Shown piece after piece: positions 1 to 64,000 of a stretch of DNA of 64,000 nucleotides. The notes beneath the pieces were generated by a model. The model was not told the DNA's origin and did no database searches. It was given only the letters and a program-made list of their open reading frames with translations. The translations under genes were made by a program, and so were the position numbers. Source of the DNA: Polyangiales bacterium (GTDB taxonomy: Bacteria > Myxococcota_A > Polyangia > Polyangiales > Polyangiaceae); assembly GCA_038231275.1 (NCBI GenBank), contig JBBRLQ010000012.1, positions 165,389 to 229,388 on the forward strand, given 5' to 3'. The stretch's first letter is position 1; each line of letters begins with the position of its first letter.

Positions 1-5
1 GCCTC

Positions 6-959
6 GTGCGCGCATACGATCTCGATGTGCCGGTGATCCTCATGACCGGCGATCCGAGCTTGCAGACCGCGGTCGAGGCGCTGCGCCTCGGCGCGATGGA
101 ATACATCACGAAGCCGTGGGAGAACGACGCGCTCCTGGCCGCCGTACGCCGCGCCGACAAGCTCCACGCGCTCGCGCGCCTCAAGCGCGAGGCGATGAAG
201 GTGATGGGTGAGCGAGGAGACGTCGCCGGGGACATCGCGGGGTTGACCGTCGCCTTCGAGCGTACCCTCCAGACGCTCTTCCTCGCGTTCCAGCCGATCG
301 TCTCGCACAAGTCGCGCACGGTGATCGGGCAGGAGTGCCTGCTGCGCAGCCGCGATCGCGCGCTCCCCACGACGGCGAGCGTCCTCGACGCGGCACAGCG
401 CCTGGAGCGGCACCACGATCTCGGCCGCCGCATTCGGCTCGTCGCCGCCGAGACGCTGTCCACGCGCCCGCCGCCCGACGGCGCGCTCCTCTTCTTGAAC
501 ATCGACCCGAAGGATCTCCTGGATTCGGATCTCTTCAGCCGCGAGGCGCCGCTCTCGGAGCACGCGTCGCGCGTCGTCCTCGAGATCACGGAGCGCGCGT
601 CGCTCAGCGGCATCGTCGACATCCGCCTGCGGATCGCCGATCTGCGCGCGCGAGGGTTCCGCATCGCGCTCGACGATCTCGGCGCCGGCTACGCGGGCCT
701 CTCCAGCCTCGCGATCCTCGAGCCTGATTTCGTGAAGCTGGATCTCAGCCTGGTGCAGGATCTCGGCGCGTCGCCGGTGCGGCAGAAGCTCGTGGGCGGC
801 ATCATCAGCACGTGCCGGGACCTCGGCATGCGCGTCATCGCCGAAGGGATCGAGCGCCGCGAGGACCGCTTCTTCCTCGCCGAGCTCGGGTGCGAGCTGA
901 TGCAAGGCTTCCTCTTCGCGGTCCCCGGTCTCCCTTACCCGTCTCCTACCTGGGAGTGA
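6..959 (+). CDS. Response regulator with REC and EAL (c-di-GMP phosphodiesterase) domains, probably 5'-truncated by window edge
   Basis: REC C-terminal half (VPVILMTG...YITKPW); EAL motifs FQPIV, ECLLR, VLEITE, ALDDLGAGY, VKLD, IAEGIE, MQGFLF. Confidence 0.85.
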   Translation: MRAYDLDVPVILMTGDPSLQTAVEALRLGAMEYITKPWENDALLAAVRRADKLHALARLKREAMKVMGERGDVAGDIAGLTVAFERTLQTLFLAFQPIVSHKSRTVIGQECLLRSRDRALPTTASVLDAAQRLERHHDLGRRIRLVAAETLSTRPPPDGALLFLNIDPKDLLDSDLFSREAPLSEHASRVVLEITERASLSGIVDIRLRIADLRARGFRIALDDLGAGYAGLSSLAILEPDFVKLDLSLVQDLGASPVRQKLVGGIISTCRDLGMRVIAEGIERREDRFFLAELGCELMQGFLFAVPGLPYPSPTWE

Positions 960-964
960 CGCCG

Positions 965-2458
965 ATGAGCGAAGCCGATCCGTCGTTCGCGTACGGCCAG
1001 GGTTTCGAGCTGGGCGAAGCGACCGGCAACCTCCGCCTCGGCAAGCTCGAGGGATACTACGAGGAGCTGTTCGCCGAGGTCATCGAGGACGGCGTCATCA
1101 CGCAAGAAGAGCGCGCTCGGCTCGATCGCATGGCCGACAACCTCGGCCTCGATCGCGCGCGCCTTCGCCGGCTCGAGCAGGCGCTCCAGGCGGCGTACGA
1201 GGCGCGCCACCAGATCGTGATCCGCGAGCAGCTCGCGCCGGAGGATCTCGCGCCGCCGCGCTCGCTCGTGCCGCTCGAGCCCGCCACCGATCAACGCACG
1301 CTCGCGCTCGAGCGACGGGTGAAATCGCTGGAGCTCCGCATCCGCGAGCTCGAGAGGGAGCTGGAGGAGGCGCGCGCGAGCGTCGCGGTGGAAGTGGACG
1401 TGTCGGGCATCGCCGCGCCGGCCTCCGCATCGACCGACGAGGATCCGCTGGAGCTGGCGAAGCGCGCGCGGATCGATCCGCGCGACGCGGCCAACCTTCG
1501 CGCGCTCTTCCGTCTCGCGACCACGCAGAAGGACACCGATCGCGCGGTGTGCGTCGCGATGGCGCTCGACTACCTCGGCGCGGCGACGCCGGAGGACCGC
1601 CAGCTCCTCGCGCGCGTCTCGACCGGCGCGCTCATTCGTCCGACCGCGCAGGTCACGCCGGAAGCATGGCCGCGCCTCCTCTTCCATCCCGACGAGGAGC
1701 CGCTCGTCGGAGAAATCTTCGCGGTCGTGGCCCCCGCGGTCCTCCTGGGTCGCATCTCGGCGTTGCGACGCGACAAGCTACTCCTCAAGCTCGCGCCCGA
1801 AAAAAAGCAGGATCCGGCTACGTCGACGGTGCAGGCGGTGCGCTGCTTCTCGTGGGCCGCCGCGATCCTCGGAATGAAGGCGCCTGCGAGTTATGCCGAT
1901 CCCGATTTCGAGGGGGCGGTGGAGATGGTCCCTGGCCTGCCTCCCGCGGCGCGCCTCGGTCAGCGCGCGCTCTCGGGACGATCGAGCGCGGAGCTGGCGT
2001 TCTTGGCGGGGCGACATTTGGCGTGCCATCGCGAGGAGCACTTCGTTCGGCTCCTCGTGCCGCGCATCCCCGATCTCGAAGAGATCTTCCTCGCCGCGCT
2101 GAGCATCGGCAACCCGGGTCTGCCGCTCGCGCCGCACGTGAAGCAGCTGGTGATTCCGATCGCGAAGGCGATCGAGCCGATCTTGGAGCCGCTCGCGATC
2201 GATCGTCTGCGCGGCGCGTTCCTTCGTTTCGTCGAAGAGGGCGGTCGCACCAACCTCCAGAGGTGGGCCGCCGCGATGGACAAGACGAGCGCGCGCGCGG
2301 GCTTCCTCCTCGCGGGCGATCTCCGGGCGGCGCACGCGATCTTCGAAGCCGAGGACCGCGCGCACGTCACCGAGCGAATGGACGATCTGCTCGTCTTCGT
2401 GACCTCCGACCGCTACGCGCGGCTCAGGAAGCAGCTAGGGATCGCCATCGCGAGCTGA
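965..2458 (+). CDS. Myxobacterial hypothetical protein (coiled coil, helical C-terminal domain resembling that of large TPR proteins)
   Basis: ATG at 965, 5 nt after upstream stop; typical codon usage; C-terminus RAGFLLAGDL...DLLVFVTSDRYARLRKQLG. Confidence 0.65.
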   Translation: MSEADPSFAYGQGFELGEATGNLRLGKLEGYYEELFAEVIEDGVITQEERARLDRMADNLGLDRARLRRLEQALQAAYEARHQIVIREQLAPEDLAPPRSLVPLEPATDQRTLALERRVKSLELRIRELERELEEARASVAVEVDVSGIAAPASASTDEDPLELAKRARIDPRDAANLRALFRLATTQKDTDRAVCVAMALDYLGAATPEDRQLLARVSTGALIRPTAQVTPEAWPRLLFHPDEEPLVGEIFAVVAPAVLLGRISALRRDKLLLKLAPEKKQDPATSTVQAVRCFSWAAAILGMKAPASYADPDFEGAVEMVPGLPPAARLGQRALSGRSSAELAFLAGRHLACHREEHFVRLLVPRIPDLEEIFLAALSIGNPGLPLAPHVKQLVIPIAKAIEPILEPLAIDRLRGAFLRFVEEGGRTNLQRWAAAMDKTSARAGFLLAGDLRAAHAIFEAEDRAHVTERMDDLLVFVTSDRYARLRKQLGIAIAS

Positions 2459-2490
2459 CGCGAACGACTACGGCGCTTCTCAGAGAGCCT

Positions 2491-3546
2491 TCACAAAGCC
2501 TTCACCCATTTCGCCCACGCATCCCCCAGCTCGCTCGGCGGCTTGCCCATCACGCTCGCGAACGCACGCACTCCCGTGGGATCGTCGGCCGCGTTGTCGC
2601 GCCACGCTTGGTAGAACGCCCAGAGCTTGCCGCGCTCGTCGAGCCACTGGCACACGTAGCGCGCCATCGCGTAGTGGAGATCCTCGGCGTCGTCGCGGAA
2701 CGTCTCGTCTGTCATGCCGAAGAGCGCGTCGAGCCGCGCGACGCCGCGCTCGGTGGGCGAGCTCAACGCCGTGATGAGCCTCGGGTGGCGCCAGTTCTTC
2801 GCGCCGTGGATTTCCCCGGTGCGCGGGATCACCGGCGCCTCGAAGAGCGACGCGATGCCTTCGTTGATCCATGCGGGCGCCTGCGGAAAATCGGTCTCCA
2901 CGATCGGATGCACGAGCTCGTGCGTGAGCGTCCCGAGGCCGAGCCCGGCGTTCATCACCATGCGGCGCTCGTCGGGACGGTAGAAGCCGTACTTGGAGAG
3001 GCACTTCTCGCCGTACTTCGCCTTGCAGTACGCCTCGTACGGCGCCGCTTGCGCGAACAGGTACACGCTGATCGCGTGGTCGGGCTTTTTCTGGAAGCGC
3101 CCGGTGAAATAGGCGCCGAGCGCGTTCTTCACGAGGCCGACGCTCTGCGTGAACGCGGCGCCTTCCCATCCGGGCGCCCCGTACAAGAGGAAGACCTCGT
3201 CGACGACCTGCGCCGGGATCTTGGGACCCAGCTCCGCGCGCGCTTCCGCGAGGCGGGCCGCGCGATCGGCGACGAGATCGTACGGCGGCGGCGCAGGTAC
3301 CGCGGCAGGAGCGTCGGCGCGCGGCGGCGGAGCGTTCGGAGACGACATCGGCGCGACGCGGGCGGCCGCCATTTTTGGAGCCGTCGCAGCCGCGGGGGCG
3401 CCGACGCCGATCACGGACTTCGGACCGCTCGCGCCCTGCGCGGCGGGAGACGGCGGCGCAGGAGGCGTCCGGCAGCCTGCCACGGCGAGGCTCGTCACCA
3501 GGCAGACCGTCAGGCAGATCGCCCCCACGCGCGCGCGGACCTTCAC
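2491..3546 (-). CDS. Lipoprotein, gluzincin-type zinc peptidase-like
   Basis: Signal peptide with VAGC lipobox; HELVH...WINEGIA motif. Confidence 0.7.
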   Translation of the reverse strand: MKVRARVGAICLTVCLVTSLAVAGCRTPPAPPSPAAQGASGPKSVIGVGAPAAATAPKMAAARVAPMSSPNAPPPRADAPAAVPAPPPYDLVADRAARLAEARAELGPKIPAQVVDEVFLLYGAPGWEGAAFTQSVGLVKNALGAYFTGRFQKKPDHAISVYLFAQAAPYEAYCKAKYGEKCLSKYGFYRPDERRMVMNAGLGLGTLTHELVHPIVETDFPQAPAWINEGIASLFEAPVIPRTGEIHGAKNWRHPRLITALSSPTERGVARLDALFGMTDETFRDDAEDLHYAMARYVCQWLDERGKLWAFYQAWRDNAADDPTGVRAFASVMGKPPSELGDAWAKWVKAL

Positions 3547-3668
3547 CCCGCTACCGACACGCGAGGCGCGGCCTCCTTGGCCTCCGTGCAGCTCCTTGCA
3601 GCCACGCCGAATGCGGACTAGCGTGGCCGCGCCGTACCGGGGGGAGCAAGCTCAGAAAAGGCGAGGAA

Positions 3669-4433
3669 ATGGCCAACAAGGTCGTACGTTTGCCGCTCGT
3701 AGGAGCGGGGTTTGGCGCGACGCTTCGGAAGGACAACTGGTGGCTCGGCCCCGCGATCACGTTCGTGGTGCTCTCGAGCTTCATCGTGTACGCGACGTTC
3801 CGCGCATTCGAGAACAACTTCTTCGAGTACGGCCCGTACCTGTCGCCGTTCTACTCGCCCTACATCGAGTCCAAGGGTTTCGGGATCCCGTTCCTGTCCC
3901 CGGCGATGCTCATCCTGCCGGGCCCCGCGAGCTTCCGGTTCACTTGCTATTACTACCGCAAGGCCTACTACCGCGCGTTCGCGATGGATCCGCCGGCGTG
4001 CGCGGTCGGTGAGCGGAACGCGCACAAGTACAACGGCGAGAAGAAGCTCCTCGTCATCCAGAACCTCCACAGGTTCGCGATGTACGTCGCGGTGCTGTTC
4101 CTCGTGTTCCTCTGGCACGACTTCATCAAGTCGCTCAACTTCGACGGCCACTTCGGGCTGGGGCTGGGCTCCCTCGTGCTGCTCACGAACTGCACGCTCC
4201 TCTCGGGGTACACGTTCGGTTGCCACTCGTTCCGCCACCTCATCGGCGGCAGCGTCGACAGCTTCAGCGAGGCGCCGCTCGGCAAGCTCCGCCACACGCT
4301 CTGGACGCTGGTGACCAAGCTGAACGAGAACCACATGGCCTTCGCGTGGTCGAGCCTCTTCGGCGTCGCGCTCACGGATCTCTACATCCGCATGGTCTCG
4401 AGCGGCGCCATCCACGACATCCGCTTTTTCTGA
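3669..4433 (+). CDS. Succinate dehydrogenase membrane anchor, Rv0249c-like
   Basis: ATG at 3669 after GAGG; about 5 TM segments; FRFTCYYYRKAYYRAF and GCHSFRH motifs; directly upstream of sdhA. Confidence 0.8.
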   Translation: MANKVVRLPLVGAGFGATLRKDNWWLGPAITFVVLSSFIVYATFRAFENNFFEYGPYLSPFYSPYIESKGFGIPFLSPAMLILPGPASFRFTCYYYRKAYYRAFAMDPPACAVGERNAHKYNGEKKLLVIQNLHRFAMYVAVLFLVFLWHDFIKSLNFDGHFGLGLGSLVLLTNCTLLSGYTFGCHSFRHLIGGSVDSFSEAPLGKLRHTLWTLVTKLNENHMAFAWSSLFGVALTDLYIRMVSSGAIHDIRFF

Positions 4434-4452
4434 TCCGCGTCGAGCAAATCAC

Positions 4453-6273
4453 ATGACCGAAAAGAATTTCGAGACGCACGAGCACGACGTGCTCGTCATC
4501 GGCGCGGGCGGCGCAGGCCTCCGCGCGGCCATCGAGGCGAGCGCGATGGGCCTCAGCGTGGGCCTCATCTGCAAGTCGCTCCTCGGCAAGGCGCACACCG
4601 TGATGGCCGAGGGCGGCGTCGCTGCGGCGCTCGGCAACGTCGAGTCGCGCGACAACTGGCGGGTCCACTTCCGCGACACGATGAAGGGCGGCCGCTACCT
4701 GAACCAGTGGCGCATGGCGCAGCTGCATGCGCAGGAGGCCCCCGACCGCGTCAACGAGCTCGAGGAGTGGGGCGCGCTCTTCGACCGCACCGCCGACGGG
4801 CGCATCCTCCAGCGCAACTTCGGCGGCCACACGTATCCGCGTCTTGCCCACGTAGGCGATCGCACCGGCCTCGAGATGATCCGAACGCTCCAGCAGCACG
4901 GCATCCACACCGGGATGCACGTCTACATGGAGTGCACGCTCACGCGCCTTTTCACCGATGGTGAGCGCGTCACCGGATGCTTCGGATATTGGCGCGAAAA
5001 CGGCAAATTCGTCGTCTTCAAGACCAAGGCGATCGTCATGGCGTCGGGCGGCATCGGCCGCATCTTCAAGATCAACTCGAACTCGTGGGAGTGCACCGGC
5101 GACGGCCAGGCGCTCGCCTACCTCGCGGGCGCCGAGCTCATGGACATGGAGTTCATGCAGTTCCACCCCACCGGAATGGTGTGGCCCCCCAGCGTCCGCG
5201 GCACACTCATCACTGAGGGCGTGCGCGGCGAAGGCGGAACGCTCCGCAACAAAGACGGCAAGCGCATCATGTTCGGCTACATCCCCGAGCTCTACGCCGG
5301 CGACACGGCGCAGACCGAGGAGGAGGCCGACACGTGGCTCCAAGACAGCGCGAAGGGCATCGCGAGCAAAGCGAAGCGCACGCCGGATTTGCTCCCACGT
5401 GACATCGTCGCCCGCGCCATCCACACCGAAGTCAAAGCCGGTCGCGGCTCGCCGCACGGCGGCGTCTTCCTCGACATCGCGACGCGCCGCTCGGCCGAGG
5501 ACATCAAGAAGAAGCTCCCGGCGATGTACCACCAGTTCATGGAGCTCGGGGACGTCGACATCACGAAGGAGCCCATGGAGGTCGGCCCCACGGGCCACTA
5601 CACGATGGGCGGCATCAAGGTCGATTCCGACACGCAGGAGTCGCGCGTGAAGGGCCTCTTCGCCGCCGGCGAGTGCGCGGCCGGCATGCACGGCAGCAAT
5701 CGCCTCGGCGGCAACTCGCTCAGCGACTTGCTCGTCTTCGGGCGCATCGCCGGCGCTCACGCGGGCAAGTACGCCAAGAGCGTCCAGGCCAAGGAGCTCG
5801 ACAAGGGCGCCATCCAAGAGGCCGAGAAAGAGGCGCTCTCCCCCTTCGACCACGCCGAGGGCCCCAACCCGTTCGCGCTGCACGAAGATCTGATGAACCA
5901 GATGCAGAAGTACGTCGGCATCATGCGCAACGCCGAGGACCTCGCGAGCGGGATGAAGGAGCTCGAGCGCCTCAAGTTCTCGCTCGGCAAGGTCGCCGTC
6001 TCGGGCCCCCGCCACTACAACTCGGCGTGGCACGAGGCGATCGACATGCGCAACATGCTCATCGTCAGCGAGGCGATGGCGAAGGCGGCGGCGCAGCGCA
6101 AAGAGAGCCGCGGCGGCCACGCGCGCGAGGATTTCAGCGAGATGGACAAGGAGCACTTCGCCAAGGTCAACATCGTGCTCCGCCGCGGAAAGAACGGCGA
6201 GATGGAGCTCGAAGAGGTGCCACTCCCCCCGGTTCCCGACGAGATCAAGAAGGTCCTCGAGGAGAAGGAATAA
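4453..6273 (+). CDS. sdhA: Succinate dehydrogenase/fumarate reductase flavoprotein subunit
   Basis: GAGGAG FAD-binding motif, HTVMAEGG, QFHPT, HYTMGG, HGSNRLGGNSL, RKESRGGH. Confidence 0.95.
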   Translation: MTEKNFETHEHDVLVIGAGGAGLRAAIEASAMGLSVGLICKSLLGKAHTVMAEGGVAAALGNVESRDNWRVHFRDTMKGGRYLNQWRMAQLHAQEAPDRVNELEEWGALFDRTADGRILQRNFGGHTYPRLAHVGDRTGLEMIRTLQQHGIHTGMHVYMECTLTRLFTDGERVTGCFGYWRENGKFVVFKTKAIVMASGGIGRIFKINSNSWECTGDGQALAYLAGAELMDMEFMQFHPTGMVWPPSVRGTLITEGVRGEGGTLRNKDGKRIMFGYIPELYAGDTAQTEEEADTWLQDSAKGIASKAKRTPDLLPRDIVARAIHTEVKAGRGSPHGGVFLDIATRRSAEDIKKKLPAMYHQFMELGDVDITKEPMEVGPTGHYTMGGIKVDSDTQESRVKGLFAAGECAAGMHGSNRLGGNSLSDLLVFGRIAGAHAGKYAKSVQAKELDKGAIQEAEKEALSPFDHAEGPNPFALHEDLMNQMQKYVGIMRNAEDLASGMKELERLKFSLGKVAVSGPRHYNSAWHEAIDMRNMLIVSEAMAKAAAQRKESRGGHAREDFSEMDKEHFAKVNIVLRRGKNGEMELEEVPLPPVPDEIKKVLEEKE

Positions 6274-6276
6274 GTC

Positions 6277-7101
6277 ATGGCAGACAAAGCGACGGTTCGC
6301 GTCTTCCGTGGCAACGAAGAAGGCGGCGAGTTCAAGGAGTACGAGGTCGAGACCTACACCGGCATGGTGGTGCTCGACGCCATCCACGAAATCCAGGCAA
6401 AACAAGCGCCGGATCTCGCGGTGCGGTGGAACTGCAAGGCCGGCCGCTGCGGCTCGTGCAGCGCCGAGGTGAACGGCAAGCCGCGCCTCATGTGCATGAC
6501 GCGCATGAGCCACTTCCCGGAGGGCGAGCCGATCACGGTGACGCCGATGCGCACCTTCCCGATCATCAAGGATCTCGTGACCGACGTCTCGTTCAACTAC
6601 GAGATGGCGAAGAAGATCCCGCCGTTCAAGCCGCGCCCGCGCGACGCCGACGGGCACTGGCGGATGCAGCAGTACGACATCGATCGCATCCAAGAGTTCC
6701 GCAAATGCATCGAGTGCTTCCTCTGCCAGAACGTGTGCCACGTCCTTCGTGACCACGACAAGAAGAAGGAGTTCGCCGGTCCGCGCTTCTTCATCCACCT
6801 GGCCACGCTGGAGATGCACCCGCTCGACACCGTCGATCGTCGTCAGATGATGAAGGACGACTTCGGGCTCGGCCTCTGCAACATCACCAAGTGCTGCACG
6901 GAGGTGTGCCCCGAGCACATCCAAATCACCGACAACGGCATCATCCCGATCAAGGAGCGCGTCGCCGACGACAACTACGATCCGGTCAGGTGGCTCCTCT
7001 CCAAGTTCAGCGGCAAGAAGAAGAAGAGCCTGCCGGTGATCCAGAGCACGCCCGGAGACGCCGGCGCGGCCACCATCAAGTCGAAGAAGAAGACGGCCTG
7101 A
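6277..7101 (+). CDS. sdhB: Succinate dehydrogenase/fumarate reductase iron-sulfur subunit
   Basis: CKAGRCGSC, CIECFLCQNVC and CNITKCCTEVCP Fe-S motifs. Confidence 0.95.
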   Translation: MADKATVRVFRGNEEGGEFKEYEVETYTGMVVLDAIHEIQAKQAPDLAVRWNCKAGRCGSCSAEVNGKPRLMCMTRMSHFPEGEPITVTPMRTFPIIKDLVTDVSFNYEMAKKIPPFKPRPRDADGHWRMQQYDIDRIQEFRKCIECFLCQNVCHVLRDHDKKKEFAGPRFFIHLATLEMHPLDTVDRRQMMKDDFGLGLCNITKCCTEVCPEHIQITDNGIIPIKERVADDNYDPVRWLLSKFSGKKKKSLPVIQSTPGDAGAATIKSKKKTA

Positions 7102-7120
7102 GCGTTCGAGAGGGGGCATC

Positions 7121-7624
7121 GTGTACGAGCTGAAGCGCCTCGCAGAGAAGAACCTGGGCCCCGCGCTCGAGCGCGCGAAGCACTACCGCGACTTGAACCA
7201 GCCGGAAGAGGCGGAGAGCATCTGCCGTGACATCCTCGCCGTCGCGCCGAGCGATCAGGAGACGCTAAAGACGCTGGGGCTAGCGCTCACCGATCGTTTC
7301 CCGAAGAACTGGAACAACCTCTTCGACGAGACGCTCGTCATTTTCAAGAAGCTCACCGCCGAGTACGATCGCATCTACTACGAGGGCGTCGCGTGGGAGC
7401 GACTCGCCAAGGCACACCTCGACGGGGGGCAGGCGCACAACGCGGCGCACGCGTTCGAGCATGCCCTCGAGCACTTCGAGCGCGCGATGAAGCTGGTGCC
7501 CGACGCGGGCGATCCGATCCTGCGCTGGAATCGCTGCGTACGGGCCCTCCGCGACCACCCCGAGATCGTCCGTGCGCTGGAGGTCCCGCGCGTGAGCGGC
7601 CACGACATCGGCGACTACGAGTGA
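7121..7624 (+). CDS. TPR-like helical protein, probably fourth gene of the sdh operon
   Basis: GTG start after GAGAGGGGG, 19 nt after sdhB stop; TPR-like helices. Confidence 0.65.
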   Translation: MYELKRLAEKNLGPALERAKHYRDLNQPEEAESICRDILAVAPSDQETLKTLGLALTDRFPKNWNNLFDETLVIFKKLTAEYDRIYYEGVAWERLAKAHLDGGQAHNAAHAFEHALEHFERAMKLVPDAGDPILRWNRCVRALRDHPEIVRALEVPRVSGHDIGDYE

Positions 7625-7749
7625 GCCCGCCCCGAGCGGGTGCGACATTCGGTTCATGGCGGGTGGCACACCTTCGCCGCGCTTCTTTACGATCGAGCAC
7701 GAAACAGGCTCGATCGTCGACGGCGCGCGTCTTGCTGAGGTACGCCCCG

Positions 7750-8979
<1,230 letters not shown>

Positions 8980-8986
8980 TGCGCGG

Positions 8987-11119
8987 CTACTTCTTCGCGG
9001 CTTCGATGGCGAGCTTCTCGCGGTACTTCTTCGTCATCTCTTCCTGCTCCTGCTTGGGGACGACGGCGTAGCGGGCAAACTCCATCGTGAAGGTGCCCTT
9101 GCCCTGCGTCGCGGAGCGCAGATCGGTCGAGTATCCGAACATCGCGTTCAGCGGCACTTCGCAGGTGATGCTGACGCTGTCGCCGCCGACCGTCTCGAGG
9201 ATGACGCCGCGGCGCTGGTTGACCTGACCGACGACCGAGCCCTGGAACTCGGTGGGAGCGTCGATCTCCACCTTCATGATCGGCTCGAGGATCGTCGGGT
9301 TGGCCTTCGCGTAAGCTTCGCGGAAGCCCATGATCGCGGCGGTCTTGAACGCCATTTCGGATGAGTCGACCGCGTGCGCCGCGCCATCGTTGACGCAGCA
9401 GCGGATGCCGACGATCGGGAAGCCGATCTGGGTGCCCTTGCGGACACCTTCCTTGAAGCCCTTGTCGCACGACGAGATGAACTCGCGGGGGATGGAGCCG
9501 CCGCTCACGTCGTCCAAGAACTCGTAGGACTCGACCGCGTCCGCGGGGAGCGGCTCGATGTAGCCGAGGATCTTGGCGTACTGACCGGAGCCGCCGGTCT
9601 GCTTCTTGTGGGTGTAGTTGATCTCCGCGCGGCGCGTGATCGACTCGCGATAGGCCACCTGGGGTTTGCCCGCGATGACGTCGCAGTTGTACTCGCGGCG
9701 CATGCGCTCCATGTAGATGTCGAGGTGGAGCTCGCCCATGCCGCTGATGATGGTCTGCTGCGACTCCTCGTCCTGGTGCACGCGGAACGTCGGATCTTCC
9801 TTGGTGAAGCGGTTCAGCGCCTTCGAGAAGTTGGTCTCCGTCGCGCGATCCTTCGGGGCGACGGCGAGCGAGATGACGGCCGCCGGCACGTGCATCGACG
9901 TGAGCGTCCAGTTGACCTTGCCGTCGGTGAACGTCTCGCCGGAGCTGGCTTCGACGCCGTAGAACGCGACGATGTCACCGGCCTCGGCGGACGGGATCTC
10001 CTCGCGGTCCTCGGAGTGCATGCGGAACATGCGGGGGACGCGCACCTTCCGCTGCTCGTTGCTCACGTTGTAGATGGTGTCGCCGGCCGAGACCGTGCCC
10101 TGGTAGACGCGGAAGTAGGTGAGCTGGCCGTACTTGTCCTGCTGCAGCTTGAAGGCCAAGCCGACGAACGGCTTGGTCGGGTCGGACTCGACCACGACCT
10201 TGGCTTCAGCGTTGTCCTGGTCGTGCGCCTCGTTCAAGACCTCGGTCGGACGCGGGAGGTAGTGGACGACGCCGTCGAGCAAGAGCTGGACGCCCTTGTT
10301 CTTGATGGCCGATCCGCACATCACGGGGGTCATCTTGAGGGCCAACGTCGCGCGGCGGATGGCGGCGCGCAGGTCGTCGACCGAGATCGGCTCCTCGCTG
10401 ATGAACTTCTCGGCGAGCGTGTCGTCGACGTCCGCGACGTCGTGGATGATCTTCTCGCGCGCCTCGGCCGTCGCCTTGGCGAACTCCGCCGGCACGTCGA
10501 CCTCCTTGATGATCTCGCCGTCCGCGCCCTCGAAGAAGAAGGCCTTGCCGATGATCGGGTCGATGATTCCTTTGAAGTCGGACTCCGCGCCGATCGGAAC
10601 CTGGAGCCGGACCGGGTGGTGGCCGAGCTTCTCCTTGAGCATGTCCGCCACGCGCTCGTAGTTCGCGCCCGGGTTGTCCATCTTGTTGACGAAGGCGATG
10701 CGCGGGACGCGGTAGCGCTTCATCTGCTTGTCGACGGTGATCGACTGGCTCTGCACGCCCTTGCCCGAGTCGAGGACGAGGATCGCGCCGTCCAGCACGC
10801 GCAGCGCGCGCTCCACCTCGATGGTGAAGTCGACGTGACCTGGCGTGTCGATGATGTTGATGTTGATCGGCTGGAACTGCGACTGCGACCCGTTCCACAC
10901 GCAGTACGTCGCGGCGGACTGGATCGTGATGCCCTTCTCGCGCTCGAGATCCATCGAGTCCATCTTGGCGCCGACGCCGTCCTTGCCGCGCACCTCGTGA
11001 ATCTTGTGGATTCGACCCGTATAAAACAGGATCCGCTCGGTGAGCGTCGTCTTGCCGGAGTCGATGTGCGCCGAGATGCCGATGTTACGGATGCGGTCGA
11101 GGGGGATGCGAGCGGCCAC
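8987..11119 (-). CDS. fusA: Elongation factor G (stand-alone paralog)
   Basis: [52 protein letters not shown]. Confidence 0.95.
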
Positions 11120-11209
11120 GGAATTTTCTCTCTCTTCGTGAGGGGGGGACCTGGTGCGTCGAAACGCCTGCCTCCGTTACCACGTCTTCCGGCAAAAGCG
11201 CTGAGTTTG

Positions 11210-12412
11210 CTAGGTGCCCTGGCCACCGCTCCCCTCGAGGCGGTCGACCCGCCGGAGGCCAGGGAAGAGCAGCGCCCAGAGGGAGACCACCGCGACCGTG
11301 CCCACTCCCCCGAGGATCACCGCCCATTTCGCGCCGAGCCACGCGGCGGTAAGGCCTGACTCGAGCTCGCCGAGCTCGTTGGAGGCGCCGATGAACACCG
11401 CATTCACGGCGCCCACCCGGCCCCGCATGTCCTCGGGCGTCTCCAGCTGGACGAGCGTGAGGCGCACCACCACGCTCACCATGTCTGCGGCGCCAGTGAC
11501 GAAGAGCGCCGCGAGCGAAAGTGCGAGGTTCGTCGAGAAGCCGAACACGATCGTCGCGGCCCCGAAGAGCGCCACGCACGCGAGCATGATCGGCCCGGTG
11601 CGGCGCGTGAGCGGCCAGCGCGCGAGCGTCAACCCCGTGATCGCGGCGCCGAGCGCCGGAGCGCTGCGGAGGAGGCCCATCCCCGACGGCCCCACGAGGA
11701 GGACGTCTCGCGCAAAAATGGGGAGCAGCGCGACGGCACCGCCGAGGAGCACGGCGAACAGATCGAGCGAGATGGAGCCCAGGATGAGCTTGCGCGCCCA
11801 CACGTAGCGGATGCCGCCGGTGACCTGCTCCCACGACGCGGCCTTACGCTCACGCGCCACCGAACGAACGGGCATGCTCGCGATGAGCAGCGCGGCGATC
11901 AAGAGGAGCACGCCGCTCGCCGCGTAGACCCGCTCACCGATCGCGCCGTAGAGCACCCCGCCGAGCGCTGGCCCGACGACGACGCCGATCTGCCAGACCG
12001 AAGAGCTCTGCGCGACCGTTCGCGCGAACTTCTCTCTGGGCACGAGATCGGGAAGCAGCGCCTGGCTCGCCGGCGCCGAGAAGGCGCGCGCCGCCCCGAG
12101 GAGGACGAGCACGCCGTACACCGGCGCGACGCCCCACGCGCGCGGAAGGAGGAAGAGCGCCGCGGTGAGGCTCGCGAGCGCGAGGTGGACTACGATGAGG
12201 ATACGCCGGCGGTCGAGGCGGTCGGCCACCGCGCCGCCCACGAGCGACAGAAGCGCGGCCGGGACGAACTGCGCAAGGCCGACGTATCCGAGGTCGAGCG
12301 CGCGGTGCGTGCGATCGTAGACGTCCCACCCGATCGCGACGCTCTGCATCTGGAGCGCGAGGATCGCGGTGAAGCGCGCCGCGAAGAAGCGAAGGACGAC
12401 CGAGCTTTGCAT
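11210..12412 (-). CDS. MFS transporter
   Basis: ATG at 12412; about 12 TM segments; GAVADRLDRRR MFS motif A. Confidence 0.85.
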   Translation of the reverse strand: MQSSVVLRFFAARFTAILALQMQSVAIGWDVYDRTHRALDLGYVGLAQFVPAALLSLVGGAVADRLDRRRILIVVHLALASLTAALFLLPRAWGVAPVYGVLVLLGAARAFSAPASQALLPDLVPREKFARTVAQSSSVWQIGVVVGPALGGVLYGAIGERVYAASGVLLLIAALLIASMPVRSVARERKAASWEQVTGGIRYVWARKLILGSISLDLFAVLLGGAVALLPIFARDVLLVGPSGMGLLRSAPALGAAITGLTLARWPLTRRTGPIMLACVALFGAATIVFGFSTNLALSLAALFVTGAADMVSVVVRLTLVQLETPEDMRGRVGAVNAVFIGASNELGELESGLTAAWLGAKWAVILGGVGTVAVVSLWALLFPGLRRVDRLEGSGGQGT

Positions 12413-12420
12413 CGGGCGCC

Positions 12421-13029
12421 CTACTTGGCCGCGTCGATGTGGAAGCTCTCGAAAAATTTGTCGGTCAAAGGAGCGCTCATGTCTGCCTGGCCGGGGCTCG
12501 TGCAGCTGATGTCGTAGGTGCGATCGCCTGCGACCACGATCGCGCTTCGGCGCCATTGCACCGGCTTACCGGGGACGACGAGGCGCATGCGGCGCATTCG
12601 GGTCGGAAAGCCGCTGACCTTCACGTCGTCCTCCCTCTCGACTTCGCTGCCGCCGATCTTGTCGCGCGCGAGATCGTAGAGGCGCGTTCGATCGACGCCG
12701 CGCGGCTTGCCGTCGTAGTAGCTGACGACCAGGGTCGCGCCGCGGACGCCCCACCCGACCCCGGCGGTCGTCGCGTTGGGCGTCACGCCGGTCGGCGCCG
12801 CGACGGTGAAGCGCCCCTCTTTGGACACGTACGGCGCCGTCTCGACTCCCGCGTCGAGGAGAAGCGCGACGCCACCCTCGGGCGCGGCGTCGCCGACCAC
12901 GCTCGAGGAAGCGGCAGCGTCCGCGACGGACCGAGGAGCGTCCCCCTCGCCCGAACCGGACGAAGACTTCGGACATCCTGGAAGAAAGAGGAGGAGGCTC
13001 GCGCCGAAGGTCACCGCGACCTTTCGCAT
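12421..13029 (-). CDS. Hypothetical lipoprotein
   Basis: Signal peptide with LPGC lipobox. Confidence 0.6.
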   Translation of the reverse strand: MRKVAVTFGASLLLFLPGCPKSSSGSGEGDAPRSVADAAASSSVVGDAAPEGGVALLLDAGVETAPYVSKEGRFTVAAPTGVTPNATTAGVGWGVRGATLVVSYYDGKPRGVDRTRLYDLARDKIGGSEVEREDDVKVSGFPTRMRRMRLVVPGKPVQWRRSAIVVAGDRTYDISCTSPGQADMSAPLTDKFFESFHIDAAK

Positions 13030-13059
13030 GGCGGCACGTTACCCTATAAACCACGCCCC

Positions 13060-13527
13060 ATGCCCATCGATCCTGCGTTCGTCGCCGACTGCCCATACGC
13101 CCCGGATGGGCTATTGCTCGACGAAATCCTCGAGATCGACGCGGAGAACCACCGCGTCGTCGGGCGCATGCCGACCTCGGACGAGCTGCCGCTCACGCGC
13201 TCGCAGAGGGCGCACCCGGTCCGTCATCCGCGCCACGTCTCGGGCGGACTGATGGTGCACATGACCGGGATGATCGCCTTCGTCCACGCGTACTTCGTGC
13301 TCGGCCTCCGCCACGCCGACGGCTGGGTCGGCTACGGCGCGAAGATCAACAGCGCCCGCTTCCGCGCGCTCGCTCCGCCCGGCGCGCCGCTCATCCTTGC
13401 GTGCAAGGCCATCCAGATGCGGCGCGGCGACGCGAGCGTCTTCGCGCGCTACACGTTCGAGTTCACCCAAGAGGGCACGCTCGTTTACGAGGGAGACCAG
13501 AGCGCGATGTGGACGAAGGTGGCGTGA
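13060..13527 (+). CDS. FabA/FabZ-like hot-dog fold protein
   Basis: ATG at 13060; PY...LLLDEILE, H..G.LM, ARFR...PG pattern resembling FabZ. Confidence 0.55.
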   Translation: MPIDPAFVADCPYAPDGLLLDEILEIDAENHRVVGRMPTSDELPLTRSQRAHPVRHPRHVSGGLMVHMTGMIAFVHAYFVLGLRHADGWVGYGAKINSARFRALAPPGAPLILACKAIQMRRGDASVFARYTFEFTQEGTLVYEGDQSAMWTKVA

Positions 13528-13539
13528 GGGCAAACTCCG

Positions 13540-15486
13540 TCACAAATCGATCTGCGAGCCGAGCTCCACCACTTGCTCGCTCGGGATCGCGAAGTACGAC
13601 GTCGCCGTGACGCTGTTGCGCGACAGATACGAAAAGAGCGACTCGCTCACGACGCCCATCTTGCCTTTCGGCGTCGCCAGGAACGTCTCGCGCCCGAGAT
13701 AGTAGGTGATCTTGTGCGGGTTCACGTCGAGCGCGAGCTCCTTGCACGCGCGCGCGACGAGGACCGGCACGTCCGGCGTCTCCATGAAGCCGAAGCGCGT
13801 GAGGATGCGATAGAAGCCGTTCCCGAGCGACTCGGTGGTGAGGCGCTCGGCGTCCGGCACAGTGGGCACATGGTCCACCGATACGGTGAGCATCAAGATC
13901 GTCTCGTGGAGCACGCCGATGCGCGTCGCGTGGTGGAAGAGCACCGGCGGCGTGCCCTGCGGGTTCGACGACATGAACACCGCCGTCCCCGGCACACGCG
14001 GGACCTTCAGCTCCTTCATGAAGCCCTCGAGCGACGGTGATTTGGCGGCGATCGCCTCGGCGAGGATACGGCGTCCCGTCTTCCAGTTGACCATCACGAC
14101 GAGGAACCCCGCCGCGACGAGCACCGGCACGTAGCCGCCGTCCATGAATTTGAGGATGTTCGACGAGAAGAACGGGATATCGAACGCCAGGAAGAGAACC
14201 AGGAGCGGCGCGCTCTTCGACAGAGGCCAGCTCCACGTTTGGCGCGTCACGAGAAAGTAGACGATGGATGTGATGCCCATTGTGCCGGTTACTGCGATGC
14301 CGTACGCGGCGGCGAGCTTTGTGCTCTCTTTGAAGGCGATCACAAGCGCGATGCACGCGATGGCGAGGAGCCAGTTGATCTCGGGGACGTAGATCTGACC
14401 CTCCGCCTCGCGCGAGGTGTGGCGGACCGTGACGCGCGGGAAGAAGCCGAGCTGCACCGCCTGGTGCGTGAGCGAGAACGCGCCGCTGATGAGCGCCTGC
14501 GACGCGATGACGGTCGCCGCGCCGGAGAGACCGACGAGCGCGTACGTCCACATGCCAGGCGGCACCATCGCGAAGAACGGGTTCATGCTCGCGAGCTGCG
14601 GGTCGGCGAGCACCATCGCCCCTTGCCCGAAATACGCGAGGATGAGGGCCGGCATCACGAAGGCGAGCCACGCGAGGCGGATCGGCTTGCTCCCGAAGTG
14701 CCCCATGTCGGCGTAGAGCGCCTCTCCGCCGGTGACCGCGAGGACGACGGAGCCGAGCACCGCGAAGCCCTTGACGCCGTGGCGCGTGAAGAAGGAGATC
14801 GCGTACGTCGGCGAGAGGGCAGCGAACACCGCGGGGTTCTTCATCACGTGGTAGGCGCCGAGGATCCCGATCGTGCCGAACCACGTCAGCATCACTGGGC
14901 CGAAGAGGATGCCGACACCGGCGGTGCCGCGCTTCTGGATCATGAAGAGGCCGAGGAGGATGACGCAGGTGATGGGCACCGTGTACGGCTTGAAGGTGGG
15001 CGTCGCGAGCTCGAGCCCTTCGACCGCCGACAGCACGCTGATCGCTGGCGTGATCATGCCGTCGCCGTACAGCAGCGCGGCGCCGATGATGACGAGGAGC
15101 GCGACCCACCCGATGCCCCCGCTCTTCTGCTTGCGAAGCTTCTCGGGGAGGAGCGCGAGGAGCGCGAGGATGCCGCCCTCGCCGCGGTTGTCGGCGCGCA
15201 TGATGAACGTGAGGTACTTCACCGTGACGACGAGGGTGAGCGCCCAGAAGATGAGCGACAGGACGCCGAGCGTGTTCTCGGCCGCGCGCGGGACGCCGTG
15301 CTCTTCTTTGAGGCACTCCTTCAGCGTGTAGAGGGGGCTCGTGCCGATGTCGCCGAAGACGATGCCGAGCGCCGCGAGGGCGAGCTGACCGGTGCTCCCT
15401 GCATGCGGTGTCGCGTGGTTGCCGTGTGGCGCGAGTCGAACGGCGGACTTGGAGGGCGCGGGCGTCGAGGCGGGGGGTGCGGTCAC
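13540..15486 (-). CDS. kup: KUP/HAK/KT potassium uptake transporter
   Basis: GIVFGDIGTSPLY, ADNRGEGG, GDGMITPAISVLSAVEG, EALYADMGHF, GQIYVP; GTG start at 15486 inferred. Confidence 0.93.
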   Translation of the reverse strand: MTAPPASTPAPSKSAVRLAPHGNHATPHAGSTGQLALAALGIVFGDIGTSPLYTLKECLKEEHGVPRAAENTLGVLSLIFWALTLVVTVKYLTFIMRADNRGEGGILALLALLPEKLRKQKSGGIGWVALLVIIGAALLYGDGMITPAISVLSAVEGLELATPTFKPYTVPITCVILLGLFMIQKRGTAGVGILFGPVMLTWFGTIGILGAYHVMKNPAVFAALSPTYAISFFTRHGVKGFAVLGSVVLAVTGGEALYADMGHFGSKPIRLAWLAFVMPALILAYFGQGAMVLADPQLASMNPFFAMVPPGMWTYALVGLSGAATVIASQALISGAFSLTHQAVQLGFFPRVTVRHTSREAEGQIYVPEINWLLAIACIALVIAFKESTKLAAAYGIAVTGTMGITSIVYFLVTRQTWSWPLSKSAPLLVLFLAFDIPFFSSNILKFMDGGYVPVLVAAGFLVVMVNWKTGRRILAEAIAAKSPSLEGFMKELKVPRVPGTAVFMSSNPQGTPPVLFHHATRIGVLHETILMLTVSVDHVPTVPDAERLTTESLGNGFYRILTRFGFMETPDVPVLVARACKELALDVNPHKITYYLGRETFLATPKGKMGVVSESLFSYLSRNSVTATSYFAIPSEQVVELGSQIDL

Positions 15487-15518
15487 CGCGGCGAGGGTAC
15501 CAAACGCCACCCAGCGCG

Positions 15519-17498
15519 TCAGGGATCGATCACGAGCGTCCCGAACGCGCTGGGAACGTGAAAATTGGGCGACTTCGTGCGCGGAGGGCTCCACGCGAGG
15601 TAGGTGCGCGGCGACGCACCCTCGATGCGGTAGAGGCCGAGGCGGAGGCGTGCGCCGGGGACCAACGCCGCGGTGACGTCCTTGGCGGCGAGCACGGCCT
15701 CGATCGTCGCGGTGCGCGCCTTTTCGTCGTGCGCCGTGACGACCGTGACGCCGCTCGACCACGCGATGTCCTCTTTGTGCGCCGCGCGATCGACGTCGAT
15801 GTCGAAGAAGTGCCCGAGCGGCCCCAGCTCCACCTCGAAGTAGCGCGAGGGTTGCGAGGCCTTTGGCGTGAGGAACATCTCGACGCAGTCCTCCTCGTAG
15901 AGCTTCTCGCGCTCCGTGCCGATCGGTCGCGACGCGTCGGCGTGGAGGCCGGCGTTCGTGAGCTCCCAAAGGGAGTAGAGACCGGATTTGGTCCACGCGA
16001 AGCGCGCGCGCGTGACGATGCTCGTCTTGCTACCCGCGAAATCGGTGTCCCACGCGACCTCCGCCGCGTCGGCCCACGCCGCGTCGCCGCCGCGCCCGTC
16101 GATCACCGGCGGATCCCCGTCGACACGATGCGCGTGCGCGGTGGGATGCTCCACGCCGCCGACCTCCGACTCGATCGAGAACGGCGCCATGCCATAAAAA
16201 TGCACGGGACGAGGCGCGCGAAGAAGATCGGCGCCGTCGCCTGCGACGAGCGGCTGCGTGAGATCGAGCCCGAAGCGCTTTGCGGCGATCTCGATGAGCG
16301 GCGACGTGGTGTGACCGCCCAGCTCGCGCGCGAGATCGGCGTTGTCCCACAGCCCGAGGAGCTGCGCGCCGACGCGATCGACGAGGATCGGGTTGGTGCC
16401 GCCGAGCGCGACGAGCTCTTCGCTCGGGAGGAGCTTCTGGAAGCCGTCGCCCGACATCATCGGCGCGCCGTCGGCGAGCACCACGTCGGGCGTCTCCACC
16501 TCCAGCACGTCGGCGATGCGCCCGGCGAAGGTCTCGAGCGCGGAGACGTAGAGCGCGCGGTCCTCGGGGAGCTTCTTTTTCCGCTGATCCAGGTACTTGT
16601 TGAGCTCGCGGTGCATCCGCCATTTTTGACGAAACACCGGCGCGGCGTCGCTCAGCATGATCGTGCCCTGCACGCCCTTCACCGACAGGCTGACGACGCC
16701 GAAGCGATGCGCCTTCACCTTGGGCGCGGAGATGAAGAGGCCGTGGTCGAGGACGTCGGCGAGGAGCTTTGGCATGAGGAGCGTCGGCACCTTCGATTTT
16801 TCCATGCCGCGGACGCCGACGGGGCGACCTGGAAAACCGTGCGCTTCGTCGGTATCGAACACGCCGTCGTCGTCGAGCGCGACGAGCGGGACGCCCTCCT
16901 CGCGCGTCATCGCTTCGTAGCCGCTGACCTGGACGAGGCGCTCCCAGTCCTTGTGCGTGGCGCCCCAGCCCTCCGCGACGATGACGTTGGTGTGTCCGCG
17001 CGCCTTGAGGCATCGCACGATGCCGCGGACGAACTCGGGATCGGTGATGCGTCCGCGAATGCCGTCGTCGCCGCCGGATTTCGCGGGATCTTTGAACCAA
17101 TCGAAGCCGCCGAGGTTGGGCTTGATCAGGACCGGCGCGGCGAGCGGTCGTTCAGGGACGACCTCCTTGCAGATGCGCTCTCCGAGCTCACGCGCCGAGC
17201 GGCCGCGGAGAATCGTGACGGGCGAGCGCTGGCCGAGGCGGCCTCGGTGCTTGGCGCGGAGGGCGTCGCCGTCGACGGACTCGGTCGTCCGCACGCCGCC
17301 GCCCCCGTCGCCGAGCCATGACGCGTGCGTGACGATGTCGGCATCGGCGCCGGCATCGCTCGAGCCAACGCTCGCGCTCGGCCGCGGCACGCTCGCCTCC
17401 GAGACCGCGCCGGCGTCCGTGCTCTTGGCGCCGTCGCGCGTACATGCGGCGACCAGCACCGCCACGATAGCCATACGAGCGACAAAACCTCTGCGCAT
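15519..17498 (-). CDS. Lipoprotein with DUF362-like domain fused to C-terminal CBM9/DOMON-like domain
   Basis: VAAC lipobox; VLIKPN, TDPEFV, PKVKAH, NPILVD (DUF362 pattern); PVIDG...W, EDCVEMF, YFEVE, WSP...NFHVP..FG (CBM9-like). Confidence 0.7.
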   Translation of the reverse strand: MRRGFVARMAIVAVLVAACTRDGAKSTDAGAVSEASVPRPSASVGSSDAGADADIVTHASWLGDGGGGVRTTESVDGDALRAKHRGRLGQRSPVTILRGRSARELGERICKEVVPERPLAAPVLIKPNLGGFDWFKDPAKSGGDDGIRGRITDPEFVRGIVRCLKARGHTNVIVAEGWGATHKDWERLVQVSGYEAMTREEGVPLVALDDDGVFDTDEAHGFPGRPVGVRGMEKSKVPTLLMPKLLADVLDHGLFISAPKVKAHRFGVVSLSVKGVQGTIMLSDAAPVFRQKWRMHRELNKYLDQRKKKLPEDRALYVSALETFAGRIADVLEVETPDVVLADGAPMMSGDGFQKLLPSEELVALGGTNPILVDRVGAQLLGLWDNADLARELGGHTTSPLIEIAAKRFGLDLTQPLVAGDGADLLRAPRPVHFYGMAPFSIESEVGGVEHPTAHAHRVDGDPPVIDGRGGDAAWADAAEVAWDTDFAGSKTSIVTRARFAWTKSGLYSLWELTNAGLHADASRPIGTEREKLYEEDCVEMFLTPKASQPSRYFEVELGPLGHFFDIDVDRAAHKEDIAWSSGVTVVTAHDEKARTATIEAVLAAKDVTAALVPGARLRLGLYRIEGASPRTYLAWSPPRTKSPNFHVPSAFGTLVIDP

Positions 17499-17695
17499 GC
17501 GTCGCCACGATAGCCTGATCGAGGTACCGTGAACGGGCGTTGGTGTGAACCCTGCTACTGGGCGTGCACGCGAACGCTCCGCGTGGGAAATTCGGCCCAT
17601 GCGGCGCCCGTTGCGCCATACGGCCCTCAGATCGTGCGGCTGCGCGGCATCAGCGGGGATCGGCAGAAGCTACTCAGCCCGTACCGGAAGGTGAG

Positions 17696-19870
17696 ATGAA
17701 CGAAGCCCGAGCGCGCGCCCGAACCACGGGCGAGGTCCGCACCGTCGGACGATACGCCCTGCACGACGAGATCGCGTCGGGCGGCATGGCGACGGTGTAC
17801 TTCGGACGCCTGCTCGGCCCCGTCGGTTTCTCGCGCACCGTCGCGATCAAGCGGCTTCACCCGCACCACGCGAAGGACCCCCAGGTCGCCGCGATGTTCA
17901 TCGACGAGGCGCGCCTCGTGTCGCGCGTGCAGCACCCCAACGTGGTCCCCACGCTCGACGTCGTGAGCCAGGAGGGCGAGGTGCTCCTGGTGATGGAGTA
18001 CGTGCAGGGCGAGACGTTGGCGCGGCTTCTTCGCGAGTCGATCAACCGGAAGACGCCGGTGCCGCTGCGCGTGGCGCTTGCGATCCTGACCAACGTGCTG
18101 CATGGGCTCCACGCGGCGCACGAGGCGACGAGCGAGTCGGGGGAGCCGCTCGACATCGTCCACCGCGACGTGTCGCCGCAGAACGTGCTCGTCTCGGTCG
18201 ACGGCGTCGCGCGCGTGTGCGACTTCGGGATCGCGCGCGCGAAGGTCCGCGTGGAGAGCACCGACGAAGGGAACATCAAGGGAAAGATCTCGTACATGTG
18301 CCCCGAGCAGCTCGCAGGGGCGCCGGTCGACAGGCGCGCCGACGTGTACGCCGCGGCGGTGATGCTCTGGGAGCTCTTCTGCGGGCGAAAGCTGTGGAGC
18401 GTGTCCGACGCGCAGACGTCGCTGCTCGACAAGATGTTCAAGACAGTGGACCGACCGAGCATGCACCGCGAGGATCTCCCGGACGCCCTCGACGCGATCG
18501 TGATGCACGGCCTCGAGCGCGACGCCAACAAGCGCTTCGCCACCGCGCGGGAGTTCGCGCTGGCCCTCGAGCAGTACGGTCCGCTCGCGCCGGCGAGCGA
18601 GGTCGGCGCGTGGGTGGAGAGCATGGCCCACGACGCGCTCTCCGTACGAAAGCTCAAGGTGAGCGCATACGAGTCGCAGCCCGCGCCGAGCGGCGAGAGC
18701 CTCGGCGACGAGACCAGCACGGTGCGGCCGTCTCCTGCGCCGCCTGCGAATGCGTCGCCCGCGTCCTCGGATCGTCCTGCGCCGCCGCAGATGCGGAGCG
18801 ACACGTACCCCGTGTCACGCGCGAGCCGTCCCGATCGCGCAGAGCGTGCGAGCATGCGGCCGTCGCGCATCTTCGCAGAGGCGCGGCGCTTCAACCCGTG
18901 GCGAACCCACGTGACACGGGCGGCGCAGGGGGCCGCCGTCGCGCTCGCGATCTGCGCCGCCGTGCTCGGTGGCCGGGCGCTCGTCCGCGGTGGAAGCGGT
19001 AGCGGCGCCACCAGCGTGACCGACACCAAAGGAGCCGTCGCGCCGAGCGTCGGCGCCGCGGCGGTCGCGAGCGCGTGCCCGAACGGCGCCGTCCTGGTCC
19101 CCGGCGGCAAACTCTTCATGGGGGACGACGAGGCGACGGCCCTCGAGCGTCCCGTGCACCAGGTCACGATGTCTGCATTCTGCATCGACCTGACCGAGGT
19201 CACCGTCGCGGCGTACAAGGCGTGCAGCGACCGCGGCGAGTGCAAGCGCGCGCCGGTCAGCAACGAGTGGGATGGCCTCACCGCCGCCGAATCACGCGCC
19301 TATGATCCGCTCTGCAACGCGCGCGATCCTGCCCTCCGCGGCGCGCACCCGATGAACTGCGTCGCGTGGGACATGGCGGCGACGTTCTGCACGGCGAACG
19401 GCAAGCGCCTCCCGACCGAGGCCGAGTGGGAGTACGCGGCGCGCGGCTCCGACGGGCGCAGGTACCCGTGGGGCGACGAGGCGCCGAACGAGACGCTCCT
19501 CAACGCGTGCGGCAAGGAGTGCGGCGAGCTCGGAAAGCAGGCGCGCCTCCCGCTCGATCCGCTCTACATGAAGGATGATGGGTGGCCGTCGACGGCGCCG
19601 GTGGGCAGCTTTCCGCGTGGCCGTTCGCGCGTCGGCGCGCTCGATCTCGCCGGCAACGTGTGGGAGTGGACCGGCGATTGGTACGCGCCTTACGGGGCGG
19701 ACGCGCAGACCGATCCGAAGGGGCCCGGGCAGGGAAAGGCCCGCATCGTCCGCGGCGGAGCGTGGAACACGTCGAGCCTCGCGCAGCTCCGGCCCACGGT
19801 GCGCCACCGCGATCCGCCCGACAAGCGCTCCTTCACGATCGGCTTCCGTTGCGCCGCCACGCCGCGCTGA
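17696..19870 (+). CDS. Ser/Thr protein kinase, one TM segment, C-terminal FGE-sulfatase (SUMF1) domain
   Basis: GGMATVY, HRDVSPQN, DFG; C-terminal TEVT, RLPTEAEWEYAARG, DLAGNVWEW, GFRC. Confidence 0.9.
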   Translation: MNEARARARTTGEVRTVGRYALHDEIASGGMATVYFGRLLGPVGFSRTVAIKRLHPHHAKDPQVAAMFIDEARLVSRVQHPNVVPTLDVVSQEGEVLLVMEYVQGETLARLLRESINRKTPVPLRVALAILTNVLHGLHAAHEATSESGEPLDIVHRDVSPQNVLVSVDGVARVCDFGIARAKVRVESTDEGNIKGKISYMCPEQLAGAPVDRRADVYAAAVMLWELFCGRKLWSVSDAQTSLLDKMFKTVDRPSMHREDLPDALDAIVMHGLERDANKRFATAREFALALEQYGPLAPASEVGAWVESMAHDALSVRKLKVSAYESQPAPSGESLGDETSTVRPSPAPPANASPASSDRPAPPQMRSDTYPVSRASRPDRAERASMRPSRIFAEARRFNPWRTHVTRAAQGAAVALAICAAVLGGRALVRGGSGSGATSVTDTKGAVAPSVGAAAVASACPNGAVLVPGGKLFMGDDEATALERPVHQVTMSAFCIDLTEVTVAAYKACSDRGECKRAPVSNEWDGLTAAESRAYDPLCNARDPALRGAHPMNCVAWDMAATFCTANGKRLPTEAEWEYAARGSDGRRYPWGDEAPNETLLNACGKECGELGKQARLPLDPLYMKDDGWPSTAPVGSFPRGRSRVGALDLAGNVWEWTGDWYAPYGADAQTDPKGPGQGKARIVRGGAWNTSSLAQLRPTVRHRDPPDKRSFTIGFRCAATPR

Positions 19871-19948
19871 GGATCACGGCGGCAGGCGCCGCTCTTGCGC
19901 CGGCGCCGGGGACGGTGGGATGCTCTGACCACCTCGGTTAGTCGATCG

Positions 19949-20461
19949 TCACATGCAGATCCCGCGAAGGCATTTCGTGGGGGAAGCGCAGACGACGCCA
20001 CAGGTGCCGCAGTTGTTGCCGTCGAAGAGCAAGTCGACGCACACGCCGCCGCAAAGGTCCTGGCCCGCGGCGCAGGTCGTCGTCGCGTCGGAGCCTCCGT
20101 CCGATGACCCGCGACCTGAGTCCGATACGCCGGCATCGCGCGGCGGGGGCGGCGGAGGCGGGGGCGGTGGCGGGGGAGGAGGCGGCGGTGCCGTGCATAC
20201 GCCGCCAAGGCACGTGTCCGCGCCCCCGCACTTCACTCCGCACGCGCCGCAGTTCGCGTTGTCCGACAACACGTCGACGCAGATCCCGTTGCAGGCGATC
20301 AAGCGCGGGTCACACGAGCCGTCGTTCTTCGGCGGCTCGCCGACGCCCCCGAGCGCGTTGCTCTCGGAGCCCGTTCCCCTGCCCACGGTGACGTCGCTCC
20401 CGCACGCGGACAGCATCACGAGCGATGCGGCGAGCGTGGCGAAGATGGCTTTCTCGTTCAT
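19949..20461 (-). CDS. Cys-rich lipoprotein with NCG.CG..C repeats (MXAN_6577/Stig1-like)
   Basis: LSAC lipobox; two CVD...NCGxCG repeats separated by poly-Pro. Confidence 0.75.
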   Translation of the reverse strand: MNEKAIFATLAASLVMLSACGSDVTVGRGTGSESNALGGVGEPPKNDGSCDPRLIACNGICVDVLSDNANCGACGVKCGGADTCLGGVCTAPPPPPPPPPPPPPPPPRDAGVSDSGRGSSDGGSDATTTCAAGQDLCGGVCVDLLFDGNNCGTCGVVCASPTKCLRGICM

Positions 20462-20479
20462 TGGTTCCTGCCTCCGGCG

Positions 20480-20511
20480 CGTAGATGAACCGGCACCCCT
20501 TGCACGATCAC
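20480..20511 (-). promoter_or_regulatory. Candidate ECF-sigma promoter GTGATCG-N17-CATCTACG
   Basis: Same bipartite motif and spacing as at 21608-21639. Confidence 0.6.
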
Positions 20512-20582
20512 GAAATCGACGAGGTGCATGATCTTCCGATTTTCGTGAACGTCTCGGCCGCAGCGCGCACCTTGGCAGCTCT

Positions 20583-21611
20583 GTGCGAGCCATGGCCATC
20601 GCCGTCCTCGTTGGGCTGGGGCTCGGCGCATTCCCCGCGCGACTCGAGGCGGCGGAGGGCGGCGTCTCCTTGTCGCTCTCCGCGCCGGCCGCGTGTCCGC
20701 CGCGTGAGTCGCTCGTCTCCAACGTGAGCGCTCGGACCCCCGAGGCAGCCTTCGTGGAAGGCGCCGCCGCCCTCGAATTCCGCGTACGGATTGGCCAGAC
20801 CACGCGGGGCTTCGTGGCCGCAGTGGAGACCCGCATTCACGGCGATTCCGAGACCCGACGTCTTCAAGGCGCGACGTGCGCGGAGCTCGTCGACGCGGTC
20901 GGGCTCGTGATCGCGCTCACGATCGATCCGGACGCGGTGAGGAGCCTTCCGGCAGAGGAGGCAACGCGCGCGAGCATCGCCGAAGTCACCCCGCGGGCGA
21001 GCTCTCCTCCTTCTGTCGCCAAGGAGCGCGATGCGCCACCTGCACGCGACGTCGCCGTGCCGCCTGCGGCCGCGTCGCGAGCGCGCTGGGTTCCTTTCGT
21101 GAGAGGCGGGATCCAGGCCGAGCTGGGCACGCTGCCGTACGCTGCGCTCGGCGTCTTCGGCGCCGTTGGTGTGGAGCTCGAACGGGGCCCCGCAGCTCTC
21201 GCCCCCTCGTTTGCGTTCGAGCCTTCGTTCGCCACCAGCGACGCCTTCGCGAGCGCCCCGGCGCGCGGATCGTACATGCGTGGCGCCGCGCGCGTCGAGG
21301 CGTGTCCGTTGCGCTTCGTCGCGTTCGGAGCCTCGCTTCGGCCGTGCGCGTGGATGGGCGCGGGCCTCGTGCGCGCCGAGGACACGGCCGCCCCTGTTCC
21401 GGAGGTGCGGATGGCCCCATGGGCCGACGCCGGCGCGCGGTTGCGCTTTCGCGGAGAGTTTGGGCGCCGCCTTTTCGTCGAGGTCGACGCCGGTGCCGTC
21501 GTGCCCATCACGCGTCCCACGTTCGTGCTCGAGCAACCGAGAAGCATCGTGTACGCGACCCCGGCCGTCGGCGGCACGTTCGCCCTCGGCGGCGGCGTGC
21601 GCTTTTGGTGA
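20583..21611 (+). CDS. Exported protein, possibly with C-terminal beta-barrel-like region, first gene of ECF cluster
   Basis: Signal-like N-terminus; alternating beta strands; ends VRFW. Confidence 0.6.
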   Translation: MRAMAIAVLVGLGLGAFPARLEAAEGGVSLSLSAPAACPPRESLVSNVSARTPEAAFVEGAAALEFRVRIGQTTRGFVAAVETRIHGDSETRRLQGATCAELVDAVGLVIALTIDPDAVRSLPAEEATRASIAEVTPRASSPPSVAKERDAPPARDVAVPPAAASRARWVPFVRGGIQAELGTLPYAALGVFGAVGVELERGPAALAPSFAFEPSFATSDAFASAPARGSYMRGAARVEACPLRFVAFGASLRPCAWMGAGLVRAEDTAAPVPEVRMAPWADAGARLRFRGEFGRRLFVEVDAGAVVPITRPTFVLEQPRSIVYATPAVGGTFALGGGVRFW

Positions 21612-21639
21612 TCGCGGCGGGGGTCGAGATGCATCTACG
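21608..21639 (+). promoter_or_regulatory. Candidate ECF-sigma autoregulatory promoter GTGATCG-N17-CATCTACG
   Basis: Immediately upstream of sigma RBS GAGGAG; identical boxes at 20480-20511 on the minus strand. Confidence 0.6.
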
Positions 21640-21654
21640 AGGAGAACGCTGCTC

Positions 21655-22236
21655 GTGACCCACTCCCGCGACGTGCTCAGCCCGTTCGGCATCGCGGCCG
21701 GCGCCCGCCGCGAGGGCGAGGGCGAGCGTCGCCTCGTGCGAATCATGGCCGAGAACTTCGACGGCGCGTGGCTCTTCGCGCGGCGGCTGGGCGTTCGTGA
21801 AGGCGACTTGGACGACGTCATGCAGGAGGTGAGCGCAGTGACCTTCGAGCGCCTGGCCGCCATCGCCGACGGCAAGGAGCGGTCGTTCGTCTTCGGCACG
21901 ACCTTCCGCGTGGCGTCGGAGCATCGACGGCGGCGCGAGCGGCGGCGCGAGGAGCCCGTCGAGCTCGCGCGCGACGCGGTCGATCCGCGTGGCGCACCCG
22001 ACCGCGAGACCGAGCTGCGGGAGGCGCGTGCGCTCTTCGACGAGATCTTGGACGACATGCCCATGGAGCTGCGCGCCGTATTCGTTCTCTTCGAGGTCGA
22101 CGAGCTCGAGCAAGCCCAGATCGCCGAGCTCCTCGAGCTTCCCGTAGGCACCGTCGCATCCCGGCTGCGCCGCGCGCGCGCGGACTTCGACGCACGAATC
22201 GCGCGCTACCACGCCGCATGCTCGAGGCGCCCATGA
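21655..22236 (+). CDS. ECF RNA polymerase sigma factor
   Basis: Region 2 DDVMQEV; region 4 LRAVFVL...IAELLELPVGTVASRLRRAR; GTG start after GAGGAG. Confidence 0.88.
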   Translation: MTHSRDVLSPFGIAAGARREGEGERRLVRIMAENFDGAWLFARRLGVREGDLDDVMQEVSAVTFERLAAIADGKERSFVFGTTFRVASEHRRRRERRREEPVELARDAVDPRGAPDRETELREARALFDEILDDMPMELRAVFVLFEVDELEQAQIAELLELPVGTVASRLRRARADFDARIARYHAACSRRP

Positions 22237-22937
22237 GCGATCCTCGTTCCGAGCAACGCGACCTCGCAGCGCGAGTCCTCCGCGCAGCGAAGAGAGACCG
22301 CGTGCCGGGCGGCGCCCGCGTGCGCGTCGTCGCGGCGACGCTTGGCGGGTTAGGCGCAGCGCCTATCGGAGTGGCCGCGGCGCACGGAGCGCTCGCGGGT
22401 GGGCTCGTCGGGCATCTGGTGCGCGGATCGCTCCTCGCGGGCGTGGCGTTGTTGGCGCAGCCGGGGCCCGCGCGGGAGATCGCTCCGGTCGCGCCGGTCC
22501 AGCTGACCGTGCCCCGACTCCCACCGCCTTCCGCCCACGTGCGCGAAACGACGCCGCCCCTTCACGCGGCGCCGAACCCACCTCTCGAACCGCCGGCGCC
22601 GACGACCGCCGGGCCGGGGACCGCCGCACCGGCGCCGACGCGTCCGCCGCCGACGCTGCGCGAAGAGGTCGCGTGGCTCGACGCGATACGGAGCGCGCTC
22701 CATGCCGGCGATTCGACGACCGCGCTCGCGGAGCTCGCGCGCTACCGTCGCACCTTCTTCCCGAAGCAGCTCGCGCGCGAGGCAGATCTGCTCGAGGTAG
22801 AGGCGCTCGCCCGATCCGGCGACCACGACGGCGCGAGGGCCAAGGCTCACCGCTTCGTTCGCGCGAATCCGGGAACGGCAGCGGCGAAACGAATGCAGGG
22901 GCTGATCCGGCCTCTCGACGATGAGGCCGATCCGTGA
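22233..22937 (+). CDS. Putative membrane anti-sigma factor with C-terminal TPR-like domain
   Basis: ATGA overlap with sigma stop; TM segment, Pro-rich linker, LREEVAWLDAIRSAL...ALAELARY. Confidence 0.65.
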   Translation: MSDPRSEQRDLAARVLRAAKRDRVPGGARVRVVAATLGGLGAAPIGVAAAHGALAGGLVGHLVRGSLLAGVALLAQPGPAREIAPVAPVQLTVPRLPPPSAHVRETTPPLHAAPNPPLEPPAPTTAGPGTAAPAPTRPPPTLREEVAWLDAIRSALHAGDSTTALAELARYRRTFFPKQLAREADLLEVEALARSGDHDGARAKAHRFVRANPGTAAAKRMQGLIRPLDDEADP

Positions 22938-22956
22938 GACTCGATCACGCTGACGA

Positions 22957-23721
22957 TCACGGCGGGAGCAGCCGCTCTTGCTTCAGTACGAGGCGCGTGG
23001 CGCCGGCGACGCCGATCGGCAAGAGCAACAGCCCAATCCCCGGCACGAGGAGGATGAAGCCCGACGCGACGCCGAAGCCGAGGACCGCCCAGAAGTGCGT
23101 GCCGACGAAGCGGAGCCTCCCGCCCACGGTCACGCCGCGCACGCTGAGCGGATAGTCCAGGAAATCCCAGGCGATCATGAGCGCCGTCGTCACGAACTTG
23201 AGGGGCACCGTGACGATCGCCGCGGGCGGCGCGAAGATCGTCACCAGCGTGAGCACGAAGAGGATCGGCAGACCCATCGCGAGCGCGGTGAACGTCACGC
23301 CGAGAGAGCGGAGCATCGAGGCGAGCGTCGGCTGCTCGGGCCAGTCCCGTCCGCCGAGGCGCTTCTCCTGGGCGCGCGCGATGCGCTCGAGCGCGAACCC
23401 CGAGAGGGGCTGCGCGAGCGAAATCGCGACGACCACAGAGAGCAGGAGCGCGACCGCGCCGAGGAGCACGCGCAAGACCCAGGCGATCGCCACCGCGAGG
23501 CCCCCCGTGGCCGCGGCGGCGAGGTGATCGGCGAGCGCCATCGCCCCCCAAAGCCCGAGCGCGGCGCACCCGCCCGTGAGGACGAGCGCGACGAGCACGG
23601 GGACGATCGCCATCGGCCACACGGCGGGCGTCGTGACGACGAACCCCACCGCCTCGAAGAGCGCGCCCATGCCTCCGAAGAGTCCGAGCGTCGTCTTCCT
23701 GAGCACCGGGAGCGTCGCCAT
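22957..23721 (-). CDS. EI24/CysZ-like membrane protein
   Basis: Hydrophobic segments; AWDFLDYPL, FG, LLVPGIGLLLLPIGVAGAT pattern. Confidence 0.7.
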   Translation of the reverse strand: MATLPVLRKTTLGLFGGMGALFEAVGFVVTTPAVWPMAIVPVLVALVLTGGCAALGLWGAMALADHLAAAATGGLAVAIAWVLRVLLGAVALLLSVVVAISLAQPLSGFALERIARAQEKRLGGRDWPEQPTLASMLRSLGVTFTALAMGLPILFVLTLVTIFAPPAAIVTVPLKFVTTALMIAWDFLDYPLSVRGVTVGGRLRFVGTHFWAVLGFGVASGFILLVPGIGLLLLPIGVAGATRLVLKQERLLPP

Positions 23722-23736
23722 CGACGCTCAGCTTAG

Positions 23737-23760
23737 TTCGCGCCGCTGCGCTTCGCTCCA
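23737..23760 (-). repeat. Short dispersed intergenic repeat TGGAGCGAAGCGCAGCGG(C/A)GCGAA, copy 1
   Basis: 23/24 match to 59581-59604. Confidence 0.6.
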
Positions 23761-23761
23761 C

Positions 23762-24394
23762 TCAGTTGCAGCCGATGCAGTTGTGCGTGCCGATGCTCGG
23801 GTTCTGCTTGCAGCTCGTCACGTTCACGCACGTCATGTCGCACGAGCCGGTGCTGCAGTCTTGCTTGGTCGACGCGGAGTCGTTCGCGTTGATGTCGCAC
23901 GATCCGGCGGCGCACGTCTGCGTGCACGACGCGCCGGCGCCGCACTGGAGGCTGCACGAGCCGGTGTTGCACGCGAGCGAGCACGTCGAGTTCGCGCCGC
24001 AGTTGGCGTCGCAGGAGACGTTGGGGGCGCACGTGAAGACGCACGTCTGACCGGCACCGCACGAGCAGTCGTGGCCAACGCCGCAGGTGTCGGTGAACGT
24101 GCCGCCCGAGTCGGTCTTGCCGCCGTCGGTCGCGCCGCTGGATCCGCTCGAGCCGCTCGTTCCGGAAGAGCCGCTCGAACCGCTCGTTCCGGAGGAGCCG
24201 CTCGAACCACTGGACCCGCTCGAGCCACTGGACCCGCTCGAGCCACTGGAACCACTGCTGGAACCGCTGGAGCCGCTGCTCGATCCGCTGGAGCCGCCGC
24301 CGCCGTCGGCGCCGCCCGTGGTGCTGTTCACGGAGCACGCCGCACCGACCACGACAGAAAGCACGCACGAGAAGAACAAGTGAGATTTTGACAT
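23762..24394 (-). CDS. Cys-rich lipoprotein with (GSS)n linker
   Basis: ATG at 24394 after GGAGG; GAAC lipobox; Gly/Ser repeat about 24138-24296; C-x5-C-x3-C repeats. Confidence 0.75.
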   Translation of the reverse strand: MSKSHLFFSCVLSVVVGAACSVNSTTGGADGGGGSSGSSSGSSGSSSGSSGSSGSSGSSGSSGSSGSSGTSGSSGSSGTSGSSGSSGATDGGKTDSGGTFTDTCGVGHDCSCGAGQTCVFTCAPNVSCDANCGANSTCSLACNTGSCSLQCGAGASCTQTCAAGSCDINANDSASTKQDCSTGSCDMTCVNVTSCKQNPSIGTHNCIGCN

Positions 24395-24418
24395 ATGTGA
24401 CCTCCGGCGTGCATGTAG

Positions 24419-24434
24419 AGCAAGGGGCGCACCG
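24419..24434 (-). promoter_or_regulatory. Sigma54 -24/-12 promoter CGGTGCGCCCCTTGCT
   Basis: GG-N10-GC spacing with TTGC, just upstream of the ATG at 24394. Confidence 0.6.
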
Positions 24435-24501
24435 CGGCCGAGGCACGGAGGCAAGCCCTTGATCCGACGCGATCTACTGGAAATTTCCCGAGATCCGAGG
24501 G

Positions 24502-24560
24502 GCGATCGTTTTGATCGCGGCGATCAATTCGATCGCGGCGCCCGCGATCCTCCCGATCGC
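24502..24560. promoter_or_regulatory. Three palindromes GCGATC-N5-GATCGC, candidate enhancer (UAS) sites
   Basis: Copies at 24502-24518, 24520-24536 and 24544-24560. Confidence 0.7.
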
Positions 24561-25961
24561 TTACTTCGTCTGGCGGGCGCGGATGATCTGGAAGTAGCGG
24601 CGCGCGATCCCCGACGCCTCCGCCGCGCGGACCACGCTGCCGCCGTGACGCGCGAGGACGCGCTCGACGTAGCGTCGCTCGAACTCGTCGACGACGCGCT
24701 GGCGCGACTCGGGGAACGGCAAGTCGAGGATGAGCACGTCCTCCAGCACGTCGCGCGAGGGCGCGGGGGGTGACACGCTCCCGGGCGGCGGGACGGAGCC
24801 GGTGCCGGCGGGGCTCGTCGAGGCGGCGCGCGTGGCGTCGAGCCCGAGCTCGCCGAGCGCACGCCAACGAACGACCGCGTTGTGAAGCTCGCGCACGTTG
24901 CCCGGCCACGGGTAATCTTCCGCGCGCCGCAGCAGCTCGCTTGGGACGGCCGTATCTCCACCTCCGAGCGCGCGCCAGAAGTGACCGACGAGCAGCTCGA
25001 TGTCACCGTGCCGCTGACGAAGCGGGGGCAGCTCGACGCGCGCGACGGTGATGCGGAAGAACAAGTCGTCGCGGAACCGACCGGCCGCGACCTCGCGATC
25101 GAGATCGCGCCGCGTCGCGCAGAGGACGCGCACGTCGCACTTGAGGAAGCCCGCGCCGCCGACGCGCTGGACCTCCGAGCGCTCGATCGCGCGGAGGAGC
25201 TTTGCCTGGAGGCCGAGCTCGAGCTCGCCGATCTCGTCGATGAGGAGCGTGCCGCCGTGCGCTTGCTCGAAGACGCCCTTGCGGACGCCGACCGCGCCGG
25301 TGAACGCGCCGCGCTCGTGGCCAAAGAGCGTCGATTCGAGCAAATTCGACGGGACCGCGGTGCAGTCGAAGACGATGAACGGGCCGTTCGCGCGGGGGCC
25401 GTTCTCGTGCAGCGCCTCGGCGAGCATCTCTTTGCCGGTGCCGGTCTCGCCTTCGATCAAGAGCGGCATCGTGCTCGCCGCGAGGCGCTCGCAGAGCGGG
25501 TAGAGGCGCCGCATCTCGACGCTCCCGCCGATGGTGCGGCCGAAGCGCATCGCCGACGAGACGCTGCTCGGGGACGACTCGCCGGCGACGTCGACCTTGA
25601 TCGACGTCCCTCCCATTCGCACGATCTCGCCGCCCTTGAGGAGCGCGTCGAAAATCGCGACGCCGTTCACCGTGGTGCCGTTGGTAGACGACAGATCGGT
25701 CAAGCGGAGCCCTTCGGGGCGCGCGTCGAGGGCGGCGTGGCGGCGCGAGACCAACGGATCGCCCAGGCGGAGCGCGCACGCAGGGCCCTGACCGACGAGC
25801 ACGCGCGACGGCTCGCTGCCGTCCACTTGAAGCTCGAGGCCGCGGCTCGGCCCGTCGAGGACGAGGAGTCGGAACACGGGCGCACCGGAGGCCGCGCCCT
25901 CGGGAGGACGCGCGCGCGTCGTGAGATCGTCGAAGACGTCGGGCGGAACGGGAGGGGGCAT
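24561..25961 (-). CDS. FHA-domain sigma54-dependent enhancer-binding protein
   Basis: FHA (VSRRH, DLSSTNGT); AAA+ GETGTGKE, GAFTGA, DEIGE, FRDDLFFR, WPGNVREL; Fis-type HTH. Confidence 0.92.
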   Translation of the reverse strand: MPPPVPPDVFDDLTTRARPPEGAASGAPVFRLLVLDGPSRGLELQVDGSEPSRVLVGQGPACALRLGDPLVSRRHAALDARPEGLRLTDLSSTNGTTVNGVAIFDALLKGGEIVRMGGTSIKVDVAGESSPSSVSSAMRFGRTIGGSVEMRRLYPLCERLAASTMPLLIEGETGTGKEMLAEALHENGPRANGPFIVFDCTAVPSNLLESTLFGHERGAFTGAVGVRKGVFEQAHGGTLLIDEIGELELGLQAKLLRAIERSEVQRVGGAGFLKCDVRVLCATRRDLDREVAAGRFRDDLFFRITVARVELPPLRQRHGDIELLVGHFWRALGGGDTAVPSELLRRAEDYPWPGNVRELHNAVVRWRALGELGLDATRAASTSPAGTGSVPPPGSVSPPAPSRDVLEDVLILDLPFPESRQRVVDEFERRYVERVLARHGGSVVRAAEASGIARRYFQIIRARQTK

Positions 25962-27544
25962 CAGTTCGCGTACGGGTTCGGGGGCGGGTCGGAGGTCGGC
26001 TTGTTGGACGCGGGCGGCGCGGGTTTATGCGGCGTTGGTGCGACGCGCGGCTTGCCTCCGTGCGTCGTCGCGACGCCCGCCGCGTGGGCCGAGCCGGTCG
26101 CGGAAGCCGGAGGCGCGGCGCTCGCGGGCGGCGCGGGATCGACGGCGACCGCGGCGGCCGAGACCAGCGCGGACGGGCGTGGAATCGGCCCGGAGTCGGC
26201 CGGCGAAGCGCTCGACGCCGGCGCCGGGCGCAAGATGCCGCTTCCGGAGAGCACCGCGACGCCGAAGCCGAGCACGACCAGCGCGGCCACCGGCACGAGC
26301 CATCGAAGCGGCGACGGTTGCACCGGAAGCGATGTCGGGAGCGACATTGGAAGATCCGCGGTGGGCTCGGCGACGGAGATCGGCACCGGCACCGACACGG
26401 GATCCGCAGAGCGCAACGTCGACGCCGCGGGCGCGGCCGCCGTCGCCGACGCCGCGGACGGCGCAAACGGCGCGGACGAAACGGCGGCGGGCGCGCCTGG
26501 GGACATCAGCGTCGCGGCGGCGGCGGTCGGCGGCACCGGATCGGGCTCGGTCGACGGCTCGCCGTCTCCGAAGACACTCAGCACGCTCGGTTCGTTCGCG
26601 AGGCGCTGGCGGATGTGGACGCGGCGCTCCTCGAGCTTCGCGCCGACCGACGCCTGCACCAGCTCGGCGACGTCGCGGTGGCTCGCGAGGAGACCCGCTG
26701 CCCGCGCGCTCGCCTCCAGCGCCGCCCCCATCGCCGCCGCGTTCTCGAACCTATGCGCGCGTGGCTTCGAGAGCGCCGTCTCGACCACGGCGTCGAACGC
26801 GGTGCCGACCTCCGGCGCCGCGACGGAAACGAGCGGCGCGTCGTAGGTGAGCACGCGCTGCAGGGTCGCGGCCTCATGCTCGCCGCGGAAGAGGCGCTTG
26901 CCGGTGAGCGCCTCCCACAGGACGATCCCCATCGCAAAAATGTCGAAGCGGCGATCGATGGGCTCCGCGCGCAGGTACTCGGGCGCCATGTACGCGAGCT
27001 TTCCTTTCAGGTGCCCCTCGGTCGTCGCGGCGCTCTTGCGATCGACCTTGGCCACGCCGAAGTCGGCGACGCGCGTGAGCCCGTCCGTGCCGACGAGAAG
27101 GTTCTGCGGAGAAATGTCGCGGTGGACGAGCTGCACCGCGCGCCCGCGTTCGTCTTTCAGCTCGTGCGCGGCGTGGAGGCCCGCGCACGCGTCGAGGATC
27201 GTTCGCACCGCCACCGCCGGCGTCACCTTCGGTCCGCCCGACAGCGCGTTCTGAAGCAGCTCCGCCAGCGGCGCTCCTTCGACGTAATCCATGATGAGGC
27301 TTACGCCGGTCTCGTCGGCCTCCACGTCCCGCACGTCGACGACGTTCGCGTGATGGATGAGCGACGCGAGGCGCGCCTCGGTCACGAGCTCGTTCTTGTA
27401 GTCGGGGTCGGCGACGATGTGATCGTGGGGCCGCTTGATCGCGACGATCTGCCGAAACCCCAGCGCGCCGCGCACGGTCCCGACGTACACCGTCGCCATG
27501 CCGCCGCGCGCGAGCTGAAAGAGCGTCTCGTACCGGCCGCCCAT
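25961..27544 (-). CDS. Membrane Ser/Thr protein kinase
   Basis: GGMATVY, HRDISPQN, DFG, YMAPE; TM segment and Pro/Ala-rich tail. Confidence 0.92.
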   Translation of the reverse strand: MGGRYETLFQLARGGMATVYVGTVRGALGFRQIVAIKRPHDHIVADPDYKNELVTEARLASLIHHANVVDVRDVEADETGVSLIMDYVEGAPLAELLQNALSGGPKVTPAVAVRTILDACAGLHAAHELKDERGRAVQLVHRDISPQNLLVGTDGLTRVADFGVAKVDRKSAATTEGHLKGKLAYMAPEYLRAEPIDRRFDIFAMGIVLWEALTGKRLFRGEHEAATLQRVLTYDAPLVSVAAPEVGTAFDAVVETALSKPRAHRFENAAAMGAALEASARAAGLLASHRDVAELVQASVGAKLEERRVHIRQRLANEPSVLSVFGDGEPSTEPDPVPPTAAAATLMSPGAPAAVSSAPFAPSAASATAAAPAASTLRSADPVSVPVPISVAEPTADLPMSLPTSLPVQPSPLRWLVPVAALVVLGFGVAVLSGSGILRPAPASSASPADSGPIPRPSALVSAAAVAVDPAPPASAAPPASATGSAHAAGVATTHGGKPRVAPTPHKPAPPASNKPTSDPPPNPYAN

Positions 27545-27559
27545 GACGGCTTCAGCGTA

Positions 27560-28549
27560 TCAGAACTGCAGCTCCCAGCCCTGGGCCCCTGCCGGCCGCA
27601 CCCGCCAGGCGGTCGGGCGCGCGCGCGACGCGTCGTCGGCGCCACCCCATCGCGTGAACGCGACGCCGATCACCGCGGTGATCACGCCCACCACCGCCGT
27701 CGCACCGAGGAGGACGAACGTGCGCGTCTGCGCCGAGGATCCGTCGCTCGACAGGGTCTGACACCCTCCCGTGCCGACCTGGAGGCAATTTTGGCCGACG
27801 AACGTGTCGTGCTTGCTCTTCGTGTCCGCGGCGCTCCAAATCGAGACGCCGCCGAGGACCGCCGTCGCGCCGACACCGACGAAAAACACGACGGGCGATA
27901 GGCCGGCCTGAGTGGGGGTCGGAGTCGGAGTCGGGGTCGGGGTCGGAGTCGGGGTCGGCGTCGGAGTCGGGGTCGGCGTCGGCGTCGGAGTCGGCGTCGG
28001 CGTCGGAGTCGGAGTCGCCGGGTGGGCGAGCGGGATGACCTCCGAAGTCACGTCCGCACGCACGTCCACCAGGCGCTGCTGCGCGTCGCCGTCTACCTGG
28101 ACGACGACCGTATGCTGACCGCTCGTCGTCCACGCGTCCTTCTGGATCTCGAGCGGCTTGCCGTCGAGCGTCGCGAGGCACGTCGCCGGCGACGGGCACT
28201 GCACACGAACGCGGCCGGCGCGGGACTTGAAACGGGTCCGCGCGGCGTCCACGCTCGCCGCGAGATCGCCCGCGACGGGCCCGCGCTTCGAGCGCTCCAC
28301 GAGCTCCATACCGAGCGCCGCGTCGTCGGCGCGGACCGCCTCGTCGATCGCCGCCTTGAGCGCGATGTCGCTCGGCGCGAGCTTGTCGGCGAGCGCGAAG
28401 TCGGCCGCCGCCTGCGCGAGATCGCCGCGCTTGTGCGCCGCGGAGCCCCGATCGTACGCCTCGCGCGCGCGCTCGCGATCGCCGTCGGCGCGCGCGGATC
28501 CCGCTGCGAGGAGGAACGCGGCCACCACGAGCAGCGCTCGCGCCGTCAT
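27560..28549 (-). CDS. Exported TPR/PEGA-like protein with PT linker and C-terminal membrane segments
   Basis: Signal peptide, TPR-like helices, PEGA-like strand region, (PT)n; ATGA overlap with upstream gene. Confidence 0.7.
   Translation of the reverse strand: MTARALLVVAAFLLAAGSARADGDRERAREAYDRGSAAHKRGDLAQAAADFALADKLAPSDIALKAAIDEAVRADDAALGMELVERSKRGPVAGDLAASVDAARTRFKSRAGRVRVQCPSPATCLATLDGKPLEIQKDAWTTSGQHTVVVQVDGDAQQRLVDVRADVTSEVIPLAHPATPTPTPTPTPTPTPTPTPTPTPTPTPTPTPTPTPTQAGLSPVVFFVGVGATAVLGGVSIWSAADTKSKHDTFVGQNCLQVGTGGCQTLSSDGSSAQTRTFVLLGATAVVGVITAVIGVAFTRWGGADDASRARPTAWRVRPAGAQGWELQF
27911..28015 (-). repeat. Pro-Thr hexamer array
   Basis: (GGAGTC/GGGGTC/GGCGTC)n on the plus strand. Confidence 0.9.
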
Positions 28550-28956
28550 GCGCATACGCTGCTGAAGCACTGGTGGACCACGGTGTTGCATCCACTGCTG
28601 CAATCGGGGACGCAGCCCGCGTTCTTGAAGGCGGCGACCGCGGCCACGTATTTTTTGGCTTCGGCGCTCTGCGCGTCGACGACCGGGATCGTGCAGCCGC
28701 ACTCGTTCTTCGCGCTCTCCGCGCACGTCCCGGAACAGCTGATGATCCCCGCGCGGGCGATCCCGATCTGCGCCTTGAAGCCGTCGCAATCGCCGCTCGC
28801 GCCGTCGGCGTTGGTCGCGCCGTCGTCGCCCGAGCTACCGGACGAGCCGGAGTCCGAGGCGCTCCCGGAGCTGCTGCCGCCGGGCGGCCCGACGGTCCAA
28901 TCGTACGTGCACGCTGCGAACGCGACGAAGGGCAGCGCGAAAAGGAGCCTCCTCAT
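28546..28956 (-). CDS. Small Cys-rich lipoprotein
   Basis: FAAC lipobox; multiple Cys. Confidence 0.7.
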   Translation of the reverse strand: MRRLLFALPFVAFAACTYDWTVGPPGGSSSGSASDSGSSGSSGDDGATNADGASGDCDGFKAQIGIARAGIISCSGTCAESAKNECGCTIPVVDAQSAEAKKYVAAVAAFKNAGCVPDCSSGCNTVVHQCFSSVCA

Positions 28957-28976
28957 GGCCCCGCCAGCCTACCAGA

Positions 28977-29744
28977 TCACGCGCGCTGGGCGGTCTCCGC
29001 GTCGTAGCGCATCACCTGCGCGCCGCTCATGTCGATGACGCCGACCAGGTTCAGCACGCGCATCACCTGGTAGGTCGGATCGATCTCGAACCACCGCGCC
29101 GCGAAGTTCGGGCTCATGCCGAATTTGTGGTGGTTGTTCTGAAAGAGCTCGCCCGCCGTCAGAAAATCGAACGCGAGCGTATTGCGCGAGACGTCGGCGA
29201 CGTCGAAGTTGCGGTAGCCGTAGCGATGGCCGCACCAGTTCACGATCGCGCCGTGGATCGGCCCCATCAAAAACTGCATCGGGAGGAGCGCCCACATCCA
29301 GAGGTGCGTGGCGAACTTCCAGTAGAAGAGCGCGTACGCCGCGCCCCAGAGGATGCGCATCACCCACGACTGGCTGAGGCGATCGAGCAGCGGCCAGTCG
29401 GGCACGCCGCCGTCGAAGCGTGCCTCCGGCTCGACCCGGCGGTACGCGTACCCGTCGTACTTCTTCTTCGTCGCGAGCATCATCGTGGCGACGTTCGGGT
29501 AGTTCTCCGGCGAGTGCGGATCCTTCTCCGTGTCGCTGAACGCGTGGTGCATGCGGTGCAAGATCGCGTACGCGCGCGCCGACAAGAAGCTCGGGCCCTG
29601 CATCAGGTACGTGAAGAGGTGAAAGAACCGCTCCCAGCCCTTCGACATCTCGAACTGCCGGTGCGCGCCGTACCGGTGGAGGAAGAAGCTCTGGCAGAAG
29701 ACCGAGAGCTGCCAGTGCGCGAGGAAGAAGATGACGATGATCAC
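28977..29744 (-). CDS. Acyl-CoA (delta-9 type) fatty acid desaturase
   Basis: His boxes HRYGAH, HRMHH, QNNHH; DPHSP; start GTG 29744 or 29783. Confidence 0.88.
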   Translation of the reverse strand: MIIVIFFLAHWQLSVFCQSFFLHRYGAHRQFEMSKGWERFFHLFTYLMQGPSFLSARAYAILHRMHHAFSDTEKDPHSPENYPNVATMMLATKKKYDGYAYRRVEPEARFDGGVPDWPLLDRLSQSWVMRILWGAAYALFYWKFATHLWMWALLPMQFLMGPIHGAIVNWCGHRYGYRNFDVADVSRNTLAFDFLTAGELFQNNHHKFGMSPNFAARWFEIDPTYQVMRVLNLVGVIDMSGAQVMRYDAETAQRA

Positions 29745-29881
29745 GGCGCCACTTTGGGGCGCGGACTGGCATGGGCCCATCACGCTTCCGTCATCTTGGC
29801 GTCATGGTCCAACTTCATGAAATCGTTGCGCCAGAGGTAGAAATCGCGCGACACGATGCCTTTGCTAGGCTCCCTCCTTCG

Positions 29882-30217
29882 ATGAAGCCCCTCCTCCTGT
29901 TCGTCCTGCACCTCGTCCTCGCCGCGCTGATCGCTTGCGGGCCGCCTTACCGCGTGACGCCGATCCGCAGCGGCGCCCTCTACCCGAGCAAGGGGGAGGC
30001 GTGCAGCGTTCAGTTCCAAAACCTGAATTTTCAGGAGGCGTCGGCCAAGTACGAGGGACTCGGCCTCATCTCGGTCTCGGGGGCGAGCGGCGACGAGTTC
30101 ACCCCGACGATGAAGAAGGACGTCGAGCGCGCCGCCTGCAAGATGGGCGCGGACCACGTCTCCTTGAACGCGTCGGGGCCGGGGATGTTCCAGTTCATGG
30201 TGTGGCGGTCGCGATGA
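29882..30217 (+). CDS. Small lipoprotein
   Basis: LIAC lipobox; ACKMGAD motif. Confidence 0.6.
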   Translation: MKPLLLFVLHLVLAALIACGPPYRVTPIRSGALYPSKGEACSVQFQNLNFQEASAKYEGLGLISVSGASGDEFTPTMKKDVERAACKMGADHVSLNASGPGMFQFMVWRSR

Positions 30218-31083
30218 GGGGCGCGGCGTGGCTCGCGCGCGGGCTCGGTCTCGCGACGGCCTTCGTCGGGTGCGGGGGCGTGCCGTCCGGAAGCGCGGAG
30301 CCGCCGCGGTACGCGCCGTCGGACCAAGCGAGCGCGCAGGCCGCGAAGAGCTCCGCGAGGCCGCTCGTGCTCGAGTGGCCCGCTGCGGATCGTGCCGCGC
30401 TGGAGTCGCAACGGGCGAAAGGAATCGTCGTCGTTCGCTACGCGCAGCACGAGATGGAGGTCCTGCGCGGGTGCCGCGCGACGGCGACGTATCGATACGC
30501 ATCGATCACTCCCAAGGAAGAGGGGCTCGTATTTCGGACCGCCGACGAGCTCGACGCCGCGATGCCGATCCACGCCGTGAAGCTCGAGGCGAAGCTGCGC
30601 GAGAACAAGTCGCTGCGCGTGGCGATGACGATCGTAGGGATGTACGAGTCCGACGCGCGCGCGTGGAAGGAGGCGGATCTCTCCGGCGACTGCGCGGGGG
30701 CCACCCATGTCGTGCGCGCGCTTGCTGTGGGGGCGTTCGAGATCTCTGCGAGCGCGGCGACGAGCGCGGCGCTCTCGGCAAAGGCGCCGATCGGCGGCGC
30801 AGAAGCGAGCCACGAGGAGTCACGTGAAGTGCTTCACAAGGACGGAAGCAAAGGGGCGTGCGCGAAGGCGAGCACGGCCGACGTGGCGCCGCCTTACGAC
30901 TGCGGAGCGCCGTTGCGCGTGGAGGTCGCGGCCATTCAGTTCGCGCGCGCAGGCGGCACGCGTCCGGCGTTGAGGCCAGGGTCCGGCGGATGTGCGAACG
31001 GCCTCGTGCCGACGGCCAACGGCTGCGAGGCGGTGAACCCCGAACGTCCACCGCTTCTCGACGTCCTCACGGCGCCGAAGTGA
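30214..31083 (+). CDS. Myxobacterial lipoprotein of unknown function
   Basis: ATGA overlap; FVGC lipobox. Confidence 0.65.
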   Translation: MRGAAWLARGLGLATAFVGCGGVPSGSAEPPRYAPSDQASAQAAKSSARPLVLEWPAADRAALESQRAKGIVVVRYAQHEMEVLRGCRATATYRYASITPKEEGLVFRTADELDAAMPIHAVKLEAKLRENKSLRVAMTIVGMYESDARAWKEADLSGDCAGATHVVRALAVGAFEISASAATSAALSAKAPIGGAEASHEESREVLHKDGSKGACAKASTADVAPPYDCGAPLRVEVAAIQFARAGGTRPALRPGSGGCANGLVPTANGCEAVNPERPPLLDVLTAPK

Positions 31084-31615
31084 CCTCAGCGCGAGGGTCT
31101 GCATCCGCGCTCCACCGAGCCTCGTGCGCGAGCAGCCAGGCCTTGCGCTCGATGCCCCACGCGTAGCCGGTCAGGCCGCCGTCCTTCCCGATGACACGGT
31201 GACATGGAACCGCGAGCGACACGGGGTTCGTCGCGTTGGCGCGCGCGACGGCGCGAACGGCGCGCGGCGTTCCCAGGCGAGCCGCGAGCTCTGCGTACGA
31301 GATGGTCGCGCCGAGGGGGATCGCCCGGAGAGCGCGCCACACGTTCGCTTGGAAGGGCGTCCCCCCGAGATCGAGAGGCACGTCGAAGAGGGCCCGATCC
31401 CCGTTAAAATAGTCCAGTACACGCGTCGCGACGCCATCCGGATCGGGCGACGACACGAGGCGCGCGTCGGGGAATCGTCGCGCGACGCGTCGCGAGAGAT
31501 CGGCCTCGGCGGCGGGGCCGAGACCAAGGGCACACATTCCGTCGTCGGTGACGGCGAGCCAGCACGCTCCGACGGTCTCCGGGAGGGTCTCGAGGCAGGT
31601 CGTTCGCACGATCAT
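31067..31615 (-). CDS. ogt: Methylated-DNA-protein cysteine methyltransferase
   Basis: GTPFQ..VW..L..IP.G...SY; PCHRV active site. Confidence 0.92.
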   Translation of the reverse strand: MIVRTTCLETLPETVGACWLAVTDDGMCALGLGPAAEADLSRRVARRFPDARLVSSPDPDGVATRVLDYFNGDRALFDVPLDLGGTPFQANVWRALRAIPLGATISYAELAARLGTPRAVRAVARANATNPVSLAVPCHRVIGKDGGLTGYAWGIERKAWLLAHEARWSADADPRAEVTSAP

Positions 31616-33063
31616 CGTTCGCTCCTCTTCTCGTTCTGAAGATCCGTGTCGGTGCTCCACACGTGCATCGCGCCGTACGCGCGCCACGGACGCCACGCCT
31701 CCGCGCGCGCGGCGACGTCGTGGGTGCCCAGCGTTCGCCGCAAGCCAAGGTCCGTGTCCGGGACCGCGTCGGTCGCGCCGAGCGCGCGCATCGCCACGTA
31801 CGCCGCGGTCCACGGCCCGACGCCGCGAATCGCCATGAGCGCCGCGGTCGTTGCCTCTTCGGTCCCGGGCTCCAGCACGAGGCCTCCCTCCACCGCGCGC
31901 GCGAGCGCTCGGATCGCGTCGGCGCGTGCCTTTGGCAGACCGATGCGCTCGACCTTCGCCGTCGCGAGCGCGCGCGCGGTCGGAAAGATGTGCGTGAGCG
32001 CCGGCGCAAGCGCGCCTTCCGGGACGCGCGCGCCGAACGCCGCCGCGAGTCGACCTGCGAGCGTCGTCGCTCCCGCCACCGTCACTTGCTGGCCGAGGAT
32101 CGCGCGCACGGCAAGCTCGAAGCCGTCCCACGCGCCCGGCACGCGCAGCCCTGGCCGCGCGCGCACGGACCTCCGCAGAACCGGATCGCGCCCGAGCACC
32201 CGCGCGACGGCGCGCGGATCGACGTCGAGATCGAACAGCCGCCGCGCGCGCTGCACCAGCCCGTACAGCGGCGCGACCGCCGGCACGTCGAGGCGAAGCT
32301 CCAGCGCATCGTCACCCGAACGAGGACGCACCTCGAGCCGCCCGACCGCGCCTCCGCCCGCGTCGAACGTGCGCCGGTAGGCGTCGCCCACGACCTCCTC
32401 GACGCCCGGCGTCGCGCGCGCGCCGAGGAACGCCAGCAGCTCTCGCCACGCCAATGGGCCTCGATACGCGAGGCGCAGCACGATGAGCTCCTCTCCCCTC
32501 GCCCCCTTCTTGCGGACCTCCGACGGCGCCGCGCGAAACGTCGCCCGAAATGCGTCGTTGAACCGCCGCACGCTGCGGAAGCCCGACGCGTACGCCACGT
32601 CGACGACGGGGACTCGTGTTTCTTCAAGCATTTTACGTGCAAAGTGCAACTTGTGGGTATTGGCGACCGCGTGCGGCGACGCGCCGAGGTGGTCGGCGAA
32701 GAGGCGCCGCAAGTGGCGCGCACCGACGCCGAGCCGCGCCGCGAGCTCGTCCATGTCGCACGTGTGCCCCTCCGCGATGAGGCGCAGCGCGCGCGTCACG
32801 GTCACCGGCGCTCCGATCGCCGCGGGAGACGTCGCCGACGCATCCGGCCGACACCGCAAGCACGCGCGCAGACCTTGCCCCTCCGCCGCCGCCGCGCACG
32901 CGAAGAACGTCACGTTGCGCCGGTGCGGCATCCGCGCCGGGCACCCCGGCCGGCAGTAGATGCGCGTCGACAGGACGCCCGCGACGAAGCGCCCTTCGAA
33001 GCGCCGATCGCGGCTCTGCATCGCCTTCCAGCAGCTGTCGTCGTCGAGGTCCACGCCCTCCAT
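31612..33063 (-). CDS. alkA: Ada metal-binding/AraC-AlkA fusion, 3-methyladenine DNA glycosylase
   Basis: IYCRPGC...CLRCRP Zn site, AraC HTH, AlkA ILGQQVT, HhH GVGPWTA, WRPWRAY. Confidence 0.9.
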   Translation of the reverse strand: MEGVDLDDDSCWKAMQSRDRRFEGRFVAGVLSTRIYCRPGCPARMPHRRNVTFFACAAAAEGQGLRACLRCRPDASATSPAAIGAPVTVTRALRLIAEGHTCDMDELAARLGVGARHLRRLFADHLGASPHAVANTHKLHFARKMLEETRVPVVDVAYASGFRSVRRFNDAFRATFRAAPSEVRKKGARGEELIVLRLAYRGPLAWRELLAFLGARATPGVEEVVGDAYRRTFDAGGGAVGRLEVRPRSGDDALELRLDVPAVAPLYGLVQRARRLFDLDVDPRAVARVLGRDPVLRRSVRARPGLRVPGAWDGFELAVRAILGQQVTVAGATTLAGRLAAAFGARVPEGALAPALTHIFPTARALATAKVERIGLPKARADAIRALARAVEGGLVLEPGTEEATTAALMAIRGVGPWTAAYVAMRALGATDAVPDTDLGLRRTLGTHDVAARAEAWRPWRAYGAMHVWSTDTDLQNEKRSER

Positions 33064-33117
33064 CTAGCGCGCGTCGGTGCGCGACGCTGGCCATTTTCGG
33101 ACGTCGTGATTTTCGGT

Positions 33118-34029
33118 CTACTCGCGCCGTTCGCGCTTCATCGCCTCGAGCTCGTCGAGGGACTTCGGCCAGTCTTTGCCGAGGAGACGGGAGAGCGCGC
33201 GGTCGGCGAGAAGCTTTCCGCCGGTCTGGCACGTCGCGCAGTAGTTCGACTCGTTCTCGGCGTACACGATGCGCAGCACGCGCTTTCCGCAGACCGGGCA
33301 CGATTTACCGTACTTGCCGTGCACCGCCATCTCTTCGCGGAACGCGGTGACCTTGGTGGGGAACGCGTCCTTCGACTCGGCGCGCAGGCGATCGGTCCAC
33401 TCGCGGAGCGTCACGAGCGTCGCGTCGAAGAGGCGGGCGATCTCGTCCTCCTTCAGCTGGCGGGAGAGGCGCGTCGGCGAGAGCTTGGCGCGGTGGAGGA
33501 TCTCGTCGGAGTACGCGTTGCCGATGCCGCTGAAGAGGTGCGGATCGGTGAGCGTGCGCTTCAGCGTGTGGCTCTCGCGATGGAGGGCCTCGGTGAAGGC
33601 AGGGAGCGACGCCGTCATCACCTCCAGGCCGCCGGGATCCATCGCCGCGAGCGAGGCCGCTCCGCGCAGCACGTGAATCGACGCGCGCTTTTTCGTGCTG
33701 ACCTCGGTCAAGATGAGCGTCCCCGTCGCAAAATCGAACGCCGCGAGCCCCACCTTCTTCGGCACCGGCGCGCCCGGCGGCTCGAGCCACTTGAACCGAC
33801 CCGCCACCATGAGGTGGACGACGACGAAGAACTCCTCGTCCAGGTGAAGGACGATCCGCTTGCCGAGGCGCGAGACGGCGCGGACGATCTTGCCCTCGAC
33901 GGCGCGCGGCGAAGGATCAAACGAGCGAAGGACGAACGGACTCGCGACACGGACCTTGTCGAGCGTCGTCCCCACGACGCGCTTCGCGATGTGCTCGACG
34001 TAGACCGTGACGTCCGGGAGCTCGGGCAT
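33118..34029 (-). CDS. Fpg/Nei family DNA glycosylase/AP lyase
   Basis: N-terminal PELPDV, HLM, GIGNAYSDEIL, CPVC...YCATCQ zinc finger. Confidence 0.9.
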   Translation of the reverse strand: MPELPDVTVYVEHIAKRVVGTTLDKVRVASPFVLRSFDPSPRAVEGKIVRAVSRLGKRIVLHLDEEFFVVVHLMVAGRFKWLEPPGAPVPKKVGLAAFDFATGTLILTEVSTKKRASIHVLRGAASLAAMDPGGLEVMTASLPAFTEALHRESHTLKRTLTDPHLFSGIGNAYSDEILHRAKLSPTRLSRQLKEDEIARLFDATLVTLREWTDRLRAESKDAFPTKVTAFREEMAVHGKYGKSCPVCGKRVLRIVYAENESNYCATCQTGGKLLADRALSRLLGKDWPKSLDELEAMKRERRE

Positions 34030-34032
34030 GTT

Positions 34033-35673
34033 CTATCCGGGGAGAGGGAGCTCGGGATGCGGCTTCGGCGCCCGGCGCTTGACGAGGACGTACCCGCCCC
34101 ACGCCGCCGCGCCCATCAGCGCCAGGACGAGGAGCGTGATCAAGATGACGAGCGGCGCGCGTGAGCGACGGCGAGGCTCGGCGCGAGACGGTTCGCCGAA
34201 CGACGGGTACTGCTCGCGCACCGGCGGTACGTGAGAGGGCGGCGGCGGCATCGCGAAGGGCGCGGAGGAGTTCGGCGTCTCCGGCGGATTCGACGGTCCG
34301 TGCTGCGGCGGCGGGTAATAAGGCGCCTGCTGCTGTTGCTGCTGTTGCTGCTGTTGCTGTTGTTGCTGCTGGGCGGGCCCGAGCTGTGCGATCGCGGCCT
34401 GCGCGGCTTGGGCGGCGGCGACTTGCGCAATGGCTTTGTCGCGCGAGGCCTTCCACTCGGGCGACGCGTCGAGCGGCAACGTGTGCTGCGCCTGTTGCGC
34501 GGGCGCCGGCATCTGCACGTGCACTTGCAGCGGTTCCTGCGACGGGGACGGCTGCGGCTGGGACAGTCGTTGTGTCACCGGCGGGAGCACCGGGCGCGGC
34601 GCCGCGAGGCGAAGGGTGTGCGGTGAGACCTCCTCCACCTTGCGGGGCGTGACGCCAGCGATCGCCTCGGCGAGCTGCACGCGCGCCTCGATGATGCGCG
34701 GGTCTTCCATCACGGTGGCGCCGAGATCCGCCGCGGGCGCCTTGCCGCGCACCGCGTCCTTGAGGACGCCCCAGAACTCTCCGCAGGACTGCGGGCGATC
34801 GGCCGGCTTCATCGCCACCGCGCGCGCGAAGAGCGTCTCGATGGCATCGGGCACGATGACCCCGAGGCTGCGCGGCGTCGGCTTGGTGGCGGGGTTCAAG
34901 GCGAGCATCGCTCCTTCCGCCATCGAGTCCGCGTGGCGCGCCTTCTGATCGGCGAGCGACTCCGCGATGACGAGCGCGATCGCGTAGACGTCGGTCCATG
35001 GCCCCACCGGCCCCACGCGCGGATCGAACTGCTCCGGCGCGCCGTACGACGGCGAGCACATGAAAAAGTTCCCCGCCGTCTTCACGCTCGGCTGCATACC
35101 GATCGCCTCGTCGTCGAAGATCTTGGCGAGGCCGAAGTCGAGGACCTTGAGCTTCATGCCCTCGCGCGTCTGCGTGTAGATGAGGTTGCCGGGCTTGATG
35201 TCGCGGTGGACGACGCCCTGCGAGTGCGCGTAGGCGAGGGCCTGCACCGCCGGATCGAAGAGCTTGACGGCCTCTTCGAGCGTGAGCGGCATCTTGCCGC
35301 GACCGCGACGCCCGCGGAACTCTTGCACGAGCGAGTGCCCGTCGAGCCACTCGAGCGCCATGTAGGGCACCAGCATTCCGCTGATCGGCGCGATGCACGT
35401 CCCGCTCGTGATGCTGCGGCAGATGAACAGGCTGCCTTGCGAGAGGCGATAGAGGAGGCGGCCCTCGTCCTTGAAGCGCTTACCGAACGCGTCGGCGAGC
35501 TTGGGATCGAGACGCCGCGGGAGCTTCAGGCACTTGATGGCGACGGGCTCACCGAGGCCGAGGTGCTCGCCCTTGTAGACGATGCTGAATCCACCCTCGC
35601 CGATGACCTCGTCGACCCGCAACTGTCCGTCGATGATCTGCCCGATCAATCCGAACGGATCTGCGACGGCCAT
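34033..35673 (-). CDS. Membrane Ser/Thr protein kinase with poly-Gln tract
   Basis: GEGGFSIVY, HRDIKPGN, DFG, APE; Q15; C-terminal TM. Confidence 0.9.
   Translation of the reverse strand: MAVADPFGLIGQIIDGQLRVDEVIGEGGFSIVYKGEHLGLGEPVAIKCLKLPRRLDPKLADAFGKRFKDEGRLLYRLSQGSLFICRSITSGTCIAPISGMLVPYMALEWLDGHSLVQEFRGRRGRGKMPLTLEEAVKLFDPAVQALAYAHSQGVVHRDIKPGNLIYTQTREGMKLKVLDFGLAKIFDDEAIGMQPSVKTAGNFFMCSPSYGAPEQFDPRVGPVGPWTDVYAIALVIAESLADQKARHADSMAEGAMLALNPATKPTPRSLGVIVPDAIETLFARAVAMKPADRPQSCGEFWGVLKDAVRGKAPAADLGATVMEDPRIIEARVQLAEAIAGVTPRKVEEVSPHTLRLAAPRPVLPPVTQRLSQPQPSPSQEPLQVHVQMPAPAQQAQHTLPLDASPEWKASRDKAIAQVAAAQAAQAAIAQLGPAQQQQQQQQQQQQQQQAPYYPPPQHGPSNPPETPNSSAPFAMPPPPSHVPPVREQYPSFGEPSRAEPRRRSRAPLVILITLLVLALMGAAAWGGYVLVKRRAPKPHPELPLPG
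34327..34371 (-). repeat. CAG/CAA tract encoding Q15
   Basis: Directly visible. Confidence 0.9.
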
Positions 35674-35768
35674 GCGGCCCTCACGATACCCGCGCGACGC
35701 GTGGTAAGGAACCTCGTAGAGGTCCTCTGAAAAACGTCGCTCCCACGCTGCTTCTGGCCTTTTTCACG

Positions 35769-36701
35769 TTGGCGCTGGCCGGGGCGTGCTCGCCTGCCCC
35801 GAACCCGACCGCCGCAGCGCCGAAGGTGAGCGCGTGGAAGACCTCGCTGGACGCCGCGCACCCGCTCGTCGGCAAGGTCTGGGACGCGCGCCGGAGCCGC
35901 TTCACCGGGCCTGACGACGTGTTCGCGGCGCTGGCGGGGGCCGACTTCGTGCTCCTCGGCGAGAAGCACGACAACGCCGATCATCACGCCCTCCAGGCGC
36001 GCGCGTTGCGCGAGATGCTCGCGCGCGGGCGGTCGCCGGCGGTCGCGTTCGAGATGCTCGACGAGGATCAGCAGCCCGCGGTCGATGCGTTCTTGGCGTC
36101 GCCGGGCGCGACCGCCGCCGGCTTCGGCGCGCACGTGGCGTGGGACCACCGCGGATGGCGCCAATATGCGTGGTACGCGCCGATCGTCGACGCCGCGATC
36201 GGCGCGCACCTCCCGATCGTGGCGACGAACCTGGTGAAGAAGGAGCTCCGCGCGATCGTTCAGGGCGGCCTCGACTCGGTGCCGCCCGCGCGCGCGAAGG
36301 AGCTCGGCCTCGATGTGCCGCTGCCGGACGCGCAGGCCGCCGAAGTGGTGGAGGAGATGCGGACCTCCCACTGCGGTCAGCTCCCCGAAGAGATGATCCT
36401 CCCGATGGCGACGGCGCAGCGCGCGCGCGACGGAGCGCTGGGCCTTCACATGATCACGGCGGCGTCGGCCGGCGCAAAGACGCGGCCGGTCGTCCTCGTC
36501 GCCGGCAACGGTCACGCGCGCACCGATCGCGGCGTGCCGGCGTTCCTCTACGCGCGCGCGCCGAACGCGAAGGTCGTGAGCGTGGCGATGCTCGAGGTCG
36601 AGCACGGCGTCGACGTACCCAAGCCCGAGCCCTACGACTACGTCTTTTACACGCCCCGCGCCTCCGACGAAGACCCGTGCGCCAAGATGATGCACCGCTG
36701 A
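35769..36701 (+). CDS. ChaN/PhuW-family heme-uptake lipoprotein (true start probably slightly upstream)
   Basis: AGAC lipobox; VLLGEKHDN..HH..Q, VAFEML, RD, AGNGH. Confidence 0.8.
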   Translation: MALAGACSPAPNPTAAAPKVSAWKTSLDAAHPLVGKVWDARRSRFTGPDDVFAALAGADFVLLGEKHDNADHHALQARALREMLARGRSPAVAFEMLDEDQQPAVDAFLASPGATAAGFGAHVAWDHRGWRQYAWYAPIVDAAIGAHLPIVATNLVKKELRAIVQGGLDSVPPARAKELGLDVPLPDAQAAEVVEEMRTSHCGQLPEEMILPMATAQRARDGALGLHMITAASAGAKTRPVVLVAGNGHARTDRGVPAFLYARAPNAKVVSVAMLEVEHGVDVPKPEPYDYVFYTPRASDEDPCAKMMHR

Positions 36702-36722
36702 TTTCGCGAAACGGCGCTGGCG

Positions 36723-37886
36723 TCAGAACGTGACGACGGCGCCGAGGTGGAACGTCACCTCGCGGACGTGGCCGCGCGCGTCCTCGTCGGAGAAGCCCCA
36801 GAGCTCGGTGGAGCTCTTGATGCGGAGGCTCCGCACGACGAGGATCGACGTGCCGAGCGTGAAGCGTCCGACCGCGCTCTTTCGGCTGAGCATGCTGGCG
36901 GCGAGCACGTTCCCTTCGCGAAACATGCCGTCGACGCGCACGATCCCGTCGACCCGTTCGCTGAGCGGATGCTCGAGCTCGAGGTACGCGCCGTGCTTCG
37001 CGAAGAAGTTGCCGTGCGTCGCCGGCGTGTCGAACTTGAAGCGACTCGGATCGGACACGTCGAACGACTGCCGTCTCACGAGGTACTCGGCGCGGAGACT
37101 CGTGCGGTCGATGCGAAGGCTCGCGTCGGCGCCCGCGATCACGTACGAGTGATCGTTCGCCGGATCGAACGTGCCACCCATGACGCTGCTGCCGACGGTG
37201 AGGTCCGTCAGCTCCGAGAGCTTCGCGGTGAGGGAAATCCGCCCGCCCACGGTAGGTCGGTTGTTGTTGTCGACGTAGTACGCGCTGCCCGAGCGCGACT
37301 GGACGAAGTCGAGATCGACGCCGTCCCTCGGAGCTTTGAAGCCGCTGATGCCGTACGCCGCGTAGTCGAGCTGCGCGGTGCCTCCGAACCAGTGCGTTCC
37401 GCTCACCTCGAAGCCGTTGTCGGGGAACGGGCTCGGGAGCACGCCCATGTTCCAGTCGCGGAGGCGCAGCATGCGACCCATGTCGTAGGGGAGCGGCTTG
37501 TCGCTGAGCCTGTGATTGCCCGGATCGTGGCGCAGGTTGAACGCGCCGAAGCTCGCGTTGATGCGGCCTGCGCGGAACGCGAGCTCGTCGGCCACGCGAA
37601 AATCCATGTAGGCCATGTCCGTCTCGAAGCCGTGGCAGCCGTAACAGACCTTCACGTTCGCGGAGAGGTGGTCGGTCAGATCGACGACCAGCTTGAGCGA
37701 CGCCTCGGTCGTGAAGCCGTCGAACGAGAGGGCGCGGCCGTTCGCGTCGCTGGGCGACGGGACGATGTGGTAGTCGAACTGCGCCGATCCCGTGAAGGTG
37801 CGCTCGACCGCGTGCGCGGTTCCCGTCATGAGCGCGAAGATCGCGGCGAAGAAGACGACCGTGAAGAGGAGCGAAAGACCCTTCAT
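36723..37886 (-). CDS. Outer-membrane beta-barrel (porin-like) containing a CxxCH motif
   Basis: Signal peptide; amphipathic strands; C-terminal Phe (HLGAVVTF); CYGCH. Confidence 0.7.
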   Translation of the reverse strand: MKGLSLLFTVVFFAAIFALMTGTAHAVERTFTGSAQFDYHIVPSPSDANGRALSFDGFTTEASLKLVVDLTDHLSANVKVCYGCHGFETDMAYMDFRVADELAFRAGRINASFGAFNLRHDPGNHRLSDKPLPYDMGRMLRLRDWNMGVLPSPFPDNGFEVSGTHWFGGTAQLDYAAYGISGFKAPRDGVDLDFVQSRSGSAYYVDNNNRPTVGGRISLTAKLSELTDLTVGSSVMGGTFDPANDHSYVIAGADASLRIDRTSLRAEYLVRRQSFDVSDPSRFKFDTPATHGNFFAKHGAYLELEHPLSERVDGIVRVDGMFREGNVLAASMLSRKSAVGRFTLGTSILVVRSLRIKSSTELWGFSDEDARGHVREVTFHLGAVVTF

Positions 37887-38227
37887 TTCTCGGCCTCCCG
37901 CTGGCGCTCACGCTCCTGGGCGGAGTACACGCGCAAGAAGCGCAAGACGGCGGCCGCGTCGTCGTCGGAGATGCCGCTGCCCGGGAGATGCTGCATCTTC
38001 GCGACGTAGAGCGCCCAGTACGCGTCGCTCGTGATGCCGCTGTCGAGCGGACGCGAGAGCGCGTGACACTTCGAGCAGCGGCGCGCGAAGATCGCGTAGT
38101 CGGCGCGCGTGTCCTGCGGAAGCGACGCGGGATCGACCCCCGCGACGGTTCGTCCCGGCGGAGGGCTGCCGCACGCCGCCGCGAGCGGCGCGGCGACGAC
38201 GAGCAGCGAGAGCAGACGTCTCATCAT
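37883..38227 (-). CDS. Monoheme c-type cytochrome lipoprotein
   Basis: AAAC lipobox; CSKCH; W..YV.KM distal Met candidate. Confidence 0.8.
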   Translation of the reverse strand: MMRRLLSLLVVAAPLAAACGSPPPGRTVAGVDPASLPQDTRADYAIFARRCSKCHALSRPLDSGITSDAYWALYVAKMQHLPGSGISDDDAAAVLRFLRVYSAQERERQREAEK

Positions 38228-38775
38228 TCGGAGTCGGCCCCCTTGGCCCCTTCGGCGATCCAGCGTTCCATGAGCGCGATCTGTCCGTCGGACCAATAGG
38301 CGGGGCCGTTGAACGGCATGCGGACGCCAGTCGGGTAAGTGCCGTGGAGCTTTTGGACGATCGCCGAATGGGCGGGATCGCCGGCGATCACGATCGACGA
38401 CGCCGTCGTGTTCCCGCCCTTGCGGAGGGATCCAAGCGTCGACATGTCGAGGTTCGTGAGGTTCGTCCCGATGTGCGACGGCTCTGTCGAGTAGTGGCAC
38501 GCTTTGCATCCATGGCCCGTGGGATCGGTGTCGGACCGGTTCATGAGCGGGCGGATGTCGTCACGGAAGCTCACCGGACGCGGCGCGGCGTCCACGTCGG
38601 CATCGCCGGCGTCGATCAAGCCGTCCGCGTCGCCCTCGATCGTGGCGTCGATGTCGCCGGCGTCCGAGCCGACGGGCGGTCCGAGGCTCGGCTCGAGGAC
38701 GCTGCACGCCGCAAGCGCTAGGAGGAGCGTGCCGAGCGCAGCGGAGATGGACAAGAGGAGTGACGCTCGCGTCAT
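38224..38775 (-). CDS. Monoheme c-type cytochrome lipoprotein (planctomycete cytochrome C-like)
   Basis: LAAC lipobox; VSF..DIRP, CKACH, GDP..S, RMP, WIAEGA. Confidence 0.8.
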   Translation of the reverse strand: MTRASLLLSISAALGTLLLALAACSVLEPSLGPPVGSDAGDIDATIEGDADGLIDAGDADVDAAPRPVSFRDDIRPLMNRSDTDPTGHGCKACHYSTEPSHIGTNLTNLDMSTLGSLRKGGNTTASSIVIAGDPAHSAIVQKLHGTYPTGVRMPFNGPAYWSDGQIALMERWIAEGAKGADSE

Positions 38776-40637
38776 GGGGTGAAGCTCACGTCGAAGCGCG
38801 CGGTGGCGTCTCCCGTGTCGACGCTCGGCGCGCGCCCTCCGACGAAGCGGCTCTGCACGCACGCGCGGAGGCTCGGCGATCGCGCGACGCCGGTGACCGT
38901 GACGTGCACGACGCGCAAATCGTCGAGCGCCAGCGCGACCGTCGCGGCGCCTGGCGAATCAGGCTCGCCCGCCCGAACAGACGCGACGTAGCAACTGCGA
39001 AGATCGGCGCGTGAGACGAGCGCGTTGATGTCACGCGAGGACACGCGATCGAGGGAGAGCGAGGAAACGTCCGCCCGGGCGTGCGAGGGATCGAAGACGG
39101 GTGGAGTCGGGGTCGGGGTCGGGGTCGGAGTCGGAGTCGGAGTCGGAGTCGGAGTCGGAGTCGGAGTCGGAGTCGGCTCTCCGGTCGTGGTCGTCGTCGT
39201 GGTCGCCGTCGCGGTCGCGGTCGCGGTCGGCGTCGCGGTCGCGGTCGCGGTCGCGGTCGGGGTCGGGGTCGCGGTCGCGGTCGGCCTCGCGGTACGAGCC
39301 GGGGTGACCGAAGAGGAGACTGCCGGCGGCGTCGGCAGGATCGCGGCCGCGGCCGGCTCGGCGAGCGGCAACGGCGCCGGTGGAACCTGGGCGGCCGCCG
39401 TCATCACTCCTGGCGAAGGCGAAGCGACCGCTGAGGCTTGCGGACGCCGGTTCATGAAGAGGATTCCGGTCAGCGACGCCGCCAAGATGACCGCGGCTGC
39501 GATCGCGAGACGGCGGCGCGCCGGGGGAGTGGTCTCGAGATCCGGCGGCACGGGGATCGTTGCCACCGGCGGGCTCGACGCTCCCGTCGGCGACGTCGTC
39601 GGAGCGATCGTCCAGCGCGCGCTGCCATCACGCCGGGCCAGCGCGCTCCGGAGCTCCGCGCGCATCTCACGCGCCGACTGGAACCGCGCGCCGGGATTTT
39701 TCTCGAGCGCCTTCATGCATACTTCGGCGAGCGCGGCGGGCACGTTGGGATTCACCTCCGACGGCGACGGCGGCATGCGCGACACATGCATCTGCGCGAG
39801 GACCGCCGGCGAGTCGTCGTGGAACGGCGTCTGGCGGGTCAGGAGCTCGTAAAGAATGACCCCCAACGCGTAGAGATCGCTGCGCGCGTCGACGGGCTCG
39901 CCACACGCCTGCTCCGGCGACATGTACGCCGGCGTTCCGATGATGAGGCCGGCTTGCGTCAGGTGGCGCCCGTCCGCCGTCTTGCCGACCGACACCGGTC
40001 CCGTGAACGGGACATCGAGGCCGAGCCCATCGCTCAGCTTCGCGATCCCGAAGTCGCAGACCTTCACGAGATCGACCGGGTGCCCCTCGTCGTCGACCCT
40101 CCGCAGGATCATGATGTTCTCGGGCTTCAAGTCACGATGGAGAACCCCGAGCTCGTGCGCGACGGCGATGGCGGCGAGCGCCTGCATGACGATCCCGACC
40201 GCGCGCTCGTGCGCGAGCGGCCACTCGTGCACGAGCACGTCGAAGAGCGCGCGCCCCTCGAGGTACTCCATCGCGATGTACATCAGACCGTCCGGCTCAC
40301 GGCCGAAGTCGAGGACGCGCGTCGAGTTCTCGTGGTCGAGCTGCGACGCGGCCTGCGCCTCGACATGGAAGCGCGCGACGAAGTGCCCGTCGTCTTCGAG
40401 ATCGCGCCGAAGCACTTTCAGCGCGACCGTCTTTTTCAATGCGATCTGCTGCGCTCGATAGACCGTACCCATCGCACCACTCCCGACCACGGAGCGGATG
40501 GCGTACTTGCCGGCGATCGTCCTGCCGACGAGGAGAAGCTCGTCTTCACTACCCAATGCGCGTGCTCTACGGGCGAACCGATCGCTCGGTTGCGGGTCGC
40601 CCTCCGTTTCGTGGGGGCACCGGCGGCCTCGTCGCAC
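38772..40637 (-). CDS. Membrane Ser/Thr protein kinase with Thr/Pro linker and C-terminal AgmX/PglI (TonB-C-like) domain
   Basis: GSGAMGTVY, HRDLKPEN, DFG, YMSPE; TM; LRSCY...LRACV; alternative start TTG 40556. Confidence 0.88.
   Translation of the reverse strand: MRRGRRCPHETEGDPQPSDRFARRARALGSEDELLLVGRTIAGKYAIRSVVGSGAMGTVYRAQQIALKKTVALKVLRRDLEDDGHFVARFHVEAQAASQLDHENSTRVLDFGREPDGLMYIAMEYLEGRALFDVLVHEWPLAHERAVGIVMQALAAIAVAHELGVLHRDLKPENIMILRRVDDEGHPVDLVKVCDFGIAKLSDGLGLDVPFTGPVSVGKTADGRHLTQAGLIIGTPAYMSPEQACGEPVDARSDLYALGVILYELLTRQTPFHDDSPAVLAQMHVSRMPPSPSEVNPNVPAALAEVCMKALEKNPGARFQSAREMRAELRSALARRDGSARWTIAPTTSPTGASSPPVATIPVPPDLETTPPARRRLAIAAAVILAASLTGILFMNRRPQASAVASPSPGVMTAAAQVPPAPLPLAEPAAAAILPTPPAVSSSVTPARTARPTATATPTPTATATATATPTATATATATTTTTTTGEPTPTPTPTPTPTPTPTPTPTPTPTPPVFDPSHARADVSSLSLDRVSSRDINALVSRADLRSCYVASVRAGEPDSPGAATVALALDDLRVVHVTVTGVARSPSLRACVQSRFVGGRAPSVDTGDATARFDVSFTP
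39102..39283 (-). repeat. Pro-Thr and Thr-Ala hexamer arrays
   Basis: Directly visible tandem hexamers. Confidence 0.85.
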
Positions 40638-40650
40638 ACGCGACCGTCGC

Positions 40651-42417
40651 TCAGCGCTTTCGTCGCGTGGGCTCGCCGAACAGCGTCAACTGGCGGTCGA
40701 CGAGGGGCTGCGGAGCCCGCTTCTTCGCAACGGGCGGCGGCGACGGCGCATCCTCGCGATGCCCCGTCTCGACCTGTGAGGCATAGAGCGCCTCGACCGC
40801 GGCGATGCGATCGGCGTCCGCGGGCGACTTGTCGTCACGGATCCGCACGATGCGCGGGAAGCGGAGCGCGAAGCCGCTCGCGTGGCGCTTGCTCCTCTGG
40901 ATCCCATCGAAGGCGACCTCGAGGACGATCTCCGGACGGACGATGCGAAGGCCGCCGCGACGCTCTACCCGCTCGGTGATCGCTTCGAGCCGCGATGTCA
41001 TGTCGTCGATCTCGCGATCGGTGAGGCCGCTGTACGCTTTGCCGACGTTCACGAGCTCCGCGGCTTCTCCTTCTCCTTTCCAGACGGCGAAGGTGTAGTC
41101 GCTGAGGACGCCCGCGCGCTTGCCGTGCCCGAGCTCGGCGGCGGTCACCACGACGTCGAGCGTCGCGAACGCGCGCTTCACCTTGATCCACGCCTGACCG
41201 CGACGGCCCGCCTCGTACGGCGCGTCCCTCCTCTTGAGGACGAGGCCCTCGTGACCGCGCGCGCGCGCCTCGGTGAACCGCGCGTCCAGATCCGCGGGGT
41301 GCGGCGCGACGCCGTTGAGCGCGAACGAAGGACCGACGAGCGGCGCGGCGAAGGCCTCGAGGCGCGCGCGTCGCTCCGTCCACGGGAGCGCCATGCGATC
41401 CTCTCCGCCGTCCGCGAGGAGATCGTACGCGACGAACGAGACCGGCGTGGCCGCCACGATCGCGTCGCTCGGATCCTTGCGGCCGAGGCGATTCTGGAGC
41501 TGCATGAACGGACGCGGACGGCCGCTCGCGTCGATCGCGACGAGCTCGCCATCGAGCGCGACCCCGCCCGGAGCGCGGCGTAACGCCGCCGCGACCTCGG
41601 GAAACGCGCCGGTCACGTCGTCGAGGCCGCGCGCGAAGATTCGGACCAGGTCGCCGTCCTTGTGCACTTGCGCGCGAATCCCGTCGATCTTGTCTTCCAC
41701 CACGTGCTCCGCGGGATCGGGCGGCGCGGCGATCGTCTCGATCGGCGTCGCGAGCATGAACGCGACGGGGCGGCCGATCTGGAGGCGCGCATCGCCGAGC
41801 CAATTCTTGGCCGCGAGCACCGCGAGCTCGCCCGGATCGGTCACGAGCGCCGCCGCGCGCCGCACTTCCGCGGGATCGCGTCCGAAGCCACGCGCGATCG
41901 CGTCGGTGATGACGCCGGCCTGCGCGCCTATGCGGAGCTCGCCGAGGAGCGCCTTCGCGAGATATTTCGCCTCGAGCGGCGTCGCGCGAGAGAGGACCTC
42001 CGACAGCAGCGCCTGCTTCTCCTCACGTTTGCTCGTGTCTGCGAGCCGCTCGAAGAGCTCACCGATCTGCTCGAGCGAGACTCCGGGTCGCGCCGAGGCG
42101 CCTTCGATTCCGCCGAGCATCAGCTCCAGCGCGTCGCCGAGATCTCCGGTGGCCTGCATCGCCGCGGAGGTGCCGGCGCCCGCGTCCCCGACCTGCGCGA
42201 CGACGGCGTCGTACACGAGCCTCCATCCGACGCCGAGCTTTCGGCCTCCCCACGCGGGCAGCGCGCGACCGGCTGCGATGCGCGCCGCGACCATGAGGGC
42301 GCGCTCGTCATGACCTTCACGCGCGATCTCCGCGAGCACATCGCCGATCGCCTTCTCCTTCGCGAGGCGCGAGCGCGTGCTCTTCGCCGCATCGAGCGCC
42401 GCCGCGAGCCGCTTCAC
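40651..42417 (-). CDS. ATP-dependent DNA ligase (LigB-like)
   Basis: EDKIDGIRAQ (motif I), LDGE, EGLVLK, WIKVK, ALRFPR; GTG start overlapping kinase stop. Confidence 0.9.
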   Translation of the reverse strand: MKRLAAALDAAKSTRSRLAKEKAIGDVLAEIAREGHDERALMVAARIAAGRALPAWGGRKLGVGWRLVYDAVVAQVGDAGAGTSAAMQATGDLGDALELMLGGIEGASARPGVSLEQIGELFERLADTSKREEKQALLSEVLSRATPLEAKYLAKALLGELRIGAQAGVITDAIARGFGRDPAEVRRAAALVTDPGELAVLAAKNWLGDARLQIGRPVAFMLATPIETIAAPPDPAEHVVEDKIDGIRAQVHKDGDLVRIFARGLDDVTGAFPEVAAALRRAPGGVALDGELVAIDASGRPRPFMQLQNRLGRKDPSDAIVAATPVSFVAYDLLADGGEDRMALPWTERRARLEAFAAPLVGPSFALNGVAPHPADLDARFTEARARGHEGLVLKRRDAPYEAGRRGQAWIKVKRAFATLDVVVTAAELGHGKRAGVLSDYTFAVWKGEGEAAELVNVGKAYSGLTDREIDDMTSRLEAITERVERRGGLRIVRPEIVLEVAFDGIQRSKRHASGFALRFPRIVRIRDDKSPADADRIAAVEALYASQVETGHREDAPSPPPVAKKRAPQPLVDRQLTLFGEPTRRKR

Positions 42418-44357
42418 GAACGGATGATGCAGTGCGGCGCCTCGGGGGGCGGCGCCGAGGTCACCGCGCCGTGCACACTCGACGGAACGAGCTGGCGGAG
42501 TTGCCAGGCCTGGAGGATCACGCGCTCCTCGGCGCGGTGCAGCGCTTCGCGTACGCGGCCGACGAAGATGCCCGAGACGAGCAGGATCGCAGCGTTCGCA
42601 AACACGAGGAACGTCATCGTCGGCACCGCCGGAAAGCCGACGGCCATCGCCTTGACCACGATCGTGTCGCCCGTAAACGCGTAGCGCGGCGGTAGGACGT
42701 GGAGGACCTCGAGGCCGAATGGGACGACCATCGACGCGACACCGGTGGCGATGATCCAGGGGCGATGCCGGAGCGGGCTCGACAGCGTCATCGAGAGGGT
42801 GTTGGCGACGGCGACGACCGGCAGGAAGATGAGCGAGCCGAAGAGCACGCTGGTCGCGACGACGCCGAGCGTCGTGACGGCGTAGAAGATCGGCATCATG
42901 CGCTCGTCGATCACGTTGCGCTTGTAGCCCCAGAAGCACCACAGCACGGCGAGAGCCCACACGAGCTCGGTAATCATCCCGACGCCGGGCATGCGGGTGC
43001 CCATCCACCATCCCAAGGGCAGGTAGAGGATGAACGTCAGGTAGGCCCACCCCGCCGTGCGCAGCGCGCCCCGCATGACGCTGCGCTCGGAGGCGGCGAC
43101 CTCCGCGCGCGCCTCGGCGGGGAGCTCGCGCGGCGGCTCGGTGAGGAGGCGAAGGAGCGTTCGCGCCGCGTCGGCGTTGTTGGGATCGAGCACGATCGCG
43201 CGCCCCACCTCTTGCAGCGCGCGGGCACGCGCCTCGGCGTCGCCTTCGGCCAGCGCGCGCGTCGCAGCTTCGACGCCGGCCGCAGCATGTCCGGCCGCGA
43301 GCTCGCGGCGGCGCGCCAAATCGCGATCGCCGTCCAAGTACCCTTCGACCGCGTCGGAGAGCGCGCGCGCGCTCGGAAACCGCCCGATCTTCTCGAGCGA
43401 CGTCGCGCGGACGCAGATGGCCTCGAGCTCCGGCGCCACCTCGAGCGACGGCGCCCGCTGGCTCGGACGCGCGTCGACGCCCCGGAGCGTCTCGACGAGG
43501 ATGCGCTCGGCGGTATCGCCCACGTGCAGCGCCTCGCGCGTCAACGTCTCGAACAGGATCGTCCCCAGCGCGTACACGTCGCTGCGCTCGTCGAGCTCGT
43601 CGATCGCGCCACGGATCTGCTCGGGTGACATGTACCCAGGCGTCCCCAGGATCGCGCCGTGCGCGGTCTTGCCCATGGCCTCGGCCGCCACCTCCACGTT
43701 CGGCACCGCCAGATCGTCCGCCGTCGAGTAGAGCCGCGCGAGGCCCCAGTCGAGGACGTACACCTCGCCGAAATCTCCGAGCATGATGTTCGCCGGCTTC
43801 AAGTCGCGGTGCAGCACGCCGCGTGAGTGCGCGAAGTGCACGGCCTGGCACACGCTCACGAACGCCGTCAGCAGCTTGCGAAGCGTGTATTCTGCAACCG
43901 TCGCCCCGTCGCCTTCGCGCAGCCGCTCGAGGACGCTCTCCAGCGTCTGCCCGCGAACGCGCTTCATCGTGAAGAAGGACGTCCCCGCCGGATCGCGCCC
44001 GAGGTCGTACACCGGCACGATCGCCGGATGCTCCAGCTGCCCCTGCACGCGCGCCTCGCGGAGGAAGCGCTTGTGGATGTCACTGCGCGATCCGACCCCC
44101 TTCCGGATCACCTTCAGCGCGACTTCACGCCCGATGCGCGTGTCTTTGCAGAGGCGCACCTCGCCCATCCCGCCTTCCCCGAGTGACGCGCGGTCCTCGT
44201 AGCGCGTCGCGAAACCCTCGCTCGGAGCCAGCTCCACTTCGGCGTCGGCGACCGCCTGGCCGGTTTCTTTGATCATCGTGGCGGCGTACCCCGGTCCCTG
44301 GGCCACGATCGTCGCCGTGGACTTCGGATCGGGGATCGTCTTGGCGTGAGGATCCAT
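42414..44357 (-). CDS. Ser/Thr protein kinase with multi-pass C-terminal membrane domain
   Basis: GEGGMGEV, HRDLKPAN, DWG, YMSPEQ; about 6 TM segments. Confidence 0.9.
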   Translation of the reverse strand: MDPHAKTIPDPKSTATIVAQGPGYAATMIKETGQAVADAEVELAPSEGFATRYEDRASLGEGGMGEVRLCKDTRIGREVALKVIRKGVGSRSDIHKRFLREARVQGQLEHPAIVPVYDLGRDPAGTSFFTMKRVRGQTLESVLERLREGDGATVAEYTLRKLLTAFVSVCQAVHFAHSRGVLHRDLKPANIMLGDFGEVYVLDWGLARLYSTADDLAVPNVEVAAEAMGKTAHGAILGTPGYMSPEQIRGAIDELDERSDVYALGTILFETLTREALHVGDTAERILVETLRGVDARPSQRAPSLEVAPELEAICVRATSLEKIGRFPSARALSDAVEGYLDGDRDLARRRELAAGHAAAGVEAATRALAEGDAEARARALQEVGRAIVLDPNNADAARTLLRLLTEPPRELPAEARAEVAASERSVMRGALRTAGWAYLTFILYLPLGWWMGTRMPGVGMITELVWALAVLWCFWGYKRNVIDERMMPIFYAVTTLGVVATSVLFGSLIFLPVVAVANTLSMTLSSPLRHRPWIIATGVASMVVPFGLEVLHVLPPRYAFTGDTIVVKAMAVGFPAVPTMTFLVFANAAILLVSGIFVGRVREALHRAEERVILQAWQLRQLVPSSVHGAVTSAPPPEAPHCIIRS

Positions 44358-44464
44358 CGCCGTCGAGTGTACGACGCCGGCCCCCCGGACGGGCGGGTTC
44401 CCCGTGAACGGATCGGTGTCCAGGACGGCACACGTGAGATCAAACGGTTCACACGCGCTTCATC

Positions 44465-44480
44465 TGGCACGTGGGCTGCT
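44465..44480 (+). promoter_or_regulatory. Sigma54 promoter TGGCACGTGGGCTGCT
   Basis: Consensus TGGCAC, GG-N10-GC, upstream of the ATG at 44527. Confidence 0.65.
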
Positions 44481-44526
44481 CTATCCCCTCGCGAACGCTC
44501 AACCGTTCCCATCCAGGAGGCTTCTC

Positions 44527-45384
44527 ATGACCAGGTCCTTTTTCGCCGCTTCGATCCTCGCGTCCCTCGCGCTCGCCACGTCGGCCGGGTGCGCCAGCAA
44601 GTCCACGTCGAGCTCGCCGACGGGGAGCGGCTCCGAGGCGGTGGATCAAGGCTCCGACGCCAACGGCGCGGAGAGCGATACCGAGTCCTTGTCGACGAGC
44701 TTCGTCGGCGGCAACGGTACGCAGCTGAACCTCGCTTCGGCCGGCGAGCTCGGGCAGCTCGGCGGCGGCGAGCTCACCACGGCGAACCTCGGCGACGGCG
44801 CAAAGAACTTCTTCCGCCCGGCCGGCTGCCTCGTCGTGACGGAGAACGCCGCCGGCAAGAGCGCAAAATACGCGTTCAGCGACTGCACCGGTCCGTACGG
44901 CCAGGTCCACATCTCCGGCGAGGTCGACGTCACCTACTCGTCGAGCGGCCCGACCCAGCTCACGATCAACTATTCGGCGACCGGCCTCCAGATCAACCGC
45001 CACGTCATCGACTGGACCGCGACAGCGAACGTCACGTCGAACGGCCTCGCGCGCGACATGGTGTGGGACGGAAAATTCAGCGGCACCACCGCCCACGGTC
45101 GCGCCTTCTCGCGCACCAACCACAAGGAGTACAAGTGGACGCAGGGCGAGGCCTGCCTGTCGGTCGCCGGGCAGTCGGACGGCACGGTCACTGGCCACGA
45201 GCTCAAGACCGACGTGATCAACTTCTCCGTGTGCAAGGGCGGCTGCCCCGAGGCAGGGAGCGAGATCAAGATCACCGACGTCACGACGAGCAAGGCCTAC
45301 GACCTGAAGTACAACGCGAACGACGCGACTTATACCGGTCCCGAAGGGCGCTCCGTGACCTTCACGCCGCTCTGCGCGCTGTAG
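44527..45384 (+). CDS. Beta-rich lipoprotein of unknown function
   Basis: AGGAGG RBS; SAGC lipobox. Confidence 0.7.
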   Translation: MTRSFFAASILASLALATSAGCASKSTSSSPTGSGSEAVDQGSDANGAESDTESLSTSFVGGNGTQLNLASAGELGQLGGGELTTANLGDGAKNFFRPAGCLVVTENAAGKSAKYAFSDCTGPYGQVHISGEVDVTYSSSGPTQLTINYSATGLQINRHVIDWTATANVTSNGLARDMVWDGKFSGTTAHGRAFSRTNHKEYKWTQGEACLSVAGQSDGTVTGHELKTDVINFSVCKGGCPEAGSEIKITDVTTSKAYDLKYNANDATYTGPEGRSVTFTPLCAL

Positions 45385-45455
45385 AGCGCGTCCGTACCTT
45401 CGTTCTCGCCCGTTCTCGCCGGCGGGGCACGCGCCCCTTGAAGATGGCGCGTGTC

Positions 45456-45471
45456 CGGCCGTAGTCTTGCT
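45456..45471 (+). promoter_or_regulatory. Sigma54 promoter candidate CGGCCGTAGTCTTGCT
   Basis: GG-N10-GC with TTGC upstream of the ATG at 45517. Confidence 0.5.
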
Positions 45472-45516
45472 CGATTAATCGCGGGCTCCTTCCGCGATTC
45501 GAGGAGGACGGGCGTA

Positions 45517-47433
45517 ATGTTGAACAAAACTACTTTGTCTTGGGTGGCTCGCATCGGAGCCGCCGCGGCGATCTGGGCTGGGGCAGTGGTGACCGGTTGC
45601 GGGAGCGACGGCACGGCGACGAACGCCGGCGGCGCCGACGCGAGCGCCGATACGAGCAACGTCGTGACGTGTACCTCGCCGCAGAAGGCCTGCGGCGGCG
45701 CGTGCGCGGACACGCAAACCGACTTCGACAACTGCGGCGCGTGCGCCAACAAATGCGCGAACGGCCAGGTCTGCTCGCAGGGCTCGTGCGCGCTCTTCTG
45801 CAGCGGCGGCACCACGCAGTGCGGAACGTCGTGCGCGAACACCGCGAACGACGCCGCCAACTGCGGCGCGTGCGGGACCGCGTGCAAGGCCGGCGAGGTC
45901 TGCGGCGCCGGCAAGTGCGCGCTCGCGTGCGGCGGCGGCTCCACTCAGTGCGGGACGTCGTGCGTCGACATCAACCTGGACGGCACCAATTGCGGCGCTT
46001 GCGGCACGAAGTGCCCGACCGGGAACGTCTGTGCCGCCGGCAAATGCGGGCTCTCCTGCGGAGTCGGCCTCACACAGTGCGGCGGCGCGGATGGCGGCAT
46101 AGGCGGCGCGCCCTTCTGCGCCGACACCCAGAACGACGGACGCAACTGCGGCCAGTGCGGCAAGACATGTGACGTCGGCAACGTGTGCGCCAGCGGCACC
46201 TGCCAGCTCTCGTGCCCCGCCGGGGAGATCATCTGCAACGGCAGCTGCGTCGATCCCCTCCGGGACAACCAGTACTGCGGCGCGACCGCGGGTTGCGGCG
46301 TCGCCGACGCGGGGACTGCGGGCACGGGGTGCGCCGCCGGCAACGTGTGCTCCGCCGGCTCTTGCGGCGTCTCGTGCCCCGGCACCGAGGCCAACTGCGG
46401 CGGCGTCTGCACCGACGGACAGACCGATCGCCTCCACTGCGGCGCCACCGGCGCATGCGGCGCGGGGGACGCGGGCGGCAACGCGGGCGTCGCATGCCCG
46501 GCCGGTAACGTCTGCGTGGCCGGCGCGTGCTCGGTCTCGTGCCCCGGAACGGAGGCCAACTGCGCGGGCGTCTGCACGGACGGTCAGACCGACCGGCTCC
46601 ACTGCGGCGCGACGGGCGCGTGCACGGGCGCCACGGCGGGCGTCGTTTGCCCGTCGGGTCAAGTGTGCAGCGGCGGAGCATGCGGCGCGAGCTGCGGCGC
46701 TCCGACGATCCAATGTGGCGCGACCTGCGTCGATCCCCGCAACGATCCGGCCAACTGCGGCGGCTGCGGACTCACCTGCATCGGCTACTGCAAGAACTCC
46801 GCGTGCGACGGCGCCGTCGCAATCGTTCATGCAGAGGCCAACGCTCCGTTCCTGACCCTGCTTCAGTCGAAGCTCGTGGGGACTGCCGCGTTCGTCCAGG
46901 TCGACCTCATCGACGCCCGAACGGTGACGCCGACCGCCGCCCAACTCCGGCCCTACGGAGCGCTCCTCGTGTTCTCCGACAGCGGCTTCGCGAGCGGCGC
47001 GCTCCTCGGAGACAACCTCGCGACCTACCACGACAACGGCGGCCACGTCGTCCTCGCGCCAGGCGCCAACGTCTCGGGCGCGTTTGCCGTCGGCGGACGC
47101 TTCGTCTCGGGGGGCTACAACCTCCAGACCGTCGCGGCGCCCGTCTTCAGCGCCTCGTCGCTCGGGACGGTCAACGACCCTGCGTCTCCGCTGATGCTCG
47201 GCGTCACGACGCTCGCGGCGAGCACCGCCATTCGCACAGCCGGTGCAGCGGCGAACGGCGGCATCGTGGTGGCGCAGTGGGCCGACGGCAGTCCGCTCAT
47301 CATTCGCGGCGTCGCGCCAGGCGGGCGCAACCGCGTCGACCTGAACCTGTTCCCGCCCCCGTCGCCGGCGTACGCCAACGGCTGGACGGGAAACGGCACG
47401 GAGATCTTCCGGAACGCCCTTCTGTTCCGTTGA
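45517..47433 (+). CDS. Cys-rich repeat lipoprotein (MXAN_6577/Stig1-like) with globular C-terminal domain
   Basis: GAGGAGG RBS; VTGC lipobox; about 8 NCGACG-type repeats. Confidence 0.8.
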   Translation: MLNKTTLSWVARIGAAAAIWAGAVVTGCGSDGTATNAGGADASADTSNVVTCTSPQKACGGACADTQTDFDNCGACANKCANGQVCSQGSCALFCSGGTTQCGTSCANTANDAANCGACGTACKAGEVCGAGKCALACGGGSTQCGTSCVDINLDGTNCGACGTKCPTGNVCAAGKCGLSCGVGLTQCGGADGGIGGAPFCADTQNDGRNCGQCGKTCDVGNVCASGTCQLSCPAGEIICNGSCVDPLRDNQYCGATAGCGVADAGTAGTGCAAGNVCSAGSCGVSCPGTEANCGGVCTDGQTDRLHCGATGACGAGDAGGNAGVACPAGNVCVAGACSVSCPGTEANCAGVCTDGQTDRLHCGATGACTGATAGVVCPSGQVCSGGACGASCGAPTIQCGATCVDPRNDPANCGGCGLTCIGYCKNSACDGAVAIVHAEANAPFLTLLQSKLVGTAAFVQVDLIDARTVTPTAAQLRPYGALLVFSDSGFASGALLGDNLATYHDNGGHVVLAPGANVSGAFAVGGRFVSGGYNLQTVAAPVFSASSLGTVNDPASPLMLGVTTLAASTAIRTAGAAANGGIVVAQWADGSPLIIRGVAPGGRNRVDLNLFPPPSPAYANGWTGNGTEIFRNALLFR

Positions 47434-47486
47434 CCTTCTAGACACCGGCACGGCTGCGCGCGGCGAACCTCTGCTAGTCTCGCCGC

Positions 47487-48737
47487 GTGCAGCCTGCTCC
47501 CTTTCCTACTCCGCGCGTCGATCCCGATCGATCGCGCAAGACCATCGGCACCGTCCTCTACGCCCTCGGCATGCTGGGCGGCGGCGCCTTGCTCATTGGC
47601 CTCTTCGTCGTCATGCCGCTGTTCGATCGCGACCCCGCCGCCGAGTTCGCGGCGATGGGAATGGGCGCCTGCCTCGCGATGCCGGCGCTGCTCGCGTACA
47701 TCTGGATCCCGCGCTTCGTCGATCGTTACGATCCGGAGCCGTGGTGGCTGCTCCTCGGCGCGATGGCGTGGGGAGGCATCGCGGCGTGCGGCTTCGCGGC
47801 CGTCATCAACACCGCCGCCGGCGAGATCGGCGAGCAGGTGTTCGGCCCCGGCGCCGGGCAGGTCATCGCCGCGTGCATCAGCGCGCCGCTCGTCGAGGAG
47901 GGCTTCAAGGGGCTCGGCGTCCTCGGCATCTTCTACTTCATGCGACGTGAGTTCGACGGCGTCGTGGACGGCGTCATGTACGCCACCTTCACCGCGCTTG
48001 GATTCTCCGCGATCGAGGACATCATTTACTACGGCCGCGCGGCCGGCGCCGAGCTCGGCGGCGGCACCGGCGCGCTCGGAGTAACCTTCTTCGTGCGGGG
48101 AATTCTCTCTCCGTGGGGCCATCCGCTCTACACGTCGATGACCGGCATCGGCCTCGGCCTCGCGCGCGAGACCGACAAACCGTGGGTGCGGTGGCTCGCG
48201 CCGATGGGCGGCTACGCGCTCGCCGTCGCGATGCACTCGACGTGGAACACCGCGGCGACCATCTCGGGCGCGCTCGTCCTCATCATGCTGCCGCTGTGGC
48301 TCGCGATCGTCATCGGCTTCGGGTTCCTCGTCTACTGGCTCGTCGGGCGGAAGGGGAAGATCATCCGCGCGTTCTTGCAAGACGAGGTGCTCATGGGCTT
48401 CCTCACGGTCTGGGAGCTGAACCTCGTCACCTCCCCGGCCGCGCGCATGCGCGCCAACGCGCTCTACGGTGGAAAGCTCGGCAAGCAGTTCGTGGACACC
48501 GCCGCGCGCCTGTCCCTCAGCAAGTGGCACAGCGCGCGCGCGACGCGGGGACGCCTAAAGACGGTGAGCTCCGACATGGTCGTGCCGCTGCGGCAAGAGC
48601 TGACGATCCTCCGCGGCCAGATCGCGGCGCGCCTGGGGCGACCGGTCGAACAGCCACAGCCTTTCAACCCGGGCGCCGGGCCGCCGCAGTGGATGCGACC
48701 CGCGCCGCAGTGGGTCACGCGACGCCCGAGCTGGTAG
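47487..48737 (+). CDS. prsW: PrsW-family intramembrane protease
   Basis: DRYDPEP, APLVEEGFK, GFSAIEDIIY, HPLYT, HSTWN. Confidence 0.85.
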   Translation: MQPAPFPTPRVDPDRSRKTIGTVLYALGMLGGGALLIGLFVVMPLFDRDPAAEFAAMGMGACLAMPALLAYIWIPRFVDRYDPEPWWLLLGAMAWGGIAACGFAAVINTAAGEIGEQVFGPGAGQVIAACISAPLVEEGFKGLGVLGIFYFMRREFDGVVDGVMYATFTALGFSAIEDIIYYGRAAGAELGGGTGALGVTFFVRGILSPWGHPLYTSMTGIGLGLARETDKPWVRWLAPMGGYALAVAMHSTWNTAATISGALVLIMLPLWLAIVIGFGFLVYWLVGRKGKIIRAFLQDEVLMGFLTVWELNLVTSPAARMRANALYGGKLGKQFVDTAARLSLSKWHSARATRGRLKTVSSDMVVPLRQELTILRGQIAARLGRPVEQPQPFNPGAGPPQWMRPAPQWVTRRPSW

Positions 48738-48746
48738 GCTCGCTCG

Positions 48747-50153
48747 ATGGAAATCGAGTTCGTCGGCGCGGCGCAGACCGTCACCGGCTCAAAGCACCTG
48801 GTCCGGACGAAGAACGCCACGGTGATGCTCGACTGCGGCCTCGTCCAGGGCCGCCGCCGCGAATCGATGGAGGCGAACAAGAACGTCGGCGTCGACGTCC
48901 CCTCCATCGACGCCGTCGTCCTCTCGCACGCGCACATCGATCACTCGGGCGGCCTGCCGTTCCTCGTAAAGAACGGCTACGACGGCCCGATTTACGCGAC
49001 GCCGGCGACGCGCGACCTCTGCGCCGCGATGCTCGCCGACGCCGCCCGCATCCAGGCCGCCGACGCGCGCTACATCAACCGCCTCATCGAAGAGGGCGAG
49101 GCCGACATGGAGCGCGTCGAACCGCTCTACGACGAGGCCGACGTCGTCCGCGTCCTCGAACGCATGGTGAGCGTCCCCTACGGCCGCCGCATCGACGTCG
49201 CGCAGGGCGTCCGCATCACCTTCCTCGACGCCGGTCACGTCCTCGGCAGCGCGATCACGGTCATCGATCTCGAGGAGGGCGGAAGGCGAAAGCGCGTCGC
49301 CTTCACCGGCGATCTCGGTCGCCGGCGCATGCCCATCTTGCGCGATCCCGAGGTCCCGACCGACGTAGACGCCCTCATCACCGAGAGCACCTACGGCGAT
49401 CGCGTCCACAAGCCGATCGAAGAGATGGACGACGAGCTGGCCGGCCTCATCAAGCGCACCTACGAGCGCGGCGGCAAGGTCGTCATCCCGAGCTTCGCCC
49501 TCGAGCGCGCGCAGGAGATCCTCTACGCGCTGCGCATGCTGAAGAGCGCCGGCAAATTCCCGAAGATGCCGGTCTACGTCGACTCGCCGCTCACCGTGAA
49601 GATCACTGACATCTTCCGCCTCCACCCGGAGTGCTTCGACACCGAGATGCGCAAGCTCATCTCCGAGGATCGCTCGCCGTTCGAGCTCGACGAGCTGAAG
49701 TACGTCTCCGACAAAGAAGAGAGCAAAGCGATCGACGCGTCCGACGAGCCGTGCGTCATCATCTCCGCGAGCGGGATGTGCGAGGCCGGGCGGATCGTCC
49801 ATCACCTGAAGGCGACGATCGAGAATCCGAAGAACACGGTCGTCATCGTCGGCTTCCAGGCGCCGCACACGCTGGGGCGACGAATCGTCGAGCGGCGGCA
49901 GCGCGTGAAGATCTTCGGCGTCGAGCGCGATCTGCGCGCGGAGGTCGCGGTACTGAACGGCTTCAGCGCGCACGCCGATCAGAAGGATCTGGTCGCGTTC
50001 GTCGAGGAGACGCGCGCGCGAGGCGGGAAGCTCACGCAGGTCGCGCTTGTGCACGGCGAGCCGCAGCCGCAGAAGGTGCTGGCCGGCCTGCTCGCCGGCA
50101 AGGGCCACGGCGACGTGCGCGCTCCTGCCGTCGGCGACGTGATGCCGCTCTGA
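48747..50153 (+). CDS. MBL-fold beta-CASP RNA-processing hydrolase
   Basis: VTGS, DCG, HAHIDH, AGHVLG, TGDLG, ESTYG, SGM, FSAHAD. Confidence 0.88.
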   Translation: MEIEFVGAAQTVTGSKHLVRTKNATVMLDCGLVQGRRRESMEANKNVGVDVPSIDAVVLSHAHIDHSGGLPFLVKNGYDGPIYATPATRDLCAAMLADAARIQAADARYINRLIEEGEADMERVEPLYDEADVVRVLERMVSVPYGRRIDVAQGVRITFLDAGHVLGSAITVIDLEEGGRRKRVAFTGDLGRRRMPILRDPEVPTDVDALITESTYGDRVHKPIEEMDDELAGLIKRTYERGGKVVIPSFALERAQEILYALRMLKSAGKFPKMPVYVDSPLTVKITDIFRLHPECFDTEMRKLISEDRSPFELDELKYVSDKEESKAIDASDEPCVIISASGMCEAGRIVHHLKATIENPKNTVVIVGFQAPHTLGRRIVERRQRVKIFGVERDLRAEVAVLNGFSAHADQKDLVAFVEETRARGGKLTQVALVHGEPQPQKVLAGLLAGKGHGDVRAPAVGDVMPL

Positions 50154-50172
50154 AGGTGAGCCAAGGCTCCGG

Positions 50173-51387
50173 CTACGTCGTGTAGCCCTCTTCGCCGTGC
50201 TGCGAGGTGTCGAGCCCCTCGCGCTCGTCGCTGTGCGTGACGCGGAGGCCCATGAGCTTGTCGATCGCCTTGAGGATGACGAAGGTGACGACGACCGCGT
50301 ACACGCCGGACGCCGCGCAGGCGAGGAGCTGAACGCCGAGCTGCTTGGCGTTGCCGAAGAGGAGGCCGTCGTTGCCCGCGTCGTTGAGGGCCTTCTGCGC
50401 GAAGACGCCGGTGAGGAGCGCGCCGGTGAGGCCGCCGATGCCGTGGACACCGAACGCGTCGAGGGAGTCGTCGTAACCATACTTGTATTTTGCAAGCACT
50501 GCGCCGTAGCAGGTGACGCTCGCGACCGCGCCGATGATGATCGCCGCCCACGGCGCGACGAAGCCGGCGGCAGGCGTGATGGCGACGAGACCCGCGACGA
50601 GGCCCGACGCGACGCCGAGGGCAGTGGGCTTGCCGCGGTGCCACCACTCGACCGCGAGCCAGCCGAGCGCGCCGCCGGCTGCGCCGAGGTGCGTGGTGAC
50701 GAACGAAAGCGCGGCGAGCTTGCCGCTCGTGAGGGCGCTGCCCGCGTTGAAACCGAACCACCCGAACCAGAGGATGCCGGCGCCGGTGAGCGTCATCGTG
50801 AGGTTGTGAGGGAGCGGCCTCTCTTGCGGGTATTTCAGGCGCTTTCCGATGACGAGCGCGCACACGAGCGCGCTCATGCCGGCCGTGAGATGAACCACGG
50901 TGCCGCCCGCGAAATCGAGCGCGCCGAGCTTGAAGAGCCAGCCGCCTTCGGCCCACACCCAGTGCGCGACGGGATCGTAGACGAGCGTGGACCACGCGAG
51001 GATGAAGACGACGTACGCCGAAAACTTCATGCGCTCGGCGAACGCGCCGGAGATGAGCGCAGGGGTGATGACGGCGAACATCATCTGAAAGGCGACGAAC
51101 GCGAGGGCGGGCACCGTGCCGTGCACTTCGTCCCAGAGGTTGGCGAGGCCGATGTAGTCGAGGCCGCCGATGAGGCCACCCTTCGAGGGTCCGAACGCCA
51201 GCGTGTAGCCGATGAGCGCCCACTTCACGCTGAGGATGGGGATCGCCGCGAGCGAGTGCATCAGCGTGCTGAGCACGTTCTTTTTGCGGACCATGCCGGC
51301 GTAGAAGAGGGCGAGCGCCGGGGTCATCAGAAGGACGAGGGCCGAGCTGACGAGGAGCCACGCCGTGTCGCCGGGATCGATCTTCAT
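50173..51387 (-). CDS. amtB: Ammonium transporter
   Basis: FYAGMVR, FQMMFA, AHWVW, DFAGGTVVH, WFGWFGFNAGS, DAFGVHG. Confidence 0.95.
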   Translation of the reverse strand: MKIDPGDTAWLLVSSALVLLMTPALALFYAGMVRKKNVLSTLMHSLAAIPILSVKWALIGYTLAFGPSKGGLIGGLDYIGLANLWDEVHGTVPALAFVAFQMMFAVITPALISGAFAERMKFSAYVVFILAWSTLVYDPVAHWVWAEGGWLFKLGALDFAGGTVVHLTAGMSALVCALVIGKRLKYPQERPLPHNLTMTLTGAGILWFGWFGFNAGSALTSGKLAALSFVTTHLGAAGGALGWLAVEWWHRGKPTALGVASGLVAGLVAITPAAGFVAPWAAIIIGAVASVTCYGAVLAKYKYGYDDSLDAFGVHGIGGLTGALLTGVFAQKALNDAGNDGLLFGNAKQLGVQLLACAASGVYAVVVTFVILKAIDKLMGLRVTHSDEREGLDTSQHGEEGYTT

Positions 51388-51535
51388 GCCATCCCACACC
51401 TAACCCGCTTTTGTTTCGGCCGCGTTTCGTGACCGTTGCGGACTCCTGGCATTTCACGCGGCCCGCTCTCCGGGTGCGTCGCTCCCGTCATTTGCCCGTT
51501 CCGTGCAAACGCCGTTCGCTCTAACGTCCGGTCCG

Positions 51536-52591
51536 ATGAGCAAGGCATTCGATCCTGGCGCCGCGGCGCCTTCGGATTCCGGGATTTTCGGGCTGCCGCA
51601 CTCCGCCGACGAGGCGCGCGTCATCGTGGTCCCCGTGCCGTTCGCGGCGACGACGTCGTACGGCGGCGGCGCGGAGAACGGCCCCGCAGCGATCCTCGAG
51701 GCGTCGCGCCAGGTGGACCTGTTCGATCGCGAGACAGGGCGGCCGTACGAGGGGGGCATCCACATGCTCCCCATCCCGGCTGACGTGCGCGCGTGGAACG
51801 ACGAGGGACGCAATCGGGCCAAAGGGGTCATCGAGGCAGGCGGTGACGTGACCGGCGATCCGGCTCTCTCGCGCGCGCTCGCGCGGGTCAACGAGCTGAG
51901 CGCCACCGTGAACGACGCCGTCTACGCGACGGTCCGCGCCGAGCTCGCGCGAAAGAAGCTCGTCGCGCTGGTCGGCGGCGATCACGCGACGCCGTTCGGA
52001 GCGATCCGCGCGCACGCCGAGGCGTTCCCTGGCCTGGGCATCCTGCACGTCGACGCGCACGCGGATCTTCGTGACGCCTACGAGGGCTTCACGCACTCGC
52101 ACGCGTCGATCATGTTCAACGTCATGCGCGGTATCCCGCAAGTCGGCCGCCTGGTGCAGGTCGGGATCCGCGATTTCTCCGAGGCCGAAGCGGCGTTCGG
52201 TGAGGCGTCGGGCGGTCGAATCGTCACGCACTACGACGCGGACCTGGTCGCGCGCGGTTTCGAAGGCGAGCCGTGGAAGACGACGGTGGACCGCATCGTC
52301 GTCGATCTGCCGAAGCAGGTGTACGTCTCGTTCGACATCGACGGGCTCGATCCGACGCTCTGCCCGCACACGGGCACGCCGGTCCCCGGAGGCCTCTCCT
52401 TCCAACAGGCGTCCGCGCTCGTAGGGGCCGTCGCGCGATCGGGCCGCACGATCGTGGGCGTCGACGTGAACGAAGTGGTTCCGGGACCCGACGGAGACGA
52501 GTGGGACGGAAACGTCGGGGCGCGCATCCTCTACAAGCTGATCGGGTGGATGCTCGTGTCGCAGGGCCTCAGCACGCCGCCGCCGCGCTGA
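51536..52591 (+). CDS. Agmatinase/ureohydrolase family protein
   Basis: GGDH, DAHAD, SFDIDGLDP, TGTPVPGG, DVNEV. Confidence 0.88.
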   Translation: MSKAFDPGAAAPSDSGIFGLPHSADEARVIVVPVPFAATTSYGGGAENGPAAILEASRQVDLFDRETGRPYEGGIHMLPIPADVRAWNDEGRNRAKGVIEAGGDVTGDPALSRALARVNELSATVNDAVYATVRAELARKKLVALVGGDHATPFGAIRAHAEAFPGLGILHVDAHADLRDAYEGFTHSHASIMFNVMRGIPQVGRLVQVGIRDFSEAEAAFGEASGGRIVTHYDADLVARGFEGEPWKTTVDRIVVDLPKQVYVSFDIDGLDPTLCPHTGTPVPGGLSFQQASALVGAVARSGRTIVGVDVNEVVPGPDGDEWDGNVGARILYKLIGWMLVSQGLSTPPPR

Positions 52592-52708
52592 CGAGATCCC
52601 TTCGGCGATCGGCGGCCGTCACCGCTTCGACCGATCGCGTGGTCAGAACCACGAGCTGGTTTCGCCACGCAACCGCGTCGGCGAATGGGATAATCTGATT
52701 CGCAGCGC

Positions 52709-54940
52709 ATGGCAGCATCGGTAACCGCAACGCGCGCGGCCGCGTTCACATCGGCTGCGATGATCGCCCATCAGGTCGCAGGGAAGGCCGCGCGCGATAC
52801 GCTGTTCCTGACGAGCTTCTCGGCGCGCGCGCTCCCCGGCGCCATGGCTGTGGCGGCGGCGCTCTCGCTCCTGGCCGCGTTCTGGATCTCGCGGTTACTC
52901 ACGCGCTACTCACCCGCTGCGGTCCTGCCAGCCCTGTTCGGCGCGAGCATATGCGGGCTCGTCGGCGAGTGGCTTCTCGGAAAGCTGTCGCCGCCGGCGA
53001 TGGCGATCGCCATCTACTTGCACCTGGCGGCGTTCGGACCGCTCCTCATCACCGCGTTCTGGTCGCTCATCAACGAACGCTTCGACCCCCACACCGCGAG
53101 GCGCGCCGTCGGGCGGATCGCGACCGGCGGAACGATCGGTGGAGTGCTCGGCGCTCTCATGGTGTGGCGGGCCGCCGCCGTCATCGACCTTTCCACGAGC
53201 GTCCTCTTGCTAGCCGCACTCCATGGAGCGTGCCTGGTCGGTACGCTGCGGCTCCGCGCGCAAGTGCCTCTTATCGAGAGCAAGGATCGCGAGTCGAATC
53301 CCGATCGACCGCGCGAGCCGGTCTCGGCGGTCGGACTGCTCCGCAGCGAGCCCTATCTGCGCAGCCTCGCGTTGCTCGTAGCGCTCGGCGCCGCGATGTC
53401 GTCGGTGCTGGACTACTTGTTCAGCTTTCAAGCCTCGGCGGCCTTCGACAAGGGAGCGCCGCTGCTCGCCTTCTTTTCGTTGTTCTGGCTGGCGGTCGCG
53501 GTTCTCTCGCTCGTCATCCAGCTGACCCTGGGCGAGCGCGCCCTCGAGAAGCTGCCGCTGACGGCGAACATCGCCATCCTGCCCGCCCTCGTCATCATGG
53601 GTGGGCTTTTCGGTCTCACGGTACCTGGGTTTTTCAGCACGTCGATTCTTCGCGGGGCGGAGGCAGTGCAGCGCAACACGCTCTACCGCTCGGCCTACGA
53701 GATGCTCTACACGCCGTTGTCGGAGCACCAGAAGCGCACGATCAAGGCGCAAATCGATATCGGCTTCGATCGTGCCGGCACGATCGCGGCTTCGGGTCTG
53801 GTCGCGCTGTTCCTCGCGGTCTTCGCGCACGATTCAGTGAGCTACCTGCTCGGTGCGGTCATGACGCTGGGTGTCTTGACGTTGCTGGTCGTGCGGAGAC
53901 TGCATGCTGGCTACGTCACGGCTCTCGAGCATGGTCTTCGGTATGGGGCGACGCACCTCGAACTGCCGTCGCTCGCCCGTCAGGTCAGCGGCAGCGCAGA
54001 GAACGCCGAATACGTCGAGCGGGAGAACCTGATGCAGCGCGTGGAGCTGCTGCGGCCCGGACATGACGCATCAACGCAGCACGCCGCCGGAGCCGAACGC
54101 ACCGCGCACGGCCCCGCGAGGACCGCGCTGCAGCACCCGAGGTCGTTGCTCGATGGTCGGGACCTGCTGGCTGGCGAGGTCGAATCGACCAGGAACGCGT
54201 TGCGCGCATTGCCACTCGAGACGACGACGCCGGTGTGGGGGTTCGTCATCTTGCTGCTGGCGCACAAGGAGCTGCATGCCGAAGCGCTCGCAGCGCTGTG
54301 CCGCGCCGCGCCCAGGATGACAGGGCAATTGGTCGACGCGCTCGTCGACCCTGCGATGGACTTCGTCGTGCGTCGCAGAATCCCCTACGCGCTCGCGGCG
54401 TGTGCCTCGCAGCGCGCCGCGGAGGGACTGCTGCTCGGCATTGGCGATGACAGGTTCGAGGTTCGCTACGCGTGTGGCCGGGCGTTGATGACGATCGCGG
54501 AAGCGAATCCGAGCATCGTCATCCCGCGCCAGAAGATTGTGCAGACGATCTTGATCGAGGTCGACCTCGAAGCTCCTGCAGCGCAAGAGTTCGAGGCCGA
54601 CCCGAGTGGGATCGAGGACGCCGGCGCGCTCGTGGACGACCTGCTCGCGCGCGATCGCGTGGACCGCACGCTAGAGCACGTGTTCACGATTCTCGCCCTG
54701 CACCTCGAGCGCGAGCCGATGCGTATGGCCTATCGCGCGCTTCGTCATCCCGATGTCCGTCATCGCGGCACGGCCCTCGAATACTTGCAGACGGTCTTGC
54801 CGCACGACATTCGCGACGCGGTGTGGCCGCTGCTCGGAGCGCTGGCCCCACTACCCGCCGCACGGGGCGCAAAAGAGATCCTCGCCGACCTGCTGCGCGC
54901 GACCGTGGTCCCGACGCCGGCGACCGGCGAGCCTCGCTAG
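52709..54940 (+). CDS. Npt1/Npt2 (TLC)-like MFS nucleotide transporter fused to HEAT repeats
   Basis: GKAARDTLFL, FWSLINERFD, ELLY.P-like motif, KAQID..FDRAG; HEAT-like C-terminus. Confidence 0.7.
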   Translation: MAASVTATRAAAFTSAAMIAHQVAGKAARDTLFLTSFSARALPGAMAVAAALSLLAAFWISRLLTRYSPAAVLPALFGASICGLVGEWLLGKLSPPAMAIAIYLHLAAFGPLLITAFWSLINERFDPHTARRAVGRIATGGTIGGVLGALMVWRAAAVIDLSTSVLLLAALHGACLVGTLRLRAQVPLIESKDRESNPDRPREPVSAVGLLRSEPYLRSLALLVALGAAMSSVLDYLFSFQASAAFDKGAPLLAFFSLFWLAVAVLSLVIQLTLGERALEKLPLTANIAILPALVIMGGLFGLTVPGFFSTSILRGAEAVQRNTLYRSAYEMLYTPLSEHQKRTIKAQIDIGFDRAGTIAASGLVALFLAVFAHDSVSYLLGAVMTLGVLTLLVVRRLHAGYVTALEHGLRYGATHLELPSLARQVSGSAENAEYVERENLMQRVELLRPGHDASTQHAAGAERTAHGPARTALQHPRSLLDGRDLLAGEVESTRNALRALPLETTTPVWGFVILLLAHKELHAEALAALCRAAPRMTGQLVDALVDPAMDFVVRRRIPYALAACASQRAAEGLLLGIGDDRFEVRYACGRALMTIAEANPSIVIPRQKIVQTILIEVDLEAPAAQEFEADPSGIEDAGALVDDLLARDRVDRTLEHVFTILALHLEREPMRMAYRALRHPDVRHRGTALEYLQTVLPHDIRDAVWPLLGALAPLPAARGAKEILADLLRATVVPTPATGEPR

Positions 54941-54965
54941 ATCTCCCGATCGGAAGCTGGCTAGC

Positions 54966-56174
54966 TCAGCGCACTTCGTCGTCCGTGCGCGGCTTCCGAC
55001 CCTCGACGGGCAATAGCACGACGAAGCGGCAGCCAAGTCCCGTGCTTGCGCTCTCGACCCGGATGGTTCCGTCATGAAGCTCGACCAAATGACGGACGAT
55101 CGCGAGGCCCGCGCCGAGCCCGCCGCCAGTGCGCGACGTCGCCGCGGTACTCCCTTCGAACCCGAACATGCTCGCGGCAAGCCCGGGCTCGATTCCCGGG
55201 CCGGTGTCCGTTACCGCGAGCTCGACCTCGGCGCCGACGTTGCTCAGCGAAACCGTGACTACGCCCTCGGTGGGGGTGGCGGTCAGCGCGTTGCTGACGA
55301 GCTGGTGCACGATCTGGCGCAGACGCTCCGCATCCCCGGACATTGGAACGATGTCGCGCTCGAGCGCCGCGAACAGCGTCACCTGCTTCGCGACCGCGAG
55401 CGGACGGTTCGCCTCGACCACCAGGTTGGTGACCTGCACGAGGTCCACGGTCCCGAGCTCCAGCGTGAGCTGGCCGCTCTTCATCCGGCTGATGTCGATC
55501 ATCTCCTCGATGAGTGCGAGCTGCGAAACCGCGTGGCGCTCGACCGTCTCGAGCGCACGGGCGCGTTGTGCCTCGCCGATCGATCCATCGCGCAGCATGC
55601 GGACCCACCCGACGATGGCGTTGAGCGGAGGCCGAAGCTCCTTCCCGAGTGTCGAGAGGAACTGCTGCTGCAGCCGGTCTGCCTGGACGAGGCTCGCGGC
55701 GAGACGCTCGGCCTCGCCGCGAGCTCTATGCTCGTGACTCCGCACTTGCTGTTGTGTCTGGTAGAGGTCGACGAAGACTGCCACCTTTGCGCGCAGGATC
55801 GTGGGATCGGGGGGCCGTGAGAGGAGGTCCACCGCTCCGCTCGCGTACGCCCGCGCGACGCGTGCGGTCTCCTGCTCCGCCGAGGTGAGCAAGATGATCG
55901 GGACACGCCGCGCCCCATCGAGCGCCTCGATGTTCGCTGCGGTCTCGAGGCCGTCCATCGCGCCCCGCAGCTCGAGGGAGAGCAGGATCAGCGCGAAGCG
56001 GTGGGCCGAGACTTCGCGGAGCGCCTCGGATCCTGAGCTGACCGCGACGAGCTCCTGGTCCGGTGACGCGAGGATGGTTTGTAGTGCGACGAGGTTCGCG
56101 CGGTGGTCGTCGACGAGCAGGAGCCTCACCTTCGCCGAATCGGCGCCACCTGCCTCGAGGACGCCGCAGCTCAT
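54966..56174 (-). CDS. REC-HisKA-HATPase hybrid with degenerate phosphoacceptors
   Basis: LLVDD REC start; H-box reads LGKELRPPL; HATPase NAL, DTGPGI, GLGAGLAIV; ATG at 56174. Confidence 0.8.
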   Translation of the reverse strand: MSCGVLEAGGADSAKVRLLLVDDHRANLVALQTILASPDQELVAVSSGSEALREVSAHRFALILLSLELRGAMDGLETAANIEALDGARRVPIILLTSAEQETARVARAYASGAVDLLSRPPDPTILRAKVAVFVDLYQTQQQVRSHEHRARGEAERLAASLVQADRLQQQFLSTLGKELRPPLNAIVGWVRMLRDGSIGEAQRARALETVERHAVSQLALIEEMIDISRMKSGQLTLELGTVDLVQVTNLVVEANRPLAVAKQVTLFAALERDIVPMSGDAERLRQIVHQLVSNALTATPTEGVVTVSLSNVGAEVELAVTDTGPGIEPGLAASMFGFEGSTAATSRTGGGLGAGLAIVRHLVELHDGTIRVESASTGLGCRFVVLLPVEGRKPRTDDEVR

Positions 56175-56295
56175 CTGGCGCAAGCCTACCCTACCCCGCG
56201 CGGCGAGTGTGACTCGCCGGGGACGCCCGTGAGGATGAGCGCTACCTTGCCGCAGTGCGCCCGCGCGAGTCGATCGGGCGTATGATCGTTGATCC

Positions 56296-59217
56296 ATGCC
56301 GGTGAACGACGCGTTTGATTTCGCCGGCGACCAGGCCGCCGAGGCGCTGCTGAACACCGGCGCGTTGCAGAGTGCGATCTTCAACAGCGCGAACTTTTCG
56401 AGCATCGCCACCGACGCGAAGGGCGTCATCCAGATCTTCAACGTCGGAGCCGAACGGATGCTGGGCTTCACGGCGGACGAGGTCGTGAACAAGATCACGC
56501 CGGCCGATATCTCCGATCCCGCGGAGTTGATCGCGCGCGCCAAGACGCTCAGTGTCGAGCTCGGGACGCCGATCACGCCGGGGTTCGAAGCCCTGGTGTT
56601 CAAGGCGTCGCGCGGGATCGAAGACATCTACGAGCTGACGTACATCCGCAAGGACAAGAGCCGGTTGCCGGCGGTGGTGTCGGTCACCGCGCTGCGCGAC
56701 GCGAAGGACGCGATCATCGGGTACCTGCTTATCGGCACGGACAACACCGCGCGCAAGCATGCGGAAGCCGCGCTGCAGCAGGCGGGTGCGCTGCAGAGTG
56801 CGATTTTGAACAGCGCCAACTTCTCGAGCATCGCCACCGACGCAAAGGGCGTGATCCAGATCTTCAACATCGGCGCCGAGCGCATGCTGGGCTACGCCGC
56901 GGCGGACGTGATCAACAAGGTCACGCCGGCGGACATCTCGGATCCGGAAGAATTGATCGCGCGCGCCACGGCGCTCAGTGCCGAGCGCGGGACGTCGATT
57001 GCGCCAGGATTCGAAGCGCTGGTGTTCAAGGCGTCGCGCGGCATCGAGGACATCTATGAGCTGACCTACATCCGAAAGGATGGCAGTCGGCTCCCGGCGG
57101 TCGTGTCCGTCACGGCACTCCGCGATGCCAAGGGCGCGATCATCGGTTATCTGCTCATCGGGACCGACAACACGGCGCGCCAGCAAGTCGAAGAGGAACG
57201 CGCGAAGCTCGATCAGAGGCTCCGCGACCACCACTTCTACACACGCTCGCTGATCGAATCCAACATCGACGCCATCATGACGACCGATCCGCGCGGCATC
57301 ATCACGGACGTCAACAAGCAGACAGAGGCGTTGACCGGCTGCACGCGGGACGAGCTGATCGGCGCTCCTTTCAAGAATTACTTCACCGATCCGAGTCGCG
57401 CCGAGGCGGGGATCAACCGGGTGCTCGCGGGGGGCAAGATCACGAACTACGAGCTCACTGCGCGTGCGAGGGATGGCACTCTCACGGTCGTCTCCTACAA
57501 CGCGACGACGTTCCACGATCGTGACCGCAGACTGCAGGGCGTGTTCACTGCGGCGCGCGACGTGACCGCGCTGAAGAGTTACGAGCGCACGCTGAAGCAG
57601 AAGAATGTCGAGCTGGAGGACGCCAACCGGATGAAGTCCGAGTTCCTCGCCAACATGTCCCACGAGCTGAGGACCCCGCTCAACGCCATCATCGGATTCT
57701 CCGAGGTGTTGAAGGACGGCATGATGGGCGAATTGACTGCACAACAGCAGCGCTTCATCACGGACATCTTCAGCAGTGGCAGCCACCTGCTGTCCTTGAT
57801 CAACGACATCCTCGACCTCTCCAAGGTGGAGGCGGGCAAGATGATGCTCGATCTGGAGTCCGTCCAGATCTCCTCGCTGTTCGTGAACAGCTTGTCGATC
57901 ATCCGCGAGAAGGCGGCGACGCGTAACATCCGTCTCCTGGTCGACGACGCCGACGCGGGAGGCTTGATCTTCGCGGACGCCCGCAAGGTGAAGCAGATCG
58001 TCTACAACCTGCTGTCGAACGCGGTCAGATTCAGTAACGAGGGAGGCGAAGTCACGCTGCGTGCTGCGCGCGTCTCTCGCGCCGACGTTGGAAAGCTGTC
58101 TGGGATCGGAGCGGGCCGCAGTCTGCCGTTGCCGGACGGCACCTTCGAAGAGTTTCTCGAGATCAGCATCACCGATCAGGGCATCGGCATCTCGGCGGAG
58201 GGCATCGAGCAGCTGTTCAAGCCGTTCAGTCAGATCGACAGCGGGCTGTCCCGCAAATTCGAGGGCACTGGGCTGGGTCTGGCCATGATCAAGCTGCTGG
58301 CGGAGCTGCACGGCGGGTCTGTTGCGGTCGAGAGTGTGGTCGGGAAGGGCTCGTGCTTCACGGTGTGGTTGCCGGTTCGCGCGCCCGATGCACCCGCCGG
58401 CGTTACGCCATCCGCTCCGCAGGCCCTCGCGTACGACACAGCACGCCCGGGAGCCCCGACCGCGCTGGTCGTGGAGGACGACCTCAAGTCGGCGGAGCTT
58501 ATCCGCCTGCAACTCGAGGCCCACGGCTTCCACGTGGTACATGCAGAATCCGCTGAGATCGCGCTCTCGCTGGTCACGATGCAGCGGGTGGAGCTGATCA
58601 CGCTCGACATCATGCTGCCCAACATGGACGGGTGGGAGTTCCTCGCTCGCCTCAAGAACATTCCTGAGCTCGGAAAAATTCCTGTCGTGATCATCTCGAT
58701 CGTAGCCGACCGCAACAAGGGCTTCGCGCTCGGCGCCGCCGCGGTCATGGAGAAGCCGATGTCACGGCAGGAGCTCTACGAGTCGCTCGTCGCCCTCGGG
58801 CTGTTTCCGGTCGCACAGGGCAACACACTCAAGGTACTCATCGTCGATGACGATCCCAAGGCGGTGGAGCTCGTCGCGGTCAGGTTCACCGGCCTGGCAA
58901 GTACGATCGTGCGGGCGTACGGGGGTGCCGAAGCGATCGAAATCGCTACCACCCAGCGGCCAGACTTGATCGTGCTCGACCTGATGATGCCCGAGGTGAA
59001 TGGTTTTGACGTGGTCGAAGCGCTCCGCGCCCACGTCGAGACTGCAAAGATCCCAATCCTCGTCATGACCGCAAAGCAGGTCACTGCGGAGGACCGAATC
59101 CGGCTCGTCCGGGGAGAAACAATGCTCGTGGAAAAGGGCGACCTCGACAGGGACCGCTTCATGTCCGAGGTCGGGCGCGCGATGTCAGGCCGTGCACCGG
59201 TGGTTCGCCGTGGCTAA
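56296..59217 (+). CDS. Hybrid sensor kinase PAS-PAS-PAS-HisKA-HATPase-REC-REC
   Basis: SHELRTPL, NLLSNA, DQGIGI, GTGLGL; two REC domains with Asp. Confidence 0.92.
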   Translation: MPVNDAFDFAGDQAAEALLNTGALQSAIFNSANFSSIATDAKGVIQIFNVGAERMLGFTADEVVNKITPADISDPAELIARAKTLSVELGTPITPGFEALVFKASRGIEDIYELTYIRKDKSRLPAVVSVTALRDAKDAIIGYLLIGTDNTARKHAEAALQQAGALQSAILNSANFSSIATDAKGVIQIFNIGAERMLGYAAADVINKVTPADISDPEELIARATALSAERGTSIAPGFEALVFKASRGIEDIYELTYIRKDGSRLPAVVSVTALRDAKGAIIGYLLIGTDNTARQQVEEERAKLDQRLRDHHFYTRSLIESNIDAIMTTDPRGIITDVNKQTEALTGCTRDELIGAPFKNYFTDPSRAEAGINRVLAGGKITNYELTARARDGTLTVVSYNATTFHDRDRRLQGVFTAARDVTALKSYERTLKQKNVELEDANRMKSEFLANMSHELRTPLNAIIGFSEVLKDGMMGELTAQQQRFITDIFSSGSHLLSLINDILDLSKVEAGKMMLDLESVQISSLFVNSLSIIREKAATRNIRLLVDDADAGGLIFADARKVKQIVYNLLSNAVRFSNEGGEVTLRAARVSRADVGKLSGIGAGRSLPLPDGTFEEFLEISITDQGIGISAEGIEQLFKPFSQIDSGLSRKFEGTGLGLAMIKLLAELHGGSVAVESVVGKGSCFTVWLPVRAPDAPAGVTPSAPQALAYDTARPGAPTALVVEDDLKSAELIRLQLEAHGFHVVHAESAEIALSLVTMQRVELITLDIMLPNMDGWEFLARLKNIPELGKIPVVIISIVADRNKGFALGAAAVMEKPMSRQELYESLVALGLFPVAQGNTLKVLIVDDDPKAVELVAVRFTGLASTIVRAYGGAEAIEIATTQRPDLIVLDLMMPEVNGFDVVEALRAHVETAKIPILVMTAKQVTAEDRIRLVRGETMLVEKGDLDRDRFMSEVGRAMSGRAPVVRRG

Positions 59218-59578
59218 AATTCTGGTCATCGAAGACAACCCCGCCAACATGACGCTGGCGACATTCCTACTGCAGTCGGTCAACCACACTGTGCTGTGCG
59301 CTACCGACGCAGAGACCGGGCTGACGCTGGCGCGTGCCGAGACCCCAGACCTCATCCTCATGGACATCCAGCTCCCGGGGATGGACGGACTCGCCGCGAC
59401 GAAGATCCTCAAGGAGGACCCGGTGACGCGCGCCATCCCTGTGATCGCGCTGACCGCGCTGGCGATGAAGGGTGACGAGGAGCGAATTCGGGCCGCCGGG
59501 TGCGACGGATACATCGCAAAGCCGATGCGCTACAAACTATTCCTCCAAACGATCGCCGATCAGCTCGCGCGCATTTGA
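59210..59578 (+). CDS. Single-domain response regulator (DivK/CheY-like)
   Basis: VIEDN, MDIQLPGMDG, ALTA, YIAKP; GTG at 59210 overlaps kinase end. Confidence 0.9.
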   Translation: MAKILVIEDNPANMTLATFLLQSVNHTVLCATDAETGLTLARAETPDLILMDIQLPGMDGLAATKILKEDPVTRAIPVIALTALAMKGDEERIRAAGCDGYIAKPMRYKLFLQTIADQLARI

Positions 59579-59580
59579 AG

Positions 59581-59604
59581 TGGAGCGAAGCGCAGCGGAG
59601 CGAA
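59581..59604 (+). repeat. Short dispersed intergenic repeat, copy 2
   Basis: Matches 23737-23760 (minus strand). Confidence 0.6.
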
Positions 59605-59758
59605 ACGACTCCTGACGGAGAGGCCTGACCGGCTTTTTCAAGTGCAGCCCAGATCGCCTCGACGTTGCCGGTTAGGCGTGGGTGAACGTCATAGCGCGGC
59701 CGGGGCTGCAAACGGACGCCGCACGCGCGCGTCATCGTAGTCCCGGTCCCGTTCGTGA

Positions 59759-60685
59759 CTACGACGGGGGCGCCCTCTCGATGATGCGCACGCGCGGGAC
59801 GCCCACCGGCACAAGCGCGAGCGCGGCGTCGCGGTAGCCGGTCGCGCGCGTAGGATCAGCGACCGCGTCGAGCTCGGGCGCGATCTCGACGATGTCGCCG
59901 GGCTCGAGGCGCGCCTCCGCGGACTCGTCGAACGGGATCGGTCCGAGCGGCTCCCCTTCGAACGACTGCGTGTCGACCTGCGCGAGCCACGTCTCCGCGC
60001 TCGGCCGATCGGCGCGCGCGAATCGCTCGCGGTCCCCCTCTAAGTGAAGGCGCCCCGGGGGGACGCGCACGACGCGCCCGTCGTCGAGCGTCACGTCGAA
60101 GCCGCAGGTGCGGGCCTCGCGGAGCATCACGTGGCGCGCGAGCATGCGGAGGTGCGTGAGCTCGGCGCGGTAGGCAAGGCACGACTCGTTCGAGATGGGC
60201 GCGACGAGCTCGGGGGCGCCGCTCACGGCGCCGCGCAGCCCGGCGCCCGCAGCAGGTGGGGTCGGCAGGGCCAGCGCGGCCCCGGTCGCGCGCGGTTCCT
60301 TCATCTTGCGCTGGATGAACTGGGCGATGACCTTGATGAGGAAGTAGAGCGCCACCGCGGCGATGGCCGCGACGATCATCACCGCGATCACCGCGAGGAT
60401 CTCCCCTCCCCCGCCGCCGGAGGGCACGTCGCACCCTCCGCATCCGCCGCAATCGAGCGCCTGCCCCGCGCCGCCGACCCCCGCACCGGTGCCGCCCGCG
60501 CGCGCGATTTCCTTGGCCTTGAGCTCCGCCCCTTCGCCCCAGACGGCGCGCACCAGCGAACGCCGCCCTTTCTGGTTCCCGACGTCGACGACCTTGTGGC
60601 CCTGCCCGCCGTCGCATTCCTCGCCCGCGGCGAAGAGAGACCGGCAGCCCAAACACATGCGGGTTCGTACGGGAAGAGCGAGCAC
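59759..60685 (-). CDS. Membrane protein of unknown function with CxxC motifs
   Basis: CLGC, CGGCGGC, one TM segment; start 60685 or 60658. Confidence 0.6.
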   Translation of the reverse strand: MLALPVRTRMCLGCRSLFAAGEECDGGQGHKVVDVGNQKGRRSLVRAVWGEGAELKAKEIARAGGTGAGVGGAGQALDCGGCGGCDVPSGGGGGEILAVIAVMIVAAIAAVALYFLIKVIAQFIQRKMKEPRATGAALALPTPPAAGAGLRGAVSGAPELVAPISNESCLAYRAELTHLRMLARHVMLREARTCGFDVTLDDGRVVRVPPGRLHLEGDRERFARADRPSAETWLAQVDTQSFEGEPLGPIPFDESAEARLEPGDIVEIAPELDAVADPTRATGYRDAALALVPVGVPRVRIIERAPPS

Positions 60686-60789
60686 TTCGTGATTTTACCC
60701 GACGTGGCCGCGCCGTCCGGAAAAAATCATCGTCGTTTGATTCTTTTTGCGCGGGCGCGCGAAACTTTGAATTTAATGCGTTTCAGTTC

Positions 60790-60818
60790 TTGACCATCTC
60801 GATTTCGAGAGCTACAGA
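60790..60818 (+). promoter_or_regulatory. Candidate sigma70 promoter TTGACC-N17-TACAGA for the tRNA array leader
   Basis: Lies in an unusually AT-rich stretch; spacer carries the palindrome TCTCGA-TT-TCGAGA. Confidence 0.35.
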
Positions 60819-60876
60819 TGAATGACGAGGCGCGCTTGTGCGTCCAAACGAGCGACCACCAACTCAACCAATCGCC

Positions 60877-61044
60877 ATGTTCACCCTCCCCACAACCCGC
60901 ATTTTCTCCAAGACCAGCGCCTGGCGGGTGGGGTTCTTGGGATGCGTCCAGGGTCATGGCGAATGCATTTCCGCGCGGCTCCCCGGTTATCTCTGTCTGG
61001 CCGGCAATACGTTCCCGCTCGATTCGATGAAGGCAGGCCCCTAG
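60877..61044 (+). CDS. Candidate leader peptide (55 aa)
   Basis: ATG 60877 to TAG 61044, followed by a terminator-like hairpin; no recognisable family. Confidence 0.3.
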   Translation: MFTLPTTRIFSKTSAWRVGFLGCVQGHGECISARLPGYLCLAGNTFPLDSMKAGP

Positions 61045-61077
61045 GTGGCTCTCTAGACGTCCCTTTTCAGGACCTCT

Positions 61078-61120
61078 CGAAGGCCGCCCGGGTACCCCCC
61101 GAGGCGGCCTTTCGGCATTT
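61078..61120 (+). terminator. Terminator-like GC-rich hairpin
   Basis: CGAAGGCCGCC...GGCGGCCTTTCG followed by GCATTT. Confidence 0.5.
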
Positions 61121-61160
61121 CAGGATCCCGACGCGAAGCTGAGGGACCCCTCTGAGCTCT

Positions 61161-61247
61161 CCGACTCCGACCCCGACTCCGACTCCGACTCCGACCCCGA
61201 CCCCGACTCCGACCCCGACTCCGACCCCGACCCCGACTCCGACTCCC
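61161..61247. repeat. Non-coding (CCGACY)n hexamer array
   Basis: About 14 tandem units; Pro-Thr frame preceded by a stop at 61140-61142. Confidence 0.85.
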
Positions 61248-61379
61248 GTCCCCCACACGACCCCCCGGGTCACGCGCGCCAAGCCCGTTCGACCAGGCAG
61301 AAGGAGGCTGACTTCAAATGACAAAAACAAACGTGAAAGATGGCCTCCGTTCGACCATCTCAATCACTCGACAAGCCGC

Positions 61380-61452
61380 GGGACGTTGGCTCAATCGGTA
61401 GAGCACCGGGCTTTTAACCCGTGGCATGAGGGTTCGAGTCCCTTGCGTCCCA
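61380..61452 (+). tRNA. tRNA-Lys(TTT)
   Basis: Cloverleaf; loop CTTTTAA; T-loop TTCGAGT. Confidence 0.85.
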
Positions 61453-61474
61453 CCCGCGGATCTCCGATCCGGTC

Positions 61475-61546
61475 GGGTCTGTAGCGTAACGGCAGCGCAC
61501 CCGGCTCTTAACCGGTGAAGCGAGGGTTCGAATCCCTCCAGACCCA
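61475..61546 (+). tRNA. tRNA-Lys(CTT)
   Basis: GGGTCTG/CAGACCC acceptor; loop CTCTTAA. Confidence 0.88.
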
Positions 61547-61572
61547 CTACGCCTCGCGCTGCGAGGCGTCAT

Positions 61573-61645
61573 GGGTCAGGAGTGCTGCGGACAGTCGCGC
61601 GCGCCGACGGCGCTTGCTCCGTAGTTTCGAATCCCTCCAGACCCA
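61573..61645 (+). pseudogene. tRNA-sized degenerate element sharing the 3' end of tRNA-Lys(CTT)
   Basis: GGGTCAG...TTCGAATCCCTCCAGACCCA; no D or anticodon arm. Confidence 0.5.
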
Positions 61646-61686
61646 CAACGCCTCGCCCCGCCCCGGGTGGGCGTGAGACTTCAGAT

Positions 61687-61761
61687 GCCGGGGTCGTCTA
61701 GTGGCGAAGACATTGGGCCCTGACCCCAAGAACGCAGGTTCGACTCCTGTCCCCGGATCCA
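61687..61761 (+). tRNA. tRNA-Gln(CTG)
   Basis: Cloverleaf; loop CCCTGAC; encoded CCA. Confidence 0.85.
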
Positions 61762-61840
61762 TGCGCGGCCCCTGGCCGACGCGAAGACGTACTCGTCTGC
61801 CCGCGCGCTCGATTTCGAGCGCGTGCGCGCGGACACCTTG

Positions 61841-61853
61841 TCCCTTGAAAACT
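61841..61853 (+). promoter_or_regulatory. boxA-like antitermination motif TCCCTTGAAAACT
   Basis: Resembles rrn leader boxA (TCTTTGAAAAC type); preceded by hairpin 61803-61824. Confidence 0.4.
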
Positions 61854-61863
61854 TGGCACCAAC

Positions 61864-61911
61864 GACGGCGGGGCTTCGGTGCCCCCGAGGCCTCGCCGTC
61901 TTTTTTTTTTT
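61864..61911 (+). terminator. Intrinsic terminator inside the tRNA array
   Basis: GACGGCGGGGCTTCGG/CCGAGGCCTCGCCGTC stem followed by T11. Confidence 0.8.
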
Positions 61912-61916
61912 ACGTT

Positions 61917-61987
61917 GCCCTCGCAGCTCGAAGGTCGAGCCCTCGTTTCGTAATCGAGAGGGTCCGGTTCGATTCCGGACGGGGGCT
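61917..61987 (+). tRNA. tRNA-Thr(CGT)
   Basis: Cloverleaf; loop TTCGTAA. Confidence 0.8.
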
Positions 61988-62005
61988 CCGCGCGTTCGCA
62001 CGCTG

Positions 62006-62081
62006 GCCCTCGTCGTCTAGAGGTTCAGGACCCCCGCCTTTCAAGCGGGCAAGACGGGTTCGAGTCCCGTCGAGGGCACCA
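62006..62081 (+). tRNA. tRNA-Glu(TTC)
   Basis: Canonical cloverleaf; loop CTTTCAA; CCA. Confidence 0.92.
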
Positions 62082-62091
62082 GCAACGTCGC

Positions 62092-62164
62092 GGGCTGTGA
62101 GCTAGTCGAGTGATAGCGTCCGCCTGAAGAGCGGAAGAACGTGGTGCGACTCCACGACAGCCCA
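62092..62164 (+). tRNA. tRNA-Phe(GAA)
   Basis: Loop CTGAAGA; T-loop TGCGACT. Confidence 0.8.
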
Positions 62165-62176
62165 CTCTTGTTTTTC

Positions 62177-62314
62177 TCTCGACGCACGCTGGACCATGCT
62201 GCTCGGCCCTGCGAGGCCCTACACGCAAGGATGGTCCCAAAAACCATCGGCTTCGAATGCCGAAACTACGGCTTCGCCACTCGGGCGGCATGGTCCAGCG
62301 TCTGTCGGTCGAGA
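62177..62314 (+). ncRNA. Candidate structured ncRNA with a tRNA-like domain
   Basis: 20-bp closing helix 62186-62205/62282-62301 plus 7-bp outer helix, enclosing hairpins that include a TTCGAAT T-arm. Confidence 0.55.
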
Positions 62315-62315
62315 T

Positions 62316-62387
62316 GCCTCGTGATGCGACCGGCGTCGCAGCTCCACTGTCCATGGAGTGAGACGGGTTCGACTCCCGTACGGGGCG
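62316..62387 (+). tRNA. tRNA-Asp(GTC)
   Basis: Loop CTGTCCA; G73. Confidence 0.82.
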
Positions 62388-62401
62388 CAGCGCGTTTTTC
62401 T

Positions 62402-62472
62402 GGGCCGTAGAGTCATGGAGACCGGCCGAGCCTCCAAAACTCGGAGAGAGGGTTCGATTCCCTCACGGCCCG
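62402..62472 (+). tRNA. tRNA-Trp(CCA)
   Basis: Loop CTCCAAA; G73; short D-arm. Confidence 0.75.
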
Positions 62473-62495
62473 CTGGGCGTCTTTTTGCAACGCGC

Positions 62496-62568
62496 GGGGT
62501 CGAAGCTCAACGAGGAGAGCGCCTGGTCGGCAGCCAGGAGGGTACCGGTGCAAATCCGGTCGACTCCA
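62496..62568 (+). tRNA. tRNA-Ala(GGC)
   Basis: G3.U70; loop TCGGCAG; T-loop TGCAAAT. Confidence 0.82.
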
Positions 62569-62590
62569 CCGCCGCGTCACGCGGCATCGT

Positions 62591-62661
62591 GCGGACATCG
62601 TCCAACAGTAGGGCCTCAGTCTTCCAAACTGACGATGCGGGTGCGACTCCCGCTGTCCGCT
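62591..62661 (+). tRNA. tRNA-Gly(TCC)
   Basis: Loop CTTCCAA; U73; T-loop TGCGACT. Confidence 0.85.
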
Positions 62662-62666
62662 CTCAT

Positions 62667-62740
62667 GGGGCGATAGCTCAATAGGAGAGTACTCCCCTCG
62701 CACGGGATGGATCGGGGTGCAATTCCCCGTCGCTCCACCA
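62667..62740 (+). tRNA. tRNA-Ala(CGC)
   Basis: G3.U70; loop CTCGCAC; CCA. Confidence 0.85.
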
Positions 62741-62741
62741 T

Positions 62742-62810
62742 GAGCCGATTCTCTGACGAGGAGCGCAGTCTGCAAAACCGCGCGCGAGGGTTTGATTCCT
62801 TCTCGGTTCT
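62742..62810 (+). tRNA. tRNA-Cys(GCA)
   Basis: Loop CTGCAAA; U73; short D-arm, T-loop TTTGATT. Confidence 0.7.
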
Positions 62811-62817
62811 CCGCGAT

Positions 62818-62889
62818 GCCTCCGTCGCTCAATGGAAGGGCCGCCGACTTCTAATCGGTTTCATGCAGGTTCGAGTCCTGCCGGGGGTG
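62818..62889 (+). tRNA. tRNA-Arg(TCT)
   Basis: Cloverleaf; loop CTTCTAA. Confidence 0.87.
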
Positions 62890-62894
62890 CTCAC

Positions 62895-62966
62895 GGAGGC
62901 GTAGCTCAGTGGCAGAGCAGTGGCCTGTTAGACCAACGCGCGCAGGTTCGACCCCTGCCGCCTCCG
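62895..62966 (+). tRNA. tRNA-Asn(GTT), weak anticodon stem
   Basis: Good acceptor, D and T arms; loop CTGTTAG; only 3 bp in anticodon stem. Confidence 0.65.
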
Positions 62967-62984
62967 CAAATTTTCTTCGCGCAG

Positions 62985-63058
62985 CCTTTCGTCGTGGCGG
63001 ATCCACGCACGGGTCTACGAAACCCGTTGTCCAGGTTCGACTCCTGGCGGAAGGACCA
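62985..63058 (+). tRNA. tRNA-Arg(ACG)
   Basis: Loop CTACGAA; CCA; short D-loop. Confidence 0.8.
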
Positions 63059-63059
63059 C

Positions 63060-63137
63060 GTCCCCGTCGTCTAGCTGGCCAAGGACCCCGGCCTCTCACG
63101 TCGGAAACGCGGGGTTCGACTCCCCCCGGGGACACCA
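63060..63137 (+). tRNA. tRNA-Glu(CTC)
   Basis: Loop CTCTCAC; CCA. Confidence 0.87.
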
Positions 63138-63143
63138 TCACCT

Positions 63144-63215
63144 GCCCTTGTCCTGCCGGATGCAGGCGCTCGCGTCCGAAGCGAGACGGGCGAGGTTCGA
63201 CTCCTCGCAAGGGCA
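63144..63215 (+). tRNA. tRNA-Arg(CCG)
   Basis: Loop GTCCGAA; perfect acceptor and T stems. Confidence 0.78.
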
Positions 63216-63221
63216 CGATTC

Positions 63222-63294
63222 GCCGTCTAGGCCCAGAGAGCGGGGCCCCTCACTGGTAACGAGGAGATGGAGGGTGCGAGTCCCTCAGACGGCT
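63222..63294 (+). tRNA. tRNA-Thr(GGT)
   Basis: Loop CTGGTAA; T-loop TGCGAGT. Confidence 0.78.
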
Positions 63295-63310
63295 CCGACA
63301 GGTTCATTTC

Positions 63311-63381
63311 GCGGCCATGGTTCAACAGCAGAATGCGAGAGTGCCAATCTCGCGATCCGGGTGCGACTCCCGGTGGCCGCT
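63311..63381 (+). tRNA. tRNA-Gly(GCC)
   Basis: Loop GTGCCAA; U73; T-loop TGCGACT. Confidence 0.82.
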
Positions 63382-63382
63382 C

Positions 63383-63455
63383 CGCGGGGTGGAGTAGAAG
63401 TAAACTCACTTGGCTCATAACCAAGAGACCGCGTGTGCAAATCACGCCCCCGCAA
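63383..63455 (+). tRNA. tRNA-Met(CAT), initiator-like
   Basis: CGCGGGG start with C1.A72 mismatch; loop CTCATAA. Confidence 0.82.
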
Positions 63456-63461
63456 CCGCAT

Positions 63462-63530
63462 CGCTGTGATCCTGGGAGGAAGGCGGGCCTCATAAGCCCG
63501 GCCGAGGTGGTCCGACTCCACCCGCAGCGA
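63462..63530 (+). tRNA. tRNA with CAT anticodon (Met or Ile2), reduced D-arm
   Basis: CGCTGTG/CGCAGCG acceptor; CGGGC-CTCATAA-GCCCG; T-loop TCCGACT. Confidence 0.65.
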
Positions 63531-63536
63531 CGATGC

Positions 63537-63608
63537 TCCGGAGTCGTCCAGCGGCAAGGACACGCGGCTTTGAACCGCCGAACGAGGGTTCGAGTCCCTC
63601 CTCCGGTA
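63537..63608 (+). tRNA. tRNA-Gln(TTG)
   Basis: Loop CTTTGAA; 1-72 mismatch. Confidence 0.83.
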
Positions 63609-63624
63609 CTTGGGTGCACGACTC

Positions 63625-63697
63625 GCGGAGCTCGTCGTCTGGTGATGGCACCTGTTTCACACGCAGGCCCAGGAGAGTTCGATCCTCTCGCTCCGCA
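63625..63697 (+). tRNA. tRNA-Val(CAC)
   Basis: Loop TTCACAC; A73. Confidence 0.78.
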
Positions 63698-63705
63698 CTG
63701 GCCTC

Positions 63706-63781
63706 GGGTCATGACGGGATGGTTGCCCTGAGCTCTCTGATACGGAGCTCGCGCTGCGTTCGATTCGCAGATGACCCACCA
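63706..63781 (+). tRNA. tRNA-Ile(GAT)
   Basis: Loop CTGATAC; extended anticodon stem; CCA. Confidence 0.78.
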
Positions 63782-63804
63782 CACGAAGCGAAAGAAGAAA
63801 CTCT

Positions 63805-63860
63805 CTGGGCGTAGCTTAGCCTGGCAAAAGCGCCGCGTTCGGGACGCGGAGACCGCAGGT
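63805..63860 (+). pseudogene. 5' part of tRNA-Pro(CGG), interrupted at the T-arm
   Basis: Acceptor 5' strand, D-arm, CCGCG-TTCGGGA-CGCGG and GCAGG present; 3' T-stem and acceptor strand absent. Confidence 0.75.
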
Positions 63861-64000
63861 GCGCGCGTCGCCGGATGCCGATCGGACAAAACGGCGCATC
63901 GCGATCACACAAAACGGCGGATGCCGATCGCACAAAACGGCGCATCGCGATCACCCCCTGAGGTGACGCGCTCCCGGGGTCTCGCGCCCACACCGCCTAA
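63860..64000. mobile_element. Probable end of an IS21-family insertion sequence
   Basis: Starts TG; 23-bp tandem units at 63872, 63895, 63918 and 63941 (GATGCCGATC/CATCGCGATC...ACAAAACGG); no transposase inside the window. Confidence 0.5.

Follow-up and report, generated by a model that had tools for sequence, protein, structure and literature searches.

The locus described here is an accessory second set of tRNA genes, approximately 31 divergent genes, on the chromosome of an uncultured myxobacterium. It is almost certainly a chromosomal long tRNA array ("L-array" or tRNA array unit) with its characteristic HNH gene; the L-array is a published class and this kind of element is already known. 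The best explanation overall, with a probability of roughly two in three, is that this L-array is an accessory, reserve tRNA set that repeats the anticodons of the host. In the window, which is the whole 64,000 nt stretch that was analysed, 24 complete tRNA genes lie on the + strand between 61380 and 63781 and a 25th, tRNA-Pro(CGG), is severed at 63859/63860. The remainder of the array is at the start of contig C27, with Val, Leu, Leu, an HNH endonuclease gene, Ser, Ser and Tyr.

With default settings, ARAGORN identified 20 of these + strand genes and a relaxed threshold added four, for a total of 24. Four extra minus-strand calls at the relaxed threshold overlap + strand genes and were disregarded. 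In an independent Rfam search, RF00005 matches 18 of the 24 with scores of at least 29 bits, and three of the four relaxed additions are among them. The 24 complete genes and one interrupted gene of the initial annotation, all on the + strand, are thus recovered by ARAGORN and by an Rfam match to the Pro fragment. It was also correct in counting 16 amino acids in the window, Pro included, and in finding no Leu, Ser, Tyr or His gene there. The whole array, window and C27 part together, covers 19 amino acids, with His absent. Chance is not an issue, since there are 24 genes in 2.4 kb compared to 43 across the other 9.3 Mb of the genome. RF00005 at E 0.01 is failed by 8 of the 31 array genes: Asp, Val(CAC), Ile, Arg(CCG), the second CAT gene, both Ser and the split Pro.

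The window genes, all on the + strand, are given here with RF00005 scores and are default ARAGORN calls unless stated. The first are tRNA-Lys(TTT) (61380..61454; 61.7 bits; acceptor stem 7/7 pairs), tRNA-Lys(CTT) (61475..61547; 67.6 bits), tRNA-Gln(CTG) with C33 and encoded CCA (61687..61761; 48.6 bits), tRNA-Thr(CGT) without U8 (61917..61989; 42.7 bits), tRNA-Glu(TTC) with encoded CCA (62006..62081; 59 bits) and tRNA-Phe(GAA), which has the T loop TGCGACT with G55 (62092..62165; 48.9 bits). The tRNA-Asp(GTC) gene (62316..62388) lacks U8 and is under the RF00005 threshold, matching only the tRNA-Sec model (31.6 bits); its acceptor stem has 7/7 pairs and its discriminator is G, as in the housekeeping copy. 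It is followed by tRNA-Trp(CCA) (62402..62473; 31.6 bits), tRNA-Ala(GGC) with G3:U70, C33 and G55 (62496..62570; 55 bits; relaxed ARAGORN), tRNA-Gly(TCC) with G55 and a D loop without GG (62591..62662; 57 bits), tRNA-Ala(CGC) with G3:U70, G55 and encoded CCA (62667..62740; 56.1 bits; relaxed ARAGORN), the 71 nt tRNA-Cys(GCA) with the T loop TTTGATT (62742..62812; 29.2 bits), tRNA-Arg(TCT) (62818..62890; 52.8 bits), tRNA-Asn(GTT) (62895..62967; 55.7 bits), tRNA-Arg(ACG) with encoded CCA (62985..63058; 32.1 bits) and tRNA-Glu(CTC) with encoded CCA (63060..63137; 42.6 bits).

Next is tRNA-Arg(CCG) (63144..63216), which has no Rfam match and an acceptor stem with 7/7 pairs, then tRNA-Thr(GGT) with G55 and without U8 (63222..63296; 43.4 bits; relaxed ARAGORN) and tRNA-Gly(GCC) with G55 and a D loop without GG (63311..63383; 54.5 bits). 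A tRNA(CAT) with G55 (63383..63457; 57.9 bits) has a C1/A72 mismatch that resembles the housekeeping initiator on contig C39. The second CAT gene (63457..63531) is weak, being called by relaxed ARAGORN only, with no Rfam match, 5/7 acceptor stem pairs, an odd D arm and a fold z-score of -1.7. The last complete genes are tRNA-Gln(TTG) (63537..63609; 53.2 bits), tRNA-Val(CAC) (63625..63698; under the RF00005 threshold, matching only the tRNA-Sec model at 25.8 bits) and tRNA-Ile(GAT) with encoded CCA and without U8 (63706..63781; no Rfam match).

Outside the array there are 43 RF00005 matches with a median of 65.1 bits, compared to a median of 52.8 bits for the 23 array genes with a match. These other tRNAs include every array anticodon except CCA and GAT. 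The identity of an array gene to the housekeeping gene of the same anticodon is 0.52-0.76, with a mean of 0.64. The closest gene of the same anticodon from other chromosomal arrays has a mean identity of 0.80, exceeding the housekeeping identity in 25 of 25 comparable genes. The array genes are a lineage distinct from the housekeeping tRNAs of the host and common to the arrays of other Polyangiaceae, including Sorangium, and of phage contigs. The proposal of an auxiliary, non-housekeeping set is supported by the full set elsewhere and by this 52-76% identity. Two of its original arguments are less telling. Encoded CCA is indeed confined to six window genes (Gln CTG, Glu TTC, Ala CGC, Arg ACG, Glu CTC and Ile GAT), but this is not distinctive, as only 10 of the 43 housekeeping genes encode it. 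Readers of A-ending codons (TTT, TTC, TCT, TTG and TCC) are present, but all five are also in the housekeeping set.

The 75 nt on the + strand 5' of the first gene (61305..61379) are a candidate promoter region, judged from an AT-rich block conserved in the alignment with a congener (G001; 78% identity over 82 nt by BLAST). A scan of this leader for the sigma-70 consensus found no sites. Within the array there are three long spacers, all described on the + strand. The first holds a tRNA-shaped pseudogene derived from Lys(CTT) (61573..61646, boundaries set by eye), whose 3' part is a near copy of the T arm and acceptor end of the Lys(CTT) gene before it (30/31 nt). It has no match in ARAGORN, including at the relaxed threshold, or in Rfam, and the 139 nt spacer that holds it is missing from the array of the congener, where matches skip query positions 170-304. 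The second contains an intrinsic-terminator-like hairpin and T run (61864..61911; 16 pairs, 12 of them G-C) directly before Thr(CGT); this spacer has a fold z-score of -6.3 and is 86.5% identical in the congener. Such a strong hairpin 3' of the third array gene counts against the reserve explanation.

The third is a unique, structured 150 nt spacer (62166..62315), with a fold of -78.3 kcal/mol and a z-score of -7.8, in which some 21 pairs form a stem that encloses a branched interior with a T-loop-like hairpin. It matches no Rfam family, with only a chance-level mir-995 hit (12.2 bits, E 9.9), and has no second copy in its own genome or in the fetched loci. Its position is that of His-His-Ro60 in a sister array (G007). 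The YrlA model does not match it. The suggestion that the set has its own regulatory RNAs finds no support in the window, these spacers being a pseudogene, a terminator-like hairpin and a structured element unmatched in Rfam.

The tRNA-Pro(CGG) gene has been broken by the recent insertion of a multi-copy insertion sequence (IS). Its 5' 55 nt (63805..63859, + strand; partial RF00005 match, 21.2 bits) end in the T arm, and its 3' part runs from C27:148 onward, behind a second copy of the 6 bp target duplication CGCAGG. Rejoined with one copy of CGCAGG, the two parts are called by default ARAGORN as a 77 nt tRNA-Pro(CGG) from 63805. The left end of the IS (63860..64000, + strand), where both window and contig stop, is also found at four other contig ends with 98-100% identity, and contig depth is 56-123 in the IS compared to 8-10 over the array. 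The right end is C27:1-141; the termini are TG...CA and the inverted repeats agree at 31/41 positions. The first ORF of the IS has a helix-turn-helix-like N terminus, with a weak IS21 hint (15.7 bits). As the initial annotation had advised looking downstream for the missing isotypes and an HNH gene, it is of note that Leu, Ser and Tyr genes and the HNH gene lie beyond the IS. The insertion destroys one gene and cuts seven downstream genes off from any upstream promoter, which also counts against the reserve explanation.

The altered loops and arms reported for the array are real. C33 occurs in 5 of 29 parsed array genes (2 in the window) and in none of the 46 other tRNAs of the genome; G55 occurs in 7/28 and 0/46; U8 is missing from 9/28 and 2/46. 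Some array tRNAs have an A18/G55-type elbow. G55 goes with loss of the D-loop GG in 22/30 genes, and U55 with GG in 251/257. The acceptor stem has 7/7 pairs in 25 of 29 array genes, both Ala genes retain G3:U70 and most discriminator bases are those of the host isoacceptor. Among eight orthologues of Val(GAC), double compensatory changes are seen in 20 of 24 pairs and C33 is kept in 7 of 8 arrays though the neighbouring stem changes. On this comparative evidence, the array genes are real and the predicted cloverleaf is preserved through compensatory change among sister arrays. The stems co-vary and the genes are therefore maintained.

The rival that survives best, while unlikely, is decay: the array would be the relic of a single acquisition, perhaps from a phage, now unused and drifting to pseudogenes, its odd nucleotides being damage. 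The covariance scores below those of the housekeeping genes, the 8 genes under the Rfam threshold, the Lys-derived pseudogene, the degenerate T loop of the Ser(CGA) copy, the IS inside tRNA-Pro and the differences in gene content among sister arrays would all fit this. So would U-to-C changes at conserved U positions, which drift is expected to give in a 69% GC genome, and C33 and U8 loss could be mere tolerated GC-driven drift under weak selection. Against decay, double compensatory changes keep the stems in arrays that are only 60-85% identical, 25 of 29 acceptor stems are fully paired with identity elements like G3:U70 preserved, and the C33 of Val(GAC) is retained. The G55 and D-loop changes are coordinated, which drift does not yield. 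Two species of the genus have also kept the array at one locus, and it persists in 16 complete Sorangium genomes.

If the L-array is instead a reserve set, it would normally be poorly expressed, to judge by the Anabaena trn operon and by studies of phages, and would supply a second pool of chargeable tRNAs once the normal pool or translation is compromised. Candidate triggers would be antibiotics, tRNA-cutting toxins or phage attack. By analogy, the chances that the array has this function are about even. C33, G55 with the changed D loop, and U8 loss may make its tRNAs poorer substrates for enzymes that act on standard tRNAs. For the anticodon nuclease gamma-toxin of K. lactis, U33-to-C is reported to leave cleavage unaffected (PMC2275089), an observation counted against the reserve explanation. 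Stress-inducibility is proposed solely by analogy with the Anabaena trn operon, for which 23 of 26 tRNAs are reported as detected and charged under translational stress (PMC8421152). Among RNA runs, none was found to list the present array.

The HNH domain of the array is Pfam HNH_5 (E 5.8e-15), and it shares 40.2% identity (E 3e-20) with the HNH encoded directly upstream of 24 tRNA genes on pCC7120delta. This likeness to the HNH of the Anabaena PCC 7120 trn array identifies the locus as an L-array. At least nine co-oriented tRNA genes lie within 4 kb of 40 of the best 80 genomic HNH relatives, and of 27 of the 36 closest. HNH-linked homologous arrays are widespread in the Polyangiaceae, including 16 complete Sorangium chromosomes. 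Identity within the HNH family is 68% within family, approximately 55% within order and approximately 45% within phylum; such tracking of taxonomy is more in keeping with a resident gene than with active homing. The HNH gene may aid spread or rearrangement of the array by cutting DNA at tRNA genes, or may be kept as a linked partner. The PrsW, beta-CASP and Amt neighbours are shared with the congener, placing the array at the same locus.

It is improbable that the array is cargo of a resident prophage, integrative element or plasmid, serving the element and not the cell, whether by way of codon supply or as a counter-defence to tRNases of the host. The same HNH family is encoded at 31 viral-contig loci, with up to 61% identity, and 5 of the 14 scanned hold at least 13 tRNA genes. 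Gene order is similar, with Tyr-Lys-Lys starting three viral-contig arrays and Gln(CTG) directly next in two. One such locus adjoins a large terminase gene and one has RtcB and tmRNA. The last 8 kb of the window have a GC of 0.635-0.66 compared to 0.68-0.72 over most of it, and mycobacterial array units have been termed a putative anti-defence system (PMC12803027). However, in such a genome tRNA genes should have a lower GC content than coding DNA, and the congener shares the chromosomal locus. The scan of 10 ORFs on the left (47.5-61.1 kb, approximately 14 kb) and 12 on the right, the C27 side (approximately 16 kb), detected no domain of an integrase, terminase, capsid or relaxase and none for replication. 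The 10 ORFs of the left flank are free of phage and integrase domains, in line with the first description, and so are the 12 on the right; the neighbours are ordinary metabolic and signalling genes.

That these are the housekeeping tRNA genes of the organism is scarcely credible, since 43 canonical, higher-scoring genes elsewhere have all the other anticodons, even if the assembly has Trp(CCA) and Ile(GAT) genes in the array alone. In bacteria, the housekeeping Trp gene is usually near secE and Ile(GAT) is usually within the rRNA operon. Neither secE nor any 16S rRNA gene was found in the assembly (94% complete), so the two are missing outside the array because these regions are unassembled.

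Gene content varies among the sister arrays, and three (G015, G007 and G034) contain a TROVE/Ro60 gene. In two of these a YrlA-like RNA adjoins it, at 57.5 and 53.9 bits against an Rfam gathering score of 69, a parallel to the modules of Ro60 (Rsr) and YrlA Y RNA (Chen et al. 2014, PMC4201824); archaeal tRNA clusters also contain TROVE genes (PMC6333295). The present genome differs from these modules in having no TROVE match and no credible YrlA. Of the companions suggested at the outset, TROVE is thus seen in sister arrays only, and the only rtcB gene is unlinked, on contig C18.

The arrays of large phages, whose tRNAs have been proposed to withstand anticodon nucleases of the host (van den Berg et al. 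2023, PMC10264068), are comparable in that viral contigs have the same HNH family inside arrays and the Tyr-Lys-Lys-Gln order. C33 (15/175 genes) and U8 loss (53/175) are about as frequent in the sampled viral arrays as here, whereas G55 is in 1/175 compared to 7/28. Unlike phage arrays, the present array has no phage genes around it. It qualifies as an array unit as defined by Tran et al. (2016, PMC4758250), which requires a minimum of 20 tRNA genes and a density of 2 per kb or higher. The units of Mycobacterium are on chromosomes, plasmids and mycobacteriophages (Morgado and Vicente 2018, PMC5966550); in both cases related arrays are common to phages and cellular replicons. An HNH endonuclease is their commonest companion gene, as here (PMC5966550), and relatives of the array HNH are on Mycobacterium and Mycolicibacterium plasmids. 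The present array is from another phylum, and its scanned flanking ORFs include no XRE regulator, release-factor-domain gene or plasmid backbone.

The comparator is the trn operon of Anabaena/Nostoc sp. PCC 7120 (plasmid delta; HNH all8564; Santamaria-Gomez et al. 2021, PMC8421152), for which alone induction by translational stress and charging have been shown. Among the rows listed in its dataset, myxobacteria have arrays of 9 genes or fewer. The present array is chromosomal and myxobacterial rather than on a cyanobacterial plasmid, has its HNH gene within the array rather than upstream, and, unlike trn, is split by an IS and has an internal terminator-like hairpin. Both have a homologous HNH alongside (40% identity) and over 20 tRNA genes that are co-oriented, tightly packed and non-periodic, and both are supernumerary, repeating host anticodons with some degenerate-looking copies.

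Twenty tRNA genes were called by ARAGORN with default settings on the + strand between positions 61380 and 63781. The Rfam tRNA model RF00005 added Ala(GGC) at 62496-62568, Ala(CGC) at 62667-62737 and Thr(GGT) at 63222-63294, with a partial match at 63809-63866. A relaxed ARAGORN search recovered the same three genes as well as a second CAT gene (63457-63531), which brings the complete genes in the window to 24. The 24 complete genes and one interrupted gene counted in the initial annotation are therefore correct, as are its figures of 16 amino acids and six genes with an encoded CCA. Elsewhere in the window, a 98-nt 'tRNA-Gly(ACC)' called by ARAGORN (33754-33851, - strand) has an odd length and anticodon and is probably a false call.

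The window covers C12:165389-229388, and its last base is the end of that contig. Its last 141 bases belong to the left end of an insertion sequence (IS), a repeat that is also present at the ends of contigs C33, C37, C72 and C13 with 98-100% identity. The right end of the IS is at C27:1-141; a duplicate CGCAGG comes next, and after it the T-arm and acceptor half that the split gene lacks on C12. Joined with one copy of CGCAGG, the halves on C12 and C27 make a 77-nt tRNA-Pro(CGG) that is called by ARAGORN with default settings, so that the interrupted gene is real. It is a recent insertion of an IS with TG...CA termini and a 6-bp target duplication and, since the right end, the CGCAGG duplicate and the missing half are all at C27, the array runs on into that contig. 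In the contigs of the best-matching DNA run, depth is 56-123 at the IS end versus 8-10 over the array; these contigs cover the array without differences and extend 30 nt into the IS, and no IS-free joint was seen among them. The body of the IS is absent from the assembly. Two leads to its family failed: no transposase follows a related end on contig C3, and the 47-residue start of its ORF gave only a 15.7-bit hint of IS21 and no PHROG match.

On C27 the array continues with Val(GAC), Leu(CAG) and Leu(GAG), an HNH endonuclease gene (C27:519-1025; Pfam HNH_5, E 5.8e-15), and then Ser(CGA) with a degenerate T loop, Ser(GCT) and Tyr(GTA). An HNH gene and the remaining isotypes had been suggested as things to look for downstream; the HNH gene and the Leu, Ser and Tyr isotypes are there, and a His gene was not found in either part of the array. 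The whole array has approximately 31 genes for 19 amino acids. No sigma-70 consensus site was found in either part. Several 'Leu' genes, at C27:275-352 and in homologous HNH-linked arrays of related genomes (sister arrays), are only 73-78 nt and thus have no long variable arm of the standard bacterial tRNA-Leu; the Anabaena array likewise has short 'Leu' genes.

It is clear that the array is not the housekeeping tRNA set. The assembly (9.28 Mb, 164 contigs) has 43 further tRNA genes matching RF00005, which are scattered outside the array and score 53-77 bits (median 65.1). Of the array genes, 23 have an RF00005 match and score 29-68 bits (median 52.8), and eight fall short of E 0.01. Array and housekeeping genes with the same anticodon are 52-76% identical. 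These differences uphold the original view of the array as auxiliary rather than as housekeeping copies. Its anticodons are all present outside it too, except for CCA and GAT. The housekeeping tRNA-Trp is usually near secE and tRNA-Ile(GAT) is usually inside the rRNA operon; neither secE nor a 16S rRNA gene is in the assembly, and thus the usual loci of both are unassembled. The array adds extra isodecoders to a complete housekeeping set, not new anticodons. It is true that CCA is rarely encoded in the array, but this is not distinctive, as the housekeeping set is equally poor (10 of 43 genes); readers of A-ending codons are also present as described, although the housekeeping set has copies of these too.

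The array genes are structurally maintained. Acceptor stems are perfect in 25 of 29, G3:U70 is present in both Ala genes, and the first CAT gene shares a C1/A72 mismatch with the host initiator. Among eight Val(GAC) orthologues from widely diverged arrays the cloverleaf has been kept, with double compensatory change in 20 of 24 pairs. The mean best identity of the array genes is 0.80 to genes with the same anticodon in other arrays versus 0.64 to their own housekeeping counterparts, and the former is higher in 25 out of 25 genes, in a best-of-several comparison that favours the larger set.

The core of these tRNAs is non-canonical at positions 8, 33 and 55, which were read by simple register from ARAGORN coordinates, so that the register may be wrong for single genes. 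Only genes with at least 6 acceptor pairs and at least 4 T-stem pairs were counted, which kept 290 of 311. C33 is found in 5 of 29 array genes (Gln CTG, Ala GGC, Val GAC, Ser GCT and Tyr GTA), in 39 of the 290 genes of the chromosomal arrays sampled, and in 0 of the host's 46 other tRNAs. For G55 the corresponding figures are 7 of 28, 30 of 290 and 0 of 46, and for the absence of U8 they are 9 of 28, 95 of 290 and 2 of 46. Val(GAC) keeps C33 in seven out of eight arrays. The D-loop GG is lost in 22 of 30 genes with G55 and is present in 251 of 257 with U55. Arrays on viral contigs have C33 in 15 of 175 genes, no U8 in 53 of 175 and G55 in 1 of 175. A literature search found no description of a C33 or A18/G55 tRNA core, of which this array, with C33 and with G55 accompanied by a changed D loop, is one more independent instance. 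Altered anticodon loops have been proposed to protect phage tRNAs against host nucleases (PMC10264068); for the K. lactis gamma-toxin, a U33-to-C change is reported to be without effect (PMC2275089).

In the congener, G001, the first six array genes are found at a contig end with 91-97% identity. The genes for PrsW, a beta-CASP protein and Amt adjoin the array there, and the same genes are 10-14 kb to its left in this genome. The beta-CASP/RMMBL metallo-beta-lactamase gene (48747-50153), of an RNA-metabolising nuclease type, adjoins PrsW and Amt in both genomes, and its place near the array may be plain synteny of close relatives. The distance from Amt to the array is only about 1.9 kb in the congener, which lacks some 10 kb of genes for two-component and transport proteins found in this genome at 51503-60685: an arginase-family gene, an MFS gene, two hybrid histidine kinases, a single-domain response regulator and an orphan 308-residue ORF. 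GC falls to 0.635-0.647 at 56-60 kb of the window. Neither the 308-residue ORF (59759-60685) nor a 106-residue ORF (60822-61142) stands as a regulator of the array, having no Pfam family and no homologue beside other arrays.

Further afield, 12 of the 21 loci examined have 11 to 38 co-oriented tRNA genes, with blocks such as Lys-Lys-Gln(CTG)-Asn-Thr-Glu-Phe and Leu-Leu-HNH-Ser in common. The closest 80 relatives of the HNH protein are mostly from metagenomic Polyangiaceae or Polyangiales genomes and from 16 complete Sorangium chromosomes, the latter with 58-62% identity. The HNH gene has at least nine co-oriented tRNA genes within 4 kb in 40 of these 80, and in 27 of the closest 36. An HNH relative with an E value of 1e-10 or lower is present in 202 of the 401 genomes across the phylum. 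In one family, f9 (17 loci among L023-L043, of 29 loci scanned), an HNH orthologue with 52-56% identity adjoins a single tRNA-Arg(CCT). This suggests that the association of HNH and tRNA persists without an array, or that the lone gene is the last remnant of one. A paralogue of the HNH gene in this genome (C1:504086-504631), 37% identical, has no credible tRNA gene adjoining it.

The same HNH family is encoded at 31 loci on viral contigs, with up to 61% identity. At least 13 tRNA genes are present at 5 of the 14 viral loci scanned; three of the viral arrays begin Tyr-Lys(TTT)-Lys(CTT) and in two of them Gln(CTG) comes directly after. Four of the viral loci have a tmRNA gene (L069, L070, L071 and L075), one is adjoined by a large terminase gene and L070 has an RtcB gene. 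The viral tmRNA genes are inside or beside the tRNA arrays and have tags of the form ANDNA...; the tag of this bacterium's own tmRNA also begins ANDNA.

Two observations would fit spread by horizontal transfer: related arrays are present on viral contigs, and a DNA search confirmed arrays in only 5 of 40 relatives. Three others would fit vertical descent, namely the same locus in the congener, the arrays of 16 complete Sorangium chromosomes and the drop in HNH identity with taxonomic distance. It is unlikely that the array is cargo of a prophage or integrative element: among the 22 ORFs flanking the array to left and right there are no integrase, phage structural or transfer genes, in agreement with what had been stated of the left flank, and the only mobile DNA at the locus is the IS inside tRNA-Pro. 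What stands at the locus is an accessory HNH-linked tRNA lineage, structurally maintained and chromosomal, which is probably inherited within the Polyangiaceae and has relatives in phages.

The proposal that the array carries its own regulatory RNAs is not supported by any of three spacers, all on the + strand. That at 61548-61686, missing from the congener, contains a tRNA-shaped pseudogene repeating the 3' part of Lys(CTT). The spacer at 61762-61916, 86.5% identical in the congener, ends in a 16-pair hairpin and a T run directly 5' of Thr(CGT), and this hairpin is a good candidate for an intrinsic terminator. The third, at 62166-62315, has a very stable fold (z-score -7.8), is single copy in the genome, is absent from all fetched loci and matches no Rfam family. 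It does not qualify as a Y RNA, having no YrlA match even in a search of 181 nt alone and no convincing alignment with the YrlA-like RNAs of sister arrays. Just 5' of the array, outside any GC3-supported ORF, are imperfect hexamer repeats (CCGACT/CCGACC; 61145-61250), over which metagenome contig depth is in the thousands, as expected of low-complexity sequence.

TROVE/Ro60 genes are present inside three sister arrays (L013 417-2246, L014 11089-12843 and L016 13550-15516), and in two of the three there is a YrlA-like RNA beside the gene, which scores 57.5 bits in one and 53.9 in the other, short of the Rfam gathering score. The expectation of such a gene downstream of the present array was not borne out, with no match in the whole genome to either the sister-array protein or the Pfam model. 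The sole YrlA match in the genome is partial (36.7 bits) and outside the array, with similar matches in 9 of 14 control genomes. With no TROVE and no credible YrlA, a Ro60 and Y RNA module in this genome is rejected. RtcB had likewise been suggested as a neighbour; the genome does have one RtcB gene, but it is on another contig, not downstream of the array.

Among the 22 sequencing runs listed, none is an RNA run that contains the array. In this strain at least, it can be argued that the array is not one intact operon, because of the IS insertion and the internal terminator-like hairpin. The array may be a second tRNA pool that is conditionally used, and the unusual core of its tRNAs perhaps lowers recognition by tRNA-targeting enzymes. 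A bolder reading, given a probability of about one in five, is that an old tRNA lineage shared with phages has been kept in Polyangiaceae chromosomes, that its core has been selected rather than drifted to evade tRNA enzymes, and that with the HNH gene and the Ro60/YrlA of sister arrays it makes up a system for rescue of the tRNA pool. Selection would have put C33 in place of the U of the U-turn, brought in G55 with a matching D-loop change and removed U8, and the rewired pool would go unseen by the enzymes through which standard tRNAs are recognised, modified or cut. The locus, its linked HNH and the Ro60/YrlA of sister arrays would then serve to rescue the tRNA pool of bacteria living amid toxins and phages. 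If the idea of a reserve pool is true, such arrays would be a general protection of translation against attack on tRNAs.

Long tRNA arrays are known, with function demonstrated, to our knowledge, for the Anabaena array only. Among the papers listed in a literature search, none joined tRNA arrays with myxobacteria, and the main text of Tran et al. 2016 makes no mention of myxobacteria or Deltaproteobacteria (PMC4758250). Uncultured Polyangiaceae and related myxobacteria are now seen to have a family of chromosomal HNH-linked arrays of 20-38 genes, which gene order and the HNH gene tie to the arrays of large phage contigs. Cultured Sorangium have shorter blocks, 9-13 genes within 4 kb of HNH, making the question testable in a tractable organism.

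An L-array has been defined as a long array that is non-periodic and supernumerary and has a conserved HNH gene as its neighbour (Santamaria-Gomez et al. 2021, PMC8421152), and a tRNA array unit as a cluster of 20 or more tRNA genes with a density of at least 2 per kb (Tran et al. 2016). The array has 24 complete genes within 2.4 kb in the window, and approximately 31 with the C27 part. Its genes are all on the + strand, close enough to be co-transcribed (widest spacer in the window 155 nt) and without a repeating unit in the anticodon order from ARAGORN, with the caveats of the terminator-like hairpin (61864-61911) and the IS. The HNH protein on C27, with Pfam HNH_5 and HNH domains, is 40.2% identical (tblastn, E 3e-20) to that of plasmid delta of Nostoc/Anabaena PCC 7120 (pCC7120delta), where the gene is directly 5' of 24 tRNA genes called by ARAGORN. 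As all of the structural features of an L-array are present, the locus is of this known kind. The association of HNH with arrays is not universal, as on Acaryochloris marina pREB6 the HNH homologue is more than 6 kb from any tRNA gene. The trn array of Anabaena is reported to be induced by stress, with 23 of its 26 tRNAs charged (Santamaria-Gomez et al. 2021, PMC8421152), and in the array units of Mycobacterium, too, no other gene is reported to be as widespread as HNH (Morgado and Vicente 2018, PMC5966550).
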